A stretch of 64,000 bases of DNA from an uncultured Gammaproteobacteria bacterium (lineage in GTDB: Bacteria > Patescibacteriota > Patescibacteriia > UBA1558 > 2-01-FULL-52-15): contig CAYOCJ010000001.1 in assembly GCA_964402565.1 (NCBI GenBank), forward strand, positions 568,823 to 632,822, written 5' to 3'. Both the position numbers and the translations under genes were made by a program. The notes below the pieces were generated by a model. It was not told the origin of the DNA. It made no database searches and saw nothing but the letters and a program-made list of their open reading frames with translations. Numbering within the stretch: position 1 is the stretch's first letter; each line of letters begins with the position of its first letter. Below, in pieces: positions 1 to 64,000 of this stretch.

Positions 1-538
1 CTTCGTCTTTTTGCATGCTTTCATTCAGCCACTGCCTGAAAAGGTCAGCCTTATCTTTCTTGATCTGCTTTGATTTCCAGATCAGATATCTATCCAGACG
101 GGGCGACAGACGCAATGTATATTTTATCGTGAACGACTCTTGACCGATATTTTCGTCGAGGTATTGCAAGAATGCCTTTACTTTTTTGGTCAGTGAATCT
201 GGCGAGTAAAAAACGATCTTAATGTACTTTTTTACGTCGGCATTATACGTCAACGCCTCTACAGACGCGTCGAGAATGCTGCCCTTCGCGAGCAGGTATA
301 GCACCTGCTTCTTATGTGCGAGTGCCAGTGCCAGCAAATAACCAGTGTCAGCTTCAAGCGCTGTGCCATCGATAACTAACGCATCAAGTTCATTAAAATG
401 CGTGCCGTCTAAATTACCTTTTTTAAGATCGATGTTCGTCCACACTGAAATACCGAGCCGCTTCAGTTCCTGCACGAGCTCCTGATGCAAGAGCAGCTCT
501 TTCGGTCCCGATATATTGAGAGAAATAAAAAGTTTCAT
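1..538 (-). CDS. Partial CDS (N-terminus in window, runs off the left edge). It is absent from the ORF track because no stop falls in the window. The N-terminal region looks Rossmann-like, faintly nucleoside 2-deoxyribosyltransferase-like; function unknown.
   Basis: Manual translation of the minus strand from ATG (revcomp of cat at 536-538) gives MKLFISLNISGPKELLLHQELVQELKRLGISVWTNIDLKKGNLDGTHFNELDALVIDGTALEADTGYLLALALAHKKQVLYLLAKGS... open to position 1. The ATG forms an ATGA overlap with the TGA stop of the upstream gene 535..1524. Confidence 0.35.
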   Translation of the reverse strand, partial: MKLFISLNISGPKELLLHQELVQELKRLGISVWTNIDLKKGNLDGTHFNELDALVIDGTALEADTGYLLALALAHKKQVLYLLAKGSILDASVEALTYNADVKKYIKIVFYSPDSLTKKVKAFLQYLDENIGQESFTIKYTLRLSPRLDRYLIWKSKQIKKDKADLFRQWLNESMQKDE

Positions 539-1524
539 ATGCCGTTGTTTGAGTGCTCATCTTGAATTAATGCACCGAATTCGGCGTCAGTTGCGGCCGC
601 AGCATCAGCCCACAACACTTTTGCAACTGCAGCTGCCCAGCTCATATGGACAACGCTATAGGTGTCATCATGCTGCAAAACATAATGCTGATTAAAAAGG
701 ACGATCCGTTTAAAATTTTTTCTTAAATTTTCAAGATCTTGCTGGGCAATTTTTTCGTTCGCCTGTATATGCAAAAGCAAGGTTGTATATTCCTTATTAT
801 TTTTATGTTGTAATGCACTATGCGTGATGCCAAGAGGACTCGGGCCAATGATACATACTTTTTCAGAAAGTCGTGGTGTGAACGTCGTTTCCTCTTCTGC
901 GTTTCCCACTTTGTTCAAGCTGATACCGAAATCAACCTTGCCTAAATATGTTTCATCAAAAGATCGAAACAGGTTCATTGATCTGAAATCAGATATAACT
1001 GCTTTTGCAGGGTCGATCAATTTATTGCCGAACATGATAGCAGCACTCTTGAAACTGGGATTGCTTGCAACTTGGATAGCGTTGATCAAATTTGAACGTA
1101 ATCCCAATCCGCCAGATTTGATAATTGATGAAAGATCCTGTTCAGCAAGTGCTTCAGGCGAATAACGCGAACCGGTGAATATTACAGGCTTATTGAATCC
1201 TTTCAGTGTGAATTTCGCCGCGGCTGCCGCGAGAACCATACTCTCAGCACGCACCAAAACAACGAAACCATCAAACTCCACTTTTTTGGCTGCAAGAATT
1301 CTAAGAATATTATTCAAACTTTGCAGAGAAAAAGCCTCCTTCTCTCCTTGAAGAAAAATAGGAGTAATGTCTGTCAAAAGGGCTACTTCAGGTAGCTCTG
1401 AGAACCATGTTGGAATATCAGACTCTTGATCAACGAAAAAAATGCTCTTGTTTGCTTTGATACTCACAAGAGAACCCGAAGAAAACAGCAATGCTATTTT
1501 ATATTTTTTATCAATTTTACTCAT
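535..1524 (-). CDS. L-asparaginase family protein (type I asparaginase / GatD-like amidohydrolase)
   Basis: 329 aa. Motif layout GFVVLVRAESMVLAAAAAKF...KPVIFTGSRYSP parallels the asparaginase GVVITHGTDT...PVVLTGAMRP pattern. Assignment by family-level motif recall only. Confidence 0.55.
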   Translation of the reverse strand: MSKIDKKYKIALLFSSGSLVSIKANKSIFFVDQESDIPTWFSELPEVALLTDITPIFLQGEKEAFSLQSLNNILRILAAKKVEFDGFVVLVRAESMVLAAAAAKFTLKGFNKPVIFTGSRYSPEALAEQDLSSIIKSGGLGLRSNLINAIQVASNPSFKSAAIMFGNKLIDPAKAVISDFRSMNLFRSFDETYLGKVDFGISLNKVGNAEEETTFTPRLSEKVCIIGPSPLGITHSALQHKNNKEYTTLLLHIQANEKIAQQDLENLRKNFKRIVLFNQHYVLQHDDTYSVVHMSWAAAVAKVLWADAAAATDAEFGALIQDEHSNNGI

Positions 1525-1530
1525 GTGAGT

Positions 1531-2208
1531 TTAGTTCGAACCTACAAACAAGTATTTTATTATTATAAAAACCATCGCTAGCGTAAATAATGGGCCTAGC
1601 CAAATATAATCATAAGTAAATAAAGGTAGAATAAGATTGCAAATTGATCCAAAAAAAGCTGAAATCAAAGTAGAAAATATCACAACCTTTAGTAAATTTC
1701 GGTGTGAAGATGTAGAAACTTTATATTTTTGCCATAAAGTCAGAAATCCTTTAGCAATGTAACCTAAAAAACATAAAGAAAAGGCCGCATACGGCAAAAA
1801 ATTAATTTTTGTTTGATACGAAAAATTATCAAAATTTGAATAAATGTGTTCAACCTTAAAATAAAATATTAATACCGACACAAAGAATAATCCGAGAACG
1901 TATCTAACTTTTTCGCCAAAACTTATTGGTTTAACGCTATAAGGAAAGTAATGAGAAAATATGGAAAAAGAAACAGCTATCGAGGCTGCGGAAAAATAAA
2001 TAATGGAGCTAATTGCAATTGCACTCTCAAGGCTTGATGCAGTAAAAAAAATTCCCGTTGCTAAGCTCCAAACAGCGATAAAAAAAAGCATAACTGAAAA
2101 CGATCGATTTAGGCTACTCTTAGTGTTTTTAAGAAAAATAAATATCGATAGAGCTATATTCGCTCCTGCAGTTAAAAAGAGCAGAATTAATTTGTAATCT
2201 ATAATCAT
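1531..2208 (-). CDS. Polytopic membrane protein resembling the N-terminal 7TM sensor module (HisKA_7TM-like) of the adjacent histidine kinase; a standalone paralog or fragment
   Basis: 225 aa, about 7 hydrophobic segments. N-terminus LKNTKSSLNRSFSVMLFFIAVWSL matches LFQNTKSTINRYFAVMALCNSLWSF of ORF 2324..4525. Confidence 0.5.
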   Translation of the reverse strand: MIIDYKLILLFLTAGANIALSIFIFLKNTKSSLNRSFSVMLFFIAVWSLATGIFFTASSLESAIAISSIIYFSAASIAVSFSIFSHYFPYSVKPISFGEKVRYVLGLFFVSVLIFYFKVEHIYSNFDNFSYQTKINFLPYAAFSLCFLGYIAKGFLTLWQKYKVSTSSHRNLLKVVIFSTLISAFFGSICNLILPLFTYDYIWLGPLFTLAMVFIIIKYLFVGSN

Positions 2209-2323
2209 ATAAGCCGTCTTAATATTAATAGCCGTCCATTAAAGATTAGCACTTTCAGGATTTTAGTCAAGTGCCAAGGAATATTAAAATAATTGCTAAT
2301 ATTAGCAAAAATTTTTTTAATTT

Positions 2324-4525
2324 CTATTTTGTCGACAAAACAGGATCAGGCGTAATAATTGGTATTACAAATTGAAATGAGCTTCCTTTTTCAAGCCCAT
2401 CACTCTCAACCCAAATACGACCTCCGTGCTCAGTGACCACTCTCTGCGCAATATAGAGCCCAAGACCCGATCCTTGAGTATTAACTTGTGCAATGCCTGT
2501 GCCTCTAACAAATTTTCTAAACAACGATTTTGCATCATTAGGTCTTATACCAATGCCGGTGTCTTTGCAAATAAAATGTAATTCATTCTTTTCCTCTAAA
2601 GTCACAATTTCTATGCGTCCCTTTGGGGTATACTTTATTGCATTATCTATGAGATTTAAAATTACTTCACGAACTTTATCACTATCAACAAAAAGCTTGC
2701 GCATGTTTTTTGCAGGTGAAAAACTAACTTTAAGACCTTTCGAAATAAATTGACCTTGCAACTCCTTCAAAACACTTTCAACTAATAAATTAACATCAAC
2801 GGTTGTCTTATCGAGCTTAAATCTTCCTGATTCAATTCTTGAAACGTTAAGAAAAACATTTATAAGTCGAGCCAGGCGGGACGCGCTCTCAAAAAGATCT
2901 GAAATAATTTTTCTTTGCTTCTCTGGCACAGAGCCAAAATCGCCTTCAAGCAACATTGATAAATAACCCTTAAGAGCAGATATTGGGGTTCTAAGCTGAT
3001 GTGACGCAATTGATAAAAATTCAGACTTGGCCGTATCAAGTTGTTTTAAGTGCGCATTCGCGTCTTGTAATTGTAAATTTGTTTCCTTGAGTTTTTTAGT
3101 TGCAACATTAATTTTGTCTTGCAGTTTTAAATTAAATTCGCCAATCGATTCATAAAGCTGTGACTTTTCTATCGCAACAGCTACTTGGGGAGTCAAACTG
3201 CTGAAAAAACGAACCTCATCATCTCCATAAATATCGCCCGATTGCTTTTGACCTAGAATTATTACTGCCTTTAATTGTCCTTCGAGATAAACCGGCGCAC
3301 AAAACTCTATACCCTGTCTTTCAAGCTCATCAAGAACCTGTTTTGAACGCGTTAGTTCATCGGGATCCTCCATGTCAGCAACTCTCCTATACATTTCATC
3401 TGTAATAATAACGTCTTGTTTTTCTTTCAAAAACTCGATTAAATCACTTTTTGGATTAAATTCTTTACCTCCTAACCCACTCGTCAATGATAAAAATTTT
3501 GCGTTTTTCTGAACTAAAATATCAACGGTTTTTATTTTGAGATCATATGCCAAAGCAGAACGCAGGCTCGTTAATAAAACATCTAAATCAATTTCCTTCG
3601 CGATAATTATGCTAATTTCACGTAAAACCCCTTGATAGTCGATTTTTTCTTTGAAAAAAATATCATCAGTTAATTTTGCGAGAAAACGCTTAAGCGGGTC
3701 TAGCGCAATTACTACCGCAAATGATACGACCATAAATATCAACAACTTACCATACCGTCCTGTTTGTTCTTGAAGTGTTTCCGCAATGAAAAATGATGTG
3801 AAGGCAAAAATACTTGTGACAAAAGCCACAATGAGAAAATATAAAAAACTTTTTGCTAAAAGCGTTCTTATATTCATCAGCCTGTGACGAACTATGGAGT
3901 AGGTTATGAGAGAGAGATAAATAAACGAACCGACGACATCAAACTGACTAAAATTATCAATTCCAAGTAGCGGTAAAATAAAACTTGGGATTGTAGCCAT
4001 AAAAGTAAAAATTAAAGCGCCAAAAGCTACGTAAACAATTTGCTGCCGCCTTAGTCCTTCTGCTTTAAAGCTTTCTGTAAAAAGTTTAAAGTCTACAAAT
4101 AATAATGAAAAAACAATAAATGCTGTGTAGACATAAAATAAAGGTCCAAATTGGCCTTCAAAACTTCCAAAATTAACAGTATCAACCCTTTGTATAATTA
4201 ACTTTCCATACAAACTAGTAAAAAATAGCAGAGCCGTAAAAAAAACAATTGTGCTAGTTCTAATGAAATTTTTTTCTTTTCCGATCAGATGAAATAGCCA
4301 CTCTAACCCACTACCTAATATCAGAGCTCCAAAAGCATATTGAGCGTGTACCCAGATTGGATTATGACTATAGACAGTAATAAAATTACTAAAAGACCAT
4401 AGTGAATTACACAAAGCCATCACAGCAAAATATCTGTTAATGGTGCTTTTTGTGTTTTGAAACAATACGATCCCTCCTAAGCCCAAGCTTAGGAGTGAAA
4501 TAATTGCGACAAGTGTACTTAACAT
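2324..4525 (-). CDS. Sensor histidine kinase (7TM sensor region, GAF-like region, coiled coil, HisKA, HATPase_c)
   Basis: 733 aa. H-box ASHQLRTPISALKGYLSML; N/G boxes IDNAIKYTPKGRIEI, KDTGIGI, GSGLGLYIAQRVVTEHGGRIWVES; multi-TM N-terminus. Confidence 0.85.
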   Translation of the reverse strand: MLSTLVAIISLLSLGLGGIVLFQNTKSTINRYFAVMALCNSLWSFSNFITVYSHNPIWVHAQYAFGALILGSGLEWLFHLIGKEKNFIRTSTIVFFTALLFFTSLYGKLIIQRVDTVNFGSFEGQFGPLFYVYTAFIVFSLLFVDFKLFTESFKAEGLRRQQIVYVAFGALIFTFMATIPSFILPLLGIDNFSQFDVVGSFIYLSLITYSIVRHRLMNIRTLLAKSFLYFLIVAFVTSIFAFTSFFIAETLQEQTGRYGKLLIFMVVSFAVVIALDPLKRFLAKLTDDIFFKEKIDYQGVLREISIIIAKEIDLDVLLTSLRSALAYDLKIKTVDILVQKNAKFLSLTSGLGGKEFNPKSDLIEFLKEKQDVIITDEMYRRVADMEDPDELTRSKQVLDELERQGIEFCAPVYLEGQLKAVIILGQKQSGDIYGDDEVRFFSSLTPQVAVAIEKSQLYESIGEFNLKLQDKINVATKKLKETNLQLQDANAHLKQLDTAKSEFLSIASHQLRTPISALKGYLSMLLEGDFGSVPEKQRKIISDLFESASRLARLINVFLNVSRIESGRFKLDKTTVDVNLLVESVLKELQGQFISKGLKVSFSPAKNMRKLFVDSDKVREVILNLIDNAIKYTPKGRIEIVTLEEKNELHFICKDTGIGIRPNDAKSLFRKFVRGTGIAQVNTQGSGLGLYIAQRVVTEHGGRIWVESDGLEKGSSFQFVIPIITPDPVLSTK

Positions 4526-4529
4526 CGGG

Positions 4530-5723
4530 CTAAATGACCTTTAATTTTTTCCCCACATTGAAAATTTTTTCAAAAGCTTCATCAATTTGTTCGTATGAAT
4601 GCAAAGCACTCAGCGCAAATCGAATACGTGCCATTCCTTTAGGTACAGCTGGCCATCTTACTGTGGGAGCAAAAACACCTGTTAAATAGAGTTCCTCCGC
4701 AAACTTCATCGCCAAATTTTCATCACCGATGTGAACCGGCACAATTTGAGTCACGCTCGAATAGGTGTTGAAACCGACTTCGTTTAGTTTCATCCTAAAA
4801 TACTGTGCTTTTTTCATCAAATCTTTGATCACACTATTATTGGATTGAACAAATTGAATTGCTGCTCGCACAGCTCCTACAACACCTGGGGAAAGCGAGT
4901 CCGAAAACATATAGGATCTGCAAGCCACTCTCATATAATCAATTAATGCTTTATCTCCACTTAAAAAACCCCCTGAGACCCCAAGCCCTTTACTGAAAGT
5001 GGCCATATTAAGATGAACCTTGCCTTTGCGTCCAAAGTGCTCAGCCGTTCCCGCGCCAGTATCGCCCAATACACCAATCGCATGAGCGTCATCGACCATA
5101 ACAGCGGCATCGAATGCGTCCGCTAAATCTAATATTTTATCCAAATGAGCAATATCTCCATCCATTGAAAAAACTCCATCTGTCACAATGAGTTTTCTGA
5201 AACGCTTATACCGAGAAATCTTTCTTTCTAAATCGTCAATGTTATTATGAGAATAAATCACAATTTCTGCATTACTTAGTTTACATCCGTCAACAATGCT
5301 CGCATGGTTATATTCATCACTAAAAATGACAGCTTTTTTTGCAAGAAAAGACTTTCCAAACCCAAGCAAGTTGATGTAGCCTGGTATTATGCCAGCATTT
5401 GCTCCATAGCCAGATGCAATTGTTAATGAATCTTCTGAGCCAACAAATTTTGACAGTTCCTTTTCTAATTCATTATGTATCAACATGGTTCCTGTTAGAA
5501 GACGCACGCCGCCTGTTCCTGCGCCAAACTCACGAATTGATTCTATGGCTGCTTTTTTTACTTGTTCATTATTTGCTAGACCAAGATAATTATATGAGCC
5601 CATCATTAGTATTCTTTTTTTATCTACGCTAACATATGGGCCAGTGGCTGTTTCCAAAACAATACCTTGTGGCAAACCTAATTTATTTTTTATGTAGTCG
5701 AACACTTTTTGAATTTCGTCCAT
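4530..5723 (-). CDS. PLP-dependent alpha-oxoamine synthase family enzyme (serine palmitoyltransferase / Kbl / BioF-like)
   Basis: 397 aa. Glycine-rich PLP region SGYGANAGIIP, DDAHAIGVLGDTG, and a lysine motif ATFSKGLGVSGGF that is closer to the SPT-type TFSKS than the Kbl-type TLGKA. Confidence 0.8.
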   Translation of the reverse strand: MDEIQKVFDYIKNKLGLPQGIVLETATGPYVSVDKKRILMMGSYNYLGLANNEQVKKAAIESIREFGAGTGGVRLLTGTMLIHNELEKELSKFVGSEDSLTIASGYGANAGIIPGYINLLGFGKSFLAKKAVIFSDEYNHASIVDGCKLSNAEIVIYSHNNIDDLERKISRYKRFRKLIVTDGVFSMDGDIAHLDKILDLADAFDAAVMVDDAHAIGVLGDTGAGTAEHFGRKGKVHLNMATFSKGLGVSGGFLSGDKALIDYMRVACRSYMFSDSLSPGVVGAVRAAIQFVQSNNSVIKDLMKKAQYFRMKLNEVGFNTYSSVTQIVPVHIGDENLAMKFAEELYLTGVFAPTVRWPAVPKGMARIRFALSALHSYEQIDEAFEKIFNVGKKLKVI

Positions 5724-5729
5724 ACTCGT

Positions 5730-7421
5730 CTATTGACTTTTTTCAATTATATTCCTCCTCTTCAACTTCTGACTCAACGTCAGCATATCATTTTCCATAG
5801 TCCACTTCTCTGCTACCAGCTTAAATTCTCGTACTTGCTCAAATGATTGAAAATGCTCCAACATTTTTTTTATCTCTTCCGCATACACTACGTGCACGCG
5901 CTGGTTCGACAAGACCTGCGGCATCTCGTACGTAATCTGCTCCTTCTCGCACAGCATGCGTAAATTATCTAACTCAGGAACGATCAGCGCCGCTATTGCC
6001 CGCTCCGTATCTCCGTAGACCATGGCCTGAAGGATCAAAGGGCTCTCTTCTAACGCTTGCTCAATGGGCACCGGAAAAACATTACGGCCTGTCGACAATA
6101 CGATCATTTCTTTAATACGGCCGATGATTAAAAGAAAGCCATCAGCATCTATCGAACCGAGATCGCCAGTATGAAACCACCCGTCACTATCGATCACCTC
6201 TGCAGTTAACTCAGGTGCATCATGGTAGCCTTTCATGACCGAATCTCCTTTGGCTAGTATCTCTCCGTTCGGCGCTATCCGTATTTCTGCAGATGCGAGC
6301 GGCAGCCCAACGGTACCGAACTTATGCATTTCGATCTGATTTGCGGCAAGAACAGGCGATGTTTCCGTTAAACCATAGCCTTCAAGTATGAGCACCCCAA
6401 GCGATTCAAAAAATTCCGCAATGTGTTTTGGCAGCGCTCCTCCGCCTGAAACAGCGAAACGAAGCATGCCGCCGAATGCCCCGCGCACGTTGTGAAAGAT
6501 CAGCTTCTCACCTATATAATACATCAGTGCATCGACAAACGAAAGGCGTCCCTCAAGCCTCCGTACTGCCGCGCGATGTGCCCTGATGAATAGCAGGTGT
6601 ACTATGGCGTTCGACGACAATTTTTTTATTATTTTTTCATGAACTCGTTCAAAAATTCGTGGTACGCTTACCACAATGGTCGGCTTTGCAAACTGCATGT
6701 CCTCAGCAAGCGTTTCGATGCTTCGAGCATAGGTGATCTGAGCACCCGAAAGCAGCGGTACATAATACCCTGCGGTTCGTTCGAGAATGTGTGATAACGG
6801 TAAGAACGAAAAAAAAGTATCGGACGGGAAAACAGCAATATGCTGGACTAAGGCTCGTACATTGCTCAAAATATTTACGTGCGTCAGTTCAACTCCTTTC
6901 GGCTTTCCCGTTGTGCCTGAAGTGTACACTATGGTATGTACATCGTTTGATTGCGGCTCGTAAGCTACGCTGCTGTCCGGATGTGCTGCGGTCGCATCCT
7001 GAACGATTGACTCCGATTCATATATTTTTAATGTTTTGTATGTGTTCAGCTGGCTTTGCATTGATTTTTTTAAGGCCGCATCGACGCACAAAAAAGAGCT
7101 GCCGGAGTGCTGCAAAATATGCTCTACATAATCATAGGTATATGTTGAATGGATCGGAACAGAGATGCCGCCGCATCGCGCTATGGCGAGATCTGCAATG
7201 ACCCATGCGGGGCTATTCTTCATAAACAATGCCACGCGGTCGCCAGGATGAAGACCATCCTGCAACAATCGATGTGCAAATGCGTCCACCTGCTGCAGCA
7301 AGCGTCTGTATGATATGCCGTTTTTTTCTGAATCCCCGATCGTGCTCACGGCAATACGATCACTGTGCTGTTCAGCTGATTCTCGAAAGGAGTGATACAC
7401 GGAATAACGGCCAGTAGGCAT
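5730..7421 (-). CDS. AMP-dependent acyl-CoA (or acyl-ACP) synthetase/ligase, long-chain fatty-acid type
   Basis: 563 aa. AMP-binding motif YTSGTTGKPKGVELTH, GYGLTETS, WFHTGDLG, and a C-terminal lysine region. Confidence 0.85.
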   Translation of the reverse strand: MPTGRYSVYHSFRESAEQHSDRIAVSTIGDSEKNGISYRRLLQQVDAFAHRLLQDGLHPGDRVALFMKNSPAWVIADLAIARCGGISVPIHSTYTYDYVEHILQHSGSSFLCVDAALKKSMQSQLNTYKTLKIYESESIVQDATAAHPDSSVAYEPQSNDVHTIVYTSGTTGKPKGVELTHVNILSNVRALVQHIAVFPSDTFFSFLPLSHILERTAGYYVPLLSGAQITYARSIETLAEDMQFAKPTIVVSVPRIFERVHEKIIKKLSSNAIVHLLFIRAHRAAVRRLEGRLSFVDALMYYIGEKLIFHNVRGAFGGMLRFAVSGGGALPKHIAEFFESLGVLILEGYGLTETSPVLAANQIEMHKFGTVGLPLASAEIRIAPNGEILAKGDSVMKGYHDAPELTAEVIDSDGWFHTGDLGSIDADGFLLIIGRIKEMIVLSTGRNVFPVPIEQALEESPLILQAMVYGDTERAIAALIVPELDNLRMLCEKEQITYEMPQVLSNQRVHVVYAEEIKKMLEHFQSFEQVREFKLVAEKWTMENDMLTLSQKLKRRNIIEKSQ

Positions 7422-7423
7422 AT

Positions 7424-8266
7424 TTACATTTCAATAAAGTGAGTAACCTTCTGAAAAATCTTATTCTTATTCTCCGAGCGCAGCGGATTATGGTTCAATT
7501 CCTTTAAAATGAACATTTCCTTGTATACGCTGCCAACATTATCAAAAATATACTCCGCGCTCCTCGGATGAGATATCCGGTCATCGCGCGAGTGAATGAT
7601 AAGTATCGGAACAGTCACCTCGCGCAGGTGTTTTCTCGTGACCTGTTTGACTGAATCGCGGAAGTGCCCCAAACCATTCGTAGGAAACGAAGCATAATTG
7701 CCCGTTGATTCATATGCTTCGACGCGGTATTTCGATACATAAGGCTTCCGCACCTTTGAAATGCCGAAAAGCCTGAAGACATGGTATAGAATAAAATAGT
7801 AGGTCCGCCATTTCCAAAAAATCGACGGTCCGAGGCACACAATGCCTTTGAATCGATCCGGATACCGGCGTGCCAGATCAAGTGCTATATTTGCTCCGAA
7901 CGAGTAGCCGATCAAAACTATCCTCTTTCCGGAAGCTGCTGCCTCATTCGCTACAGCCTCGACGCTTTCCATCCAGTCCTGATAATTGCTTTGGATCAGG
8001 TCGTCAATATCAGTGCCATGTCCGGCAAGGCGGGCCACCATCACATCAATACCCTGTGAATACAAAAAATCGGCAAGCTCCTTCATATCATACGGGCTGC
8101 CGGTAAACCCATGGATCAAGATTGCTACCGTATCATTGTCGCGATGCAGGTAATTATACGGCTTGGCCTTGTCTTTGACGGGATGCGCATCAGCATTGCT
8201 TCGAGACCTGAGGTTAGCCTTTTTTTGACCAAATAGCATGGCTCTAGTATACCAAGATTCGCCCAA
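7424..8266 (-). CDS. Alpha/beta-fold hydrolase (carboxylesterase / lipase-like)
   Basis: 280 aa. ILIHGFTGSP oxyanion region, nucleophile elbow GYSFG (GXSXG), and a C-terminal His region IIHSRDDRISHP. Confidence 0.7.
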   Translation of the reverse strand: MGESWYTRAMLFGQKKANLRSRSNADAHPVKDKAKPYNYLHRDNDTVAILIHGFTGSPYDMKELADFLYSQGIDVMVARLAGHGTDIDDLIQSNYQDWMESVEAVANEAAASGKRIVLIGYSFGANIALDLARRYPDRFKGIVCLGPSIFWKWRTYYFILYHVFRLFGISKVRKPYVSKYRVEAYESTGNYASFPTNGLGHFRDSVKQVTRKHLREVTVPILIIHSRDDRISHPRSAEYIFDNVGSVYKEMFILKELNHNPLRSENKNKIFQKVTHFIEM

Positions 8267-8317
8267 AATGAAAAATATGCGATCCGAGCTTCATACGAAC
8301 TATGGACGAATGTCGAC

Positions 8318-9814
8318 CTACTTAATGTGAAAAATTTTGAGCTTGGTCAGCGCCTTTTCTGCAAGATGCAAACGATCCTTGCTTTCCGCATAGAGCGTAA
8401 ACAATCGCTCTCCTTTTTTAACATGCGTGCCATATTCTTTATTTAAATACAGTCCCGCTAATTTGACCGAGGGTGCGCCAAGAATGCGGCAGACATAATT
8501 AATGCCTTTATTATCAGTAAAGATTATTTTGCCGCTCTTGGGGGCTGTATAGTACTTCTTGTGAGCGCCAAGCGTGATGTCTTCTGAATCAATATCAGGA
8601 TCTCCGCCTTGTTCCTTGATGATCTGCTGCATTTTTTTCCATGCTCTGCCGCTGTCCAGGACTTTCCAGGCAATAGTTGCACCCTGGCCTTTCTTGCAGT
8701 AGTTGATCATTTCAAGCAATTGACCTGCCAAGTGAACGGCTTTTGCGGCGAGGTCGCCAGGGCGATCTTTTTTCTGCTGCAGGACCCGCAACACATCTCG
8801 TGCTTCAAGGGCCGGACCAACGCCGAAGCCTACCGGATCAGAGGTTTTGATGATGCTCACAATGACCTTGATGCCGAAACGTTTGCCGATCGTGATGAAT
8901 TTCTCCTCCAGCATTCGCGCGGTCTTCATATCCGGAATCTTCGTCGTCGGTCCAACCGGCATATCAATAATCAGGTGGTTGACACCGGTAGCAACTTTCT
9001 TGGCCATGATCGAGACGATCATTTTGCTGTACGGCTCAAGCGACAATGGATAGCTTACTTTCAGTATCTTGTCATCCGCCGGCGCTAAACTCAATCCGCC
9101 ACCCCACACCAGGCATCCGTTGGTCTTCTTCACGATTCGTTTTATGTCCTGCACAGAGTGGCTCACGGGAGCAAGGACTTCCATAGTGTCGGCAGTTCCT
9201 GCTGGCGACGTTATCGCTCGAGATGATGTTTTCGGGATCTTGATGCCCAACGATGCAATGATAGGTATGACGACCATGGTCGTGCGATTGCCCGCAAGGC
9301 CTCCCACTGAATGCTTATCAACGACAAGACCCGGGAATTTCAAAGTGTCGCCGGTCTCAGCCATAGCCTTGGTCAGATAGTACAGCTCATCGTCCGTATA
9401 ATCATGCATGAAACCCGCAGCAACAAAATAGGTGATCTGCACTTTATTCAGCTGATCGGTGACTATGTCTGAAATAATGGAGTAGATCTCTTTATAGTTA
9501 AGCCTTTTGCCCAGCAAACGTTTCTTGATAGCCTGGACCGAACGCGCTGTCTCCTGAAAATTTACCTCGGCAATGGCATTATCTTTGATCTTGGTATTAT
9601 TCTCCCAAATGTCCTTGTAGATGCCGATGTGACCCGGCCGTACGCGCTCCTTGCTCGTATTGGCCGAAGCGATAAAGGTCGCACCATTGATAACTACTTT
9701 CAGCGTATCTCCTGCGTGAATGCCATAATGCCACGCTTCTTTCTCATTCAACATAACGATCTTCATCGATCCGGTCTCGACATCAAGCTTTTTAACCTTT
9801 AAAAAATATGACAT
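8318..9814 (-). CDS. Thymidine/AMP phosphorylase family (archaeal-type DeoA-like AMP phosphorylase with N-terminal extension)
   Basis: 498 aa. HSVGGLAGNRTTMVVIPIIASLGIKIPKTSSRAITSPAGTADTMEVL matches the pyrimidine-nucleoside phosphorylase core. The N-terminal ~90 aa extension is typical of AMP phosphorylases. Confidence 0.75.
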   Translation of the reverse strand: MSYFLKVKKLDVETGSMKIVMLNEKEAWHYGIHAGDTLKVVINGATFIASANTSKERVRPGHIGIYKDIWENNTKIKDNAIAEVNFQETARSVQAIKKRLLGKRLNYKEIYSIISDIVTDQLNKVQITYFVAAGFMHDYTDDELYYLTKAMAETGDTLKFPGLVVDKHSVGGLAGNRTTMVVIPIIASLGIKIPKTSSRAITSPAGTADTMEVLAPVSHSVQDIKRIVKKTNGCLVWGGGLSLAPADDKILKVSYPLSLEPYSKMIVSIMAKKVATGVNHLIIDMPVGPTTKIPDMKTARMLEEKFITIGKRFGIKVIVSIIKTSDPVGFGVGPALEARDVLRVLQQKKDRPGDLAAKAVHLAGQLLEMINYCKKGQGATIAWKVLDSGRAWKKMQQIIKEQGGDPDIDSEDITLGAHKKYYTAPKSGKIIFTDNKGINYVCRILGAPSVKLAGLYLNKEYGTHVKKGERLFTLYAESKDRLHLAEKALTKLKIFHIK

Positions 9815-9830
9815 GCGTGCTCAATAATCA

Positions 9831-11711
9831 TTAATTAGTTTTAGAACTAAATGCATACAGGGCCGATACCTTGATCAGGCCGTCAGCATCAGTCGTATAC
9901 GCAAACGCCCGCGTCTGAAGCGTATCCGAGGGGTTGAGCTGGGTATAGGCGGCAAGCGCGTCCTTTTCAATCTGCATGAATTTCGCACGATCCGTGACGA
10001 TCAAACCAGTGTAATTCGCATTTATCCGCATGGTCACCGCAGCATCAGGCGTCGCATTCGGGCGTACTTCATAGGTGGCGATGGTCTTATCCATGAAAGA
10101 TGCCAGCAGGTAAGTCCCCGCTTTTTCCTGCTCTGAGACATAGACAGGGAAATTATCATTCCAGAGCTGCGCCGCTAAGTAGTCTGCAATTGCAGCATTC
10201 AAGGCATCTGGCGTCGGGTCTGCATGCGTTGGCGAACTATCGCTCAAGTGCTTTATGATAAGGTCTTTGGTAGCTCCATCAATAGAGATGACTTTGTCGA
10301 TCTGATATGTCTGGCGTTTGCCCGGAAGGCCGCCTTTTTGCACTGCTTCAGGCGATAAACCTACTGAAAAATTGAATGAAACATTATTAAGCACTTCTGT
10401 GGCCGTTATTGCCGGCGTTGTTGTGGCCACAGGACCAGGATTCACATCCAGAATGGGCGGCAAGTCCGGCGGAGGCGGTGCTGGTGTTGCATATTTCAGC
10501 CAAGCGAACCAACCAACGAGATTCAAGAGGATGAAAAAAACAACCGCCAGTGCAATAGTACGCTTCTTATCTCTGCTCATCGGCCTTGCCTGCCCATTCT
10601 CCTCTTGCGCTGCACTCGTTGGAATTTTCTTTATATCAGGAATCCAGTCGTTTTCTTTATGCTTCAAAAAGTTAATGGCATCGCTGCGGTCGCCAAGCGC
10701 GATGCGTGCTAGTCCCAACACATTCAAAAAAGTCGGCGCATACCATTCTTGCGTATCAATTTTAAAGAGTGGCGATGGTGCAGCGACGGTCGTCGGCAGA
10801 CCCAAATTCGATGAAAAGTAATCATCGATCCCTGCGAGAGACGCGGTACCCCCGGCAAGAAGAACTCTGTTCACGGCAGTGCCCGTTTTTCGTTCATAGA
10901 ACTTGATGAAGACCAGTAATTCGTCTTTGAGAGGCTGTACTTGGCCCTGAATGATGAGCATTTCGGCACCGTCGCCAGAGCCGTTCGCTGAACGCAAACC
11001 GCTGGCCATTTTTCTCTGTTCCGCTTCATTCTGGCTGATCTTCAACTTTTCTGCGAGCGCTGAGGTGATATTATTGCCGGCAATATTGATATTGATCGAT
11101 TCCTGCAATGCCCCTGTTCTAAAAATTGACGCTATCGTTGTCCGTGCACCGATATCAAGCAAAAGGACTGTCTCATCAACGCGTTCATCAATGGTCGCCA
11201 TCGCCAGCGCAAGGGATTCGAGCGTTACCAGCGAAACCTTCATTGATAACCCCTGAAATAACGTTACATATTCTTGAAGCAGCGGTGCATTCGTCGCAAC
11301 GAACAGATATTCTTTTGTATCACCAAGCGTCCGCAGCATACTAAAATCCGCAGCGATTTGTTTCGCGTCGAGCGGCATAGTCTGGACCGCTTGCGAGAAC
11401 AGAGCGGATGGAATTTGCTTCGCCGGCAGTTTCGCACCGATCGAAAGCGTTTCTACGTATACGCGCGACTCGGGCAACGTTATCACTACCTCATGGGCCG
11501 AGATCGGCGTTGGCTGGGCTTGCGCCAAAAGCTGCTTCACGGCTGCGCGAAGCTTATCCTGATCTATGATCTTTCCATCCTCAATGATGCCGCTTTCAAG
11601 TACTATCCTCGACTGGCTTTTGATCCGCAGGCTGCCTTTTTCTCTCAATAATTCAAGAGCCTCAATGGAAAAATCAGAAATATTTATTGCACAGGTCTTT
11701 CGTTCTAACAT
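9831..11711 (-). CDS. pilM: Type IV pilus assembly protein PilM (actin-like ATPase) fused to a PilN-like bitopic C-terminal region
   Basis: 626 aa. PilM-like DIGARTTIASIF and LLAGGTASLAGIDDYFSSNLGLPT, then a TM helix (IALAVVFFILLNLVGWFAWL) and a ~230 aa extracytoplasmic tail. Confidence 0.65.
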   Translation of the reverse strand: MLERKTCAINISDFSIEALELLREKGSLRIKSQSRIVLESGIIEDGKIIDQDKLRAAVKQLLAQAQPTPISAHEVVITLPESRVYVETLSIGAKLPAKQIPSALFSQAVQTMPLDAKQIAADFSMLRTLGDTKEYLFVATNAPLLQEYVTLFQGLSMKVSLVTLESLALAMATIDERVDETVLLLDIGARTTIASIFRTGALQESININIAGNNITSALAEKLKISQNEAEQRKMASGLRSANGSGDGAEMLIIQGQVQPLKDELLVFIKFYERKTGTAVNRVLLAGGTASLAGIDDYFSSNLGLPTTVAAPSPLFKIDTQEWYAPTFLNVLGLARIALGDRSDAINFLKHKENDWIPDIKKIPTSAAQEENGQARPMSRDKKRTIALAVVFFILLNLVGWFAWLKYATPAPPPPDLPPILDVNPGPVATTTPAITATEVLNNVSFNFSVGLSPEAVQKGGLPGKRQTYQIDKVISIDGATKDLIIKHLSDSSPTHADPTPDALNAAIADYLAAQLWNDNFPVYVSEQEKAGTYLLASFMDKTIATYEVRPNATPDAAVTMRINANYTGLIVTDRAKFMQIEKDALAAYTQLNPSDTLQTRAFAYTTDADGLIKVSALYAFSSKTN

Positions 11712-12143
11712 CTAATCAAGTATATCTTTATAATCGATAATGGTAAATGGGTTCGTCGCGATATTCACGTTCGTATTGGTCCTTCCGACCATGCTTCCGC
11801 CCAAAGCACTGGTAGTTGTAGCACTTGCATTGATCGTGCGGGTATTGCCGGAGCCGGCGATAATTGCCGTGCAATGCGTATTCGTGTCACCTGAGTTGAC
11901 ATTCAGGCTGACAGCGCCCGATACTGTATTATCCCTTCTGAGGCGCGCTAAAGCATTATTGACGCACGAGGACGTTAGATTTCCGACCTTGCTCGCTGAT
12001 AAGCGTGAATCACTTGCTATGGCCTCATCAGCATTCATGAGCGCGATAGAAAGGCCATAAATCAAAATGAACGACGTGATGATCATGACTGAGATCAGCG
12101 CTATAATACCCCGATTCGCATGAGATGCACGAGTCGTGCTCAT
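11712..12143 (-). CDS. Small N-terminally anchored protein, possibly a non-canonical minor pilin-like component (lacks the G-F-T-L-I-E motif)
   Basis: 143 aa. N-terminal hydrophobic helix NRGIIALISVMIITSFILIYGLSIAL, a Thr/Ser/Asn-rich tail, and ATGA-coupled to neighbours inside the pilus operon. Confidence 0.35.
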   Translation of the reverse strand: MSTTRASHANRGIIALISVMIITSFILIYGLSIALMNADEAIASDSRLSASKVGNLTSSCVNNALARLRRDNTVSGAVSLNVNSGDTNTHCTAIIAGSGNTRTINASATTTSALGGSMVGRTNTNVNIATNPFTIIDYKDILD

Positions 12144-13873
12144 GGGCTTTTCCTGAATGCTGAAGTACTGCTTGTCGTGTAGGTTGCTAAGTTAAAATTT
12201 GAAGGCAATGCCTGGCTGTCATAGCCCACATTAATAGTCGTTTCTATAGCCTGCCTGGAACCGACGGTCGTAGTAGCAAATACTAGCCCTCCGGACAATA
12301 CGCGCGCCCGTGACCGATCGACCAAATCAAATGTTTCAGTGTGGGAGCTTAATGGCGGAACATCGCAAGACGAGTTTCTTCCCGCACTCGGATAATTCTG
12401 ATAGCACACTAATTGAACCCCGTATTGGTATGGCACGAGGGCGCCGCTCGTTCTCAAGCGTTTCTGAGTCCCGCTTGAATCAGATCCTGAATATATATAC
12501 TCGCCGTCGAGCACCATGCCTCTGACATCATCGGTGTCAAGAAGTGTGCCTATAATCATCCCAATACCGCTATCGCTAAACGGTCCATCGGCGGCACATG
12601 GAGCTCCATCTCCGGTACACGGCGCCAGGTCAGAAAGCTGCCGTTTTTCTATAAGCAACTCATTTACGTTTCCAAAAAACTCACCTCCGGTGAACATGTA
12701 ATTGCTGTCAATGACCATCGACCACGGAAGAGCTGCGCCTATTACTGAATAGTCTGTCAAAACAGTAGAGCCATCGGTCAATGACACTTTCGCGACATAC
12801 CAATCGTAGTATGAATCATACCCTGCCGCATAAATATAGGATGAATTAACGGCGATTGCGGTACCAGCGCTTGAGAAGGTATCGTATACCTCGCCATAGA
12901 CCGATCCGAACCCGCCGACAACATCGCCGGTTGAAAGTGTCCGTTTGACTATAACTGATCCGTCATGGTTCACGCCGGGAAAACCGCCAGTGTGGTAATA
13001 ATAATCTCCGATAAGGTACATATACGTCGAGTCAATATCAATGCCCCACAAATATCGAAAAGAATTCCCCGTGAGCGAAAGGACTCCGCCGTGTACAAAA
13101 TTCGGATCATATGCACCGCTAATTTTACTTCTTTTTTCTATGCGCCAATCATTCCCGTCATCACCCGCGATATACAGATAGTCCGAGTCCGTTTTCATAC
13201 TATGGATCGTGGCGCCGCCAGTGCTCTCGACGTATCCGTCAGAGTCGAAGCCAGTATCCAGAGTTCCGGTTGCGGCATCTCTCTTTTCAATGGCGAAGTA
13301 GAGCACGCCCTGTCCGCCGATATACAAATTACCGCTGTCATACACCAAACTTCGAATGCTAACAGCACTGGTAAGTGTTCCGAGGGTGCCGAAATGCTTT
13401 TCAAGCGACAGGTCTGACTTTCTGCGCTTCGTAATCTGATTGCCATATGCCGTGTAAATATAGGTTCCATCCATGGCTATAGCTTGAGCGCCCGGCGTCT
13501 CTGAACCGGTGGTGCCCGCAGGCTTTATTGCAATTGCGTTCGTTTCATAATCCCCAGCACAGCCCGGAGGTAAAAATTTGAGTGATGATGTCGCGAAATA
13601 GAGATATAAGGTAGATGGGTCTGTATAACACTTATTACCGGAGCTGTCAGTGACAAAACCATCAGAATTCCTTACCAAAAAATTAACTAAGGACAACACA
13701 CGTGAAGCCGCGGCATGCATATCGCTGGTGATAGAAAAACGCAGCCGGGAGCCCTGTATAATAAAAGCGATATTGGAAAGCGCGACCAGAATGAAGGCCA
13801 GCACGCCAACGTAAATAATGAGCTCTACCAGCGAAAAACCCTTTTGGATCTTTTTTTTGAAAGGAAGCTTCAT
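12140..13873 (-). CDS. Type IV pilin-like protein with a class III (prepilin) signal, fused to a large beta-propeller-like repeat domain (PilY1-like tip-adhesin architecture)
   Basis: 577 aa. N-terminus KGFSLVELIIYVGVLAFILVAL is a prepilin cleavage/assembly motif. Recurrent Y-x-Y-x-x-G blades (YIYTAYGN, YLYIAGDD, YMYLIGDYY, YIYAAGYDSYYD, YMFTGGEF, YIYSGSDS). Confidence 0.6.
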   Translation of the reverse strand: MKLPFKKKIQKGFSLVELIIYVGVLAFILVALSNIAFIIQGSRLRFSITSDMHAAASRVLSLVNFLVRNSDGFVTDSSGNKCYTDPSTLYLYFATSSLKFLPPGCAGDYETNAIAIKPAGTTGSETPGAQAIAMDGTYIYTAYGNQITKRRKSDLSLEKHFGTLGTLTSAVSIRSLVYDSGNLYIGGQGVLYFAIEKRDAATGTLDTGFDSDGYVESTGGATIHSMKTDSDYLYIAGDDGNDWRIEKRSKISGAYDPNFVHGGVLSLTGNSFRYLWGIDIDSTYMYLIGDYYYHTGGFPGVNHDGSVIVKRTLSTGDVVGGFGSVYGEVYDTFSSAGTAIAVNSSYIYAAGYDSYYDWYVAKVSLTDGSTVLTDYSVIGAALPWSMVIDSNYMFTGGEFFGNVNELLIEKRQLSDLAPCTGDGAPCAADGPFSDSGIGMIIGTLLDTDDVRGMVLDGEYIYSGSDSSGTQKRLRTSGALVPYQYGVQLVCYQNYPSAGRNSSCDVPPLSSHTETFDLVDRSRARVLSGGLVFATTTVGSRQAIETTINVGYDSQALPSNFNLATYTTSSTSAFRKSP

Positions 13874-13876
13874 ACC

Positions 13877-16800
13877 TTATTCGAAATCAATCTGGACATC
13901 GTATAGCGTCGGCGTATCGAGATTCGAGGCGCAATTCGTAAGATCAGCCCGATACTGGAAGAAACGTTTCCCCTGTAACGTACTATCTCCTGAAAGATCT
14001 TGAGACACACTGCTCCCGCTTCCGGAATATGCAGTAGCAGATGCCCATGGCGTCGACGTAGAATAATCAGCAGTAGGTCCCGTATTAGTTCCGCGCACTT
14101 TCAAGGTAAGCGCACAGCCGGTCGGAATATTTTGAGACCAGGTTATCCTGAGCGCATTACGCTGGACGACGGCAGCATAGGTAGATACATCGATCGACTG
14201 GGATACCAGATACCCGGAACCTGCGTAATTCAGAACCACGGTGCCTGGCTGCGTGGTGAAGCTCCAGCTTGTGGTATCAGCTATTCCGGCATACGCGTTT
14301 GACGAGGCATCGAGAAATGCGTAGGCATCGATCTGTATATAATACTCTGTATTGCCAGCCAAAGTGACAGACGGGTCGATGGTTATCGTATTGGTACCGC
14401 TGCCAGTAACCTGGCTTAAGCCAGCGTCAATAGCCTCAACTGATGAATCATCTGATGTTTTTTTAATGTACACAAAATAACCTGCTTGAGCTGTAACAGC
14501 CTCGCTAAACGTAAGCACTAAATTCGTGGTTGCTGAAATACCAGTAGAGTTGTCTACCGGAGAGAGCGTATTCACCGTCGGAGCAGTATTGTCGACAACC
14601 GGTATCAATAGCGTCGCAGGCGTTGCCTGATCATTTGAAAAATCGTTGACCGTCAGGCGCAGACAATACGCCCCGCCATTTGCTGATGCAGCATCGGTCC
14701 CGCTTTTCCAGGCAAAATTTAAGGTATTTGCTCCGGATGCAGTCTTGATCTTCTTCGTAGAAGCCGTACCTATCTGGTAGCTATTGGAGTTATTCAGGTC
14801 GACGGTTCCATTGGTATCATAGTACGACGCCGTAATAGGACCTCCATTCAGCTGTTCCGGATCTGGCCCTGCAAGGGTAGCCTTGGTCCAAGATCCAGTA
14901 CATGAAGAGCCGCTTTGGTATTCAATTAATGCTTTTGACAAGTCGCCATTCGGATCATTCACGGTGATGTTAACGGGGATAATACCGGATGAATTAGACG
15001 GTGCCGACCCCCAGGTACCGGTAGGACGATTGTCGAAGGTGACACTGGTCTTACTAACCGTCGTAGCAGTGTTACCAGCTAAATCAGTTGCGTCGAATGC
15101 AAAAGTATAAATAGTGCCATTGACCAAGGTTGGTGCACTGGTACAACCAGAGCTCATATTAAAATTATTATGTCCTCCGGTATTCAGTGCAGCGCCTGTA
15201 AGCGTGCAGGTTTGATTGCTTGCTGCTGTACCGCCAGTGCGCGTCATGACGATCGTGCCACTTGCGATCGCTTCACTCAAGGTATAGCTCACATCTGATG
15301 ATGTGGTCACACTATCGATGGTCGAGCTGGAGTTCGGTAATACGCCCGATATAGTCGGCGATGTGGTGTCATAGGTCACACTGGTCCGTGAAACCTGTGT
15401 CGCCGTATTGCCTGCGGCATCAGTTGCATCAAAGTTAACTGTATAAATCGTGCCGTTGACTAGCGATTGCGCACTGGTACAGCCATTGGTCGTGTCGCTC
15501 AAATCAAGGTTATTATGTGCTCCGGAGTTCAAGGCAGTCCCCTTCAATGTACACGTGTGAGTAGTCCCATCAGTCGTACCACCAGTACGAGTAAAGACAA
15601 TGGTACCGCTCGTGATAGCCTCGCTTAAGGTATAACTGACATCAGATGAGCTCGTGATGCTGTTAATAGAGGTGCTCGATGCTGGCAATACTGATGAAAA
15701 TGCAGGCGCTGTAGTATCGTAGGTGACGCTTGTCGCAGATACTGTTGTTGCAGCATTTGCAGCGGCATCTGTGCCGTTAAATGCGAAGGTGTATACAGCG
15801 CCATCGACCAGCGTCTGCGCAATGCTGCAGCCATTGGTCGTATTCGTCATATCGAAGTTGTTATGCGCTCCGCTATTCAGCGCAGTACCGACCAAGGTAC
15901 AGGTATGCGGCGAAGATCCGTCTGATGTGCCCGATGTTCTGGTGACGGTGATGGTACCGCTTGCTATTGCTTCGCTTAAGGTATAGCTGACATCTGAAGA
16001 ACTTGAAATACTATTAATAGAGGTGCTTGATGCTGGCAAGGTCGAAGAAAAAACCGGAGCTGTTTTATCTGCAACAGTCGTAATCATAGGATAATGCGGA
16101 TAGCTATCGAGCGCAGTGCCTCCTGATTTTACTACTTTGAAACAATAATTTGTGCTTGCTGGCGTTCCATTATCGATCAAAGCATAGTCCCACATACCAT
16201 TGCCATTCAGTAGCATGGTATCGACGCTATCAGTGAAGTTATTCGCTTCTTCATAGGTTTGCTTATGTATCGTCTCTGATCCATGCGTCGGGTCGCTTGC
16301 ATTACTGGTAAGCGTAGCGCCATCGGCCGGAGAATTTGCAGTATTATAGGCAACGAGAGTCGAACTGGTGACATCAGTGTAGCTGGATGGTGTTCCTCCG
16401 GATGGTGACGCACAAGTGCCAGAGCCTTTATCCACGTACTGCAGTTTAAAATCCTGACCATTCTTGTACAACGGAGAGCTTGACGCGTGAACCAGTTCAC
16501 GCAGTCTGAACTGCTGGCCATTCGTGGTCAATGAGCCATTCGTATCCTGGGAAGCCAGCGCACTTCCCACGTCGGTCGAAGCAGCATTTGCAAAAAATCG
16601 AAACCCATCTTGAGCGTAGGTCTTCGCATGCCACGCTGCATACCGGTACGTCACGCCGCTCGAGTCTGTTTCAGTATTGTTGCCGACCGTAAAGCCATCG
16701 TTAGTGGTGGTCGTAATACGCGACGCGGCATTTGAAGTACCAGAAAAGTATTGTGTATTATCCGTTGCGATAGACCCGCTCCGGTGCACGCCTGAAACTG

Positions 16801-18640
16801 CACCGGTTTGCTTGATAAGCGTAAGATCAGGCTGGAATGTCAGCCCAGTGATCGAATGGCCGGCAGATCCTGTATACGACCCCACTTTGAAATTTGTACC
16901 GGTCTTAAATGCAAACCAGTAATAGTTGCTCGCTGACGTATTTACATTTGCATCGGTACCAAGCGTAAATCCAGCGCTATCCAGAGATGTGATAGCTCCT
17001 GAAGCAATGTCAGCAGTGGCAGCAAAATGCATAGCGACAGTACCGCCAGTGGACGATGTCTTCCAGATTCCCCATGTCGCTCCAAAACTTCTGGTGACAA
17101 GCAGATCCGGTTGGAAAGGCACCCGCGTGACGCTGCGCGCAAGTCCATTCCCATAATACACACCAATGGCAAAATCAGCAGCGCCGGTATTGGTCTCGGG
17201 ATTGAATGCATTTCCGAATGCCTGCCACCGATAGACTTGCGCATTCGTGTTCACCGTCGCGTTCGTACCAAGGGTAAAACCATCAGAATCAAGTGACTTG
17301 ATCTGATTATACGTTGCAGCAGAATTTAATGATAAATTTATTGTAGTCGTCGCAAGTAAATTCATCCTATACACGGTGCCGGATCCGGCGTCACTTTTGA
17401 TAATAACCAGATCTGGCCTAAACCCAACTCCGGTAATGGCTTTATTGTCGCTTCCGTTGCCTGTATACGAACCTGTGGCCATTGTAAAGGTTCCAGACCC
17501 CGATGGGGTACTTGCCCCTCCAATGGCAATGTAGTTATACGCAATTAAATTTGTATTTGAGTTCGCTCCCGCGCCTACGCTAAATTGCGCAGAGCCAAGC
17601 GACGTAATATGAGTTGTCGCATTCGCAGTATTAGTAAAAAAGCTCGTACTATCGCCGAAGCTTTCCGTTTCGTTAAAAACAGCGGCATTCGCTCCTGCAG
17701 ATTTTGTCATAGCAAACACTGGATTCAAACCTGTGGTAGTGATGTTTTGAGATGTGCCATTCCCTGCATACGTACCTGCAGCGAATGCACCGGATACCGT
17801 CTTAAATGCAACATAGTAATACGTTACTGCATTGGTATTTACTGCTGCTGCATTCGCTACGGTAAAACTGGTTGAGTTCAGCGAGTAAAAATTCAAATGT
17901 CCTGTTTCATTCGCGGTCGCTGAAAAGAAAGCTGCTGTTCCGGAAGCATGACTTGATGATGTCCACACGCCCTGGCCGGCCGTGGTTGCCGACTTGACCA
18001 TCACGAAGGCCGGCTGAAAACCCGTGCTGATGGTCTGGCTTGCAGCGCCATTGCCTGTATACGAACCAACGCAGAATGTACCGCTGCTCGAGCAATCTGA
18101 ACCATCAAAGGCTATCCACTTATACCGGGTAATGACGGTGGTTGTCAGTGCATTGACCCCGGCATCAGTACCAAGGGTGAATCCTCCATTCGAAGCCGAG
18201 TCCAGTGATGTGATTGCGCTGCCGAAATCTGCTGTCGCCGTATCGAGTACATTAGAATTCGTGCTGGATATAGACGTTGATTTCCAGACAACGCCTTTGC
18301 CGGCGGCAGTGTCGGCCTTGATCATGACCAGGTCGGGTGCTGAGGAAAAACCTAATCCTGAAATCGATTTCGTTGCATTTGAACCTATATAGTACCCTGT
18401 TTGAACTGAGAATGTTGCAGCTTTCGCATGTTCAACTCCGGGAAAGAGATAGCCCGAGTAGCCAAAAAACGTCCACAGCAAATGGATGAAGATCGCTGTC
18501 ACATACAAGACCGTATGCTGTATCCTCCGCACATGGCGCGCATGCAGCAAATCCATTTTTTCACCAAGCGCATGCTTCCACGTCTTTTTTCGCGATACTG
18601 TCTTTATCTTCATCTTTCTTTTTGTCTTCTTTTTTTGCAT
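13877..18640 (-). CDS. Giant membrane-anchored surface protein with N-terminal ~90-aa repeats (GFTLGT modules) and C-terminal SbsA/Big-like Ig domains; putative pilus-associated adhesin
   Basis: 1587 aa. N-terminal basic stretch then one TM helix. At least six GFT(L/V)G(T/N) repeat modules. Three near-identical ~114-aa Ig-like repeats (TAPVFSSTLPASSTSINSISSSSDVSYTLSEAIASGTI...), then a further SbsA_Ig-like domain. The start codon choice is uncertain; several in-frame Met. Confidence 0.6.
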   Translation of the reverse strand: MQKKKTKRKMKIKTVSRKKTWKHALGEKMDLLHARHVRRIQHTVLYVTAIFIHLLWTFFGYSGYLFPGVEHAKAATFSVQTGYYIGSNATKSISGLGFSSAPDLVMIKADTAAGKGVVWKSTSISSTNSNVLDTATADFGSAITSLDSASNGGFTLGTDAGVNALTTTVITRYKWIAFDGSDCSSSGTFCVGSYTGNGAASQTISTGFQPAFVMVKSATTAGQGVWTSSSHASGTAAFFSATANETGHLNFYSLNSTSFTVANAAAVNTNAVTYYYVAFKTVSGAFAAGTYAGNGTSQNITTTGLNPVFAMTKSAGANAAVFNETESFGDSTSFFTNTANATTHITSLGSAQFSVGAGANSNTNLIAYNYIAIGGASTPSGSGTFTMATGSYTGNGSDNKAITGVGFRPDLVIIKSDAGSGTVYRMNLLATTTINLSLNSAATYNQIKSLDSDGFTLGTNATVNTNAQVYRWQAFGNAFNPETNTGAADFAIGVYYGNGLARSVTRVPFQPDLLVTRSFGATWGIWKTSSTGGTVAMHFAATADIASGAITSLDSAGFTLGTDANVNTSASNYYWFAFKTGTNFKVGSYTGSAGHSITGLTFQPDLTLIKQTGAVSGVHRSGSIATDNTQYFSGTSNAASRITTTTNDGFTVGNNTETDSSGVTYRYAAWHAKTYAQDGFRFFANAASTDVGSALASQDTNGSLTTNGQQFRLRELVHASSSPLYKNGQDFKLQYVDKGSGTCASPSGGTPSSYTDVTSSTLVAYNTANSPADGATLTSNASDPTHGSETIHKQTYEEANNFTDSVDTMLLNGNGMWDYALIDNGTPASTNYCFKVVKSGGTALDSYPHYPMITTVADKTAPVFSSTLPASSTSINSISSSSDVSYTLSEAIASGTITVTRTSGTSDGSSPHTCTLVGTALNSGAHNNFDMTNTTNGCSIAQTLVDGAVYTFAFNGTDAAANAATTVSATSVTYDTTAPAFSSVLPASSTSINSITSSSDVSYTLSEAITSGTIVFTRTGGTTDGTTHTCTLKGTALNSGAHNNLDLSDTTNGCTSAQSLVNGTIYTVNFDATDAAGNTATQVSRTSVTYDTTSPTISGVLPNSSSTIDSVTTSSDVSYTLSEAIASGTIVMTRTGGTAASNQTCTLTGAALNTGGHNNFNMSSGCTSAPTLVNGTIYTFAFDATDLAGNTATTVSKTSVTFDNRPTGTWGSAPSNSSGIIPVNITVNDPNGDLSKALIEYQSGSSCTGSWTKATLAGPDPEQLNGGPITASYYDTNGTVDLNNSNSYQIGTASTKKIKTASGANTLNFAWKSGTDAASANGGAYCLRLTVNDFSNDQATPATLLIPVVDNTAPTVNTLSPVDNSTGISATTNLVLTFSEAVTAQAGYFVYIKKTSDDSSVEAIDAGLSQVTGSGTNTITIDPSVTLAGNTEYYIQIDAYAFLDASSNAYAGIADTTSWSFTTQPGTVVLNYAGSGYLVSQSIDVSTYAAVVQRNALRITWSQNIPTGCALTLKVRGTNTGPTADYSTSTPWASATAYSGSGSSVSQDLSGDSTLQGKRFFQYRADLTNCASNLDTPTLYDVQIDFE
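15040..16080 (-). repeat. Three tandem near-identical ~340-nt coding repeats (Ig-like domains) inside the giant surface protein gene
   Basis: Visible DNA repetition, e.g. gtgacactggtc...gccattgaccaaggt / ...gccgttgactagcg / ...gccatcgaccagcg units, encoding TAPxFSSxLPxSS...VSxTSVTYD repeats. Boundaries approximate (+/-30 nt). Confidence 0.7.
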
Positions 18641-18642
18641 AG

Positions 18643-19263
18643 CTAGCCGGTTGTCGTGGCTAATTCAAGTCTGCCCGTCGTAGACGGAACATCAACACGA
18701 TACTGCGTTTCCCAGTTTGTCGATCCTTCGGTCCATGCAGACGTGCTCGTCGCGCCGCTCCACATGGTCTGAGACATGCGCACCGCATCATCATTCGTAA
18801 GATACGCTTCGAACTTATAATCGCTCTGTCCGGCAGCGCTAATAACAACGACGACCTTTTTCGTATATTTATCATTGACGCCGCTTCCGATGGCGCCCGT
18901 AGCCAAATCTCTCTGGACTGAACTGATATAGATAGACCTGGTCAAGCCGCTTCGAACCTCAGTTCCTGTACTGATCACCCAGTCGCCGCTTGCATTCTTA
19001 TCCAGGCGGACCGATGTCGCTGAGTCATACGAATCACCTCCGTCATTCGCTTCCAATGAGCCCCAATTTCTATCAGAGATGATCTCTAAAGCTTCCATAG
19101 CATCGTCAGCGAATCGGGCTTTTTTTTGTATATCTCCAGTCCCGGTGAATGCAGAATAACTGCCTGTTGCAAGGTAGGTAATGCCGGCGCCGAGGATCAA
19201 AAATACCCCGATTGCTATAGTCATTTCTATCAGTGAAAATCCTTTAGTACAAAGCGTAGCCAT
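18643..19263 (-). CDS. Type IV pilin / pseudopilin (prepilin-type N-terminal cleavage/methylation domain)
   Basis: 206 aa. N-terminus MATLCTKGFSLIEMTIAIGVFLILGAG is the canonical G|FSLIEM pilin motif. Confidence 0.75.
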   Translation of the reverse strand: MATLCTKGFSLIEMTIAIGVFLILGAGITYLATGSYSAFTGTGDIQKKARFADDAMEALEIISDRNWGSLEANDGGDSYDSATSVRLDKNASGDWVISTGTEVRSGLTRSIYISSVQRDLATGAIGSGVNDKYTKKVVVVISAAGQSDYKFEAYLTNDDAVRMSQTMWSGATSTSAWTEGSTNWETQYRVDVPSTTGRLELATTTG

Positions 19264-19288
19264 AGAGATAGTATATCACGCGCGCATC

Positions 19289-20551
19289 TTAATAATAATC
19301 TGCATAACCGGTGCTATCCATTTGTATGGTTGTCGTCGATACACCGTTCGCGACATAGATTTTTGAAGGTACAAACTCATTCGTGGTTGTTGTCCTGGAA
19401 AAAATGGAAAGACCTCGTATCTGCTGGGGTGTGAGCGGACGGTCATATACAAATACATCATCAAGATATGCCTGGGAATTCATGCGGTTTGTATTGTCTG
19501 AATTAAGGCCTATATAGCTTTCATTCATTGACTCCCCCGAGCAGGTAACGGTAGTCGCTGCTGCCTCATCACCATCAATATACAATTTTAATTTAGAACT
19601 AGATGCATCATACGTTGCGGCAATATGGTACCAGCTAGCTACCACAAGAGGATTCGAAGCAACCGCAGTATAGTAATCATGGCCATCGTAACATACTGCG
19701 GTCGGTTTATTTGATGCATCAATATAGATGCCTCCGGACTTGTAGTAAGCATCCGTAGTGGTCTGCGATCCGCCAATAAGCGCAGACTGTATATAGGAGC
19801 CGGTGGTTCCGACCTCCATTGCATAGGTAAAGCCGGTGCTTGCCTGATGGCCAAGAATGGTATTTGGAATATCGATCTGCTCGCCTGTTCCTGAATTTGC
19901 GACCGTTGTTTGCCGCGACCCTGAACCGCCATTAAAGCCGACTGAATATGCTGGCTGAAAATACAAAGTGCCCGATGCAGTATTATTATTCCCTGAAACA
20001 TCGAACAGATCTTGAAATGCGTACCATCCGAAATCCGGATAAAATCTGGTCATTGAATATGACTCCATCGAATAGCGCGCCACTGGGTTCGGCGGCAGAC
20101 CATAGGTGTTCATCAGATACCCTGAGTAACGCTCAAAATACGGGTCTATGCCTTCAAGATCGGTCAGGTAATTATTTGCCCGAAGGGTAACGCGTGTATC
20201 GTAGCTGCTGTCACGCGAGGCAAAATCAGTACCTTTGAAAAGCACGACGCAATCGACGGCGGTTGAAGACCCGCAATCGGTAGTGCCATTGTCCACGAGA
20301 TGTATGCCCCAATTTTCATGTTCTCGATTCGAAACTGCATACTGCCTGCCGGTCTCGAGCAAATGGACAATGTCCCGTGCATCATCAACGGTCTGGTCAG
20401 CCCCGGTCGCGAAACTATTGATGAATCGCGGCACAAAGGCTCTGAGCAAGAGCATGACAACGGCAAGAACAACGATCATCTCGAGCAAGGTAAAGCCCGC
20501 ATTTCCAGAGTGATTCTTATATGTTCGCATGCGCCTCCGCAACATAACCAA
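19289..20551 (-). CDS. Type IV pilin-like protein with a C-terminal LamG/concanavalin-A-like jelly-roll domain (minor pilin or adhesin)
   Basis: 420 aa. NAGFTLLEMIVVLAVVMLLL prepilin motif. C-terminal WYHIAATYDASSSKLKLYIDGDEAA...YLDDVFVYDRPLTPQQI is typical of LamG-like domains. Confidence 0.65.
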   Translation of the reverse strand: MVMLRRRMRTYKNHSGNAGFTLLEMIVVLAVVMLLLRAFVPRFINSFATGADQTVDDARDIVHLLETGRQYAVSNREHENWGIHLVDNGTTDCGSSTAVDCVVLFKGTDFASRDSSYDTRVTLRANNYLTDLEGIDPYFERYSGYLMNTYGLPPNPVARYSMESYSMTRFYPDFGWYAFQDLFDVSGNNNTASGTLYFQPAYSVGFNGGSGSRQTTVANSGTGEQIDIPNTILGHQASTGFTYAMEVGTTGSYIQSALIGGSQTTTDAYYKSGGIYIDASNKPTAVCYDGHDYYTAVASNPLVVASWYHIAATYDASSSKLKLYIDGDEAAATTVTCSGESMNESYIGLNSDNTNRMNSQAYLDDVFVYDRPLTPQQIRGLSIFSRTTTTNEFVPSKIYVANGVSTTTIQMDSTGYADYY

Positions 20552-20562
20552 AACAAGTTTTT

Positions 20563-21771
20563 TTATTGATGGATCCCTCCGATGATATTGCCGATCGGCA
20601 GGATGATGGACAGAGCCATAAAGGCAACCAAAAAACCAATGACCAGCAGGAGCACCGGCTCCAGAATGGTCGAGAGATTCTTCGAAAAAGAGTCAAGCTC
20701 ATCTTCATAGAACTCTGCCAGGTATTCGAAGGTTTCTGATAGATTTCCCGAAAGCTCTCCGACATTGATCATTTTCGTAACTAATGAGGGGAAAAAATGA
20801 GGGTACCGATGCAAGGTAACCGAGAGTGCTGTTCCCTTACGAACTTCCACCAGCATGGCTGCCACGCGATCCTGATACAGCGAATTGCTTAATGCGCGGG
20901 TCATGATGTCGAGCGACTCGTCGATGGTCAGTCCTCCCTGAAGCATCAATGCCATGGAACGGTTGAAGTTTGCCAGATTCGAGGTTTTACTGAATTGATG
21001 GCTAATCGGCAGATGATATACCAGCCAATGAATGTAGCGTTTGGTTTTCGGCAGTTTATTCGCGACGATCACAGCCACGATAGACCCGACAGCCGCAACG
21101 GTCACCAGGTACCAATACTTTTGCGAGAATGTCGCCACGACGATGAAAATTTTGGTCACCAATGGCAGAGCGACATTCAATGATTTGAACAATTGCAAAA
21201 ATTTCGGCAGGATGAAAATCGACAGCGTGATACCAAGGCCGCCTAATGCGATGATCACGATCGCCGGGTACATCATGGCCGACTGGATCTTGGAATGCAG
21301 GTCATGGTCCTTCTTCAGCTTGACGCTGAGGTTGATCAAATTCCTTTCCAAAGAACCGCTCTGCTCACCGATCTTCACCATGTTCACGAAAAATTCATTG
21401 AATGTGTACGGGAATAGGCGCAAGCCGTCAGAAAGCTCACTCCCTTTTCTCACGAGTTCAAGCAAACGCCGCAGGATCGATTTCATTCGTCCGCGCGACT
21501 GCTCATATAACGCTTCAATGCTCTCATCCAATACCATGCCTGACTTGATCATCAGGGATAAATGCTTGACGAAGAGCATCTTTTCTTTCAGCGGAACGAT
21601 GCCGAAGCCAGACAATGGCCGCTTGTGATATTTCTTGGAAACTGATTCCAGCGACTGCACGTCATAGCCCTGCTGCATCAATGAAAAATGCGCCTGCTTC
21701 AAATTTTCAGCATCGATATCCCCTTGGAAGATCTGCTTATTTTTATCGAGTACTCGATAATGGAATTGCAT
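20563..21771 (-). CDS. pilC: Type IV pilus / T2SS inner-membrane platform protein PilC/GspF
   Basis: 402 aa. Two T2SSF-type repeats with three TM helices. 1-nt gap to pilB downstream. Confidence 0.9.
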   Translation of the reverse strand: MQFHYRVLDKNKQIFQGDIDAENLKQAHFSLMQQGYDVQSLESVSKKYHKRPLSGFGIVPLKEKMLFVKHLSLMIKSGMVLDESIEALYEQSRGRMKSILRRLLELVRKGSELSDGLRLFPYTFNEFFVNMVKIGEQSGSLERNLINLSVKLKKDHDLHSKIQSAMMYPAIVIIALGGLGITLSIFILPKFLQLFKSLNVALPLVTKIFIVVATFSQKYWYLVTVAAVGSIVAVIVANKLPKTKRYIHWLVYHLPISHQFSKTSNLANFNRSMALMLQGGLTIDESLDIMTRALSNSLYQDRVAAMLVEVRKGTALSVTLHRYPHFFPSLVTKMINVGELSGNLSETFEYLAEFYEDELDSFSKNLSTILEPVLLLVIGFLVAFMALSIILPIGNIIGGIHQ

Positions 21772-21772
21772 A

Positions 21773-23446
21773 CTATCCTCGTACTACTCTTATTATTTCT
21801 TCAATGCTGGTCTTCCCGACCAGCACTTTCTCGAGTCCATCCTCTACCATGGTAATCATACCATGTTCGCGTGCAACCTGGCGGATCTGGTCAGCATTCG
21901 CTTTCGACACGATCAGTTCGCGAATCGCATCATCCATCGGCAATACCTCGAAAATACCGATACGACCCTGATACCCGGTTTGGCTGCAGAATGAGCACCC
22001 TTTGCCCTTATACGTACGAGCCTGGCCTTCATACACGTACTTAGAAATATCGACATCGGCACCAAAGAGCTTCGCTAATTCAGTCTCAGAAACGCTTTCA
22101 CTTGCAATGCATTTCGAGCAAATTTTGCGGACGAGGCGCTGGGCGATGATAATGTCGATGGTCGACGCGATCAGGAACGGCTCGACATGCATATCATAGA
22201 GTCGCGGCAACGTGGTCGCCGCATCGTTCGTATGCAAGGTCGAAAGCACCAAATGACCGGTCATAGCAGCATTGATCGCAATGGCAGCTGTTTCCTCATC
22301 GCGAATTTCACCGACCATGATGATGTCAGGATCTTGGCGGAGCAAGGAGCGAAGACCTGCAGCGAAGGTGAGGTTTGTTTTCGGATTGACCTGGATCTGA
22401 TTCATGCCATCCAGGTAGTATTCGACCGGATCCTCAATAGTAGAAATATTGACTTCTCTGCTATTCACGATGAGCAGCAACGCATACAAAGTCGTCGTTT
22501 TACCGCTGCCGGTAGGCCCGGTGGACAGTATCATGCCATGAGGCTTTGCAATGGCATCACGCACCAGCTGCAAACCATGCTGCGAAAGGCCTAATTCCTC
22601 GAGCGAGGTCAGGCGGGAGTCGGGCGCCAATAAACGCATGACCACTTTCTCGCCTTGCGTTGTCGGCAAAATCGAAACACGAATATCGATGTCTGCTTTA
22701 TCAATGGACATCATCATTTTGCCGTCCTGTGCTGAACGGTGTTCATCGGTTCTGAGCTTGCTCAAAATCTTGATACGCGTGATGATCAGGTCGTGAATAG
22801 CCATAGGCAAAGTGAGCACATCGTGGAGAATGCCGTCAATTCTGAAACGGATCAGCACATCTTCTTTGTGCGGTTCGATATGAATATCTGAAGCTTTATT
22901 TTGGAAGCCATATGCCACGAGCGTATCTACGATCTTGATAACCGACACATCCTCTGCCCGGGCGCCCCGCGCCTTGAGCGCATTGACCTTAATGATCTCC
23001 TCAAATTGCAATTTGATGCTTTTTCGGTACTGAACCAGAGCCTGCTCGATCAAAAGCTCAGGGCAATAGTACGGTATAACGTGTTCACCGGTCTTCTTTT
23101 CCATCATTTTGATGAACTCGTAATCCTCGGGGTCAGACATTGCCAGTTTCAAGCCTTCGGCATCACGGCGGAATGCAAGTACGAAGCGTTTGCGGGCGAC
23201 CACTTCGGGTATTTCAGTAAGCGTTTCCGGAACAATAGCTTCTTTTCGCAGGTCGATAAATTTGACCTTATAATAATTGGCAAGTAATTGGCCGATCTGG
23301 TCTGCTTTAACGACATTCCGTTCTATCAAAACATCGGTCAAACGTTTCTGTTCACGGTCAACGATACTTAATGCCTCAGAAAGCACTTCAGGGCTTGCGA
23401 GGTTCACTTTTTGTATGATCTGTACTATGGCTTCTTTAGATAGCAT
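21773..23446 (-). CDS. pilB: Type IV pilus assembly ATPase PilB/GspE family
   Basis: 557 aa. Walker A LSTGPTGSGKTTTLYALL, Asp/His boxes GEIRDEETAAIAINAAMTGHLVLSTLHTND, tetracysteine CSKC...CSFC, and an N-terminal T2SSE_N-like domain. Confidence 0.92.
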   Translation of the reverse strand: MLSKEAIVQIIQKVNLASPEVLSEALSIVDREQKRLTDVLIERNVVKADQIGQLLANYYKVKFIDLRKEAIVPETLTEIPEVVARKRFVLAFRRDAEGLKLAMSDPEDYEFIKMMEKKTGEHVIPYYCPELLIEQALVQYRKSIKLQFEEIIKVNALKARGARAEDVSVIKIVDTLVAYGFQNKASDIHIEPHKEDVLIRFRIDGILHDVLTLPMAIHDLIITRIKILSKLRTDEHRSAQDGKMMMSIDKADIDIRVSILPTTQGEKVVMRLLAPDSRLTSLEELGLSQHGLQLVRDAIAKPHGMILSTGPTGSGKTTTLYALLLIVNSREVNISTIEDPVEYYLDGMNQIQVNPKTNLTFAAGLRSLLRQDPDIIMVGEIRDEETAAIAINAAMTGHLVLSTLHTNDAATTLPRLYDMHVEPFLIASTIDIIIAQRLVRKICSKCIASESVSETELAKLFGADVDISKYVYEGQARTYKGKGCSFCSQTGYQGRIGIFEVLPMDDAIRELIVSKANADQIRQVAREHGMITMVEDGLEKVLVGKTSIEEIIRVVRG

Positions 23447-23458
23447 GGCATTGTTTCA

Positions 23459-24058
23459 TTAAAATTGCTGCGCTCCGCATTGAGGACAAAATTTAACGCC
23501 TTTATCAAGCTTGGTCCCGCACTCCGGACAAAAATTATGCGCTGAACTTTGCTTTGGCCGAGAAGGTGCTGCTGCAGCAGGCTGTTCAACTGGCTGTACA
23601 ACAGGCGCCTTTTCTACTGAAGGTGACTGAGTAGCCGCAGCAACAGGTGTTTTCACAACAGCTGGAGCTTTCGGCTTAACCTTGCTCATGTGCAGGTGAT
23701 AGTCGATGCGTTCAGCGATGATATCAAGCGTCGTATTATCTTTGACCAGGTACTCCACAGCACCAAGATCAAGCGCTCGCTTCTGGTCATCGCTCTGAGC
23801 TAAATTTGAAAGAATGATGACCGGTATAGAGCTGAGCTCATCTGATCGCTGAAGATCAGTAAGTACTTCGAAGCCGCTCTTCTTCGGCATGATAAGGTCC
23901 AGGATCACACAGTCCGGCTTCAAAGTCATGATCTTCTGAAGACCGTCTTCGCCGTCGACGGCCAATTCAACGTCAAAGCCCTTATCATGCAGCTCCGCTT
24001 GGTAGACTTTGCGGAGGAAGCTGTCATCATCAATGAAAAGAACGGTGCCTTTACTCAT
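23459..24058 (-). CDS. CheY-like response regulator receiver domain with a C-terminal zinc-ribbon
   Basis: 199 aa. LFIDDDSFLRKVY...KPDCVILDLIMPKKSGFEVL receiver motifs, and C-terminal CPECGTKLDKGVKFCPQCG. ATGA overlap with the upstream CheA-like gene. Confidence 0.8.
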   Translation of the reverse strand: MSKGTVLFIDDDSFLRKVYQAELHDKGFDVELAVDGEDGLQKIMTLKPDCVILDLIMPKKSGFEVLTDLQRSDELSSIPVIILSNLAQSDDQKRALDLGAVEYLVKDNTTLDIIAERIDYHLHMSKVKPKAPAVVKTPVAAATQSPSVEKAPVVQPVEQPAAAAPSRPKQSSAHNFCPECGTKLDKGVKFCPQCGAQQF

Positions 24059-25626
24059 ACGATATGTTCAAAAAGTACTCGATGATTCACGATCGTTACC
24101 GGTATACCCTCCTCAGATACTGCTGCGCTCGAAACAAGCTTGCTTTTTTGAACCACCGGCAGACTCTGTGCCAATAACTCCTGCTCCTGAACTCCTGACG
24201 GTAAAAAGAGAGCACATCGGCGTCCTTCATGAACCACAATAGCTACTGCAACCGCATGCAATGCTGAGGCGTCTGCCCCATCGACGAATGCGCCGATAGT
24301 GCGCACCGGGACCTTTGCATTTCGATAGCGATACTCCGTCGGAACTGCGCCATCGGAAGGTAATTGTATAATTTTTTCTACCGTAAATAAAGGCAATGCA
24401 AGATAGTAGGCGCCCCATTGCCAGGTCAATGCACGGAACAGCGTGGGAGCCAATGGAACAATCAATTCAAAGGTTGTGCCCTTATTCTTTCCCCGGTTCG
24501 CGCTTCGCATTTCCATCGTGCCATGCAAGCCTTCCAGCACGCTTCGTACAAAAGGAAGGCCGACCCCGCGACCTGAAACCAACGATGCCTGTTCCCGGGA
24601 GCTGACACCTGCGCCTATTAAGAACTGCATGCGAAGCTCAGGCTTCATTTTCATCAGTTTCTGCTTCGTAGTCCGGTTATTTCGCAAAACAGATCGTTCC
24701 AGAGCGTCCCAATCAATGCCATGTCCCGTATCGCTCACCATGACATGCATGGCGCCTGCCCGCAGGTCGAATGACAGCCGAATAACTCCGGTGTCTCCTT
24801 CGCGGAATCCATGGTCAACGGCATTTTTGATAAGCTGTACGCAGGCCTCCCGCAGTGCTTCCAGGACCTGCGATTCAAAACGCATGTCATGGTCTTTGAA
24901 TTCGAAGGTGATGAATTTCTTTTGCTGCCTTGAGAGATCACGCACGAGCCGTGATAAGAATGCGAAATATTGGCGTACCGGAATAAGTTTCATGTCGATG
25001 ATCGCTTTTCTCAGATCACTGGCATGCGTGGCGAGATTATAAAGGCCGACCTTGAGCGCACCGATATCGTTCGAATGTAGAACGCGCTGCAATTGCTGCT
25101 GGGAAATCACAATATCATTGACCAATGCATACGCATTTTCCAATTCTGCAGAACTAATGTCTACATACGAACTTAACGGTGCGTATATTGAGCTGGTGGT
25201 ATCGCTCGTTGTTTGCGCCTGAGGCGCCGCCTGATCTGCCGCGCGAGTTTTTTTCCCTGATGGCCGCAAAGTGAATGCAATAGCAGGCCCGAGGTCTATT
25301 TCACTATCTGACTCGCGGATGCTATCAAGGTTGCGCCGGAACGCATCAATCGCCATAAAGCATGCGTCAAGACTGTCGCTCCCCAGCGACCGATTCCCCT
25401 GACGAACTCCGATGAACAAATCCTCTACTTGGTGCAATGCATTTGCCAGCGCCTGGTAATTCATGGTCGCCGCATCACCTTTGAGCGCATGCAATTGCTG
25501 CAGAATCGCATCGATCCCTTTCTTGTCATGAGGATTTTTTTCAAGAAGTATCAGCACATCCTCAAGATGCTTCAATTTGAGCGCTGCCTCGGACAAAAAG
25601 AGCTGCTTGTACTGGCTTACGTGCAT
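24055..25626 (-). CDS. cheA: CheA-like chemosensory histidine kinase (Hpt, dimerisation, HATPase_c, CheW-like domains)
   Basis: 523 aa. Hpt QQLHALKGDAATMNYQALANALHQVED; kinase LIKNAVDHGFREGDTG, VSDTGHGID, SGRGVGLPFVRSVLEGLHGTMEM, GKNKGTTFELIVPLAP; C-terminal CheW-like region. Confidence 0.8.
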   Translation of the reverse strand: MHVSQYKQLFLSEAALKLKHLEDVLILLEKNPHDKKGIDAILQQLHALKGDAATMNYQALANALHQVEDLFIGVRQGNRSLGSDSLDACFMAIDAFRRNLDSIRESDSEIDLGPAIAFTLRPSGKKTRAADQAAPQAQTTSDTTSSIYAPLSSYVDISSAELENAYALVNDIVISQQQLQRVLHSNDIGALKVGLYNLATHASDLRKAIIDMKLIPVRQYFAFLSRLVRDLSRQQKKFITFEFKDHDMRFESQVLEALREACVQLIKNAVDHGFREGDTGVIRLSFDLRAGAMHVMVSDTGHGIDWDALERSVLRNNRTTKQKLMKMKPELRMQFLIGAGVSSREQASLVSGRGVGLPFVRSVLEGLHGTMEMRSANRGKNKGTTFELIVPLAPTLFRALTWQWGAYYLALPLFTVEKIIQLPSDGAVPTEYRYRNAKVPVRTIGAFVDGADASALHAVAVAIVVHEGRRCALFLPSGVQEQELLAQSLPVVQKSKLVSSAAVSEEGIPVTIVNHRVLFEHIV

Positions 25627-26051
25627 ATATAGGTAGTGATAAGTTTCGGAATGTCGATGATGGTGATCTTCCTTTTTTGATGGTCGGTATATCTGAGCGT
25701 ACAGGCGAGCAATGGTTTTTTAAAATCAGCCATGCGCGGATTTGCTATCAGCTGCCCGACTTTTTCAACTCGAATCGCATAGTACGCGCCTTCATGCCTG
25801 ACGATCACTGCCTGATTCGCATTTCGCGAAACTCCCAGATTCATGATAGGCGCACAGTCGACCACGGTCATCAATTGGCCGAGCATATAGCCCAAGCCAA
25901 GTACTGACCGAGATCGATTGCCGGGGATCGTCGTGATCTGCGCAAGCGCAGTGACGCCATCGACTTGATCGACCGGCAATGCATACCAGCGGTCTTGTAT
26001 CGTAAATGGAAGTAAGGTGGTGATTTTTTTTATGGTTGCCATTTTGATCAT
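25617..26051 (-). CDS. CheW-like coupling protein
   Basis: 144 aa. Single CheW-like domain (RWYALPVDQVDGVTALAQITTIPGNRSRSVLGLGYMLGQLMTVVDCAPIM...AVIVRHEGAYYAIRVEKVGQL). Overlaps the CheA start and the MCP stop. Confidence 0.6.
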   Translation of the reverse strand: MIKMATIKKITTLLPFTIQDRWYALPVDQVDGVTALAQITTIPGNRSRSVLGLGYMLGQLMTVVDCAPIMNLGVSRNANQAVIVRHEGAYYAIRVEKVGQLIANPRMADFKKPLLACTLRYTDHQKRKITIIDIPKLITTYICT

Positions 26052-27937
26052 TTTCGAGATCCAATAAGCGATCCTAATCGCTGTACGATCACGCTTAACT
26101 TAGAGACCGCGGTACTGTTCGTCTTTATGCCTTTTTTCTGTTCTACCGAAACTGCTTGTATTCTCGTGGCTTCGCGCAGCGTTGATTTCGCTTGCGTATG
26201 GAGGTCAGTCATGCGTAATGCGATCTGGCTGGTGCTTTCAGACTGCTTTGCAACCTGTTTGTCGATAGCCTGTACACTCAACGCAATTTGCATTGCATCT
26301 TTCGACATCTTATTCAAGCTTTCCAGAGCGCGCGTAATGACTGTGAGGCTGTCGACCGCTTCAGAGCGTTCCCGCGATGATGCTTCCTTGCTGCGAAGCA
26401 GCTGTTGCTGTATGGACTTAACCAGCTCATTGATATGCTCGCTGGCCTCTCTGCTCAGCAATGAGAGCTTGCCTACTTCCGATGCAAGGCTCGAAACGCT
26501 ATGCATGCCGCGGTCCGTAGAGCTTGCTTCGATCGTAGCATTTAAACTTGCGTACGTCGTAGCCTGTGCAAGCGAACGAACATCGGCAGCGATCGAATCT
26601 ACTTGTTCGCTATACCTGCCGAGAGTAGTAATGAGCCCTTCGTGGGCTGTTGCAAGCTTCTTAATGCTCGCAATGCTCGTACGCGCCTCCTCTGCGTCAC
26701 GCTGGCCTTTGACTGCCAAGGCATCGATCAACTGTACACTGGCTGCCGCTTTCGCCGTTAATTTCCGGATATCCGCAAGCGAATCGGCGATCTTGGTCCC
26801 ATCAGTATCAACAGCTTTCATATTCTTCAATTGGTCCTTATAGTTCGTGAGCAAGCTCGTTGCAACAGCTTCCTGCGAGATCATGGTCGCCTCTGCCGTT
26901 GCAATGCCTGACTGTATGGCTCCGGTCGACGAGGTAATATCGGTGATGGTTTTAAAAATCGGCTTCACCAAAATACGGCTGATGAGCCCGACGAAAATAT
27001 ATAAAATGCCGAGCATCAAAATAAGCGAACCAATATAGGTCAAAAGCTGTAAACGCTCCTGCTCTTTCAGCCTCCCGATAATTTCATTGCGATCGACCAT
27101 GGTGACGAGGTACTGGGGAGAACCTGCGATCGAGACCGGCGAAATATGTATCATGACGGTATGCCCTGCGAAGGTCGTTTGCGCGATAATGCCATTGTTC
27201 GGCCTGCTTTGCTCGAGCCATGCAGACAGCGGAACGGTTGCCGCTCCCTGATCCGGAATTCCCAGATCAAAAGGCTGAGTTATCAAAACGCCAGTCGTAT
27301 CCGTCAGAAAAATATCCGCGTGTTTTGCAAGCCGGTCAGTGTCGATCGCGGCGTCAGATCCTACGCCTTGGAGCGCAAATGCTTGATCGCTGACGCCTTC
27401 AGCGAGGAACTCGTCAATATCTTGAATGGGATAGCGGATGACGATCCATTGATTCCCGGTGTCGACGCGTCTGCCTATGAAAACCGAATCCTTCGAAAAA
27501 TGAACCGCAGATTGCAGGTCAGTCGGCTGCGGGACCCATAAGTCTGATTCATTGGTGCTGAGCTGATACTGCGTCTGCAGCGAGCCGCTCGAAGAGATGC
27601 CATATATGATGCCGCGCGAAGCAAGGCCGCTTTGATCCCGCACTACCCCAGCAAGCGCCTGATCAAGAGCTTTCGGCGATGTCAGGCCTGATTCACGGGC
27701 TTCGGTCTGCAATGCGATAGCTTCAGCAATTTTTTGCCGTTCATCGAGATAGCGTCTGATCTGAGATGCTTTGACCGATGAAAAAAGCCCAAGCTCCCGC
27801 TGTGCCGAAAGAATGATCGCCTGTCGTTGGAAATAATAGCCAAGACTGCCCACTATGCATGCCGGAAAAATACCAGCCACCAAAAACCACAGTGCAAATA
27901 TGGCATTTAACCTGCTATTGGCTCTCTCGATCATCAT
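26048..27937 (-). CDS. Methyl-accepting chemotaxis protein-like transducer (two TM helices, ~270-aa extracytoplasmic sensor, HAMP, divergent MCP signalling domain)
   Basis: 629 aa. TM helices near residues 10-35 and 300-325. Signalling core TTYASLNATIEASSTDRGMHSVSSLASEVGKLSLLSREASEHINELV resembles the MCP hairpin tip [33 protein letters not shown] but is divergent. Confidence 0.7.
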   Translation of the reverse strand: MMIERANSRLNAIFALWFLVAGIFPACIVGSLGYYFQRQAIILSAQRELGLFSSVKASQIRRYLDERQKIAEAIALQTEARESGLTSPKALDQALAGVVRDQSGLASRGIIYGISSSGSLQTQYQLSTNESDLWVPQPTDLQSAVHFSKDSVFIGRRVDTGNQWIVIRYPIQDIDEFLAEGVSDQAFALQGVGSDAAIDTDRLAKHADIFLTDTTGVLITQPFDLGIPDQGAATVPLSAWLEQSRPNNGIIAQTTFAGHTVMIHISPVSIAGSPQYLVTMVDRNEIIGRLKEQERLQLLTYIGSLILMLGILYIFVGLISRILVKPIFKTITDITSSTGAIQSGIATAEATMISQEAVATSLLTNYKDQLKNMKAVDTDGTKIADSLADIRKLTAKAAASVQLIDALAVKGQRDAEEARTSIASIKKLATAHEGLITTLGRYSEQVDSIAADVRSLAQATTYASLNATIEASSTDRGMHSVSSLASEVGKLSLLSREASEHINELVKSIQQQLLRSKEASSRERSEAVDSLTVITRALESLNKMSKDAMQIALSVQAIDKQVAKQSESTSQIALRMTDLHTQAKSTLREATRIQAVSVEQKKGIKTNSTAVSKLSVIVQRLGSLIGSRK

Positions 27938-28074
27938 GTGTTACAAAATAAAAAATCGACCAACTATAGCCGATCAGGACATAAGCAGGTGCAACCCCGG
28001 CGCACGCGAACCTGCTCGTTTTTTTTGTGCATAGATTAGCTTATCTTTTGTTTTAATTTCGATTTTATTATACT

Positions 28075-28103
28075 CATTTCTCAAAAAAAACACAAACCCC
28101 TTT
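28075..28103 (-). promoter_or_regulatory. Possible sigma70-type promoter for the MCP-led operon (-35 TTGTGT, 17-nt spacer, -10 TATAAT on the minus strand), about 150 nt upstream of the MCP start
   Basis: Minus-strand read ttgtgttttttttgagaaatgagtataat. Coordinates approximate. Confidence 0.3.
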
Positions 28104-28119
28104 GCACCCTGCTGCTTTC

Positions 28120-28581
28120 TTACTTGATAACTTTATCAACGGTGACTTGTTGTCCGAAAAAAGTATCGCAAGCTCCGAGCATCACATGATCACCGCTTTG
28201 CTGGACATACATTCTTGATTCCGTCGTTGAGTTGCTGAGCGGATCGAGAAGCATTTCTTTCATATACCCAGGCACCAAGGTCTTTGCGAGATCGACGCAG
28301 GGAATATCCTTCGAAAGCGCAGGACAATAAGCTTTACACTCATTGGTATTAGCAATCATTGATGGTTGAGAGGGCAATGCGGGTAATGTTCCGCCATGGT
28401 CCGAAGCATAGTATTGCAATGCCTGCGCAATCACGTCCAAATACCGCTGTCGCTCGTGATTTACCTGTTCACGCCACTGCACCGGATAATTGCTTATGGA
28501 TAATAAAACCAGCACGACAATAATGGATGCGTATACTGCGGCTATGATCTTTAAACCGATCGATAGATGTTTTTTTGGCAT
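28120..28581 (-). CDS. Hypothetical N-terminally anchored secreted protein
   Basis: 153 aa. TM helix LKIIAAVYASIIVVLVLLSI; no recognisable domain. Confidence 0.35.
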   Translation of the reverse strand: MPKKHLSIGLKIIAAVYASIIVVLVLLSISNYPVQWREQVNHERQRYLDVIAQALQYYASDHGGTLPALPSQPSMIANTNECKAYCPALSKDIPCVDLAKTLVPGYMKEMLLDPLSNSTTESRMYVQQSGDHVMLGACDTFFGQQVTVDKVIK

Positions 28582-28584
28582 ACT

Positions 28585-29601
28585 CTAGTTTGACGTCGAG
28601 ATGATAGCCCTGGCTGCATCCCACATGGAGCTGTCGCCTTTTGTTTTAAGCAAATACCACCACTCCACTCCCCAAAAATAAGCCTGCTTGAAACCGGTCC
28701 TTCGTGCAAGCTCAGCATTTGTCTGCAGCTGCTGCACCGTGAATGATTTCGCAGCTTCCTCGGGACCTATATCCTGTACTTTCTTGAAATGTGCTGGCCA
28801 TGGTTCTGCCTGCAGCTCTGCAACGATAGCTGATTGAGGTGACTTGCCCGCAAATTTCGCTTTTACATCATACAGCCATGCGGGCCATGGCCAGCGGAAA
28901 TAGCCAAAATAATTATTCCACACAACTCGGTAAATGGTAATGCCAAGAATATCAGAAAAGTGGGCGGCCTTTCGCCATGTATTCAGCTCGCCAGAATCTG
29001 TCAAAATAAGCGGGCGCGGATCAGCGAGCCGCAAGTTGTTTATCTCAGTTTTGATCAAGTCTTCATCAGCTTTCGGGCATTCGCCAAACCATGAAAAGAA
29101 GTATTCATTTTCAAGCTGCCAGGCGCTGATCGATGATACGCTCTTGAAATGTTCAATTGCAGCCTTTGACATCGCCAGATGCGCCTGCTTCATATCAGCG
29201 TCTGAAAGCGAGTTTGACCACCCAGGCTGATGGCATTCGGGCCAGCGCGGCAAGCGGCGCCCGATATTCAAAATAAAATGTACATTGCGTTTCGTACCTT
29301 CTGCAAGCATCCAATCATAGTCGGAAAAATCGTAGGTTCCTTTCGTCCGCTCAATATCGTCCCAATACACGGGCAATCGCACCTGTTTGACCCCAAGGTC
29401 ATCAAGCATACTCGTATATGCAGCGCGCCAATCTAAGCCAAGCTCTTCTGCATATTTTTTTGAGAATGTCACTCCCCAGAAATGCTCCGGAACTTTTGAT
29501 TGCTGCAGCGTAAGGTGATGGCCCGCGAACTTGAAATACCAAAAACCCCAAACAATACAAAGAAACAAGATCAAAAATTTCTTAGAATGTCTGCGGCTCA
29601 T
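28585..29601 (-). CDS. Membrane-anchored glycoside hydrolase, clan GH-A TIM barrel (GH42/GH35-like beta-galactosidase/glycanase fold)
   Basis: 338 aa. VRLPVYWDDIERTKGTYDFSDYDWMLAEG resembles the GH-A N-terminal strand region. WQLENEYFF resembles the acid/base NEY(G) motif. N-terminal TM anchor. Confidence 0.45.
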   Translation of the reverse strand: MSRRHSKKFLILFLCIVWGFWYFKFAGHHLTLQQSKVPEHFWGVTFSKKYAEELGLDWRAAYTSMLDDLGVKQVRLPVYWDDIERTKGTYDFSDYDWMLAEGTKRNVHFILNIGRRLPRWPECHQPGWSNSLSDADMKQAHLAMSKAAIEHFKSVSSISAWQLENEYFFSWFGECPKADEDLIKTEINNLRLADPRPLILTDSGELNTWRKAAHFSDILGITIYRVVWNNYFGYFRWPWPAWLYDVKAKFAGKSPQSAIVAELQAEPWPAHFKKVQDIGPEEAAKSFTVQQLQTNAELARRTGFKQAYFWGVEWWYLLKTKGDSSMWDAARAIISTSN

Positions 29602-29604
29602 GCA

Positions 29605-30549
29605 TTAAATGGCTACGAAGTAGAGACCTATGCCGATGAAAATGAGTGCGGCAATTTTCTGCAGGATAACAGGAGCGCTAATATGTTCCTGCAATAATTT
29701 TGGCTTGAAAAATGTAATGAGCGCCGCAAACAAAAGAATGAATACATACTGGAAACTTTGCAGTGCTGATACGAGCGCAACGCTGACATGCGGGAACGAT
29801 ATGACATAACGCTGGCCGACAAATCCAATAGCTCCTAAACCCTGGCTTGCTAACCAAATCACTTTCATGCGGAATGAAAGCGGTTTCAGGCTGTTCGCGA
29901 TCGATGCACGAATGGATTTTGAAAAGGCTAAGAACACGAGCGCGACTGCAGTTCCAAGCTGTGGCCAGACCAGGCTATTCATGAAACCCTCTTCGCGGGA
30001 TAAGTATTGCGTCAGAACAAGAAAAAGAGAGAACGATAACGAGGCAGCAAGGGCATAGATGGTACCCCATCTCCTTGGCTGGCTTGTTTTTCCGCGAGGT
30101 GTAATGGAAATAATGATGGTTCCGATAACTAAAAATAAGAAAGCAAGGAACTTCGCTGTATCAAGCGGATCGTAGCTAAAGGTCATGAAAAAAGCCAAGA
30201 TCGGCATGCTGCCGCCTATGACAGGCAATACGCGCGATGCTTCTCCTTTTTGCAATGCCGTATACAGCAAGTAGATCGCCAGTGTAAAAATAATGCCGAC
30301 AAAAATTGCGACGAGCGTATGCCACAAAGTCATGAAGGTCAGAAGTCCGAATGGCATCGGCCGGCTGTCAATGAATTGGCTGACCATGACATCAATGACC
30401 AGCAAAGCCACAACGCCGACGCTCATCACCGAAACCCAGGTCGCATAGACGATACTTTCAGTGACAATGCTGGACAAAAAAATTTTATCAACCAGATTGC
30501 TGATGGATAAAATAAAGTATGAAATCAATATAATGTAGAGCCAATTCAT
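29605..30549 (-). CDS. Polytopic membrane protein (about 10 TM; DMT/EamA-like transporter fold guessed)
   Basis: 314 aa, highly hydrophobic throughout, two roughly repeated halves. Confidence 0.35.
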   Translation of the reverse strand: MNWLYIILISYFILSISNLVDKIFLSSIVTESIVYATWVSVMSVGVVALLVIDVMVSQFIDSRPMPFGLLTFMTLWHTLVAIFVGIIFTLAIYLLYTALQKGEASRVLPVIGGSMPILAFFMTFSYDPLDTAKFLAFLFLVIGTIIISITPRGKTSQPRRWGTIYALAASLSFSLFLVLTQYLSREEGFMNSLVWPQLGTAVALVFLAFSKSIRASIANSLKPLSFRMKVIWLASQGLGAIGFVGQRYVISFPHVSVALVSALQSFQYVFILLFAALITFFKPKLLQEHISAPVILQKIAALIFIGIGLYFVAI

Positions 30550-30604
30550 GCAATAGGGCCATTGATTGAATACCTAGTAGTATAGCATATAAAGCTGGGG
30601 TATA

Positions 30605-30640
30605 ACAAAAGACTTTATGCACGCATAAAGTCTTTTCGCA
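30605..30640 (-). terminator. Intrinsic terminator-like hairpin downstream of the Cys-rich small ORF
   Basis: Near-perfect 13-14 bp inverted repeat aaaagactttatgc/gcataaagtctttt (30607-30636), followed on the minus strand by a U-rich run (cttttguuaua). Confidence 0.4.
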
Positions 30641-30655
30641 AGGCCGGAAAAATGC

Positions 30656-30775
30656 CTATTTACCGCACGGACAAGCGTTTCCGCATGAGCACTCTGGCGC
30701 TCCCGCGGTGCCGCATGCGCAACCGCAATCGCACCCTTCAGCGCCGCAATTGCATGATTTTTTTTCTTCGTCCAT
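30656..30775 (-). CDS. Unannotated 39-aa cysteine-rich peptide, metallothionein-like (10 Cys arranged as CxC motifs)
   Basis: Manual translation of the minus strand: MDEEKKSCNCGAEGCDCGCACGTAGAPECSCGNACPCGK* (ATG = revcomp of cat 30773-30775; TAG = revcomp of cta 30656-30658). Below the 60-aa ORF-track threshold. The track ORF 30574..30786 is in another frame. Confidence 0.5.
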   Translation of the reverse strand: MDEEKKSCNCGAEGCDCGCACGTAGAPECSCGNACPCGK

Positions 30776-30798
30776 GGTGTTCTCAATTAATGATCTTC

Positions 30799-30827
30799 AG
30801 TATAGGATACCGCGGCGAAGCTGTGAA
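30799..30827 (-). promoter_or_regulatory. Sigma70-like promoter for the Cys-rich peptide gene (-35 TTCACA, 17 nt, -10 TATACT; ~23-nt leader)
   Basis: Minus-strand read ttcaca-gcttcgccgcggtatcc-tatact-gaagatcattaattgagaacacc-ATG. Confidence 0.4.
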
Positions 30828-30842
30828 CGCAAGCAATATTCA

Positions 30843-32183
30843 TTATAACTGCTCGATGACCGAGCGCAATTCTCGCATATGACTGCCTTCGTACTCTTCT
30901 CGTGTAATATGCGCAGCTGCATACAATGCATTCAGCGGCTTGCTGTCTTTCACCTGGTAATGACGAGGATAATGATATTCGATAGGTCCATTGTCGAGCA
31001 CGATAATGTGCTGCCGCTGGAGATAATCTCTTAGTGCCTGATCATTGCCATGGCTTCGGAATCCGCCTTGCACCGCAAGCGCCGCCAATGCGTCGTGATC
31101 AAGCATCACCGTATACGGAATATGAAAAATCTTCATCAGTTCAATATAGACATCGATATTGCTCTTACCATGGACATGTATCACCTTGATATCATCCGGC
31201 CCCTGATAAAACCGGTCAATCAAACCGCGCATCAAGATCCGGTCAGACACTCCCTCGACAAGCAGGACCTTATCGGCGAAGAACATTTCCAGATTATCAG
31301 CGTTCAGCTCCTGCACGAGTCGCTCCTGATCAAATTGACTCGGGTTTTGAGCGAGTGAATATACGTGACTACCGTCAGCATCTTTGAGCACACGATACAC
31401 TTGCCGCAATGTATACGCGGTCACAAATAAGGGTGAATGCGTCGTCATGATGATCTGGCAGGTTGCCCTGCTGCTCAGAATCTTGAGCAGCTTCTTGATC
31501 ATACCCGGATGTAAGTGGATTTCAGGCTCATCGATCATGACGATGGAGTATTCAGGATGCAGCGCATACAGCAAAATGACTAGCACACGCCGAAAGCCGC
31601 CGCCAAGCCGGTCGATCGTAATGCTTTTTGGCCCTACTGATACTGAACCAAATCCGGCAGATGAATCATCCACAATACTATTGATGCTTTCAACTTCCGG
31701 GAAATGGTCATGCAATAGATTTGTTAATACACCGAACTGCTGCGGGTATTTTTGAGCAAAAGAAGTATAATCTTTTTCTATCTGAAAAAAATCAGAAAAA
31801 TCCTCATACCTGAGCATTTTACACCTGCGGCTCAAGGTGGTCATTAACTCTGGTGAAAGTTTCCGCGAATGATCATCAGACGCATTGACTTCATAGTGCG
31901 TGCCTTTGAAGAAGACGCGCTGGCCGCCATGCAGCAGATCCTGGCCATGCGATCCTAACTCCAGCGTCATCATGATCTCAGAACGATAGTGGTGTAGCCG
32001 GGTAGGAGACAACTCTGGATGCAAAACAAAATCTATGGCGTCCAGAATATTGGTTTTGCCGCAATTATTCGGGCCAATAAATACATTAAAATTCGGCGAA
32101 AGCGGTATGCTGACGGGGTGAATAAAGCTCTTATAAGACCCTATCCAGAGATCCGAAATGACCATGCAACAAGTATAGCACAC
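30843..32183 (-). CDS. OLD-family (overcoming lysogenization defect) ABC-type ATPase with C-terminal TOPRIM nuclease domain; candidate anti-phage defence nuclease
   Basis: 446 aa. Walker A FIGPNNCGKTNILDAIDF, signature-like LGGGFRRVL, Walker B with the OLD/AAA_21 hallmark IVMIDEPEIHLHP, H-loop MTTHSP. TOPRIM-like VLLVEGVSDRIL and VMLDHDALAA (DxD). The likely true start is a few codons downstream (MVISDLW). Confidence 0.7.
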   Translation of the reverse strand: MCYTCCMVISDLWIGSYKSFIHPVSIPLSPNFNVFIGPNNCGKTNILDAIDFVLHPELSPTRLHHYRSEIMMTLELGSHGQDLLHGGQRVFFKGTHYEVNASDDHSRKLSPELMTTLSRRCKMLRYEDFSDFFQIEKDYTSFAQKYPQQFGVLTNLLHDHFPEVESINSIVDDSSAGFGSVSVGPKSITIDRLGGGFRRVLVILLYALHPEYSIVMIDEPEIHLHPGMIKKLLKILSSRATCQIIMTTHSPLFVTAYTLRQVYRVLKDADGSHVYSLAQNPSQFDQERLVQELNADNLEMFFADKVLLVEGVSDRILMRGLIDRFYQGPDDIKVIHVHGKSNIDVYIELMKIFHIPYTVMLDHDALAALAVQGGFRSHGNDQALRDYLQRQHIIVLDNGPIEYHYPRHYQVKDSKPLNALYAAAHITREEYEGSHMRELRSVIEQL

Positions 32184-32251
32184 TGCGATACACCAAACCG
32201 CCCTGCGCCGGGTCGGCGCAGGGCGGTTCTAACAGCGATTACAATGTCTGG

Positions 32252-33598
32252 TTACCTGATAAAAAACGAGCCCAAAATCCTAATATGTTCGCCTATGGCC
32301 TCAACCGCATGGATGTGAACATAGAATGCGCTCGCGACAACCAGGATAAGTGCCAGCGCATTCAGAATGATATGCGCATGCTGTACCTTGATCTTTACGA
32401 CGATATTGACCAGCAATAATCCAACCAAAGATAGTAAGAATACAAATAAGAAACGGTCAGCCCATGCAATAGCGTGCTGCAGCCACGTCCCTTTGCTCAG
32501 GACAACGCCGGTCTTGAACTGGTCAACGATCTGTCCCTGTTCATTGGTCACCGCTTCACCCAAGACTTCTATCTCAGGCTGCAATGCTGCAAGCGTAGCA
32601 GGATCCAATCGAGTCGGCTCTGCCGAAGGTTGTCCGGTAACGGTTGTTGGATTTGGCTGAACGACCGGCTGCGGTGCTGGCGCAGGTTGAGGCTGCGTTA
32701 CGATAGGCGTTGGAGCTGGTGCCGGTTTCGGAGCTGGCTGCGGAGTCGGTTTCGGCTTCACGACCGGCTGCGGTGCTGGCGCAGGGGTTGGCGTTGGCGC
32801 AGGCACAGGAGTCGGCGTTGGCTTTACTTCAGCCACTGGCGCGGGAGGCGTGTCAGCAGACACAACCTTGGTGACCGGTTGCTTCTGTGTGCCAAAAAAT
32901 ACAACCATCAGATTCGTCTGATGCCCGTCCAAATTACCGCTTAGTGTAGCAATACCGATCTCTTCATAGGCAGCATTCAGCAAATTTTTGTCATGCGTCG
33001 GGCTAGCCTGAAACGCTTTGAAAACTGAGTTTGCGGTAAGAAAATCCATGCCAAGGTTCTCACCCATTGCTTTAAAATCATAGCGAGCCGGATCCAGCCA
33101 CTGCCACGGTTTCTTGCCATCCGGGCCATAGTGGCTGAAATAATTCTCAGCGATCATGTCATTGCCTTTCGCCGTTGCTGCTTCTTCAAGATATGAGTTC
33201 ACGGCGAGTTCATGCCCTCCCCGCTCGACCCGGTATTGATTGATGAGCGTATACATCTGTGAGCGAATATCCTGCTCCAGTCGTCCGAGATTCGGATAGA
33301 GCACGAATAAAGTCGAGATCAAAGCGACTTTAATAAAGACGACCAACAGCATGATGTGCTTTACTGAACGAGCCTGAAAGACTTTTGGCTGATAGCCATT
33401 ACGCTCATGCGGTATGACAAAATCAACCAGCGCTCGCGATGCCGTATGCAGGCGCAGTGAAAAGATCTCACTTAGTTTGTCGCGTTCTTCTTGAGGCATA
33501 TGACGATACATAATCCAACTCACCAAAGCTGCACCGCTGAACAATAACTTGATCAATGGGTGATGCTTATGCGGTTTATTATCTTCAGTATTGCCCAT
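32252..33598 (-). CDS. Membrane protein with extracellular CAP/SCP/PR-1-like domain and a proline-rich (PAPxP) linker
   Basis: 448 aa. CAP-like region GHELAVNSYLEEAATAKGNDMIAENYFSHYGPDGKKPWQW...ENLGMDF...AYEEIGIA. ~70-aa low-complexity linker PTPTPVPAPTPTPAPAPQPVVKPKPTPQPAPKPAPAPTP. TM helices at both ends. Confidence 0.6.
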   Translation of the reverse strand: MGNTEDNKPHKHHPLIKLLFSGAALVSWIMYRHMPQEERDKLSEIFSLRLHTASRALVDFVIPHERNGYQPKVFQARSVKHIMLLVVFIKVALISTLFVLYPNLGRLEQDIRSQMYTLINQYRVERGGHELAVNSYLEEAATAKGNDMIAENYFSHYGPDGKKPWQWLDPARYDFKAMGENLGMDFLTANSVFKAFQASPTHDKNLLNAAYEEIGIATLSGNLDGHQTNLMVVFFGTQKQPVTKVVSADTPPAPVAEVKPTPTPVPAPTPTPAPAPQPVVKPKPTPQPAPKPAPAPTPIVTQPQPAPAPQPVVQPNPTTVTGQPSAEPTRLDPATLAALQPEIEVLGEAVTNEQGQIVDQFKTGVVLSKGTWLQHAIAWADRFLFVFLLSLVGLLLVNIVVKIKVQHAHIILNALALILVVASAFYVHIHAVEAIGEHIRILGSFFIR

Positions 33599-33607
33599 AT
33601 GATATCT

Positions 33608-33636
33608 ATAATACCATATTTATTTGCATTTGTCAA
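33608..33636 (-). promoter_or_regulatory. Consensus sigma70 promoter (-35 TTGACA, 17 nt, -10 TATTAT) about 9 nt upstream of the ATG of 32252..33598; implies a leaderless or near-leaderless mRNA
   Basis: Minus-strand read ttgaca-aatgcaaataaatatgg-tattat-agatatcat-ATG. Plus coordinates -35 33631-33636, -10 33608-33613, ATG 33596-33598. Confidence 0.5.
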
Positions 33637-33662
33637 AGCAGAGCTTACTAACAGGGCTAACC

Positions 33663-34307
33663 TTAGAGCTGTACAGGATATGCTTCGACTACAATACGAT
33701 TTTTACTCGTAAATTTGGGCGTGCAGCTGAATAAGGTCAGCTTTGGAGTCTTGGTATTTGCAAGGATGTCTACCTTGCTTGGTTTCACGATCGAGACTTT
33801 AGCTACAGCGTAATGATACTCCTTGCCCTCCCATGTCAGAGAGATAGGATCGCCGACCTTCATTTTGTCGATGTCCCAGAATGTTTTTGTACTTGGAGGA
33901 CGCCACATGTATCGATGTGCAGAGATCACCGTATTGCCGCCCTTTGCAGGCGTAGATGTGCCAGGCACATGCCATAAACCCTTGTTCAGAGTTTTTTCGC
34001 TTTTTCCTTCTAGCACGGCACTGTTCACGCCCATGCGGGAAACTACCAGAGTGTTCGTCACTTGTTTAACCGGCGGCTTTGTCGGAACAATTACTTTCTT
34101 CACCGTAGCAGCCTGAACAACCGGCACAGGGAATGAAAGATTCTGTGAAGTCACCGTTGCTGTTACCGCTTGCTCATCTTCGTTCGCATATGTCTGCAAA
34201 GCTGCATGAGCGCCGAGTACACCTACGCCAAACCCTGCTGCTAAGGCGAGTAGCGAGATGACCGCTACGAAGCGGACTGAGAATTTATTGCGATTGTCGA
34301 TAGGCAT
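33663..34307 (-). CDS. Sortase (transpeptidase, sortase family)
   Basis: 214 aa. N-terminal TM anchor. Catalytic His region GGNTVISAHRYM (cf. sortase NTVLAGHR), Cys motif LTLFSCTP (cf. LTLITCTP), downstream Arg NRIVVEA. Confidence 0.75.
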   Translation of the reverse strand: MPIDNRNKFSVRFVAVISLLALAAGFGVGVLGAHAALQTYANEDEQAVTATVTSQNLSFPVPVVQAATVKKVIVPTKPPVKQVTNTLVVSRMGVNSAVLEGKSEKTLNKGLWHVPGTSTPAKGGNTVISAHRYMWRPPSTKTFWDIDKMKVGDPISLTWEGKEYHYAVAKVSIVKPSKVDILANTKTPKLTLFSCTPKFTSKNRIVVEAYPVQL

Positions 34308-37300
34308 AAAAGAATGAGCTTATTGAAGTCGAGATAAAGAGAACTGTCAAGACTAATAGCCAAGCGCCGACATTTTCGCCACCGGTATCCGGCAATGTCT
34401 TGAATGGCGCTTCAACACCCAAGACGACTGGTTTGAAGACCTGTACATTGACCGAATCTTCGACCGGCTGGCCATTTCGAATGGTTGCGGTCGCGTGATT
34501 GACATAGGTACCCGTTGCTACTGAATTATCAATATGCACCGCATAGGTAGTTGTCTGTACCGAGCCGACGCTCATCGGAGCAAAGTCCCATGTCTTGAAT
34601 CCAGTGCCACCGTCAACGAAGGTAAAGCCAGATGGCAATGTGTCTGATAATTTAGGATCATACGCAACCGTGTTGCCTGTATTCTTGATCACAACCGTAT
34701 AGGTAACAGTGTCGCCAGCTTCTACGGTGTTTTTATCTACGGTCTTATCGATAGAGATGGTAGGTACTGAGAAGAATCCTCCGCCACCACCGCCTCCTCC
34801 TCCACCTCCGCCACCACCGCCACAATTTGATGTGCATGATGGATTCGAATTTGAAGGCGTCACACATTGGCCATCGCTGTTAACTACCATACCCTCAGGC
34901 ACGGTGCTTTGAACACCATCGATATTCGGACACATGTCGGTCGGCGGCACCGGTTTCGGTGCATTGAATGCTACACAGTAGTAGGTATTTCCAGCTGAGA
35001 CAGCTTCAATATTGTCATAGTTGTCATAATGGTTCGTATCCTTATGGCAATAGATCTCAGCAGTTACATTATCTGCATTAGGACTTTGCGGCGGATAGGT
35101 GAACGGAATGTAGCCATCCTTTAATACTTCACGAACCCACAGCGATGGAGCTCCTTCAAGGTCGCTGATCGTTGCAGTAGCGACGCCTTCGGCATTAGTA
35201 ACACCGAACGTTTTCCAGTCGCTATAGTTCGTACCGGTAGTAGTATTTGGTCCGCAATAGGGTGCATCGCACATACCAGTAGAATCTCCGGCAGCCGTAG
35301 CCTCACCTATGAAGTCGCCTTTTAATTTATCAACGCCTTCCTGGCCGTCCTTATCGCCGAAACCCCATTGGAAGTTCCAATCAGGAGTCAGGTAGCAATG
35401 CGGATGATCTGCAATAAAGGCTGCTGATGTAGTTGAGGTAATATTCGGCATGCCAGTTTCTCCCCAATTCGGGAGGTCTGCTTCTGAATCGCAGACGATC
35501 TTTGTAGCAATGACGGAGACCGGCTCTATCGTACATTGCGATGAGCAGCCATCACCATTTGCAGTATTTCCGTCATCACAGGCTTCACCAGCTTCCATGA
35601 TGCCGTTTCCGCATTGCGGGCCGGTAACTGGCGGCTGGAAGTTAGCCAGTTTGCATTGATAATCAGATGAACCGTCAGCAAGTATGGTGCAGGAGCCGGT
35701 AACCGGAGTCCAGCCATCTTGCATAACCTCGCGGACCATATAGTCCCCTTGTTCTAAGTTATTGAAGCAATATCCGGTATCGGTAGTAACCGCAGTATCT
35801 ACCAGCGTATAGGGATCATCACCGCAGGTATAGGTCCAGCCATGGCCTGTAATAGCGAGACAGTTTTCATTATCCTGGAGTATTTTTTTATTCTTTATGG
35901 TTTCATCGCTGACGCCGGAAATAGTGTCAGTAATTGAACCGATGATATTTGAGATAATGCTTGGCGCATTTTTCTTATAGAGCTGAATGGTCCAGCCAGA
36001 GAGGTTCTCTTCACCTGGATCCTGAACCGCATTTTGGTTCTTATCATTGAATTTAACTCCGCAAATATTCGAAGTATTCGTTGCCTGCAACGTGCATTGC
36101 TCGGTACAAACCTGATGATCGCCGACGCCGTCAGTGCCATCGCATTGTTCGTCGCCATTCTTGACGCCATCACCGCAATACGGGACAGCCTCTATTTGGC
36201 ATTGATCAGTACAGATTTGATGATCGCCGACGCCGTCTGTGCCATCGCATTGCTCATTAGCATTTTTGATATGATCTCCACAGTATGGAAGATCCTGAAT
36301 AGTGCATTGCTGTGTGCAGGATTGATGATCGCCAACGCCGTCAGTGCCATCGCATTGTTCGTCGCCATTCTTGACGCCATCACCGCAAAAATCGGTACAG
36401 ATCAAGGTGCATTGCAGTGTGCAGGATTGATGATCGCCAACGCCGTCAGTGCCATCGCATTGTTCGTCGCCATTCTTGATATTGTCGCCACAGTACGGGA
36501 CATTCTCCAGAGTGCATTGGCTCGTGCAGCTTTGATGCGGGCCGACGCCGTCAGTGCCATCGCATTGTTCAGTGCCCTCTTTCACATGATTACCGCAGCT
36601 TGGAGCTATGATAGTCGTAGGCTCATCAACGCATACCCAGCGATTATACTCCTGAGTCCAGAAGCATGCGCGGTTATTCAGCACATCTCCGTTCACGACA
36701 GACTCAGACACATGCATCTTGATATGGACTTCGTTTATCTCGCCAGGCGGCACTTCACCGAAGTTCCAATGGTTATTACCATCGACTGGTGACGGGATGC
36801 TTGAGATATAGGATGTACGATTGTCGTAGTACTCTTTGATCTCAACTCCCCCGCCGGTGCAGTAACCGGTGCCGGTATTTGTAAGGCGTAATGTGTAGGT
36901 CAATTCAGAACCAGGCGCTACCGGATCAGCACTATCTGTTTTAACGAGTTCCATACGGCAGAATGGTTCAAGCTTACAATACTTGTTGCATCCGTCGCCG
37001 TTATTGTTATTGCCATCGTCACACTGTTCTGCTTTACCTTCTCCGTTCGGATTTTGTATCGTTCCGTCGCCGCAATAGCTGAGATTTTCAAGCGTGCACT
37101 GGCTCGTACAACGCTGATGCGGACCGACACCGTCTGTGCCGTCACATTGCTCAGTGCCTTCTTTCACATTATTTCCGCATTGAGCTGCGTAAATACATTG
37201 AGGCTTTTTTGGATTTTCAGTTTCGTAAAAAGTATATATGCGTTCACCGATCGTTGCCGAATCCTGCAATTGCTGCAAGGTGGCAGAACCATCAGCCATA

Positions 37301-37893
37301 ACTTGCTCGAGTTTTGTCAACGCTTGTTTGATCGTCGACTGGTCATTCAAGTTCAACCTATCAAAAGCAGAATCGCCATTATCACCGCCTGAAACCAAAG
37401 CATTCAATTGCAAATGGCCTGCGGCAATATTCGATTCATCAGCTAACAAAAATTGGCTCAGCTTACAGCGAGTAGCCGGAATGTCTCCTCCGCTGCAAAC
37501 GGTAGCTAATTCGGTACAGATCTGGCTTGCTCCAATACTGGAGTATACGCCTGAGAAATACTGTGATGACATATTCCTGATCTGCGTCTTCCAGACGCTT
37601 TCGCCGGTGCCATTATGGCAGCCATCATTATTTTTATAATAGCCCTTTGACTTTGCATCACAGGCAGGCCCTGAAGAACTCGTGGCCAGCGCCAGGGACG
37701 TCAATTTGCTCAAAATCCCCGTACTGCCTGCAGCACGATAGACCAAAGGTGATGCCATTGGTAAAACAATATTCACGCTCAAAAAGATGACAGCTATTGT
37801 TTTAAGTAATGATTTCTTACGCATAGGCTTATTTTTTACCCTATAATTTTGCTTAAAATTAGGCTTTTTTAATGGGAAATTAATAAATAACAT
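34285..37893 (-). CDS. LPXTG cell-wall-anchored surface protein: signal peptide, multiple Myxococcus-type cysteine-rich repeats (CGDG...EQCDDGN...GDGC), poly-Gly linker, DUF11-like beta domain, LPDTG sorting signal
   Basis: 1202 aa. Repeats such as YCGDGVKNGDEQCDGTDGVGDHQSCTQQCT and CGNGIMEAGEACDDGNTANGDGCSSQCT. CGGGGGGGGGGGGGGGFF tract. TYTVVIKNTGNTVAYDPKLSDTLPSGFTF (DUF11-like). C-terminal FKTLPDTGGENVGAWLLVLTVLFISTSISSFFYAYRQSQ (LPXTG, hydrophobic segment, charged tail). Stop overlaps the sortase start. Confidence 0.8.
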   Translation of the reverse strand: MLFINFPLKKPNFKQNYRVKNKPMRKKSLLKTIAVIFLSVNIVLPMASPLVYRAAGSTGILSKLTSLALATSSSGPACDAKSKGYYKNNDGCHNGTGESVWKTQIRNMSSQYFSGVYSSIGASQICTELATVCSGGDIPATRCKLSQFLLADESNIAAGHLQLNALVSGGDNGDSAFDRLNLNDQSTIKQALTKLEQVMADGSATLQQLQDSATIGERIYTFYETENPKKPQCIYAAQCGNNVKEGTEQCDGTDGVGPHQRCTSQCTLENLSYCGDGTIQNPNGEGKAEQCDDGNNNNGDGCNKYCKLEPFCRMELVKTDSADPVAPGSELTYTLRLTNTGTGYCTGGGVEIKEYYDNRTSYISSIPSPVDGNNHWNFGEVPPGEINEVHIKMHVSESVVNGDVLNNRACFWTQEYNRWVCVDEPTTIIAPSCGNHVKEGTEQCDGTDGVGPHQSCTSQCTLENVPYCGDNIKNGDEQCDGTDGVGDHQSCTLQCTLICTDFCGDGVKNGDEQCDGTDGVGDHQSCTQQCTIQDLPYCGDHIKNANEQCDGTDGVGDHQICTDQCQIEAVPYCGDGVKNGDEQCDGTDGVGDHQVCTEQCTLQATNTSNICGVKFNDKNQNAVQDPGEENLSGWTIQLYKKNAPSIISNIIGSITDTISGVSDETIKNKKILQDNENCLAITGHGWTYTCGDDPYTLVDTAVTTDTGYCFNNLEQGDYMVREVMQDGWTPVTGSCTILADGSSDYQCKLANFQPPVTGPQCGNGIMEAGEACDDGNTANGDGCSSQCTIEPVSVIATKIVCDSEADLPNWGETGMPNITSTTSAAFIADHPHCYLTPDWNFQWGFGDKDGQEGVDKLKGDFIGEATAAGDSTGMCDAPYCGPNTTTGTNYSDWKTFGVTNAEGVATATISDLEGAPSLWVREVLKDGYIPFTYPPQSPNADNVTAEIYCHKDTNHYDNYDNIEAVSAGNTYYCVAFNAPKPVPPTDMCPNIDGVQSTVPEGMVVNSDGQCVTPSNSNPSCTSNCGGGGGGGGGGGGGGGFFSVPTISIDKTVDKNTVEAGDTVTYTVVIKNTGNTVAYDPKLSDTLPSGFTFVDGGTGFKTWDFAPMSVGSVQTTTYAVHIDNSVATGTYVNHATATIRNGQPVEDSVNVQVFKPVVLGVEAPFKTLPDTGGENVGAWLLVLTVLFISTSISSFFYAYRQSQ
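34775..34835 (-). repeat. In-frame (GGN)n simple-sequence tract encoding about 15 consecutive glycines
   Basis: Plus strand ccgccaccaccgcctcctcctccacctccgccaccaccgcc (purine/pyrimidine-skewed triplet repeat). Coordinates approximate. Confidence 0.7.
36090..36610 (-). repeat. Tandem ~114-nt coding repeats (about 4.5 copies) encoding the Cys-rich CGDG...EQCDGTDGVGDHQxCT modules
   Basis: Repeated DNA units gattgatgatcgccaacgccgtcagtgccatcgcattgttcgtcgccattcttga... visible by eye. Further degenerate copies occur near 37000-37200. Confidence 0.7.
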
Positions 37894-37947
37894 AGAAAAA
37901 TACCATATATCTATGGTATTGTCAAGGGGGGGGCACTATATAATCGA

Positions 37948-39303
37948 TCAATAGGGCAAAATAGTCCCCAATTGCTTCATGTCGGTTATCTTTTCAGCTA
38001 TGATCTTCTCAATATTGAAGGTGCCGAATTTGGGAGCTTCTATAAAGCCCTGAAGTGCTGCTTCGGCAAGCCAGCCGCTGTCCAACCAGTCAAAAAGCCA
38101 CTCTGAGGTATAGTCCGGGTCTTCTTGATATGCCCCGCAACCGATTGATTCTACCCAAAGCCGGTTAAATCGCTCCTGCGAGCCGATGGGAGGCGCTATG
38201 ACCAGCGGAATACCGAGTGCAGCGTAAAAGCTCAGTTCAGATGGCTTGGTCCACAGAATATCAGTTGTCCGCAAAGCTTGGTCGAATTTCTTGAAGTACT
38301 CGAATTTCGAATTTGCGAACACGATATGGATATGCTTATCAAGCTCATGCATCAACCCCATGGAGCGGACCGCATCATTGAAAAACTTGCTGACTTCATT
38401 ATGTATCCCTGCAACCATGGTAAAACTTATCTGGTGTTGAAGGATCTTATTTTTTAAGCTCCTCAAAATTTGAACAGCTAGTTCGCGTTGTGCTCCTGCA
38501 CCGCCGACGGGGAAGGTGAGCGTTAATGGATGCAGCGAGTGACGCGGCAATGCGTGAGCACCCAAATGCTCTTTGACGGTCTCATGGTACTGCTTATAGT
38601 AATTTCTTTTCGGATCAAGATTCACGAGGCGGTAAAGAATATCCTGTTTCAGGCGTGTCAATCGATCATTGCCCAAATTTTCTAATGGCAATGGAAATCC
38701 GGTAAGAAAAATATTATCTTCTTTGATGCCGTAGAGCTTGAGGCGATTTGCGACGCGATAGGTCGGCGCAAAATAGCGTATGCGAGAACGAGAAGGGTAT
38801 TGCGGCACCCACGCGCGGCTGATATCAGTATCCGTCGCTAAGCAGTATATGTCTCCCGGATATTCGAAATGCTCAGCCATGAATGCAGGAATGAAGAACG
38901 TGCAGATTAACGGCAATGGTTTTTTTGAAAGTTTTTCGATCAAATGCTTGCCCCAATTTGAATTGCGGATCAGCGACATGATCTGCGTCACCTGCAAAGT
39001 CGGCGCTGAGAGATCGCGCTTCGGATAGAATGGCGGTATGCTCTGCAGGGTATCGTACAACTCGAACACCTCTTCGCCGATCAAAGGAACTTGTTTGAAG
39101 CGTGAGATGAATTCATAGAAGCGGCGCGAGTTCCGCCAAATTTTCCGATCATGCACGGGGATGCCAGGGTAATTATTTGCATTCAAAATATCGCCCTCGG
39201 CGAGATACCTCAAAGGAAATGCAGCACGCTGATGCCCATATCCCATATCGACGCTGATGACCCATGCTTTCGGGTGTGTATGTGTTTTTGTTTCCTCCTG
39301 CAT
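37948..39303 (-). CDS. GT-B glycosyltransferase, MGDG-synthase / UgtP (GT28)-like, putative glycolipid synthase
   Basis: 451 aa. N-terminal VISVDMGYGHQRAAFPL resembles the MGDG_synth G-x-GH-x-x-A motif. C-terminal ILWTKPSELSFYAALGIPLVIAPPIGSQERFN resembles the GT-B nucleotide-sugar-binding half. Confidence 0.5.
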   Translation of the reverse strand: MQEETKTHTHPKAWVISVDMGYGHQRAAFPLRYLAEGDILNANNYPGIPVHDRKIWRNSRRFYEFISRFKQVPLIGEEVFELYDTLQSIPPFYPKRDLSAPTLQVTQIMSLIRNSNWGKHLIEKLSKKPLPLICTFFIPAFMAEHFEYPGDIYCLATDTDISRAWVPQYPSRSRIRYFAPTYRVANRLKLYGIKEDNIFLTGFPLPLENLGNDRLTRLKQDILYRLVNLDPKRNYYKQYHETVKEHLGAHALPRHSLHPLTLTFPVGGAGAQRELAVQILRSLKNKILQHQISFTMVAGIHNEVSKFFNDAVRSMGLMHELDKHIHIVFANSKFEYFKKFDQALRTTDILWTKPSELSFYAALGIPLVIAPPIGSQERFNRLWVESIGCGAYQEDPDYTSEWLFDWLDSGWLAEAALQGFIEAPKFGTFNIEKIIAEKITDMKQLGTILPY

Positions 39304-39312
39304 ACTACTGTA

Positions 39313-39639
39313 TCACCATAGATACAAACTTATTCTCCACAAGAGATAGCCGCTGCTGATGCCGACAATATTGGTCGTCATATCGTACCAATCAAAGTGA
39401 TCGCCAGGGCGCATCATATCGTGCAGTTCCTTGGCTACGCCGAGCAAAATGACCGCCGGAAGCACCAGCAAGCTATTCCAGATCAACAGGCCGAAAAAAG
39501 TTAATGCCAGAGATGCGGTAAAATGAACTGTTTTATCGTAGCGGCCGAAATAGACGCCTTTAAAAAAATCCAATAGCGTAGTCATGTCGTCATAATTATA
39601 ACATAAAAAAACAGCCCGTAGGCCTAGCTTACCTAGCAC
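39313..39639 (-). CDS. Small membrane protein, VanZ-like family (tentative)
   Basis: 108 aa, 3 TM. AKELHDMMRPGDHFDWYDMTTNIVGISSG resembles the VanZ E-x-H...R...D...N...G pattern. Confidence 0.4.
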   Translation of the reverse strand: MLGKLGLRAVFLCYNYDDMTTLLDFFKGVYFGRYDKTVHFTASLALTFFGLLIWNSLLVLPAVILLGVAKELHDMMRPGDHFDWYDMTTNIVGISSGYLLWRISLYLW

Positions 39640-39647
39640 GCAGCGTA

Positions 39648-39842
39648 CTAGACAGCAACCGGAGTTTCCGGCGACTTTTTTTCCTGCTCCTCTACTTTCT
39701 TTGCATGTTCTTCGATGGCCGCTTTGGTGATGTCATGAAAAGGATTGTCAGTGTATTCTGACATGAGCTTTTGGTACTCTGGATCAGGATTCGGCTCCTT
39801 GGTCACGAGCGGCTCTAATGATGGATTGACGGTGTCTGACAT
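39648..39842 (-). CDS. Small acidic hypothetical protein
   Basis: 64-aa ORF, no recognisable domain; tightly packed between genes. Confidence 0.25.
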   Translation of the reverse strand: MSDTVNPSLEPLVTKEPNPDPEYQKLMSEYTDNPFHDITKAAIEEHAKKVEEQEKKSPETPVAV

Positions 39843-39882
39843 AGTATCGAAACACTACCACAATGTACGCAGTTCCTGCAAC

Positions 39883-40344
39883 CTATGCATACCGGTCGAC
39901 GCGGAAGCAGAAAAATAACAAAATGCTGATCAAAAGGAAAGCAACGAATGACATCAGCGGTATCGTAATGAAGCCCAAGAAGCTGATGTCGATGGTCGAG
40001 CATGCTATGCTGCCTTTCGTGCAGTTAATGAAGGAGTTCTCTGCTGCCGGTTTATACATCTGTATGAGATAGTGATATCCGGCGATAATCGCTCCTATGC
40101 AGCTCATCGGTAAAATATATTTCGGAAAATTCGCATCACGCAACCGAAGCGCAACGACAGACAGCAGGACGATCGGGTACATCAGGATGCGTTGATACCA
40201 GCAGAGCTCGCAAGGCGTGAGTCCAACGATCTCGCTGAAATACAGACTGCCAAGCATTGCAGTCGCAGAAATGAGAAGAACGCACAAATATAAATTTCGT
40301 TTCGACAATACTCTCATACGTGTTTCAAGTATAGCATAGAACAT
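39883..40344 (-). CDS. Disulfide bond formation protein B family (DsbB/BdbC-like thiol-disulfide oxidoreductase)
   Basis: 153 aa, 4 TM. Signature GLTPCELCWYQRILMYP (cf. BdbC PCVLCWYQRICMYP) and a second Cys pair NCTKGSIACS. Confidence 0.75.
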   Translation of the reverse strand: MFYAILETRMRVLSKRNLYLCVLLISATAMLGSLYFSEIVGLTPCELCWYQRILMYPIVLLSVVALRLRDANFPKYILPMSCIGAIIAGYHYLIQMYKPAAENSFINCTKGSIACSTIDISFLGFITIPLMSFVAFLLISILLFFCFRVDRYA

Positions 40345-40379
40345 GCGCTGATAATAGTTCAGGGCCCAGATATCACGTG

Positions 40380-40860
40380 TGTAATACCTGGGCCCTAGTC
40401 GCTTGGGATCAGTGCTCCTGCATGGGGAAATTCTCCCCCATCAGGATGCGATTTGCTTCATCCTCCAGCTCTTCGTCCCTGAGGACGCGCTCGTCGTCAT
40501 CCGACGGGGTCTCGCTCTGAACGAGATAGAGATGGGGATTGCCGGGTTCGACGAGAAGGTCAGGATGGGCGTCCAGGAGTTGATCGAGACTGGTCTCGTG
40601 GCCATTGTTGCCTTCGGCATCCCAGTGACGTACGAATCGTGCGCCTTCCCCGATGCGCCGATGCGCACAGGGTATGCCCTGCGATCCTTCGCCGGCCATG
40701 GCTGACGCCATGGAAAGCATGTCTCCGGGAAACCGGGGGTTGACGCCGCTGGCGCCAAGCATGTAGCCGACTTCGACCCGTTCTGCGCCTTCATCCAAAA
40801 GTTCTCGTTGCTCGACTGTCAATCGATCCCTCAGCATACCGTTCCTCCTCCTTTTTTCGT
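40380..40860. other. Compositionally anomalous high-GC (~58-60%) island of ~480 bp in a ~42-46% GC context; contains mutually overlapping ORFs on both strands (40403..40705 + and 40409..40837 -)
   Basis: Direct inspection of base composition versus flanks. Third-codon-position GC is ~75% in the plus frame (TTG start) and ~65% in the minus frame (ATG start), so the coding strand is ambiguous. Confidence 0.5.
40409..40837 (-). CDS. Hypothetical acidic protein encoded in the high-GC island (strand/frame uncertain; alternative is + 40403..40705)
   Basis: 142-aa ORF with ATG start. No recognisable motif; very acidic C-terminus. Confidence 0.25.
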   Translation of the reverse strand: MLRDRLTVEQRELLDEGAERVEVGYMLGASGVNPRFPGDMLSMASAMAGEGSQGIPCAHRRIGEGARFVRHWDAEGNNGHETSLDQLLDAHPDLLVEPGNPHLYLVQSETPSDDDERVLRDEELEDEANRILMGENFPMQEH

Positions 40861-40955
40861 AGCATCCACTACCAGAAAACGGTTGACTTAACGATACGCC
40901 GTTTTTTTAACTTGTCAATACATTCTAAACATGGTCTGGTTTTTCAGCAGATATT

Positions 40956-41507
40956 CTAGCGAATTTTATCAAGAATGTGCCTACTCTCGTCAGGGTTAAA
41001 CCCTTTTAACGCTAACCATGCATACACCTTGGAGTTTATTTGGTATTTCTTTTTTGGATCAGCTCCGTATTTCTCGTGAAGTCTCTGGTATTTGATCTTT
41101 GCAGCCGAGGTAATCTTTTCTAAATCCTGCTTTCCGCCATTTTCCTCAAATTCTTTTAACACGTCGTCAACAATGTGCATTGGAAGCTTGCGAGACATCA
41201 TTTTCCTGCGAATAACCCGCATACCGTCTTTTTTATCTTTCAATAGCTCGAAGAGGCGAGCAGCATACTTTCTATCGTCAACCAGCCCCTGCTGGCACAG
41301 TTTCTCAACTACTTTCTGAGCATTTTCCTTAGTATAAAAAACATAGCGGATCGTATCAGGGTACAATTTTTTTAGCCGAACGATTCGGTCTACCAGACGC
41401 TTTTCAGAAACTTCGCCATCGGCAAGCCAGGCGAGCATCTTTTGATAGATATGCTGAAGGTCAGGATCGTCGAATGTTTGCCGATCTGTCATAGAGAGAT
41501 TATACAC
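40956..41507 (-). CDS. recX: RecX-like regulatory protein (RecA regulator family)
   Basis: 183 aa. All-helical, with three-fold repeated ~45-aa helical modules and a basic/acidic pattern typical of RecX; weak motif-level match. Confidence 0.5.
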   Translation of the reverse strand: MYNLSMTDRQTFDDPDLQHIYQKMLAWLADGEVSEKRLVDRIVRLKKLYPDTIRYVFYTKENAQKVVEKLCQQGLVDDRKYAARLFELLKDKKDGMRVIRRKMMSRKLPMHIVDDVLKEFEENGGKQDLEKITSAAKIKYQRLHEKYGADPKKKYQINSKVYAWLALKGFNPDESRHILDKIR

Positions 41508-42149
41508 CAGATCCTAAAATTATTTTGCAAGTCGATGTTAAATGATATAATTACCTTAGAAACGTTAGCTAAGTACAGAGAAAAAAGCCGTCATAAAAAA
41601 GTTTTTTAAAAAAATACACAGGCAGAAAACACAAACCATAGAATAAAAAATGAGCGCCGTCGGTTTCCAAAAACGGCTCTCAATACGGTGTAAGACTAAG
41701 ACCAAAATAAAGCTTATCAACTTAGACCTACATCACTATGGCTACTATCAAACGATGGTTCAAACGGTTTCGAAAAAATGATTGGGATGAAAATCTCCGG
41801 CTGTACGGATTAAAATAGTAATGAACGTTCTTTCAAAAAAACGTACGTGTGAAGCTTGAAAAGCGATCACAGGTGCTCAACATAGGACGATGCGTAGGAG
41901 TGATTATGGATTTATGTACCAGTTTCGAGAGCAATCATGGTCCAAACTCTGTTCCCTGTCGGGAAAATGTTTCGTTAGAAAACAAATCAGAATGTGCTCT
42001 TTGCGAGCACAGTGAGGTGAGTCAGATGCGGAATAGCACGCGGCGCATGAGAATCGAAGACGAATTGGTCACAACATCTCATGGCCTACTCCCCATGACT
42101 CTATGGGCAGGGGGCTAAGTAAGATCGCCCCCTCCCAAATTCAAAACAT

Positions 42150-42299
42150 ATGACATACGAAAATCAAGCGCTCGTAACTAATATCTTATTCATTCTAGAA
42201 GGTGCGGTGCTTTTAATTGCCGCGAATTGGGCCGGTTGGATGATACTGTCTATCGGAGGGCTTATGATGATTGAAACGATCAGAATTAGATCCATTTGA
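42150..42299 (+). CDS. Possible 49-aa small hydrophobic protein inside the long non-coding stretch (speculative)
   Basis: Manual translation MTYENQALVTNILFILEGAVLLIAANWAGWMILSIGGLMMIETIRIRSI*. One or two predicted TM segments; no Shine-Dalgarno. Confidence 0.2.
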   Translation: MTYENQALVTNILFILEGAVLLIAANWAGWMILSIGGLMMIETIRIRSI

Positions 42300-42388
42300 T
42301 GCCCAGGAAACAAACACCAGCGCAGATTGGCAATCGCCCTTTAATTCATTTATAGTTAGTGTGTGTTTAAAAAAAATTTAACGCACTG

Positions 42389-43141
42389 ATGAAACATCTC
42401 GTTGACATAACCTACGAAACCTATACAAGCGGCGCTATAACCGTGCCTTGCGTTATTGCCCAACCAAAAGAGAGCGGATCCTATCCCTGTATTATTTATA
42501 ATCGCGGAGGTAATCGGGAATTTGGAAAAATTACCCCTGCATATGGCGAATATTTAGTAGAAAGAATTGCTTCATGGGGATATATAGTTGTTGCATCTCA
42601 ATATCGCGGGCTTATTGGTGAAGAAGGTGCCGACGAATTTGGCGGGGCAGATGTTGATGACGTAGTCAATCTAATTAGCGTGCTTAAAAGCTTACCAAAT
42701 GCAGACACACAGCGAATTGGGATGTTTGGCTGGAGTCGTGGAGGCATGATGGTTTACCTGGCTTTGAAAAAAATGCATTTCATCAAAGCAGCTGTCTCAG
42801 TTGCAGGAGTTGCTGATTTACTAGAAACTGCGAAACGCCGGCCTGAAATGAAAAAAATATTTGAAGAGCTGATCAGCACCGGACCAGACCTGGAAGAAAA
42901 ACTCAAGGAACGCTCAATAGTATACTGGCCTGAGAAGCTACCAAAAGTACCGCTACTCCTCATGCATGGCACCGCTGATTGGCGTGTCAACTATGAACAA
43001 AGTGTACAGCTTGCAAACGAGCTCACAAAACGTAACTTTCCTGTAACTCTCAAATTATTTACCGGGGGCGATCATGCCCTGACAGACTATGATGATGAAG
43101 TTTGGAAAATGACAAAAGAATGGTTTGAAAAATATGCTTAA
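42389..43141 (+). CDS. Alpha/beta hydrolase of the prolyl-oligopeptidase (S9) / dienelactone-hydrolase type
   Basis: 250 aa. Nucleophile elbow GWSRGG (GXSXG), LLMHGTADWRV (Asp region), C-terminal GGDHAL (His). Confidence 0.7.
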   Translation: MKHLVDITYETYTSGAITVPCVIAQPKESGSYPCIIYNRGGNREFGKITPAYGEYLVERIASWGYIVVASQYRGLIGEEGADEFGGADVDDVVNLISVLKSLPNADTQRIGMFGWSRGGMMVYLALKKMHFIKAAVSVAGVADLLETAKRRPEMKKIFEELISTGPDLEEKLKERSIVYWPEKLPKVPLLLMHGTADWRVNYEQSVQLANELTKRNFPVTLKLFTGGDHALTDYDDEVWKMTKEWFEKYA

Positions 43142-44354
43142 CAAAAAAAATAACTCAGAAAAAAAATTCTATATAACTCTCCTGGCTGCTATTATTGCTT
43201 TGAGCGGGTTTTTGATGATTGAAAATTCACTAACATACCAAAACGAAGGAAATAGCCTATCGATTCAAAAACCTGCCACACGCTCCTCTGCTACACGTCT
43301 TCTAGTTAAGTACACTAGGTTTAAACCCTCAACTGAAGAATATCGCATTATTAACTCTCAGGGTGTAGTTTTAGAAAAATTAGATTTCTCGCCAGAAAAA
43401 TACAGTATTGTAGCCGACCCAACGGGGAGTAATATCATTAGACGCTCACCAAATAAAATTGAGATAGCTTCAGGTTCAAAAAATAGAACATTTAAAACTA
43501 TAGTTGAAAATGATAAGGGCATTTCTGATATTATTTTTTCCAGCGATGGCACAAAAATAGCTTACACAACGTCAAGTGTGCTTAAAAAGAATCAAGACGA
43601 CATTCCGCTTGCAGGCAAAAGCACTCTTTTTATAGTCGATGCTGATGGCCGCAATAACAAAAAAATTATGGATATCGAGCTCTATTCGAAATTGGTAGGA
43701 TTCAATGCCGCGGACGGGACCATGCTCTATTCAGTATGCGGTTTTGACTTGTGTGATAATTTTTCTAAACTGACCGCAGTTAGTACAGAAAATTTTACAC
43801 GTAAACGCATAGGATCTTTTGATGCTTTCAATGGCTATGCCCTCATGAGTGACCTAAGTAAAATGTATTATTCTGATGGCAAGACTAAGGATATTATGCA
43901 ATATGATTTTCAAAGCGGCACATCTTCAAAGATTTTCTCACTACATGAAAATGGAATAGATCAAGGAGACAACACTCCCTCCATTGGTCGTTTTTTTGTA
44001 TCCCCTGATCAAACAACATTGATCTTCACTGCATATAATACAGGGTCGAGCGGCGCTGAGATTACATACGAAATGAACTTAAATACTAATCAAGTTCGAG
44101 AAATACTACATGACAAAAAATACTACAATATTGGGCCAGAAGGATGGTCGCCTGATGGCAAGCTCATCTTATTCAACACCTTTTGTTATGGCTGCGGAAA
44201 AAAATTTGGTTACGACAACGAGGGTGAATACTATTTTATGAACTATGAAACAGGGCAACTATATAAGTTCTTCACGTCAGAAATGATTTCATATTTAGAT
44301 CAAACCATTCATAACGAGAGCATGCATCTCGAAACGTGGCTGCGGGGTAATTAG
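43125..44354 (+). CDS. N-terminally anchored protein with TolB-like PD40/WD40-like beta-propeller repeats
   Basis: 409 aa. TM helix ITLLAAIIALSGFLMI. Repeats like IIFSSDGTKIAYTTSS, LFIVDADGRNNKKIMD, FFVSPDQTTLIFTAYN, GWSPDGKLILFN. The start may be the second Met (43134). Confidence 0.5.
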   Translation: MKNMLNKKNNSEKKFYITLLAAIIALSGFLMIENSLTYQNEGNSLSIQKPATRSSATRLLVKYTRFKPSTEEYRIINSQGVVLEKLDFSPEKYSIVADPTGSNIIRRSPNKIEIASGSKNRTFKTIVENDKGISDIIFSSDGTKIAYTTSSVLKKNQDDIPLAGKSTLFIVDADGRNNKKIMDIELYSKLVGFNAADGTMLYSVCGFDLCDNFSKLTAVSTENFTRKRIGSFDAFNGYALMSDLSKMYYSDGKTKDIMQYDFQSGTSSKIFSLHENGIDQGDNTPSIGRFFVSPDQTTLIFTAYNTGSSGAEITYEMNLNTNQVREILHDKKYYNIGPEGWSPDGKLILFNTFCYGCGKKFGYDNEGEYYFMNYETGQLYKFFTSEMISYLDQTIHNESMHLETWLRGN

Positions 44355-44484
44355 CGGATTGAAATTAAATTTTTTTTCGACATTTGAATTCCGTTGTAAC
44401 GAAAACAGGGCTATCAACGGCATTCAAGAAATAACTCTTGACTGTCTGTGCTTGTTCTTTGACAGGCGATAAAGGACGGAAGCG

Positions 44485-46614
44485 ATGCAAAAACCAGTGT
44501 TTTGTTTCTTCGTGCTGCTCTATTGTTCACTTGCATTTGGCCAGTCTCCAATTGATCTCAAACTTCCTTTTCCGAATGGCGAAACATGGACGATGACACA
44601 AGGATACAATCAAGGGTCCCACATTGCTTATGCGTCGTCTGATGAGCGCTATGCTGTAGATTTTGCCAGCAGTTGTGGCTCGACATGGGGCAAGCCGGTG
44701 CTCGCGGCTGCAGCAGGAACAGTCCATATCGTTTCAACGACAGACAACGATGATTGGGGAGTCAACCTCTGGATCGTACATGAGGGTGGATGTAGGACCC
44801 GTTATGCGCACATGATTGTCGGATCACTCTTCGTACGTGAGGGAGAGTTTGTTACGCAGGGTCAAATTATCGGACTGACTGGCAAAACAGGTTATACCAT
44901 CCCTTCAGGTTGTCAAAACAACGGAGGTTCACATATTCATCTAGTCCTACAGTGCCTAGTGAATGGCGCGTATGTTGGTAAAAAGCCGGAACCGATTTCT
45001 GGTTATACTGATTTTACCAGAAATCAAGTTCCATATACCTCCAACAACGGCAATATAATCGGGCATTGGAATACCGGATGGAAACTTGATGGATCCTCTG
45101 AGGCTTTCTACCGAGCTTATGCGCGTAACCCACATGCGAACTTTGGCCTCCCAACTGCTGACGCAGGCAATCCAAACGGAGCCTTTGTCCATCAATGGAA
45201 TAACACTTCAATCAACGATCTCTTTGTTCAAAACTTTGACGATCCTGATTTTGAAAAGCGAGGTGTGATTCTTTGGAAACAAAGCTCTCCCGCGAATGCG
45301 TATGTGGTACGAGGCGGCTTCTGGGAACTATACCGCTACAATAACGGACCTGTCACCTATGGCGCTCCGGTCACTGACGAGGGTTGCTGGTACAACAATG
45401 GTATCGTATCTGCACTCCCCAATTTCAACTTCCCGGCAGCACAGCTATTCCAAAAGGCAAATGGCAGCACAGGCATCATGGTCTGGAATCCAAACTGGGT
45501 TCAAGGTACTACGGTCAGGTTCATCGACAATATCCCGAATGTACCCTACACTATCGGACCATGTCCTTCACAGACCAGTCAAACAACTTCTCAAAACATC
45601 TTCGCTTCGGCCTTCCAGACAGATCCTTCAACGGTCAAAGTCACAGTCAATAATGCAAGTAAACTCGCCTATGACACGTATGAGTTGATCAGAAATGACG
45701 TGCCTGTAGGCGGCGGCTCGTTAGGCAGTGTCACAAAGATCACTGATCCTTCAGTCATCGAAGGTACGGCCTATGACTACCAGGTCCGCGGAACTATCAA
45801 TGGCCATACCGTGGCCTTGTCGAACCAAATACCCTTAGACACCGCTTGCAACCCGGTAACTATGTCTGATTGTGACGGGATCGATGGCAGTGCAGACAAT
45901 TGCCCGAGCGTCGATAATGCTGATCAAAAAAACTCAGACACCGACGTCTTTGGCGATGCCTGCGACAATTGTCCGACCGTCTACAACCCAAGCCAGGCAG
46001 ACAGCGACGCGGATGGCATCGGCGATGCCTGCGACCCATGCCCCTATGGGTCCTGCCTGGTAACCGTGTTCAGCGACAATTTCAACCGAGCTGCGCTCGG
46101 CACGAACTGGGAAGCCTGCAGCACTGCAAGCATCATCAATAATACTTTGCAGCTGCAGAACACTTCAGGCCCGACGAATTGTCCAGATGTCGGCCAAAGC
46201 TTTGCGCAGGCAACGCTCGTCGTTCCTGGCGATGAGATTCGCGATGGCGCAGTTCAATTCGATCTCAATACCGGCGGTCCGACACGTGCCAATAATGTTT
46301 TTCGGATCGGCTTCGGTGCATTCAGTGTGTATATCAACCAGGATAGCGCCACTGACAATGCGTGCCGGAGAAGGGTTGAACTGCGGGCTTTTGACACTGC
46401 TATCACCATGGCCTGTGGCATAACCATCAATCCAGGACGGTACGAATTCAGCGTGTCAGGTAATGCAATTCGGTTCAGAAATGTCTCTGGCGGAACCGTG
46501 ATCAACCAGACTGCGACATACGATCTTCAAACAACGGCAGGCCCGCTCGTGACAAGTGTTAACGAGGACACAACCACCGTAGACAATATCACCTTACAGA
46601 GGCGAGTTCCTTAA
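44485..46614 (+). CDS. Secreted multidomain M23 (LytM-type) metallopeptidase with LGFP-like repeats, thrombospondin type-3 (Ca-binding) repeats and a C-terminal lectin-like domain
   Basis: 709 aa. Signal peptide [21 protein letters not shown]23 motifs [15 protein letters not shown]...GTVH...RTRYAHM...[24 protein letters not shown]3 repeats [59 protein letters not shown]. Confidence 0.75.
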
Positions 46615-46622
46615 CGTCACTA

Positions 46623-46660
46623 ACCCTGCATTGCGAAAGCGATGCAGGGTTATCTTTTTG
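46623..46660 (+). terminator. Rho-independent terminator of the M23 peptidase gene
   Basis: ccctgcattgcgaaagcgatgcaggg imperfect hairpin (8-10 bp stem) followed by ttatcttttt. Confidence 0.5.
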
Positions 46661-46668
46661 TAATAGCA

Positions 46669-47076
46669 TTATGTGCGCAACCTCTTCGACTGTTGAGTCA
46701 CAGCGTACACGCTCAAGACAGCTACATAGGTCGTGACCATTTCAAATGTTACCTGGTACCGTCCTCCGCTCAGGACGCTGGTCAGCACAAAAAAGACGAA
46801 AACCGCAGTCCAGATATGCACGAAATATTCTCCGGCGAAATGCGAGGTGAATTTCTTGTCTTTCCATCGCAAGAATTCCTTCTGCCCTACATAGATCGTC
46901 AATACTGCAGGATAAATAATCGCGATCAAGCTGTCTGCAGACTCGAACTGCGCGCGCCAGAAGAAATGCAAAAAATATACAACGAAAGTGACAATGGACC
47001 AGCCATTGACCATATGCTTCCAAAAAAGAAAGCTTTTTAACCGTCGTTCGTTTTTTACGCTATTGAACATACTCAT
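46669..47076 (-). CDS. Hypothetical 4-TM membrane protein
   Basis: The track ORF 46669..47127 overlaps the upstream gene by 55 nt. An internal Met (MSMFNS...) at 47076 gives a classic ATGA overlap with the stop of 47073..47531 and is the likelier start. Confidence 0.35.
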   Translation of the reverse strand: MSMFNSVKNERRLKSFLFWKHMVNGWSIVTFVVYFLHFFWRAQFESADSLIAIIYPAVLTIYVGQKEFLRWKDKKFTSHFAGEYFVHIWTAVFVFFVLTSVLSGGRYQVTFEMVTTYVAVLSVYAVTQQSKRLRT

Positions 47077-47531
47077 GGATGTAACTGTGCATGCCACAGT
47101 AAGCGCTCTACTGGCCGATAATCCCATGCTTCGCGATGCGGCGTAGCCTTTGTAGCATTATTGTTGACGCCAATCCCCTTGCCAATATAGAAACCCAGAT
47201 GTCGATGCGACCTGCCTGACGGAAATGCTCGCGGCGCATACACAATCACACAGCCGATGCGCGGTCTTTTAATGTCGCGCCACCCTGAACGTATCAGATC
47301 ATTCTCTGCTGCAGTTACTGTCGTATGCAACTCCTTGACCAGGTCGAACATTTTTAAGATCGAGGTCAGATAAAAAGCGCAGGCTAGATTTCCATTCTCA
47401 AGGACTTCGACATTCTTTCCGTCTATCTTGAAATAGCATTCACGAAACATCGTTGACCCTACTGAACCGCGGATCACAGCCAAATAGGTCTTGTGGATCA
47501 AGTGCTGCGGTTTTTGCTCTTGCGTCGGCAT
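47073..47531 (-). CDS. Hypothetical protein, possibly a papain-fold (NlpC/P60/CHAP-like) hydrolase
   Basis: 152 aa. Candidate Cys (LACAFYL) and His (SHRHLGFYIGKG, cf. HVGIYxG of NlpC/P60) separated by ~60 aa; weak. Confidence 0.3.
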   Translation of the reverse strand: MPTQEQKPQHLIHKTYLAVIRGSVGSTMFRECYFKIDGKNVEVLENGNLACAFYLTSILKMFDLVKELHTTVTAAENDLIRSGWRDIKRPRIGCVIVYAPRAFPSGRSHRHLGFYIGKGIGVNNNATKATPHREAWDYRPVERLLWHAQLHP

Positions 47532-47536
47532 ACGAA

Positions 47537-50068
47537 TTATCGGGTTTCTTTTTCAGCAAAACGATAATATAAATTCTTTGCGGTTTCGGTAACGATAAAA
47601 TAGCTGCCAACGACGATGAAGAGTTCAATCAAGTGCTCAGGCTTGGGACTGATGAATTTAAATATGGTATGCCCCACCGACGTGAATGGAATAATAATGG
47701 TGGCAATGAATGCAGTTCCTGACAGCCAATATAAAATAGGTGACGCCTGTTTTGCTTTCCAAATAGGCAGCCTCGTGCGGATCGAAAACAAGAATACCAG
47801 CTCAGTCAAGATGCTTCCGATGAACCAGTTCGTTTGCAGAACCTCCGGAGAAATGCGGAAGAAAAGGCCGAACATGATGAAATCAAAAACGGTGCTTACG
47901 ACGCCAAGCAAAGTCGCGATGAGCACAATCTCTTTCACATCATAGCTTTTTGGTTTTTTGAGCTCCATGGTATCAGTGGTATCGGTAGCTATCGCGATCA
48001 TGGGAAAATCCGACAGCAAATTCACCAACAGGATCTGCAAGGCAAGCATCGGAAGAAAATCTACGATCAGCGACGCGACAGCGACGGCATAAAAATTTCC
48101 GAAATTTGAAGCAAGAGTTGCTTTGATGTACTTCACGGTATTCACGAAAACCGACCGGCCTTCTTGAATGCCGTCAACGATGACCTGCAGGCTTTTTTTC
48201 AACAGAATAATATCAGCAGTTTCCTGCGCAATATCTGAAGCGCCCTGTACAGCGAGACCGACATTTGCAATTTTCAACGCCGGCGCGTCATTGATCCCTT
48301 CTCCCAAGAAACCGACCTCGTGTTTCTCCTGCAATATTTGAATGATTTTGAACTTTTGCTGCGGCGATACGCGCGCGAATACATTAAATGAATGAGCGGC
48401 AGCAACCTGCTTTTCATGCGACAATTCCTGGAATGCAGCGCCGGTGATAACGTCAGTGAACTTTTCAACCAGGCCTATCTGCTGGGCCACGGAGCCGGCA
48501 ACTTCAGGACTATCCCCGGTCAATATCTTCACCGCAACGCCGAGCGATTTTGCTTTCCGGAGCGATTCTTTCGTCGTTTTCTTCAGTGGGTCCACGAATG
48601 AAATAATACCGACGAATTGCAAATCTTTTTCTTCGTGCTCAATCGCATGCCCATGATCGCCATGCAGATCTTTCTGAGCTACAGCGATAACGCGGTAGCC
48701 CTGCTTGCCGGCATCGACAAGCCATTTCGAGATCACCTCATGAACGCCTGCCGGGATCTTGGAGCATAATGGCAGTATGTCCTCGGGCGCTCCCCGTACG
48801 ATCAATTGACTGGCCTGCGCCTTCTCTACGATCACGGTATTTCTTCTGCGGGCAGGGTCAAAAGGTATTTCATCAACGCGTTTAAATCCATGCAGGTCTT
48901 TGCGCTCATGCGCCGAGAGTTTATTCCATAGCGCCAGATCAAATGCGTTATTCGGTTCTTTTTCTTTTTCAGTCAGAAAAGGCGCGGCAATGCTTGCAAT
49001 GAACACAACATTTGCATTGCTGGGTGCGAAAACCTGCGCGACGCTCAATACATTCTCAGTGAGCGTACCGGTCTTATCGGTACACAATACATCAATGCTG
49101 CCCAGATCTTCGATGGAAGATAAACGCTTCACGACGACATGGTGCTTGGCAAGATGCAAACCGCCCCTCGACAATGAAAATGTGGTGACCACGGGCAATG
49201 CTTCAGGTATGACGCTCACTGCCAGGGCGATGGCAAAAATGAAAAGCTCAGGGATATCGATGGACGGCCCTTTGATCAAAATATTCGCCACGACAATGAA
49301 AGCCAATGTAATGAGGACCAGGCGCAAGATAAAAGAGCTGAAACGCGCAATGCCCTTGGCGAAGGTGCTGACACGGACAGTCTCTGTCGCAAGTTTACTG
49401 ATATCTCCCATGACGGTCCGGACACCGGTCGCACAGACGATCCCTAAGCCTTTACCGCTAACCACAGCAGTACCAGAAAAACCCATGTTCGCAGCTTTAA
49501 ATATCTCGGCAGTCGGCTGGGATAATGCTTCTGATTGCTTCCGAATAGGCACCGACTCTCCGGTAAGAATCGACTCATCCACCATGAAGTTCGTTGCCCG
49601 AAGTAAGCGGATATCCGCAGAGATGATGTCGCCCGGTTCAAGTACCACAATATCGCCGACGATCAATTCTCTGCTGGGTATCATCTGCTCTGCTCCGTCA
49701 CGTATGACACGCGACCGGCGGACAACATACTGTTTCAATAGCTGCAAGGTCTGCTCTGATCGATATTCCTGATAAAAACCGATCCCCGCATTGATGATCA
49801 CGAATAGGACGATCATCGAACCATCGATATACTCCTTGAGTATAATAGCAACGATCGCAGCGCTGATCAGAAGATAAATGAATGGCGAAGTGAACTGCCG
49901 CTTCAGCAGGTCAAACCACGTAGTCGGCTTGGTCCTGATCTCGTTGAAACCTTGTGAACCTAAAAGTTTGCGGGCCTCAGCCTGAGCGATGCCGTGCTCG
50001 ATCGACGAATGATAGCGTGCGGTCAATTCATTCTCCGAAATGACCGTTAATTGGGAAAAATCTGCCAT
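47537..50068 (-). CDS. P-type cation-transporting ATPase (type II, Ca2+/Mg2+-like)
   Basis: 843 aa. Phosphorylation site CTDKTGTLTEN, TM4 IPEALPVV (cf. SERCA PEGLPAV), hinge GEGINDAPALKIANVGLAV, TGDSPEVA; 8-10 TM. Confidence 0.85.
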   Translation of the reverse strand: MADFSQLTVISENELTARYHSSIEHGIAQAEARKLLGSQGFNEIRTKPTTWFDLLKRQFTSPFIYLLISAAIVAIILKEYIDGSMIVLFVIINAGIGFYQEYRSEQTLQLLKQYVVRRSRVIRDGAEQMIPSRELIVGDIVVLEPGDIISADIRLLRATNFMVDESILTGESVPIRKQSEALSQPTAEIFKAANMGFSGTAVVSGKGLGIVCATGVRTVMGDISKLATETVRVSTFAKGIARFSSFILRLVLITLAFIVVANILIKGPSIDIPELFIFAIALAVSVIPEALPVVTTFSLSRGGLHLAKHHVVVKRLSSIEDLGSIDVLCTDKTGTLTENVLSVAQVFAPSNANVVFIASIAAPFLTEKEKEPNNAFDLALWNKLSAHERKDLHGFKRVDEIPFDPARRRNTVIVEKAQASQLIVRGAPEDILPLCSKIPAGVHEVISKWLVDAGKQGYRVIAVAQKDLHGDHGHAIEHEEKDLQFVGIISFVDPLKKTTKESLRKAKSLGVAVKILTGDSPEVAGSVAQQIGLVEKFTDVITGAAFQELSHEKQVAAAHSFNVFARVSPQQKFKIIQILQEKHEVGFLGEGINDAPALKIANVGLAVQGASDIAQETADIILLKKSLQVIVDGIQEGRSVFVNTVKYIKATLASNFGNFYAVAVASLIVDFLPMLALQILLVNLLSDFPMIAIATDTTDTMELKKPKSYDVKEIVLIATLLGVVSTVFDFIMFGLFFRISPEVLQTNWFIGSILTELVFLFSIRTRLPIWKAKQASPILYWLSGTAFIATIIIPFTSVGHTIFKFISPKPEHLIELFIVVGSYFIVTETAKNLYYRFAEKETR

Positions 50069-50090
50069 AGTTTGTAGCTATAGTATAGCA

Positions 50091-50123
50091 CAAAAGCCCT
50101 GCCAGATGGCAGGGCTTTTAATC
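50091..50123 (-). terminator. Intrinsic terminator-like hairpin downstream of 50136..51671 (and just upstream of the P-type ATPase start)
   Basis: aaagccctgcca-gat-ggcagggcttt: perfect 12-bp stem, A/T-rich flanks. Confidence 0.45.
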
Positions 50124-50135
50124 AAAATATCTATG

Positions 50136-51671
50136 TTATTTCAGTTCGTCTCCCAATGGGTAGGCTTTGAGATGTGTCGCGCTGATATCAACCACATCCA
50201 ATGCATTGAATCCTTTGTTTCGGAAAACCGCATCAGACGCAAATGGATGCGCGCTTCCATTGCTCAGTAAATAAACCGTTGCGGAACCCGGCACATGCAC
50301 AAGCACTGCATCAGGGTATTGATTGAGTTCGCCTTTCTCTACCGAGACGATATCACTCCAGCGGTTCGCCGGGTACGAGGAAAAGGCGGCTGAAGAAGGA
50401 ATGGCTAATTTGAGAATGCGGTTATCCGGACGGCGATACAAATGATAGACCGTATTGCTGTCTTCTGCTTTCATTAAATGAACCAATGGATATTTCTCTA
50501 AGGCGCTCGAAGAAACTTGCTGTGGCGCCCTGCCCTCGTCGTATCGTGCTAATGAACTCTTTCCGGTTAGCCTGTATAGCTGATTCATAATGACGGCATA
50601 GATATCTGCCGAACCGGCAACGCGATACAATGCTGTTGCAGGATCGGTTGTAAGCGTCGTAAACCCAAGGACCAATACTTTTTCTGGTGCGGTTATAGAG
50701 ACGGTTGGAGCAGGAGCACCCTTCGTCTTGAATGTATAGGTATCCGAAGTAGCATACGCACCAAACACATCAGCAGACTGTACATAGAATGAATAGGTAG
50801 TGTCCGGTTTTAAGTTCGGTATATATGAACTATGGAAAAAATCACGGAACTTCGACGTCTGGTCGATCGTATTTGCATAGACGCCTGGTGCCCATACGAC
50901 GATGACACCGTTCGAGAGTTTATTCGTATTCCAAGATATAGTCACGTAATCCTGCCCGAGCTGCGGATCGTTGATGGTCAGCGGCCTGATATCAGAGATC
51001 GCGAACAGGGTTTTTTCGGATTCAGTGTTAAAGAGAGTAGTAAAAGTCATGTCGCTATAGTACGCTGTATTGCCGGCTGCATCAGCAGAAACAACCTGAA
51101 AATGATAAGTCGTGCCTGGCGCAAGGCCTCCGAGCGTAACGTCATGCAACTTTAAGTAGCCGCCCCAGCCAGCTGCAGACGCATATGCTGATGTAGCGCC
51201 AAATTTAACGACCGAGTTCGCAATTTCATTCGTTTCCCATTGAAACGTGGCTGATGTTGCAGTTACATACGGCACATGTACATTGCTGATAATCGGCAGC
51301 GAGGTATCGATGTATTCAGTCGTCTTGAACGTCCGGTCAAAGGTAGAAACCTTTTGACCATTGATCCCTGAAGTTACCGAAAAGTGATAGGTACTTAAAG
51401 GCGTCAAACTGGTAATAGTAATTTCATGGCTCGTCCGCAATTCAGAACCAGTCGTTAAATACACGCCGTAACTTGTATCTAAACCAAAATCGATCCGGCT
51501 GGTGGATGCGATATTCGTGTTCCAGCGCACCACTGCTTTTGTATCAGTGATATTCGACACAGAAACATCGCTTATCTGCATTGCCGTTTGAGCAGTGGCC
51601 GGTAAAGCAAAATAGGCCACAGAGACTCCTATAGCCAAAACGGACAAATATTTTTTCGCTTGATTATGCAT
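50136..51671 (-). CDS. Secreted protein with three fibronectin type III / purple-acid-phosphatase-N-like domains and a C-terminal domain of unknown function
   Basis: 511 aa. Signal peptide LSVLAIGVSVAYFALPATAQT. Repeated Fn3-like units (VVRWNTN...TYHFSVTS; FQWETN...TYHFQVVSADAAGN; ISWNTN...TYSFYVQSADVFG). Confidence 0.55.
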   Translation of the reverse strand: MHNQAKKYLSVLAIGVSVAYFALPATAQTAMQISDVSVSNITDTKAVVRWNTNIASTSRIDFGLDTSYGVYLTTGSELRTSHEITITSLTPLSTYHFSVTSGINGQKVSTFDRTFKTTEYIDTSLPIISNVHVPYVTATSATFQWETNEIANSVVKFGATSAYASAAGWGGYLKLHDVTLGGLAPGTTYHFQVVSADAAGNTAYYSDMTFTTLFNTESEKTLFAISDIRPLTINDPQLGQDYVTISWNTNKLSNGVIVVWAPGVYANTIDQTSKFRDFFHSSYIPNLKPDTTYSFYVQSADVFGAYATSDTYTFKTKGAPAPTVSITAPEKVLVLGFTTLTTDPATALYRVAGSADIYAVIMNQLYRLTGKSSLARYDEGRAPQQVSSSALEKYPLVHLMKAEDSNTVYHLYRRPDNRILKLAIPSSAAFSSYPANRWSDIVSVEKGELNQYPDAVLVHVPGSATVYLLSNGSAHPFASDAVFRNKGFNALDVVDISATHLKAYPLGDELK

Positions 51672-51741
51672 AGTAAAATTGCTATTTTAGGCTAACTATA
51701 GACTATACTATATAGTTCTATTTTTGTCAAGAGATGCTTGT

Positions 51742-51770
51742 TTGCCTCAAAGACAAAACGGACATATACT
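51742..51770 (+). promoter_or_regulatory. Sigma70-like promoter of the desaturase gene (-35 TTGCCT, 17 nt, -10 TATACT)
   Basis: ttgcct-caaagacaaaacggaca-tatact. A Shine-Dalgarno aaggaga lies 7 nt before the in-frame GTG at 51850. Confidence 0.4.
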
Positions 51771-51810
51771 TCGTCAACCGTTCTTTTCATTGCAGTGAAC
51801 AATCACCTAC

Positions 51811-52638
51811 GTGTCCCCCGCAAGGGACTCTATAAGAAGGAGACGACCTGTGTGGCGGATACTTTTTGCCCTTGCCTGCGCTGTACCGATTCTCTACATC
51901 ACCACCCTCACCACAACCATCTACCTGCACCGCGGGCTTACGCACGGGAGCCTTGAGTTCCACCCAGCCTTGGATCTCGCAATACGATTCTACAAGTGGA
52001 TTCAAACCGGATTGATCCGGCGGGAATGGGTAGCGGTGCATCGTAAGCATCATGCCCACACTGATGAAGAAGGCGATCCGCATAGCCCGTACCAGTATGG
52101 CGTGTGGAAAGTCACGTTCGCGAACGTCAAGTACTACCGCAGGGAAACCCAGAATCCTGAGACAGTCAAAGTGTATGCGAAGGACATCAAGCGAGACTGG
52201 TTCGATAACTTCTTCGATCACAGCCTCGTCGGAATTGCGCTCGGCATCACCATCTGGTGCTTCATCTTCGGTCTCTGGGCCGGGATCATCGCCTTTGCGG
52301 TGCATGGCGTGGCGTATGTCTTTCTTTCGGGAGCCATCAATGGCCTTGGTCACAGTGACCATCATGGTTACCGTAACTGGCCAAATACGGCGCGGAACCT
52401 CAGGTGGCTTGCCTGGCTGACCGGAGGCGAAGGCCTCCACAACAATCATCATGGCGCTCAGCGTTCTCCAAAGCTCTCAATGGCACCGGGAGAATCTGAC
52501 CCTGCGTGGTGGGCAATACGAGTTCTTGCCTGGATAGGACTGATTAAGATCAAAGGCAAAACCATCGACCTTCCTCGCCGCGGCGCGATCGCAAACGATC
52601 CTCCGAATACGCCGCATGCGTTCACTGCGACCCACTAG
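51811..52638 (+). CDS. Acyl-CoA (stearoyl-CoA-type) delta-9 fatty acid desaturase, membrane di-iron enzyme
   Basis: 275 aa. His boxes HRGLTHGS, WVAVHRKHHAHTDEEGDPHSP, GEGLHNNHHG, as in SCD/DesC. The GTG at 51811 is the track start; the GTG at 51850 (preceded by aaggaga) is the likelier start. Confidence 0.85.
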   Translation: MSPARDSIRRRRPVWRILFALACAVPILYITTLTTTIYLHRGLTHGSLEFHPALDLAIRFYKWIQTGLIRREWVAVHRKHHAHTDEEGDPHSPYQYGVWKVTFANVKYYRRETQNPETVKVYAKDIKRDWFDNFFDHSLVGIALGITIWCFIFGLWAGIIAFAVHGVAYVFLSGAINGLGHSDHHGYRNWPNTARNLRWLAWLTGGEGLHNNHHGAQRSPKLSMAPGESDPAWWAIRVLAWIGLIKIKGKTIDLPRRGAIANDPPNTPHAFTATH

Positions 52639-52642
52639 GCTT

Positions 52643-52678
52643 AGGCCCGCTGGTGCTAACCGGCGGGCCTCCTTTTTT
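52643..52678 (+). terminator. Rho-independent terminator of the desaturase gene
   Basis: aggcccgc-(12-nt loop)-gcgggcct followed by ccttttttag. Confidence 0.55.
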
Positions 52679-52694
52679 AGCATACCTTTTAGTA

Positions 52695-52930
52695 TTGACC
52701 ATTCTGATAGACTTTCATATGATTACAACTGTCCGCGGCCCGCAAGGCTCCCAGGAGAGAGGAAGGCCAACAACAACCCCGTTCTTTTAAGGACTGCTGT
52801 GCCGATTGGCACACAGGGCGTCCCAAGACGAAAGAGCGCCGATCAGCTACGGCACGCCGGACTGATCGAAGCGACCCTTGGGGTTTTACTACGCTAAAGG
52901 CTCCTGTCCTCGACCAGGAGCCTTTTAAAT
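52695..52930 (+). ncRNA. Candidate ~200-nt small RNA or structured leader: own sigma70-like promoter (-35 TTGACC 52695-52700, 17 nt, -10 TATGAT 52718-52723), ORF-free GC-rich body, ending in an intrinsic-terminator-like hairpin (52897-52930)
   Basis: No ATG in the ~200-nt body. Multiple local hairpins (gtgcc-gatt-ggcac; gatcag...ctgatc). Terminal aaggctcctg-tcctcgac-caggagcctt then ttttaaattt. No match recognised to SRP, RNase P, tmRNA or tRNA motifs. Confidence 0.3.
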
Positions 52931-52941
52931 TTCATCAATAA

Positions 52942-52970
52942 TTGACCTAAACGAGTTTATTAGGTATAGT
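52942..52970 (+). promoter_or_regulatory. Consensus sigma70 promoter of typA (-35 TTGACC, 17 nt, -10 TATAGT), only 10 nt upstream of the ATG; leaderless or near-leaderless transcript
   Basis: ttgacc-taaacgagtttattagg-tatagt-gttgcgagtt-ATG (52981). Confidence 0.5.
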
Positions 52971-54816
52971 GTTGCGAGTTATGTCAGACCAATCACAAGA
53001 AAACATCAGAAATATCGCGATCATCGCTCACGTTGACCATGGAAAGACAACCCTGGTCGACGCTCTTTTGAAACAGTCGAATACATTCCGTAATGCTGAA
53101 GCTATGGGCACGACGATCATGGATTCAAATGAGCTGGAACGCGAGCGAGGTATTACTATTTTCAGCAAAAATGCTGCTATTGCATGGAAGGGCATCAAGA
53201 TAAACATCGTTGATACTCCTGGCCACGCAGATTTTGGCGGCGAGGTAGAACGCATCATGAATCTGGTAGATGCCTGTTTATTGCTGGTTGATGCAAAAGA
53301 AGGTCCGATGCCACAAACAAAATTCGTATTGAAAAAAGCCATTGATGCCGGACATAAGATCATTGTGGTCATCAATAAAGTAGACCGCAGGGATGCGCGG
53401 CCAGACTGGGTACTGAATAAAACTTTTGACCTGTTCGTACATTTGAATGCATCAGACGAGCAGACTAATTTTCCGGTGCTTTACGCATCGGCAGTTCAGG
53501 GTCTCGCGGGAACCGATCACGCACTCGAGTCAATGAAAGATATATCGCCTATCCTGGATACGGTCATTGCCGAAGTGCCGAAACCGACAGGCGACCCGTC
53601 GAAACCGCTTCAAATTTCTGTCGTGAACGTCCGCTATGATAACTATAAGGGTCGTACTGCTATCGGGCGTGTCATGAACGGATCGGTGAGCAAAGGCCAG
53701 CCGGTCGTGCATATTGATCGCAACGGCGTCACTGCTCCGGCGAAAATTACCTCGATCATGGTCTTTGACGGCTTAGGAACCAAGGAAATAGACAGCGTCT
53801 CTGCCGGCGAGATCGTTGCTGTAAGCGGCATCGAAGATATTACCATTGGTGAAACGATCGCCGACGCAAATGAACCGAAAGCGCTGCCAGTCATGCAGAT
53901 AGAAGAACCGACCGTGAAGATGACCTTCGGGGTCAATACGTCGCCATTTGCCGGAACTGAAGCGACCTATTCAACATCGAGGAATTTGGAAGAGCGCCTG
54001 AACAGAGAATTGCAAAATGATGTTGCGCTCAGAGTTGAACGCGGGGCAGGTGAAGGCGCCTTCGTCGTTTCGGGCCGCGGAGAATTGCACCTCGCTATCC
54101 TTATTGAAAAGATGCGCCGCGAGGGCTACGAAATGCAAGTATCCCGACCGCATGTCATCTTCAAAGAAGAGAACGGGATTGTCGAAGAACCATTCGAGCA
54201 GGTATATATTGAAACGCCTGAAAACTTCTCCGGAGTCATTATCGAAAAGATGAGCAAACGAAAAGGCGAAATGAAGGATATGCGCGTCGAAGATACGGTT
54301 GCCTACATGGAATTTGAAATACCTACCCGAGGTTTCATCGGCTATCGAAATGAATTCATCACTGATACGAAAGGCCAGGGTATTATTAACTCCCTGGTCC
54401 TCGGCTACCGCCGTGAGATCGGCGATATTGAATCAAAAACACATGGTTCGCTTATCTCAATGGAACAAGGCGAAACGGTCGCTTACTCATTAGACAATTT
54501 GCAAGAACGCGGCACGCTGTTCATCGGCCCAGGCGTACCTGTCTACGCAGGCATGGTCATCGGCCAAAATTCCCGGGCAGAAGATATGGAAGTGAACCCG
54601 ATCAAAGCAAAGAAGCTCTCAAACATGCGGAGCAAAGGCGATGGCGCAGGCATCAGATTGGATGAGCCGCATACTATGGACCTTGAAGCATCGCTTGAAT
54701 ATATCGGCGAGGACGAACTGGTTGAAGTCACGCCAAAAAATATCCGTATTCGAAAAACACATCTCGACCCGCATGCTCGCAAGCGTTACAACGCTGAAGT
54801 ACAGGGAAAGCGCTAA
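52969..54816 (+). CDS. typA: Translational GTPase TypA/BipA
   Basis: 615 aa. G1 IAIIAHVDHGKTTLVDALL, G3 DTPGHADFGGEVERI, G4 INKVDR; EF-G-like domain order with the BipA-specific C-terminal domain. The likely true start is ATG 52981 (MSDQSQEN...). Confidence 0.95.
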   Translation: MLRVMSDQSQENIRNIAIIAHVDHGKTTLVDALLKQSNTFRNAEAMGTTIMDSNELERERGITIFSKNAAIAWKGIKINIVDTPGHADFGGEVERIMNLVDACLLLVDAKEGPMPQTKFVLKKAIDAGHKIIVVINKVDRRDARPDWVLNKTFDLFVHLNASDEQTNFPVLYASAVQGLAGTDHALESMKDISPILDTVIAEVPKPTGDPSKPLQISVVNVRYDNYKGRTAIGRVMNGSVSKGQPVVHIDRNGVTAPAKITSIMVFDGLGTKEIDSVSAGEIVAVSGIEDITIGETIADANEPKALPVMQIEEPTVKMTFGVNTSPFAGTEATYSTSRNLEERLNRELQNDVALRVERGAGEGAFVVSGRGELHLAILIEKMRREGYEMQVSRPHVIFKEENGIVEEPFEQVYIETPENFSGVIIEKMSKRKGEMKDMRVEDTVAYMEFEIPTRGFIGYRNEFITDTKGQGIINSLVLGYRREIGDIESKTHGSLISMEQGETVAYSLDNLQERGTLFIGPGVPVYAGMVIGQNSRAEDMEVNPIKAKKLSNMRSKGDGAGIRLDEPHTMDLEASLEYIGEDELVEVTPKNIRIRKTHLDPHARKRYNAEVQGKR

Positions 54817-54824
54817 CGTAAGAA

Positions 54825-54897
54825 CAGTGCGGTTGCTTATGCTGAACACCCTGCAGATCGGTCCCGGTGTGAAGCGTATGCAACCGCACTGATTATT
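54825..54897. terminator. Bidirectional terminator region between convergent typA and the L,D-transpeptidase gene
   Basis: 12-bp inverted repeat cagtgcggttgc (54825-54836) / gcaaccgcactg (54880-54891) enclosing a structured ~40-nt loop, followed by attattt. Confidence 0.45.
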
Positions 54898-55633
54898 TAA
54901 TGGAAACCTTTGTACCAACTTGCGCGAACCAGTAGAGCGGTTCCATATTCTCATAGCTTACATTCACACAACCATGGCTCATCGGGTGACCGAAGTTATG
55001 ATGCCAATAGGCGCCGTGAATATAATATCGATACTTGCCTGTCGTAAAGTGTAAATTCCATTTCGTATTCGGCAAATCATACCCTGGGCCTCCATAATGC
55101 TTCACCGGGACTTTATCAAGCACTTTAAACTCACCCACGGGCGTTGGCATAGTCTTCACGCCGCTTGAGATAGGAAAAGAAGCCATCTCGACATCTCCAA
55201 AGAAGTATTTTAAATGCTGTGTTTTAAGATCAACCTCGATACGTTTCTCTTCTTGAATTTTATCGCTATTCAAAGGATCAAATCCTGCAGCAACCTCATC
55301 CCCGTCAGAAAATCCGTCGCCATCAGTATCAGGGTTTTTGAGATCGGTGCCTAGTTTGATCTCCCATGCGTCATTCAGGCCATCCTTATCTGAATCAACC
55401 TGCATAAGTTTTTTCTTATCGCCGAACAAGGGCGAATAGCCCTGAGCGATCTCATCGCCATCACTATATCCGTCGCCGTCCGTGTCCGCTAACAGCGGAT
55501 CGGTCCCATACATATGAAGCTCATCATCATCGGAAAGTCCGTCATGATCGGTATCCACAATATCCTGTGCACGAGCGATGTGGCACACTGATGCTATCAA
55601 AAGCACTACGAATACATACAGCGCTTTTTTCAT
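54893..55633 (-). CDS. Secreted L,D-transpeptidase (YkuD domain) preceded by acidic Ca-binding D-x-D-x-DG repeats
   Basis: 246 aa. Signal peptide ALYVFVVLLIASVCHIARAQD. Repeats DTDHDGLSDDDE, DTDGDGYSDGDE, DTDGDGFSDGDE. Catalytic HGAYWHHNFGHPMSHGCVNV (cf. YkuD SHGCVR). Confidence 0.8.
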   Translation of the reverse strand: MKKALYVFVVLLIASVCHIARAQDIVDTDHDGLSDDDELHMYGTDPLLADTDGDGYSDGDEIAQGYSPLFGDKKKLMQVDSDKDGLNDAWEIKLGTDLKNPDTDGDGFSDGDEVAAGFDPLNSDKIQEEKRIEVDLKTQHLKYFFGDVEMASFPISSGVKTMPTPVGEFKVLDKVPVKHYGGPGYDLPNTKWNLHFTTGKYRYYIHGAYWHHNFGHPMSHGCVNVSYENMEPLYWFAQVGTKVSIK

Positions 55634-55678
55634 ATAAGCAGTATAGCATACTCGTCCTGGTTGAAGACATCCGTCAGT

Positions 55679-55707
55679 TTGAAAGCCGAAAAAAATTGAT
55701 ATATACT
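55679..55707 (+). promoter_or_regulatory. Consensus sigma70 promoter (-35 TTGAAA, 17 nt, -10 TATACT) 6 nt upstream of the pilin ATG; leaderless mRNA
   Basis: ttgaaa-gccgaaaaaaattgata-tatact-gtatgc-ATG (55714). Confidence 0.5.
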
Positions 55708-55713
55708 GTATGC

Positions 55714-56553
55714 ATGAAGAGACATGGATTCACACTTATTGAAATTCTGATTGTAGGAACGATCATTGTATTTTTGGCGCTCGCAGCATTATTTACGGTA
55801 AATTATTTCATTGATCGTGCCCAAATAGCTGCTACAAAGGCAAATGTGCGCCAGCTCGCTATAGCCATTAAACAATTGCAGATCGATACGCGCCAATGGC
55901 CTGAACGATCGTACGCGAGCCCCTCGAATCCCACGGAAGGTCCTATCATATGCAATATTGCTGAAGCGAATTTCAGATCTCCGATGCAAGTCTGCGTCCC
56001 GCCCACAGGCGGATGTGATTATCAGAACCAGGCGACTAGCGATTGCTTGACTCCAAACTCAGGTTCTCTGCCATTGCATGAGTACGCCCAGGGCATCGGA
56101 AATATCGCAGGCGCACTTGATGATTATCAGGATGATAACGGCAACTATCCGCATCCGGAGTGGACAGATCTAGAAGACAGCTGGGCACCAAGTTTATGGG
56201 CCGGATTAACCGGAAACCCGGGACGCAAATCATGTACGAAAACATTTACCAAAACCTGCACCACGGATGCACAATGTCCGACCGGTGAAAAATGCTATGA
56301 CAATGCGGCTTACTTTAATCGCCTGAACGATATGAATCCATATCCTAATTGGCGCGGGCCCTATATCTCGCAACCGATGTATGATGCCTGGGGCAGGCCG
56401 TTTTTTGCAGATTGCAATTACAAGCTTCCCAATACGAGCGACAAATACGCTTTTGCTTTCGGATCGCTAGGACCTGACGGCGTGAAAAGCACCAGCGATG
56501 ATATCGTGTTATATAATAGCTCGGTCACTCAAGCAAGCGGACCAAGCTGTTAA
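55714..56553 (+). CDS. Type IV pilin (prepilin-type N-terminus) with ~250-aa Cys-containing globular domain; candidate major pilin
   Basis: N-terminus MKRHGFTLIEILIVGTIIVFLALAALF is the canonical G|FTLIE motif. The track ORF 55567..56553 starts at an upstream GTG; the ATG at 55714 with the promoter immediately upstream is preferred. Confidence 0.7.
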   Translation: MKRHGFTLIEILIVGTIIVFLALAALFTVNYFIDRAQIAATKANVRQLAIAIKQLQIDTRQWPERSYASPSNPTEGPIICNIAEANFRSPMQVCVPPTGGCDYQNQATSDCLTPNSGSLPLHEYAQGIGNIAGALDDYQDDNGNYPHPEWTDLEDSWAPSLWAGLTGNPGRKSCTKTFTKTCTTDAQCPTGEKCYDNAAYFNRLNDMNPYPNWRGPYISQPMYDAWGRPFFADCNYKLPNTSDKYAFAFGSLGPDGVKSTSDDIVLYNSSVTQASGPSC

Positions 56554-56578
56554 TCTCTGATGCAGTTGCGTTACATCG

Positions 56579-56908
56579 CTAAATGCCGCTGGCGCTGATA
56601 TCGTTCAATAATTTAAAATAGTCGCCATAGAGCTTCGCGAGGATCCAGAGATTGAAGATCAGAGAAACGATCGTAATAATGATGATGGCAATGCCGATGC
56701 GTCTCGCAAGGGCATTTTTTTGCCGTGCGTATTTGATGCCCCAGCCAAGTCCAAAAGGCGGAAACAATGCGCTGATAATATACATCACGGCCTGCTTTGT
56801 TGCGGTTGTTGAAAGCTCGGATCGCAGCTGCTTTCCGCATTTCATGCAAAAAACAGCATCGGGCGGATTTTGAGTCGAACAAAATGGGCAGAGTAATTGC
56901 GCTTCCAT
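56579..56908 (-). CDS. Zinc-ribbon domain membrane protein
   Basis: 109 aa. N-terminal CPFCSTQNPPDAVFCMKCG zinc ribbon followed by two TM helices. Confidence 0.45.
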   Translation of the reverse strand: MEAQLLCPFCSTQNPPDAVFCMKCGKQLRSELSTTATKQAVMYIISALFPPFGLGWGIKYARQKNALARRIGIAIIIITIVSLIFNLWILAKLYGDYFKLLNDISASGI

Positions 56909-56909
56909 A

Positions 56910-57839
56910 CTACTGCATCCTACCGCTGTTTCGCGCTGCCAGCAAGACCGAGGGCGCTGTAGCGCTTAAGGCGAGTATTTCTCCGTCGGTGAATTCTCCG
57001 TCTCTCTTTGCCGCGCAAAGCAACGCTCCGACAACATTTTGATCTTCAAGCACCGGCACGGCCATAAGCCGGGGCCGCGCGTATGGCATAGCGCGGTGCA
57101 TAGGTTTGAAATCGGCCGCAATGATGCGAAAGGGCTTCTGTGTCTTGAATACTTCGGATAATACTGTATCTTTATCCAAATTTTCTTCAGCGCCGATCAA
57201 ATGCTCATAGTACCCGAAATCAGAAAGAATTTTGAGTGATTGTCCTGATGCATTGAATGAAGCAAAGAGGGCTTTTTCTGCATTAAATGATAAGGCCAGC
57301 ATTTTAACCATCTCGTCCAGCTCTTGTCCGCGCGGCTGTTCATTCAGGATAGTCGACAAGCCGATCAATAAAGCCATAGTCCTCTGCCTTTCCCTGGAGC
57401 GGATGGCTTGTATGCGCCCCAGCTGATACAAGATTGACCGCTCGCCGACAGCTGAACGTTTTGCCAGTTCCAATGTTTTTAACACTGAGAACTCTATGAC
57501 CTCGGTCACCTCATCGCGTGCATGCACGTGATACGGATATCTCTTGCCGGGCTCAAGCAAGGTCGTATATCCCCATAAGTTGTGCTTATCGAGAATTTCT
57601 ACCGGAATGCGTATCAGATCAGTGTTCCGCTGCGGGTTGGTAAAGACAAAGCTGATCTCTATCTTGCCTTTCAGTATGAATAAGATCTTGGCATTTGCAG
57701 TGCCGGCATGATAGATTGATTCATCAGGAATATATGACTTGAGCGTGCCTGAAGAAACGAAAAATTCGAGGTCACGAATATTAACCCCGTCGAACAATTG
57801 GCTTTGAGCTAATGCATGCAGCGCCTCCTGCGAGTCCAT
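56910..57839 (-). CDS. Regulatory protein with N-terminal cyclic-nucleotide-binding (Crp-like) domain and C-terminal GAF-like domain
   Basis: 309 aa. cNMP-binding-like LFDGVNIRDLEFFVSSGTLKSYIPDESIYHAGTANAKILFILKGKIEI. C-terminal alpha/beta region compatible with GAF; no DNA-binding HTH recognised. Confidence 0.45.
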   Translation of the reverse strand: MDSQEALHALAQSQLFDGVNIRDLEFFVSSGTLKSYIPDESIYHAGTANAKILFILKGKIEISFVFTNPQRNTDLIRIPVEILDKHNLWGYTTLLEPGKRYPYHVHARDEVTEVIEFSVLKTLELAKRSAVGERSILYQLGRIQAIRSRERQRTMALLIGLSTILNEQPRGQELDEMVKMLALSFNAEKALFASFNASGQSLKILSDFGYYEHLIGAEENLDKDTVLSEVFKTQKPFRIIAADFKPMHRAMPYARPRLMAVPVLEDQNVVGALLCAAKRDGEFTDGEILALSATAPSVLLAARNSGRMQ

Positions 57840-57990
57840 GTCGATAGTTACCTGTCAATAATCAGTTGCTTGTCACCACAGAAAATGCTTCTGTCTTGTA
57901 TGATATATATTCAATCACGATGGACCCAATATATCAAGCAACTGAGTAATCCTCCTCTTTCAATAATACCGAACAGCATGTATCATTCGG

Positions 57991-59340
57991 ATGATGTCAA
58001 CATGGTCTAACGCACTGCCTGCCTTCGTCAAGAACTCTCCAAGCGCTATCTGTTTGGCAATTTTTTTTCTTTTTTTCGTGATATATAACCTGAACCTGGC
58101 CTACGAAACGAGCGGCGATATACGAGGAACTGAATTAACGCCTGTGTCTATTATTAATGAGGGTAACTTGGAATTTAGCGAATTCTCAGACGGGACACCA
58201 GGCCAATACTGGTTCTATGCAGACCCTGCGACACAGTTGGTTGTATCAGTGTACCCAATCTTTACCGGCATTCTGGTGACGCCTGTCTATTGGATCGCAC
58301 ACATACTCGGCATAGATATCACGTCACTAGCGCATCAAAAATTCCTTGCAAAATTTTGCAGTGCAGCGATCGCCTCGCTGACGGTCGTGCTCATGTACCT
58401 GCTGGTACTCGAGGTAAGTACACAACGCACTGCTTTTCTTATGGCAGGACTCTTCGGATTAGGAACGGACATATGGGCCACTGCAAGCCGCGGACTTTGG
58501 CAGCACGGACCGGGGGTTCTGTTCATCATACTGAGCTTGCTCTTTCTATTACGTGGCAAAAAAAATAAAAACTATCTTCCCTGGGTCGGGCTCTGGATGG
58601 GATGCGCTGTCTGGACCAGGCCGGCTAATGTATTATTGCTATTGCCTCTCGCATTGTACGTTTTATTCCGTCATCGTCAATACGCTGCAAAATTTATTAC
58701 GCTTGGCGCGTTACCAGTACTTATGATGTGCCTGTATTCCTGGACATACTTCCATGAAATAAAAAATCTTGGGCAGGCGCAGGTCATAGAATTCAGCGGC
58801 AACTTTTTCCAGGGGCTTGTCGGCCTGCTTATATCGCCGAGCCACGGCATTTTGACGCATGCGCCAGTATTCATTTTTGCCTTTGCCTCTTTTTATTATG
58901 CTTTTCAGAACAGAAAAAAAGATCCGCTCTATCTGCTCCTTGTCATTGGATCTTTATTATTCCTGTTCTTCATAGCCAAATGGCCGATGTGGTGGGGCGG
59001 ATGGAGCTATGGATATCGATTACTCATCGAGCTGAGTCCTTTTCTTATGTTGCTTTCAGCCTACTGGTGGCATCATGTCCTCCGGCATAATAAGATCATG
59101 GCGAGCTGTTTCATTGTGCTCGCGCTTCTATCGGTCGGGATAGAAACTGTCGGGGCTTTTTTCAGCCCATGCAGATACGGCAACCGGACCGTCACGCTTG
59201 AAGACCAGAGCGGCTTATGGGACATAACATCGCATCCTCTACTGAGCTGTATCAATCGCGCGTCATTCTGCGATCCATCAAAGCGGCTCGATGTGTTATT
59301 CCATTGGAACAGTCCGTACAAAACTATTTGCAGGCAATAA
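57991..59340 (+). CDS. Polytopic membrane protein, GT-C-fold glycosyltransferase-like (PMT/ArnT-type), tentative
   Basis: 449 aa, >=10 TM. Conserved acidic/aromatic residues in the first extracytoplasmic loop (FSEFSDGTPGQYWFYADP). Confidence 0.35.
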   Translation: MMSTWSNALPAFVKNSPSAICLAIFFLFFVIYNLNLAYETSGDIRGTELTPVSIINEGNLEFSEFSDGTPGQYWFYADPATQLVVSVYPIFTGILVTPVYWIAHILGIDITSLAHQKFLAKFCSAAIASLTVVLMYLLVLEVSTQRTAFLMAGLFGLGTDIWATASRGLWQHGPGVLFIILSLLFLLRGKKNKNYLPWVGLWMGCAVWTRPANVLLLLPLALYVLFRHRQYAAKFITLGALPVLMMCLYSWTYFHEIKNLGQAQVIEFSGNFFQGLVGLLISPSHGILTHAPVFIFAFASFYYAFQNRKKDPLYLLLVIGSLLFLFFIAKWPMWWGGWSYGYRLLIELSPFLMLLSAYWWHHVLRHNKIMASCFIVLALLSVGIETVGAFFSPCRYGNRTVTLEDQSGLWDITSHPLLSCINRASFCDPSKRLDVLFHWNSPYKTICRQ

Positions 59341-59363
59341 GGTCCTTTACATTGCGCTTCACG

Positions 59364-61001
59364 TCACGGCGCAGTATGCGGGGCGACCTTATTCAGGTAG
59401 ATATATTGTATCGGTGAGAACAGCGTGCTGACTTTCCTTTTTTCAAGTACTTCATAGCCGCCGAGCGGAGAAAAAGAAAGTATGTATTTCATTTGATGCC
59501 CCGGTGTCAGCTCTTTGACATACCACGGAGCCCAGGTTGGTGTTTCGGAACCTAATAGTATTCCCTTTCCGTACAAATGCCAGCCATTCCACTCATAGCC
59601 TCCTTCAATATCAGACACAGCGACTCCTCTGCTCAGGAGTACATTGCCCAGGTCCCATCGAACTCGATTCCAAGATAGATAATCGTACGTTCCGATCGCG
59701 CTGCATGATGCTAGTACAATAAGCATTACCACAAAAGCCGTTGGCGACCATTTCACCGTTCGAAGCACAGAACCGCAATACAGCGCCACAACTGGCAGCA
59801 CAGCAAGTAGATATCGGTCAAATGAGAAAATGGGCAGCAAAATGACCATATACAGTACAAAAAAGTAGCTGACAAACCTAGTGTCCTGCAGATTATTTCT
59901 TGCATTGAGCATAACTAAAGCCATGAGTACAAGATTGAACGTGAGCGCGGCCGTCAATATGAACGGCCACACTGTCAGGGAATCTATTGCTATGTCTCCT
60001 TGCATGACTGAAGAAGCCGGACCAAGGCCTGTGATGTTAATAATATTTCCCATCGAAGGGAAAAATGCATGGTTCACCGCAGCATATATCAAAACGACGG
60101 CGCCAAGACCGGTGAGCACCCAACATTGCCGCGTACGCAGCCACGAGAGATTTTTTGCCAAAATCGATATTGAAACAGGCGTTAAAAATAATGAGAATAG
60201 GAGTAAGAAATCCCAGCCATTCGTAATGATATGTTGGGCATATGACAGGCCCTGATATAAAAACCTGGCCCCGACTGTAGTCGGCAGCGCATGCAGCATA
60301 AAAAGTATAGAGTAGAACATTACCAGTATTATTCCTGGCAATACAAAGGCAAGTAAAAACTGGCGCAGATGAAATGGTCTTTTCCGAAGCAGGTAGTAAG
60401 CTCCTGCACTGACGAATAGAACGATATTCGTCTGCCGTATAAAAAAACCTAAAACGGAAAGCGCTGATCCGAGCGTAAGGTATGTTACTTTGCTTTCTTT
60501 AAATCCCAGGAAATACCAGTACAGCGAGGCGACAAGAAAAAAGAGAGATGGAATATCGCTCATAAACGTGTAAGAAAGGTTCATGAAGATGGGATTAGCC
60601 CAGATCAGGAGTGCCAAAAGCAAACTCGATACAACAGGAACATCGCATTTTCGCAACAAGCGGTACATCAAAATAATAATTCCCCACGAAAAGACGATTG
60701 TACTTATCCTGAACAGGCTGAACGAAAATCCGAACACCGTTCCTAACACCGCACCATAGGCCATCAGTATATGTGAATTCGGTGATATCCAATCAGGATA
60801 ACTCAGGACGCCGAATTTCAAAAAATTATATATCGTTACTGTATGTACCCAGTCATCGTTCAAGGCAAATTCTCCCAACGGGCTAATGACAATGATCTGA
60901 ACAAGAAACAAAAAACCAAGGACGATATATGCATGTCTATCCCTTATTGCCCTGTATCCTCTGCTTATGCTGCGCGGCTGTTCCACGACCGTTCGTGTCA
61001 A
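59364..61001 (-). CDS. Polytopic membrane protein, GT-C-fold glycosyltransferase-like (ArnT/PMT family-like)
   Basis: 545 aa, about 12 TM with C-terminal soluble domain. First loop NDDWVHTVTIYNF (acidic loop typical of GT-C). Confidence 0.4.
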   Translation of the reverse strand: MTRTVVEQPRSISRGYRAIRDRHAYIVLGFLFLVQIIVISPLGEFALNDDWVHTVTIYNFLKFGVLSYPDWISPNSHILMAYGAVLGTVFGFSFSLFRISTIVFSWGIIILMYRLLRKCDVPVVSSLLLALLIWANPIFMNLSYTFMSDIPSLFFLVASLYWYFLGFKESKVTYLTLGSALSVLGFFIRQTNIVLFVSAGAYYLLRKRPFHLRQFLLAFVLPGIILVMFYSILFMLHALPTTVGARFLYQGLSYAQHIITNGWDFLLLFSLFLTPVSISILAKNLSWLRTRQCWVLTGLGAVVLIYAAVNHAFFPSMGNIINITGLGPASSVMQGDIAIDSLTVWPFILTAALTFNLVLMALVMLNARNNLQDTRFVSYFFVLYMVILLPIFSFDRYLLAVLPVVALYCGSVLRTVKWSPTAFVVMLIVLASCSAIGTYDYLSWNRVRWDLGNVLLSRGVAVSDIEGGYEWNGWHLYGKGILLGSETPTWAPWYVKELTPGHQMKYILSFSPLGGYEVLEKRKVSTLFSPIQYIYLNKVAPHTAP

Positions 61002-62371
61002 TAATAATTAACCCGATAAGTTCTGCCTGCTTCGTCCCATATCAATTCGGCAGAACCATGCGCATAGTTCGGGTGATCATTCGAATGAAGGAAAATAATG
61101 TCTTCATCGCCCAATGCCGTCAGCGTACGGAAAGCGCCTACGATCGACGCCACATTAGATTCGAAAGGCCTATAAGGAGCTATGTATACTGGTCGTATAC
61201 CCTGTATGCCAATATCACGTACAGCTTTCTGTAACGTCCGTCCGCTGGCATACACGTATGGATAATCCCGAGAAACAATATATATCCATGAGCATGCATT
61301 AACGAGCAGCAGCATAATGTAACATGCCATGGAATATTTTTTAAATTTAAATACTTCAGTGAAAATGGCTCCAGCAATAATGCCAGCCCCTACTCTCGGT
61401 AAATAAGCATAACGCGAGGCTAGCGGCCCCCACCAATGTACTGTTGAAAAAAATAGTGTCGGGAGGGCTGTAATGAGTATCCACAATAATCCATATCCTA
61501 TCGTTCTATTCCTTACGAGACCTAGCAAAACCAATATACATACGCACATAGCCGTCAAGATAGCACCGGTTGTGCCAACCATCGTAAAAACAGGTAAGAA
61601 CAAGTCAGCAATAAGAAAAGGCAATTTGACTATACTCAGGATATTTGGATGCCACCAGCCTTCCGAAACCGTCAATGCAGAATGCTGCCAAATGTATTGT
61701 TGGACAATATACATCATAGTAACTGTTCCAACAGATGCGATCAGAGCCCAATGCAGCCAGCTTTTTTCTATTTTCTTTTTTGAAGAAAAATGATAAAAAC
61801 CTGACACCACAAGCAGAAACGGTGTAATGACCGCTATTTCTTTCGTGCCGAATGCACACAAAACAAAAATAAAAGTGAGACAAGCATGTTGTGCGCGTTT
61901 AGATTCAAGGAACGTATTGTATGCAATGACTGATGCGAGGATGAATACGGTCGCTATGCTATGCAAGTTTGCTGCGATCCAAACGATAGGTTCATACGCT
62001 GAACCTGCCACAGCAACAAAACACAATGCTACGATGGACGCGGATGTCTTTTTTGTAAGTTGATACGTAAGGACACCGGTCAGAAAACTGACTAACGTGT
62101 GTACAACAAGACCCGCCAAAAAATAAATCCATGTTGCGTAGCCAAATAATGAAAAAAATACTGAATAAAATGCGTTCAGTGCGGGTGAATAAAAACTAGA
62201 AACTCGATAAGTTAGAATTTTCCAGACATCATTATCTAATAGCTGGCCATGCCATAACCAAGTAAAATCATCAGAGAAAAAGCTGCCATAGAACATGGTC
62301 CATGAGAATAATAAAAACGTAATTATACTCGCGATCAGAAGAAATGTAATATAAAGCTTGCGGGAGCTCAT
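60998..62371 (-). CDS. Polytopic membrane protein, GT-C-like
   Basis: 457 aa, about 11 TM, ATGA-coupled to 59364..61001. First loop FFSDDFTWLWHG. Confidence 0.35.
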   Translation of the reverse strand: MSSRKLYITFLLIASIITFLLFSWTMFYGSFFSDDFTWLWHGQLLDNDVWKILTYRVSSFYSPALNAFYSVFFSLFGYATWIYFLAGLVVHTLVSFLTGVLTYQLTKKTSASIVALCFVAVAGSAYEPIVWIAANLHSIATVFILASVIAYNTFLESKRAQHACLTFIFVLCAFGTKEIAVITPFLLVVSGFYHFSSKKKIEKSWLHWALIASVGTVTMMYIVQQYIWQHSALTVSEGWWHPNILSIVKLPFLIADLFLPVFTMVGTTGAILTAMCVCILVLLGLVRNRTIGYGLLWILITALPTLFFSTVHWWGPLASRYAYLPRVGAGIIAGAIFTEVFKFKKYSMACYIMLLLVNACSWIYIVSRDYPYVYASGRTLQKAVRDIGIQGIRPVYIAPYRPFESNVASIVGAFRTLTALGDEDIIFLHSNDHPNYAHGSAELIWDEAGRTYRVNYY

Positions 62372-62602
62372 GGAATAATGGTATCACAGTTCTCTACGTG
62401 CGTCCCTAATGAAAAAATGCCCAAATATGTTGAGCATCTTTTCATGGCAGGCCACCTCGAGTTGGAACCGTGGGGAAGCTTGACCTGGTTAGCTTTTCTA
62501 ATGCCTTTTCAGTATACCAGATCGACGCGCCTCGAGCACTAGTCAGCTGTGGTCAGGGCAACCATTTTTTGTATACTCCTCATACCCGATGATACTTCCG
62601 CA

Positions 62603-62630
62603 TTGACCCTATTTATAGACTTGATACAAT
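62603..62630 (+). promoter_or_regulatory. Consensus sigma70 promoter (-35 TTGACC, 16 nt, -10 TACAAT) 7 nt upstream of the ATG at 62638; leaderless mRNA
   Basis: ttgacc-ctatttatagacttga-tacaat-catagca-ATG. Confidence 0.5.
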
Positions 62631-62637
62631 CATAGCA

Positions 62638-63000
62638 ATGATCAACCAGCCTCAAAACACTACCATGAAAAATACTAGACTCAAAAAGATACTGCGCTCA
62701 ACTTGGTTTACTCCTTTACTAGTTTTAATAGTTGGTACTTTATGGATAATTCTCAAAAACTTTGAATCGCAAAAATCTCATTACTATATTCCTTGGTTGC
62801 TGTGGTTATTAGTGTTTCCTGTTATTATTTTTAGCTCAGTTCTAGTTGCTATTTCAATTGCAGCCAGTAAAAAATATAAAAACTGGTTTTTGGGCTTAAT
62901 AACTTTCATTGTAGTATATCTAATCGCATTAATGCTGTTTAGCTCTTCCTCCCTATTCGGTGCCAGTTTACGGGCACCATTTACTTTGTTTATAAGATAG
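62638..63000 (+). CDS. Small 3-TM hypothetical membrane protein
   Basis: 120-aa ORF with a strong promoter directly upstream; hydrophobic. Confidence 0.4.
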   Translation: MINQPQNTTMKNTRLKKILRSTWFTPLLVLIVGTLWIILKNFESQKSHYYIPWLLWLLVFPVIIFSSVLVAISIAASKKYKNWFLGLITFIVVYLIALMLFSSSSLFGASLRAPFTLFIR

Positions 63001-63026
63001 ACACTATAATTGTTGGGGAAAAGAAG

Positions 63027-63056
63027 CCCCGCCTAGCGAAAGCCGCCAGGCGGGGG
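63027..63056. terminator. Bidirectional terminator-like GC hairpin between convergent genes
   Basis: ccccgcct-agcgaaagccgcc-aggcgggg flanked by A/T runs. Confidence 0.4.
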
Positions 63057-63078
63057 AAATTAATTCAATGAACAAGTG

Positions 63079-64000
63079 TTACGGGCAGGAGTAGATCGCT
63101 CGTTGCCCAAGGAACGCTGATCCGTAGGTACCTCTCGAACAGAGTGATACTCCACGAACCAGGTAGTAGAAGGTTTGAGCTGCATTAGGTTGAGTCAAGT
63201 CAGTTGCTTGTGTTGCTGTAAGGTCGTTTGCCTCGCAGATTGCACCACCGTAGTTGCCAGCCTGACGCAGATCTGAGAGAAGCCCTCTCACGACGCCGTA
63301 TGTAACTGATGATCCGTCGGGATTTGTGACTCCGCTCCACGACAACGTTGTGTGGTCCGAGAAGATGAGATTCGCAACTTCAGGAACCTGACTCCAGAGC
63401 GATGCATTGAGCGGGTTACAATCCAAGGTGTTTGCAACCCCATCGCCATCGATGTCTGGGTCACAGTTGTCGCCGATACCATCGTTGTCGATATCGCTCT
63501 GGAAGGCGTCGGGAGTTGTCGGACACAGATCACACACATCACCGAACCCATCGTGATCCGTGTCGATCTGGGTAGGGTTACTTACCGTTGGGCAGTTGTC
63601 GCAAGCATCGCCGATACCATCTGAATCCGTATCAGCCTGATTCAGGTTGCTGACGAAGGGACAGTTATCGGTGCTACTTGCGATGGTGTCACCATCAGGA
63701 TCGTCTTTCTGGAAATCTGATGCCAAATAGCTTGCCGTGGTGTAAACGTTTTGTTCGCTATCGGCGGGTACCAGGTCTCGTTCGGATCTCCTGATGGTGA
63801 GATCAGTGAGGGTGTAAGGACCGTTGACTCCGTGGTTTCGGATGGCCACCCCATCGAATGATAGGGTGATTGTGTGCGAACCAGTAGACAGCTGTTGGCT
63901 TTGCGTATGTGCTACAGTGATCAATGCATTACCGGAATACTGCAAGCTGCCTTTAAGGTCATAGCTACCAGCTTGTGTAACCGTCACACCAACTGCGATA
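63079..64000 (-). CDS. Partial CDS (N-terminus beyond the window): secreted protein with thrombospondin type-3 Ca-binding repeats and beta-sandwich domains
   Basis: TSP3 repeats [61 protein letters not shown]...[20 protein letters not shown]. The ORF is open to the window end; the track start at 63987 is only the first in-window Met. Confidence 0.55.

What the first reader, a model, noticed from the sequence alone, without database searches (positions are those of the whole stretch)
33663..40344. Sortase, LPXTG Cys-repeat giant substrate, glycolipid GT and DsbB/BdbC oxidase: a coherent surface-protein anchoring and oxidative-folding island
The sortase gene overlaps the stop of a 1202-aa protein that ends in LPDTGG, a hydrophobic helix and a charged tail. 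The substrate carries more than ten Myxococcus-type cysteine-rich repeats (about 4 Cys each). Two genes downstream is a DsbB/BdbC-family membrane oxidase (CELCWYQR motif), which would be needed to oxidise so many extracytoplasmic cysteines. The Myxococcus-type Cys-rich repeat is unusual outside Myxococcota. Its combination with a DUF11 domain, a (Gly)15 hinge and sortase anchoring suggests a novel adhesin.
Basis: partly seen in the sequence, partly recalled or inferred. Interest (0 to 1): 0.6.

Follow-up and report, generated by a model that had tools for sequence, protein, structure and literature searches.

The report
Sortase–adhesin gene pair in CPR bacterium
An uncultured ultra-small (Patescibacteria/CPR) bacterium carries a two-gene unit, a giant cysteine-rich surface protein plus the sortase predicted to attach it to the cell wall; this is ordinary equipment for the group, and the neighbouring disulfide-oxidase and glycosyltransferase genes are conserved neighbours, not part of the unit.

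Summary
The genes are real. The sortase (33663-34307, minus strand) overlaps by 23 nt the end of a 1179/1202-aa secreted protein that ends in LPDTGG, a hydrophobic helix and YRQSQ. A BdbC-type DsbB and a DUF6938 GT-B glycosyltransferase lie upstream. Three details need correcting. There are 8 cysteine repeats, not more than 10. The tail carries a single Arg. The repeat type is common in CPR, not special to Myxococcota. The organism is a Komeilibacteria-like Patescibacterium.

Comparative data split the proposed island in two. The giant-protein/sortase pair, with its own promoter-like site, is a clean 4.3-kb presence/absence unit (33637-37949). The two closest relatives found keep DsbB, small ORFs, GT, CAP and OLD in the same order but have no giant protein or sortase between GT and CAP. 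In 19 of 24 patescibacterial loci that carry this sortase type, a large homologous LPxT[G/S/N] protein sits directly beside the sortase. None of the 39 related loci has a DsbB within 10 kb.

Best reading: a dedicated sortase/substrate pair that anchors a modular, disulfide-rich, fibrillar-adhesin-like protein. DsbB acts, at most, as a general unlinked oxidase. CPR sortases, cysteine-rich giant proteins and disulfide machinery are already described, so this is a new member of a known kind and of modest interest.

The parts
37897..37925 (-). Promoter-like site of the cassette (TTGACA, 17-nt spacer with TG, TATTTT), just after the GT stop codon
   Evidence: (10 of 12 matches, extended -10), sequence. 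This is a consensus match only; the number of such sites in the region is not above shuffled expectation. The CAP gene has a similar site of its own at 33636-33608.
34285..37824 (-). Giant secreted LPXTG protein. 1179 aa from M24; the longest ORF starts at 37893 and gives 1202 aa. It has 59 Cys, all N-terminal to the Gly hinge.
   Evidence: The M24 start was chosen by an independent gene call on Logan contig L049 and lies downstream of the promoter-like site.
37726..37824 (-). Signal peptide (MRKKSLLKTIAVIFLSVNIVLPMASPLVYRAAG)
   Evidence: Read from the sequence: basic N-terminus followed by a hydrophobic core. No predictor was run.
37180..37662 (-). N-terminal helical domain with six Cys in the window protein (aa 78-238), unannotated and possibly the functional tip
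   Evidence: No Pfam hit. The AF2 model is all-helical with mean pLDDT 65, and no significant fold match was found. The family has only 92 clusters among 1.84 billion representatives. It co-occurs with LTD, DUF4215 and SdrD_B.
36964..37182 (-). Cys-rich repeats 1-2 (4 Cys each)
36598..36960 (-). Internal DUF11/CLIPPER-like domain (aa 312-432)
   Evidence: PF01345 scores 33.4 bits against a cut-off of 24.6 on the fragment
36082..36603 (-). Tandem array of Cys-rich repeats 3-7, a derived CDGTDGVGxHQxCTxQC subtype. At DNA level it is a 105-nt tandem repeat of 4.6 copies.
   Evidence: The Logan contig breaks inside this array at 36450, so the copy number is not independently confirmed.
35626..36081 (-). 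SdrD_B / SpaA (prealbumin-like, CnaB-type) domain, aa 605-756
   Evidence: PF17210 scores 37.1 bits (cut-off 29.7) and PF17802 scores 23.8 (cut-off 23.1) on the fragment
35521..35619 (-). Cys-rich repeat 8, canonical DUF4215/TIGR02232 type
34894..35517 (-). Unannotated beta-sandwich domain (aa 793-1000) with conserved Cys
   Evidence: No Pfam hit. Shared with 9 other proteins. The AF2 model has pLDDT 73.6 and pTM 0.70. Its weak best fold matches are Gram-positive pilin CnaB-type domains (SpaA 5f44, GBS52 3phs; E about 1e-4, TM 0.25-0.38).
34777..34821 (-). (Gly)15 hinge
   Evidence: mixed GGN codons. A poly-Gly tract of 7-16 residues sits at the same position in the orthologous proteins of 4 relatives.
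34444..34776 (-). C-terminal DUF11/CLIPPER domain, free of Cys
   Evidence: PF01345 scores 55.2 bits on the fragment. Lys1050 aligns with the Lys that, by my count of the printed 9IFR alignment, is the isopeptide Lys715 (PMC12617251). This domain is 37-41% identical to the C-termini of the relatives' large proteins.
34288..34395 (-). Cell-wall sorting signal: LPDTGG, a hydrophobic segment, then YRQSQ
   Evidence: Relatives have LPDTGG (L047) or LPDTS, LPNTS, LPDTN, LPETG, LPATG.
33663..34307 (-). Sortase, 214 aa, with an N-terminal membrane anchor. It overlaps the giant gene by 23 nt.
33637..37949 (-). The whole presence/absence cassette: promoter-like site, giant gene and sortase
   Evidence: blastn against L041/L042 shows homology ending at 37950 and resuming at 33636, while only 12 bp separate the corresponding points in L041. 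L043/L044 also lack the cassette.
39883..40317 (-). DsbB/BdbC-type membrane thiol oxidase. It belongs to the conserved backbone, not the cassette. It is a candidate trans-acting oxidase.
37948..39303 (-). DUF6938 GT-B glycosyltransferase, part of the conserved backbone
   Evidence: PF22053 scores 53.7 bits. It has only weak partial similarity to UgtP and MGD1.
32252..33598 (-). CAP/YkwD-like membrane protein with a Pro-rich linker. It is the conserved right-hand neighbour of the cassette site and has its own promoter-like site.
   Evidence: It follows the sortase cassette in many loci, and it remains in place where the cassette is absent.

Best explanation
Window 33637-37949 is a self-contained two-gene unit in a Komeilibacteria-like Patescibacterium (CPR). 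It encodes a giant modular surface protein and its dedicated sortase.

Proposed mechanism:
1. The protein is exported by Sec through an N-terminal signal peptide. This is inferred from the sequence.
2. Its 59 cysteines lie in eight four-Cys repeats and in the intervening domains. They are oxidised to disulfides outside the cytoplasm, plausibly by the DsbB/BdbC-type oxidase encoded about 2 kb upstream together with an unidentified DsbA-like partner. This step is inferred, and the oxidase is not dedicated to this protein.
3. The C-terminal LPDTGG, hydrophobic helix and short tail hold the protein in the membrane. The membrane-anchored sortase, whose gene overlaps the substrate gene and may therefore be translationally coupled to it, would cleave after the Thr and join the protein to peptidoglycan precursors. 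This is inferred from the family's established chemistry. The catalytic His-Cys-Arg triad is shown to be conserved.
4. The mature protein would be a fibrillar-adhesin-like stalk. From the wall outward it consists of a cysteine-free CLIPPER/DUF11 domain, a Gly15 hinge, then CnaB-like and DUF11 beta-sandwiches alternating with disulfide-knotted repeats, and finally an unannotated helical domain at the tip. It probably mediates attachment to a host cell or a surface.

The unit is variably present at a conserved site between the GT and CAP genes. Its domains are shuffled among CPR proteins, as expected for a fast-evolving surface determinant.
For: - Family assignments and the catalytic triad.
- The 23-nt gene overlap and the unique LPDTG C-terminus.
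- Adjacency of this sortase type with a large homologous LPxT[G/S/N] protein on the same strand in 19 of 24 patescibacterial genome loci, and in L047 and L050-L053.
- One genome (JAZDLR01) holds two such sortase/substrate loci, as expected for dedicated pairs.
- The clean 4.3-kb indel relative to L041/L042, and the absence of the pair in L043/L044.
- A promoter-like site of its own.
- The conserved C-terminal module (Cys repeat, poly-Gly, DUF11, LPDTx) in orthologues.
- The mosaic of modules shared with different CPR proteins.
- The weak pilin-like fold match for the unannotated beta-sandwich domain.
- Peptidoglycan-related genes in the window (a YkuD L,D-transpeptidase and an M23 peptidase).
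- Literature: a sortase family is present in more than half of CPR genomes, and disulfide machinery is enriched there (PMC6744442). Large Cys-rich extracellular proteins with Myxococcus-type repeats, a disulfide-formation protein and a sortase were noted in Peribacteria (PMC4736985). DUF11 is CLIPPER, an isopeptide stalk domain of fibrillar adhesins (PMC12617251).
Against: - The sortase reaches no curated class model. Class E scores 79.6 and class C 78.7, both against a cut-off of 160.
- The C-terminal tail has one basic residue, and no Gram-positive anchor HMM is among the hits returned.
- The middle 1.46 kb of the giant gene (34988-36449) appears only in this assembly. The repeat copy number could be wrong, although the 105-nt period keeps the reading frame.
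- The giant protein has no near-identical entry in the 5.8-billion-protein collection, although its neighbours from the same contig do.
- Nothing here shows that CPR sortases attach proteins to peptidoglycan or that this protein binds anything.
- The N-terminal domain has no recognisable fold.
- The closest backbone relatives lack the cassette, so it is dispensable.
Confidence: 0.75

Rival explanations
1. DsbB, the GT, the giant protein and the sortase form one functionally coherent anchoring and oxidative-folding island, in which the oxidase and the glycolipid GT are dedicated to this substrate.
For: - The genes lie within 6.7 kb on one strand.
- A protein with 59 extracytoplasmic Cys needs an oxidase, and DsbB has both Cys pairs.
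- There is a precedent for a disulfide machine coupled to sortase-dependent assembly, in Actinomyces oris (cited in PMC6744442).
Against: - DsbB and the GT stay together, and stay next to CAP, in relatives that lack the giant protein and sortase.
- None of the 39 sortase-centred loci has a DsbB within 10 kb.
- The GT is near the sortase in only 5 closely related loci, and unrelated genes (LexA, DinB, a C39-like peptidase) separate them.
- The cassette and CAP each have a promoter-like site of their own.
- No DsbA partner is present in the window.
Confidence: 0.1
2. The sortase is a pilus-type (class C-like) polymerase. It would link the giant protein to other subunits to form a covalent fibre rather than only anchoring it to the wall.
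For: - The nearest solved structures by sequence are class C pilus sortases (8gr6, 4g1j and 3rbi, E about 1e-13, against 1e-5 for SrtA).
- Many relatives encode a second, small (about 190 aa) DUF11-LPxTG protein just upstream of the sortase plus the large protein downstream. That layout resembles a pilin-plus-adhesin gene cluster.
- CnaA/CnaB-type domains are typical of pilins.
Against: - The class C model scores 78.7 against a cut-off of 160, no better than class E.
- Neither a DPW/DPF/DPY lid motif nor a C-terminal membrane helix is visible in the sequence.
- The window has only one LPXTG protein and no small pilin-like partner.
- A 1179-aa multidomain protein is atypical for a shaft pilin.
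Confidence: 0.08
3. The long ORF is an assembly artefact. Repeats would have joined a Cys-rich gene to an unrelated DUF11-LPXTG gene, so the sortase's true substrate would be only the small C-terminal module.
For: - Independent short-read assemblies break at 36450 and at 34987 inside the gene.
- The protein is missing from the large protein collection.
- Relatives do have separate small DUF11-LPxTG genes.
Against: - Logan contigs L001 and L002 run from aa 969 through Gly15, DUF11, LPDTGG and the sortase without a break, so the junction of the Cys-rich body with the anchor module is independently assembled.
- The C-terminal module is orthologous to the C-termini of the relatives' large proteins (37-41% identity), not to the small proteins (about 25%).
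- The same Cys repeat, poly-Gly, DUF11, LPDTx order occurs in four relatives.
- L047 has a protein of more than 1253 aa with 69 Cys that ends in LPDTGG directly before its sortase.
Confidence: 0.03

Closest known systems
Sortase with an adjacent LPXTG surface protein in Gram-positive bacteria (housekeeping or dedicated sortase/substrate pairs, MSCRAMM-type and fibrillar adhesins)
   Same: - A membrane-anchored sortase fold with the His-Cys-Arg triad.
- A substrate with a signal peptide, a stalk of CnaA/CnaB-type beta-sandwiches, and a C-terminal LPxTG, hydrophobic helix and basic residue.
- The enzyme and substrate genes are adjacent and overlap.
   Different: - The host is a Patescibacterium (CPR).
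- The sortase belongs to none of the curated classes A-F by NCBIfam cut-offs.
- The active-site motif is TLFSC rather than the usual TLxTC.
- Relatives use LPDTS, LPNTS or LPDTN as often as LPxTG.
- The stalk is interleaved with disulfide-knotted DUF4215 repeats and has a poly-Gly hinge.
Large cysteine-rich extracellular proteins of CPR bacteria (Peribacteria; Anantharaman et al. 2016, PMC4736985)
   Same: - Very large, signal-peptide-bearing, Cys-rich proteins with weak similarity to Myxococcus Cys-rich repeat proteins.
- Their genomes also encode a disulfide-bond-formation protein and a sortase.
- They were proposed to act in attachment and to vary between strains.
   Different: That paper noted these features at genome level. 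Here the Cys-rich protein itself carries the sorting signal and is physically paired with its sortase, in a different CPR lineage (Komeilibacteria-like), and the pair behaves as an indel unit.
CLIPPER (DUF11) isopeptide stalk domains of fibrillar adhesins (PMC12617251, PDB 9IFR)
   Same: There are two PF01345 domains. Lys1050 aligns with the Lys that, by my count of the printed alignment, is the isopeptide Lys715 of 9IFR. The wall-proximal position fits a stalk role.
   Different: Only 2 CLIPPER domains are present, not a long tandem stalk. The isopeptide Asn and the catalytic Asp were assigned by motif only and were not modelled. The anchor is a sortase signal rather than an OmpA-like domain.
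MdbA/VKOR oxidative folding coupled to sortase-assembled pili in Actinomyces oris and Corynebacterium (cited in PMC6744442)
   Same: Concept: exported Cys-containing sortase substrates need an extracytoplasmic thiol oxidase that is re-oxidised by a membrane protein.
   Different: - Here the membrane component is a DsbB/BdbC homologue, not VKOR.
- No MdbA/DsbA-like partner is present in the window.
- Gene linkage to the sortase is not conserved.
Bacillus subtilis BdbC (DsbB family, NF002849)
   Same: A protein of about 140 aa with 4 hydrophobic segments, a CxxC in the first outer loop and a second Cys pair. It is 47-50% identical to Bacillales 'disulfide oxidoreductase' proteins and scores just above the subfamily cut-off.
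   Different: No adjacent BdbD is present. The electron acceptor is unknown. From general knowledge, CPR bacteria usually lack quinone synthesis; this was not tested here.

Membership tests
Sortase (PF04203 / TIGR01076) | HMM score above the curated cut-off | tested here: met
   PF04203 scores 92.2 against 26.6, and TIGR01076 scores 69.8 against 39.35
Sortase (PF04203 / TIGR01076) | Catalytic His, Cys and Arg conserved | tested here: met
   H131, C195 and R204 are invariant in an alignment of 18 homologues
Sortase (PF04203 / TIGR01076) | Transpeptidase activity on the LPxTG motif | not testable with these tools
   Needs a peptide-cleavage or transpeptidation assay
Class C (pilus) sortase | NF033745 above its cut-off; a lid with a DP[WFY] motif; a C-terminal membrane helix | tested here: not met
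   The score is 78.7 against 160. No lid motif or C-terminal helix is visible in the sequence. The nearest PDB sequences are class C, but only at E about 1e-13.
Class E sortase | NF033747 above its cut-off; LAxTG-type substrates | tested here: not met
   The score is 79.6 against 160. The substrate motif here is LPDTG. NCBI names one relative 'class E sortase', but the curated cut-off is not reached.
LPXTG cell-wall-anchored protein | LPxTG pentapeptide within about 35 residues of the C-terminus, followed by a hydrophobic helix | tested here: met
   LPDTG at aa 1167-1171, then GENVGAWLLVLTVLFISTSISSFFYAY. It is unique in the window and conserved in orthologues.
LPXTG cell-wall-anchored protein | Positively charged tail, or a match to an anchor HMM (PF00746 / TIGR01167) | tested here: inconclusive
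   The tail YRQSQ has one Arg. Relatives have 2-4 basic residues. No anchor HMM was reported at E<=0.1 (Pfam) or E<=0.01 (NCBIfam).
DUF4215 / TIGR02232 cysteine-rich repeat | Repeat HMM above its cut-off; four-Cys unit | tested here: met
   TIGR02232 scores 84.2 against 20.8, and PF13948 scores 33.3 against 27. Regex and a custom HMM find 8 units, of which 2 are canonical and 6 a derived subtype.
DUF11 / CLIPPER isopeptide domain | PF01345 above its cut-off | tested here: met
   The fragments score 55.2 and 33.4 bits against a cut-off of 24.6
DUF11 / CLIPPER isopeptide domain | Lys-Asn isopeptide pair with a catalytic Asp | tested here: inconclusive
   Only the Lys (K1050) is aligned to 9IFR. 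The Asp (LSDTLP) and the Asn (VNHATA) are motif guesses, and no structure was predicted for this domain.
DsbB / BdbC | PF02600 and the BdbC-type subfamily model above their cut-offs; CxxC plus a second Cys pair; four membrane segments | tested here: met
   PF02600 scores 70.7 against 22.1, and NF002849 scores 125.6 against 124, which is marginal. C45-x-x-C48 and C108/C115 are present, and four hydrophobic segments can be read in the sequence.
DsbB / BdbC | A DsbA/BdbD-type partner and a quinone acceptor | tested here: not met
   No thioredoxin-fold protein was found among the ORFs of at least 130 aa (plus a few shorter ones) of the 64-kb window scanned against Pfam. The rest of the genome could not be searched, and quinone use is not testable here.
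Glycolipid (diglucosyl-DAG / MGDG) synthase | Equivalog HMM above its cut-off, or full-length similarity to UgtP or MGD1 | tested here: not met
   NF010135 scores 31.7 against 500. A profile of 8 orthologues matches UgtP (9wde) at E=1.5e-6 over only 60 residues, and MGD1 at E=0.63. The protein does belong to PF22053 (DUF6938), 53.7 against 27.
Functionally linked gene island (conserved neighbourhood) | The components co-occur across related genomes | tested here: not met
   Sortase plus substrate: yes, in 19 of 24 loci. DsbB with sortase: 0 of 39 loci. The DsbB/GT backbone exists without the cassette.

The most novel reading that the evidence does not exclude
Patescibacteria may possess their own, so far unclassified sortase clade (TLFSC active site; LPDT[G/S/N] signals). 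Each enzyme would travel with one giant, domain-shuffled, disulfide-knotted adhesin as a swap-in/swap-out cassette at a conserved envelope-gene site (GT|CAP). These cassettes would determine which host cell an episymbiont can attach to. The unannotated helical tip domain with six Cys (92 clusters among the representatives searched) would be the host-recognition module.
Probability: 0.25. Interest if true: 0.55.

Novelty: new member of a known kind. Interest (0 to 1): 0.3.

Why it matters
CPR/Patescibacteria are thought to live attached to other microbes. The molecules studied so far for attachment are mainly type IV pili. A wall-anchored giant adhesin with its own sortase is a plausible second attachment system, and its presence or absence between close relatives could relate to host range. 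That would give experimentalists a concrete, small target: one enzyme, one motif and one tip domain. The general ingredients are already in the literature for CPR: sortase, Cys-rich Myxococcus-type repeat proteins and disulfide machinery. The main value of this analysis is therefore to correct the picture. The functional unit is the two-gene cassette, not the four-gene island.

Tried and rejected
1. Fusion idea. I considered that the giant protein arose by fusing a relatives' large Cys-rich protein to their small DUF11-LPxTG protein across the Gly15 tract. This is rejected. The C-terminal module is 37-41% identical to the large proteins' own C-termini and about 25% identical to the small proteins. 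The poly-Gly hinge is also conserved in the large proteins.

2. A DsbA/BdbD partner. Pfam scans of the ORFs of at least 130 aa (plus a few shorter ones) found none. The small ORFs next to DsbB are acidic and have no CxxC. Small CxxC proteins flagged near sortases in relatives turned out to be ribosomal proteins L31 and S4, MsrB, or spurious ORFs.

3. DsbB near related sortases. phmmer and tblastn found nothing in 32 loci.

4. Recent horizontal transfer of the cassette. There is no GC anomaly (0.476 against 0.46-0.47 in the flanks), and GC3 is only slightly lower. I looked for no flanking repeats or mobility genes beyond the annotation, and the plasmid collection gave no match. Gain and loss cannot be told apart.

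5. Fold of the N-terminal domain. The model has low confidence (pLDDT 65), and the best PDB match has E=0.19, which is meaningless.

7. Rfam found nothing in the window.

8. Sortase class. No curated class model is reached.

Full report
**What is there**

On the minus strand the window carries, in transcription order:
- a RecX-like gene (40956-41507);
- a 142-aa ORF;
- DsbB (39883-40344, probably starting at M10, 40317);
- a 64-aa acidic ORF (39648-39842);
- a VanZ-like ORF (39313-39639);
- a DUF6938 glycosyltransferase (37948-39303);
- the giant ORF (34285-37893);
- the sortase (33663-34307);
- a CAP/YkwD-like membrane protein (32252-33598);
- an OLD/GajA-like ATPase (30843-32183);
- three unannotated genes;
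- a Che-like module and a type IV pilus gene set.

Family assignments:
- The sortase is secure. PF04203 scores 92.2 bits and TIGR01076 scores 69.8, both above cut-off. His131, Cys195 and Arg204 are invariant in 18 homologues.
- DsbB passes PF02600 and, narrowly, the BdbC-type subfamily model NF002849 (125.6 against 124). It has both Cys pairs.

**The giant protein**

The sortase start codon lies 23 nt upstream of the giant ORF's stop. The giant ORF ends in LPDTGG, a hydrophobic segment and YRQSQ. This is the only canonical sorting signal among all six-frame ORFs of the window. The probable start is M24 (37824). An independent gene call uses it, it begins a classical signal peptide, and it lies downstream of a TTGACA-17-TATTTT promoter-like site at 37925-37897.

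A regex and a custom HMM both find exactly eight four-Cys repeats, not more than ten. Two are canonical DUF4215/TIGR02232 repeats. Six belong to a derived CDGTDGVGxHQxCTxQC subtype, and five of those form a 105-nt tandem array. The repeats hold 33 of the 59 cysteines. The other 26 lie in the intervening domains, and none lies after the Gly15 hinge.

Domain order:
- signal peptide;
- unannotated helical domain with six Cys;
- two Cys repeats;
- DUF11;
- five Cys repeats;
- SdrD_B/SpaA-like domain;
- one Cys repeat;
- unannotated beta-sandwich domain;
- Gly15 hinge;
- DUF11;
- sorting signal.

The unannotated beta-sandwich was modelled at pLDDT 73.6. It weakly resembles the CnaB-type domains of Gram-positive pilins. 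The helical N-terminal domain gave a poor model and no fold match. Its family has only 92 clusters among 1.84 billion representatives, has no Pfam model, and always sits in extracellular-type architectures.

DUF11 has recently been characterised as CLIPPER, an isopeptide-bonded stalk domain of fibrillar adhesins (PMC12617251). Lys1050 aligns with the Lys that, by my count of the printed alignment, is the isopeptide Lys of PDB 9IFR.

**Whose genome**

The sortase, GT and CAP proteins occur on a 633-kb NCBI contig and in Logan assemblies of SRR12313479 and SRR12313480. The nearest named relatives are Candidatus Komeilibacteria, in the Parcubacteria/Patescibacteria group. The gene content fits: type IV pili without a secretin among the ORFs scanned, a YkuD L,D-transpeptidase and an M23 peptidase. 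Several related MAGs are labelled 'uncultured Gammaproteobacteria', yet they share this Komeilibacteria-type synteny. I take those labels to be errors. That is an inference.

**Independent support for the assembly**

Logan contigs are identical to the window over 36450-49303 (GT into the giant gene's 5' end) and over 28891/30295-34987 (from aa 969 through Gly15, DUF11, LPDTGG, the sortase and CAP). Only 34988-36449 is unique to this assembly. The breaks lie in or near the repeat array, so the copy number is uncertain, but the frame and the junction with the anchor module are not. The giant protein has no near-identical entry in the 5.8-billion-protein collection. I could not explain this.

**Is the sortase/substrate pair conserved? 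Yes**

A scan of one genome per species with the sortase alignment gave 32 loci, of which 24 are patescibacterial. In 19 of those 24, a protein of at least 890 aa that is homologous to the giant protein lies immediately beside the sortase on the same strand. In 17 it has a clear LPxT[G/S/N] signal, and in two a variant (LEDTG, LGLTG). Of the other five loci, one sits on a truncated contig, two are labelled Saccharibacteria and two are unnamed. Five further contigs show the same pairing. One of them is L047: a protein of more than 1253 aa with 69 Cys and 13 repeats that ends in LPDTGG, then the sortase, CAP and OLD, exactly as in the window. One Komeilibacteria genome has two such loci. The C-terminal module (Cys repeat, poly-Gly, DUF11, Pro-rich spacer, LPDTx) is conserved in the orthologues.

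**Is the four-gene island coherent? No**

The closest DsbB homologues were traced to their contigs. L041 (DsbB 80% and GT 89% identical) and its co-occurring Logan copy L042 have the order DsbB, 65-aa ORF, 90-aa ORF, GT, CAP. L043 and L044 (Komeilibacteria RIFCSPLOWO2 type) have DsbB, small ORFs, GT, CAP, OLD, 314-aa, 340-aa and 154-aa genes, then MCP. That is the window's backbone without the giant protein and sortase.

blastn shows homology to L041 ending at window 37950 (the GT stop) and resuming at 33636 (the -35 element of the CAP promoter-like site). Only 12 bp separate the corresponding points in L041. The difference is therefore a clean 4313-bp unit, 33637-37949.

Other Komeilibacteria-like relatives fill the same GT-to-CAP interval with about 10 kb: a C39-like peptidase, LexA, DinB, a small DUF11-LPxTG protein, the sortase, a large Cys-rich LPDTS protein and a second Cys-rich protein. 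None of the 39 sortase-centred loci contains a DsbB homologue.

Backbone proteins are 80-89% identical to their nearest known relatives. The nearest sortase is 57% identical and the nearest giant homologue 41% over a third of its length. GC content gives no sign of recent transfer, so gain and loss cannot be separated.

**The other claims**

- The GT belongs to DUF6938 and is a GT-B enzyme. Its only similarity to glycolipid synthases is partial: NF010135 scores 31.7 bits against 500, and a profile of 8 orthologues matches UgtP (9wde) at E=1.5e-6 over 60 residues. 'Glycolipid GT' is possible but unproven.
- The Cys repeat is not unusual outside Myxococcota. The search returned 1276 homologues at E<=1e-10. 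Of the few best hits that carry a source name, several are named Patescibacteria (Falkowbacteria, Komeilibacteria), others Myxococcota/Polyangia and one Woesearchaeota. NCBIfam now calls the model simply 'cysteine-rich acidic repeat'.
- The giant protein is a mosaic. Each of its modules recurs in different combinations in other proteins.

**Mechanism**

The proposed sequence is Sec export, extracytoplasmic disulfide formation, retention by the C-terminal helix, sortase cleavage at LPDT|G, and transfer to the wall. Disulfide formation would plausibly use DsbB plus an unidentified DsbA-like protein, since none is present in the window. This follows from the established chemistry of these families and is inferred, not shown. 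The sortase fits no curated class. Class E scores 79.6 and class C 78.7 against a cut-off of 160, and the nearest solved structures are class C. A pilus-type role therefore cannot be excluded, but with a single substrate, no lid motif and no partner pilin in the window it is less likely.

**Comparison with the literature**

- Méheust et al. 2019 report a sortase family in more than half of CPR genomes, and an MdbA-like oxidoreductase with VKOR enriched in CPR (PMC6744442).
- Anantharaman et al. 2016 describe large, Cys-rich, signal-peptide-bearing proteins with weak similarity to Myxococcus Cys-rich repeat proteins in Peribacteria. They also note one disulfide-formation protein and a sortase, and they propose attachment and strain variation (PMC4736985).
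- I found no paper that analyses CPR sortase substrates as such.

The finding is therefore a well-resolved new member of a known kind. The additional points made here are the physical pairing, the indel behaviour at the GT|CAP site, the LPDT[G/S/N] signal spectrum and an unannotated tip domain.

**Verdict**

Novelty: new member of a known kind. Interest: 0.3.

Noticed in passing
window 32252-33598 (minus strand); L011, L012, L013, L016-L019, L021, L023, L026, L041, L043, L047: A CAP/YkwD-like protein with an N-terminal membrane segment, a Pro-rich linker of about 120 aa and C-terminal membrane helices. It directly follows the sortase cassette in many Patescibacteria and stays in place, with its own promoter-like site, where the cassette is absent. 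Its role is unknown, and it might be an envelope partner.
   Followed up: partly
window 37180-37662 (giant protein aa 78-238): An unannotated helical domain with six Cys in the window protein. It has no Pfam model and only 92 clusters (at 50% identity) among 1.84 billion representative proteins. It often sits near the N-terminus of 250-450-aa proteins and co-occurs with LTD, DUF4215 and SdrD_B domains. No fold match was found.
   Followed up: partly
window 34987 and 36450: Logan assemblies from SRR12313479 and SRR12313480 end at 34987 (contigs from both runs), and a SRR12313479 contig ends at 36450; both points lie inside the giant gene. The cause may be repeat-induced breaks or strain-level variation (domain swapping). 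The giant protein also has no near-identical entry in the 5.8-billion-protein collection, although its neighbours do.
   Followed up: partly
window 30843-32183 (minus strand): An OLD-family ATPase-TOPRIM protein (PADLOC Old, 129 bits; GajA-like) with no recognisable GajB-type partner. It is conserved downstream of CAP, together with three unannotated genes (314, 338 and 153 aa), in all close relatives.
   Followed up: partly
window 9831-27937 (minus strand): A long co-directional block. It contains a Che-like module (MCP, CheW, an Hpt-HATPase kinase, and a response regulator with a zinc ribbon) followed by PilB, PilC, several pilin-like proteins including a 1587-aa one with Ig-like domains, and PilM.
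   Followed up: no
L011/L003, L012/L004, L016/L006, L018/L008, L013, L019, L010, L017: These relatives carry a two-substrate version. A protein of about 190 aa (signal peptide, DUF11, LPxT[G/D]) lies just upstream of the sortase, often overlapping it. Downstream lie the large LPDTS/LPNTS protein and a third Cys-rich protein (436-680 aa) that has no sorting signal. The layout resembles a minimal pilin-plus-adhesin cluster.
   Followed up: partly
L011, L012, L013, L018, L019 (between GT and the sortase cassette): A LexA-like (Peptidase_S24) and DinB-like (IMS) gene pair, plus a C39-like peptidase, lie in the variable interval between the GT and the sortase cassette.
   Followed up: no
window 1-6000 and 42001-44000: GC content drops to 0.35-0.39 and 0.41 respectively, against 0.46-0.50 elsewhere. 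The first stretch holds an asparaginase-like gene, two 7TM-histidine-kinase genes and an aminotransferase.
   Followed up: no
window 54893-55633, 63079-63987, 44485-46614: A YkuD L,D-transpeptidase fused to bacterial TSP3 repeats, a second TSP3-repeat protein, and a 709-aa M23 peptidase. These indicate a peptidoglycan wall with calcium-binding-repeat envelope proteins.
   Followed up: no
L010, L012-L019, L023, L024, L039 (record titles): Several TPA MAGs titled 'uncultured Gammaproteobacteria' share Komeilibacteria/Patescibacteria-type synteny and proteins with the window. The taxonomic labels look wrong.
   Followed up: no
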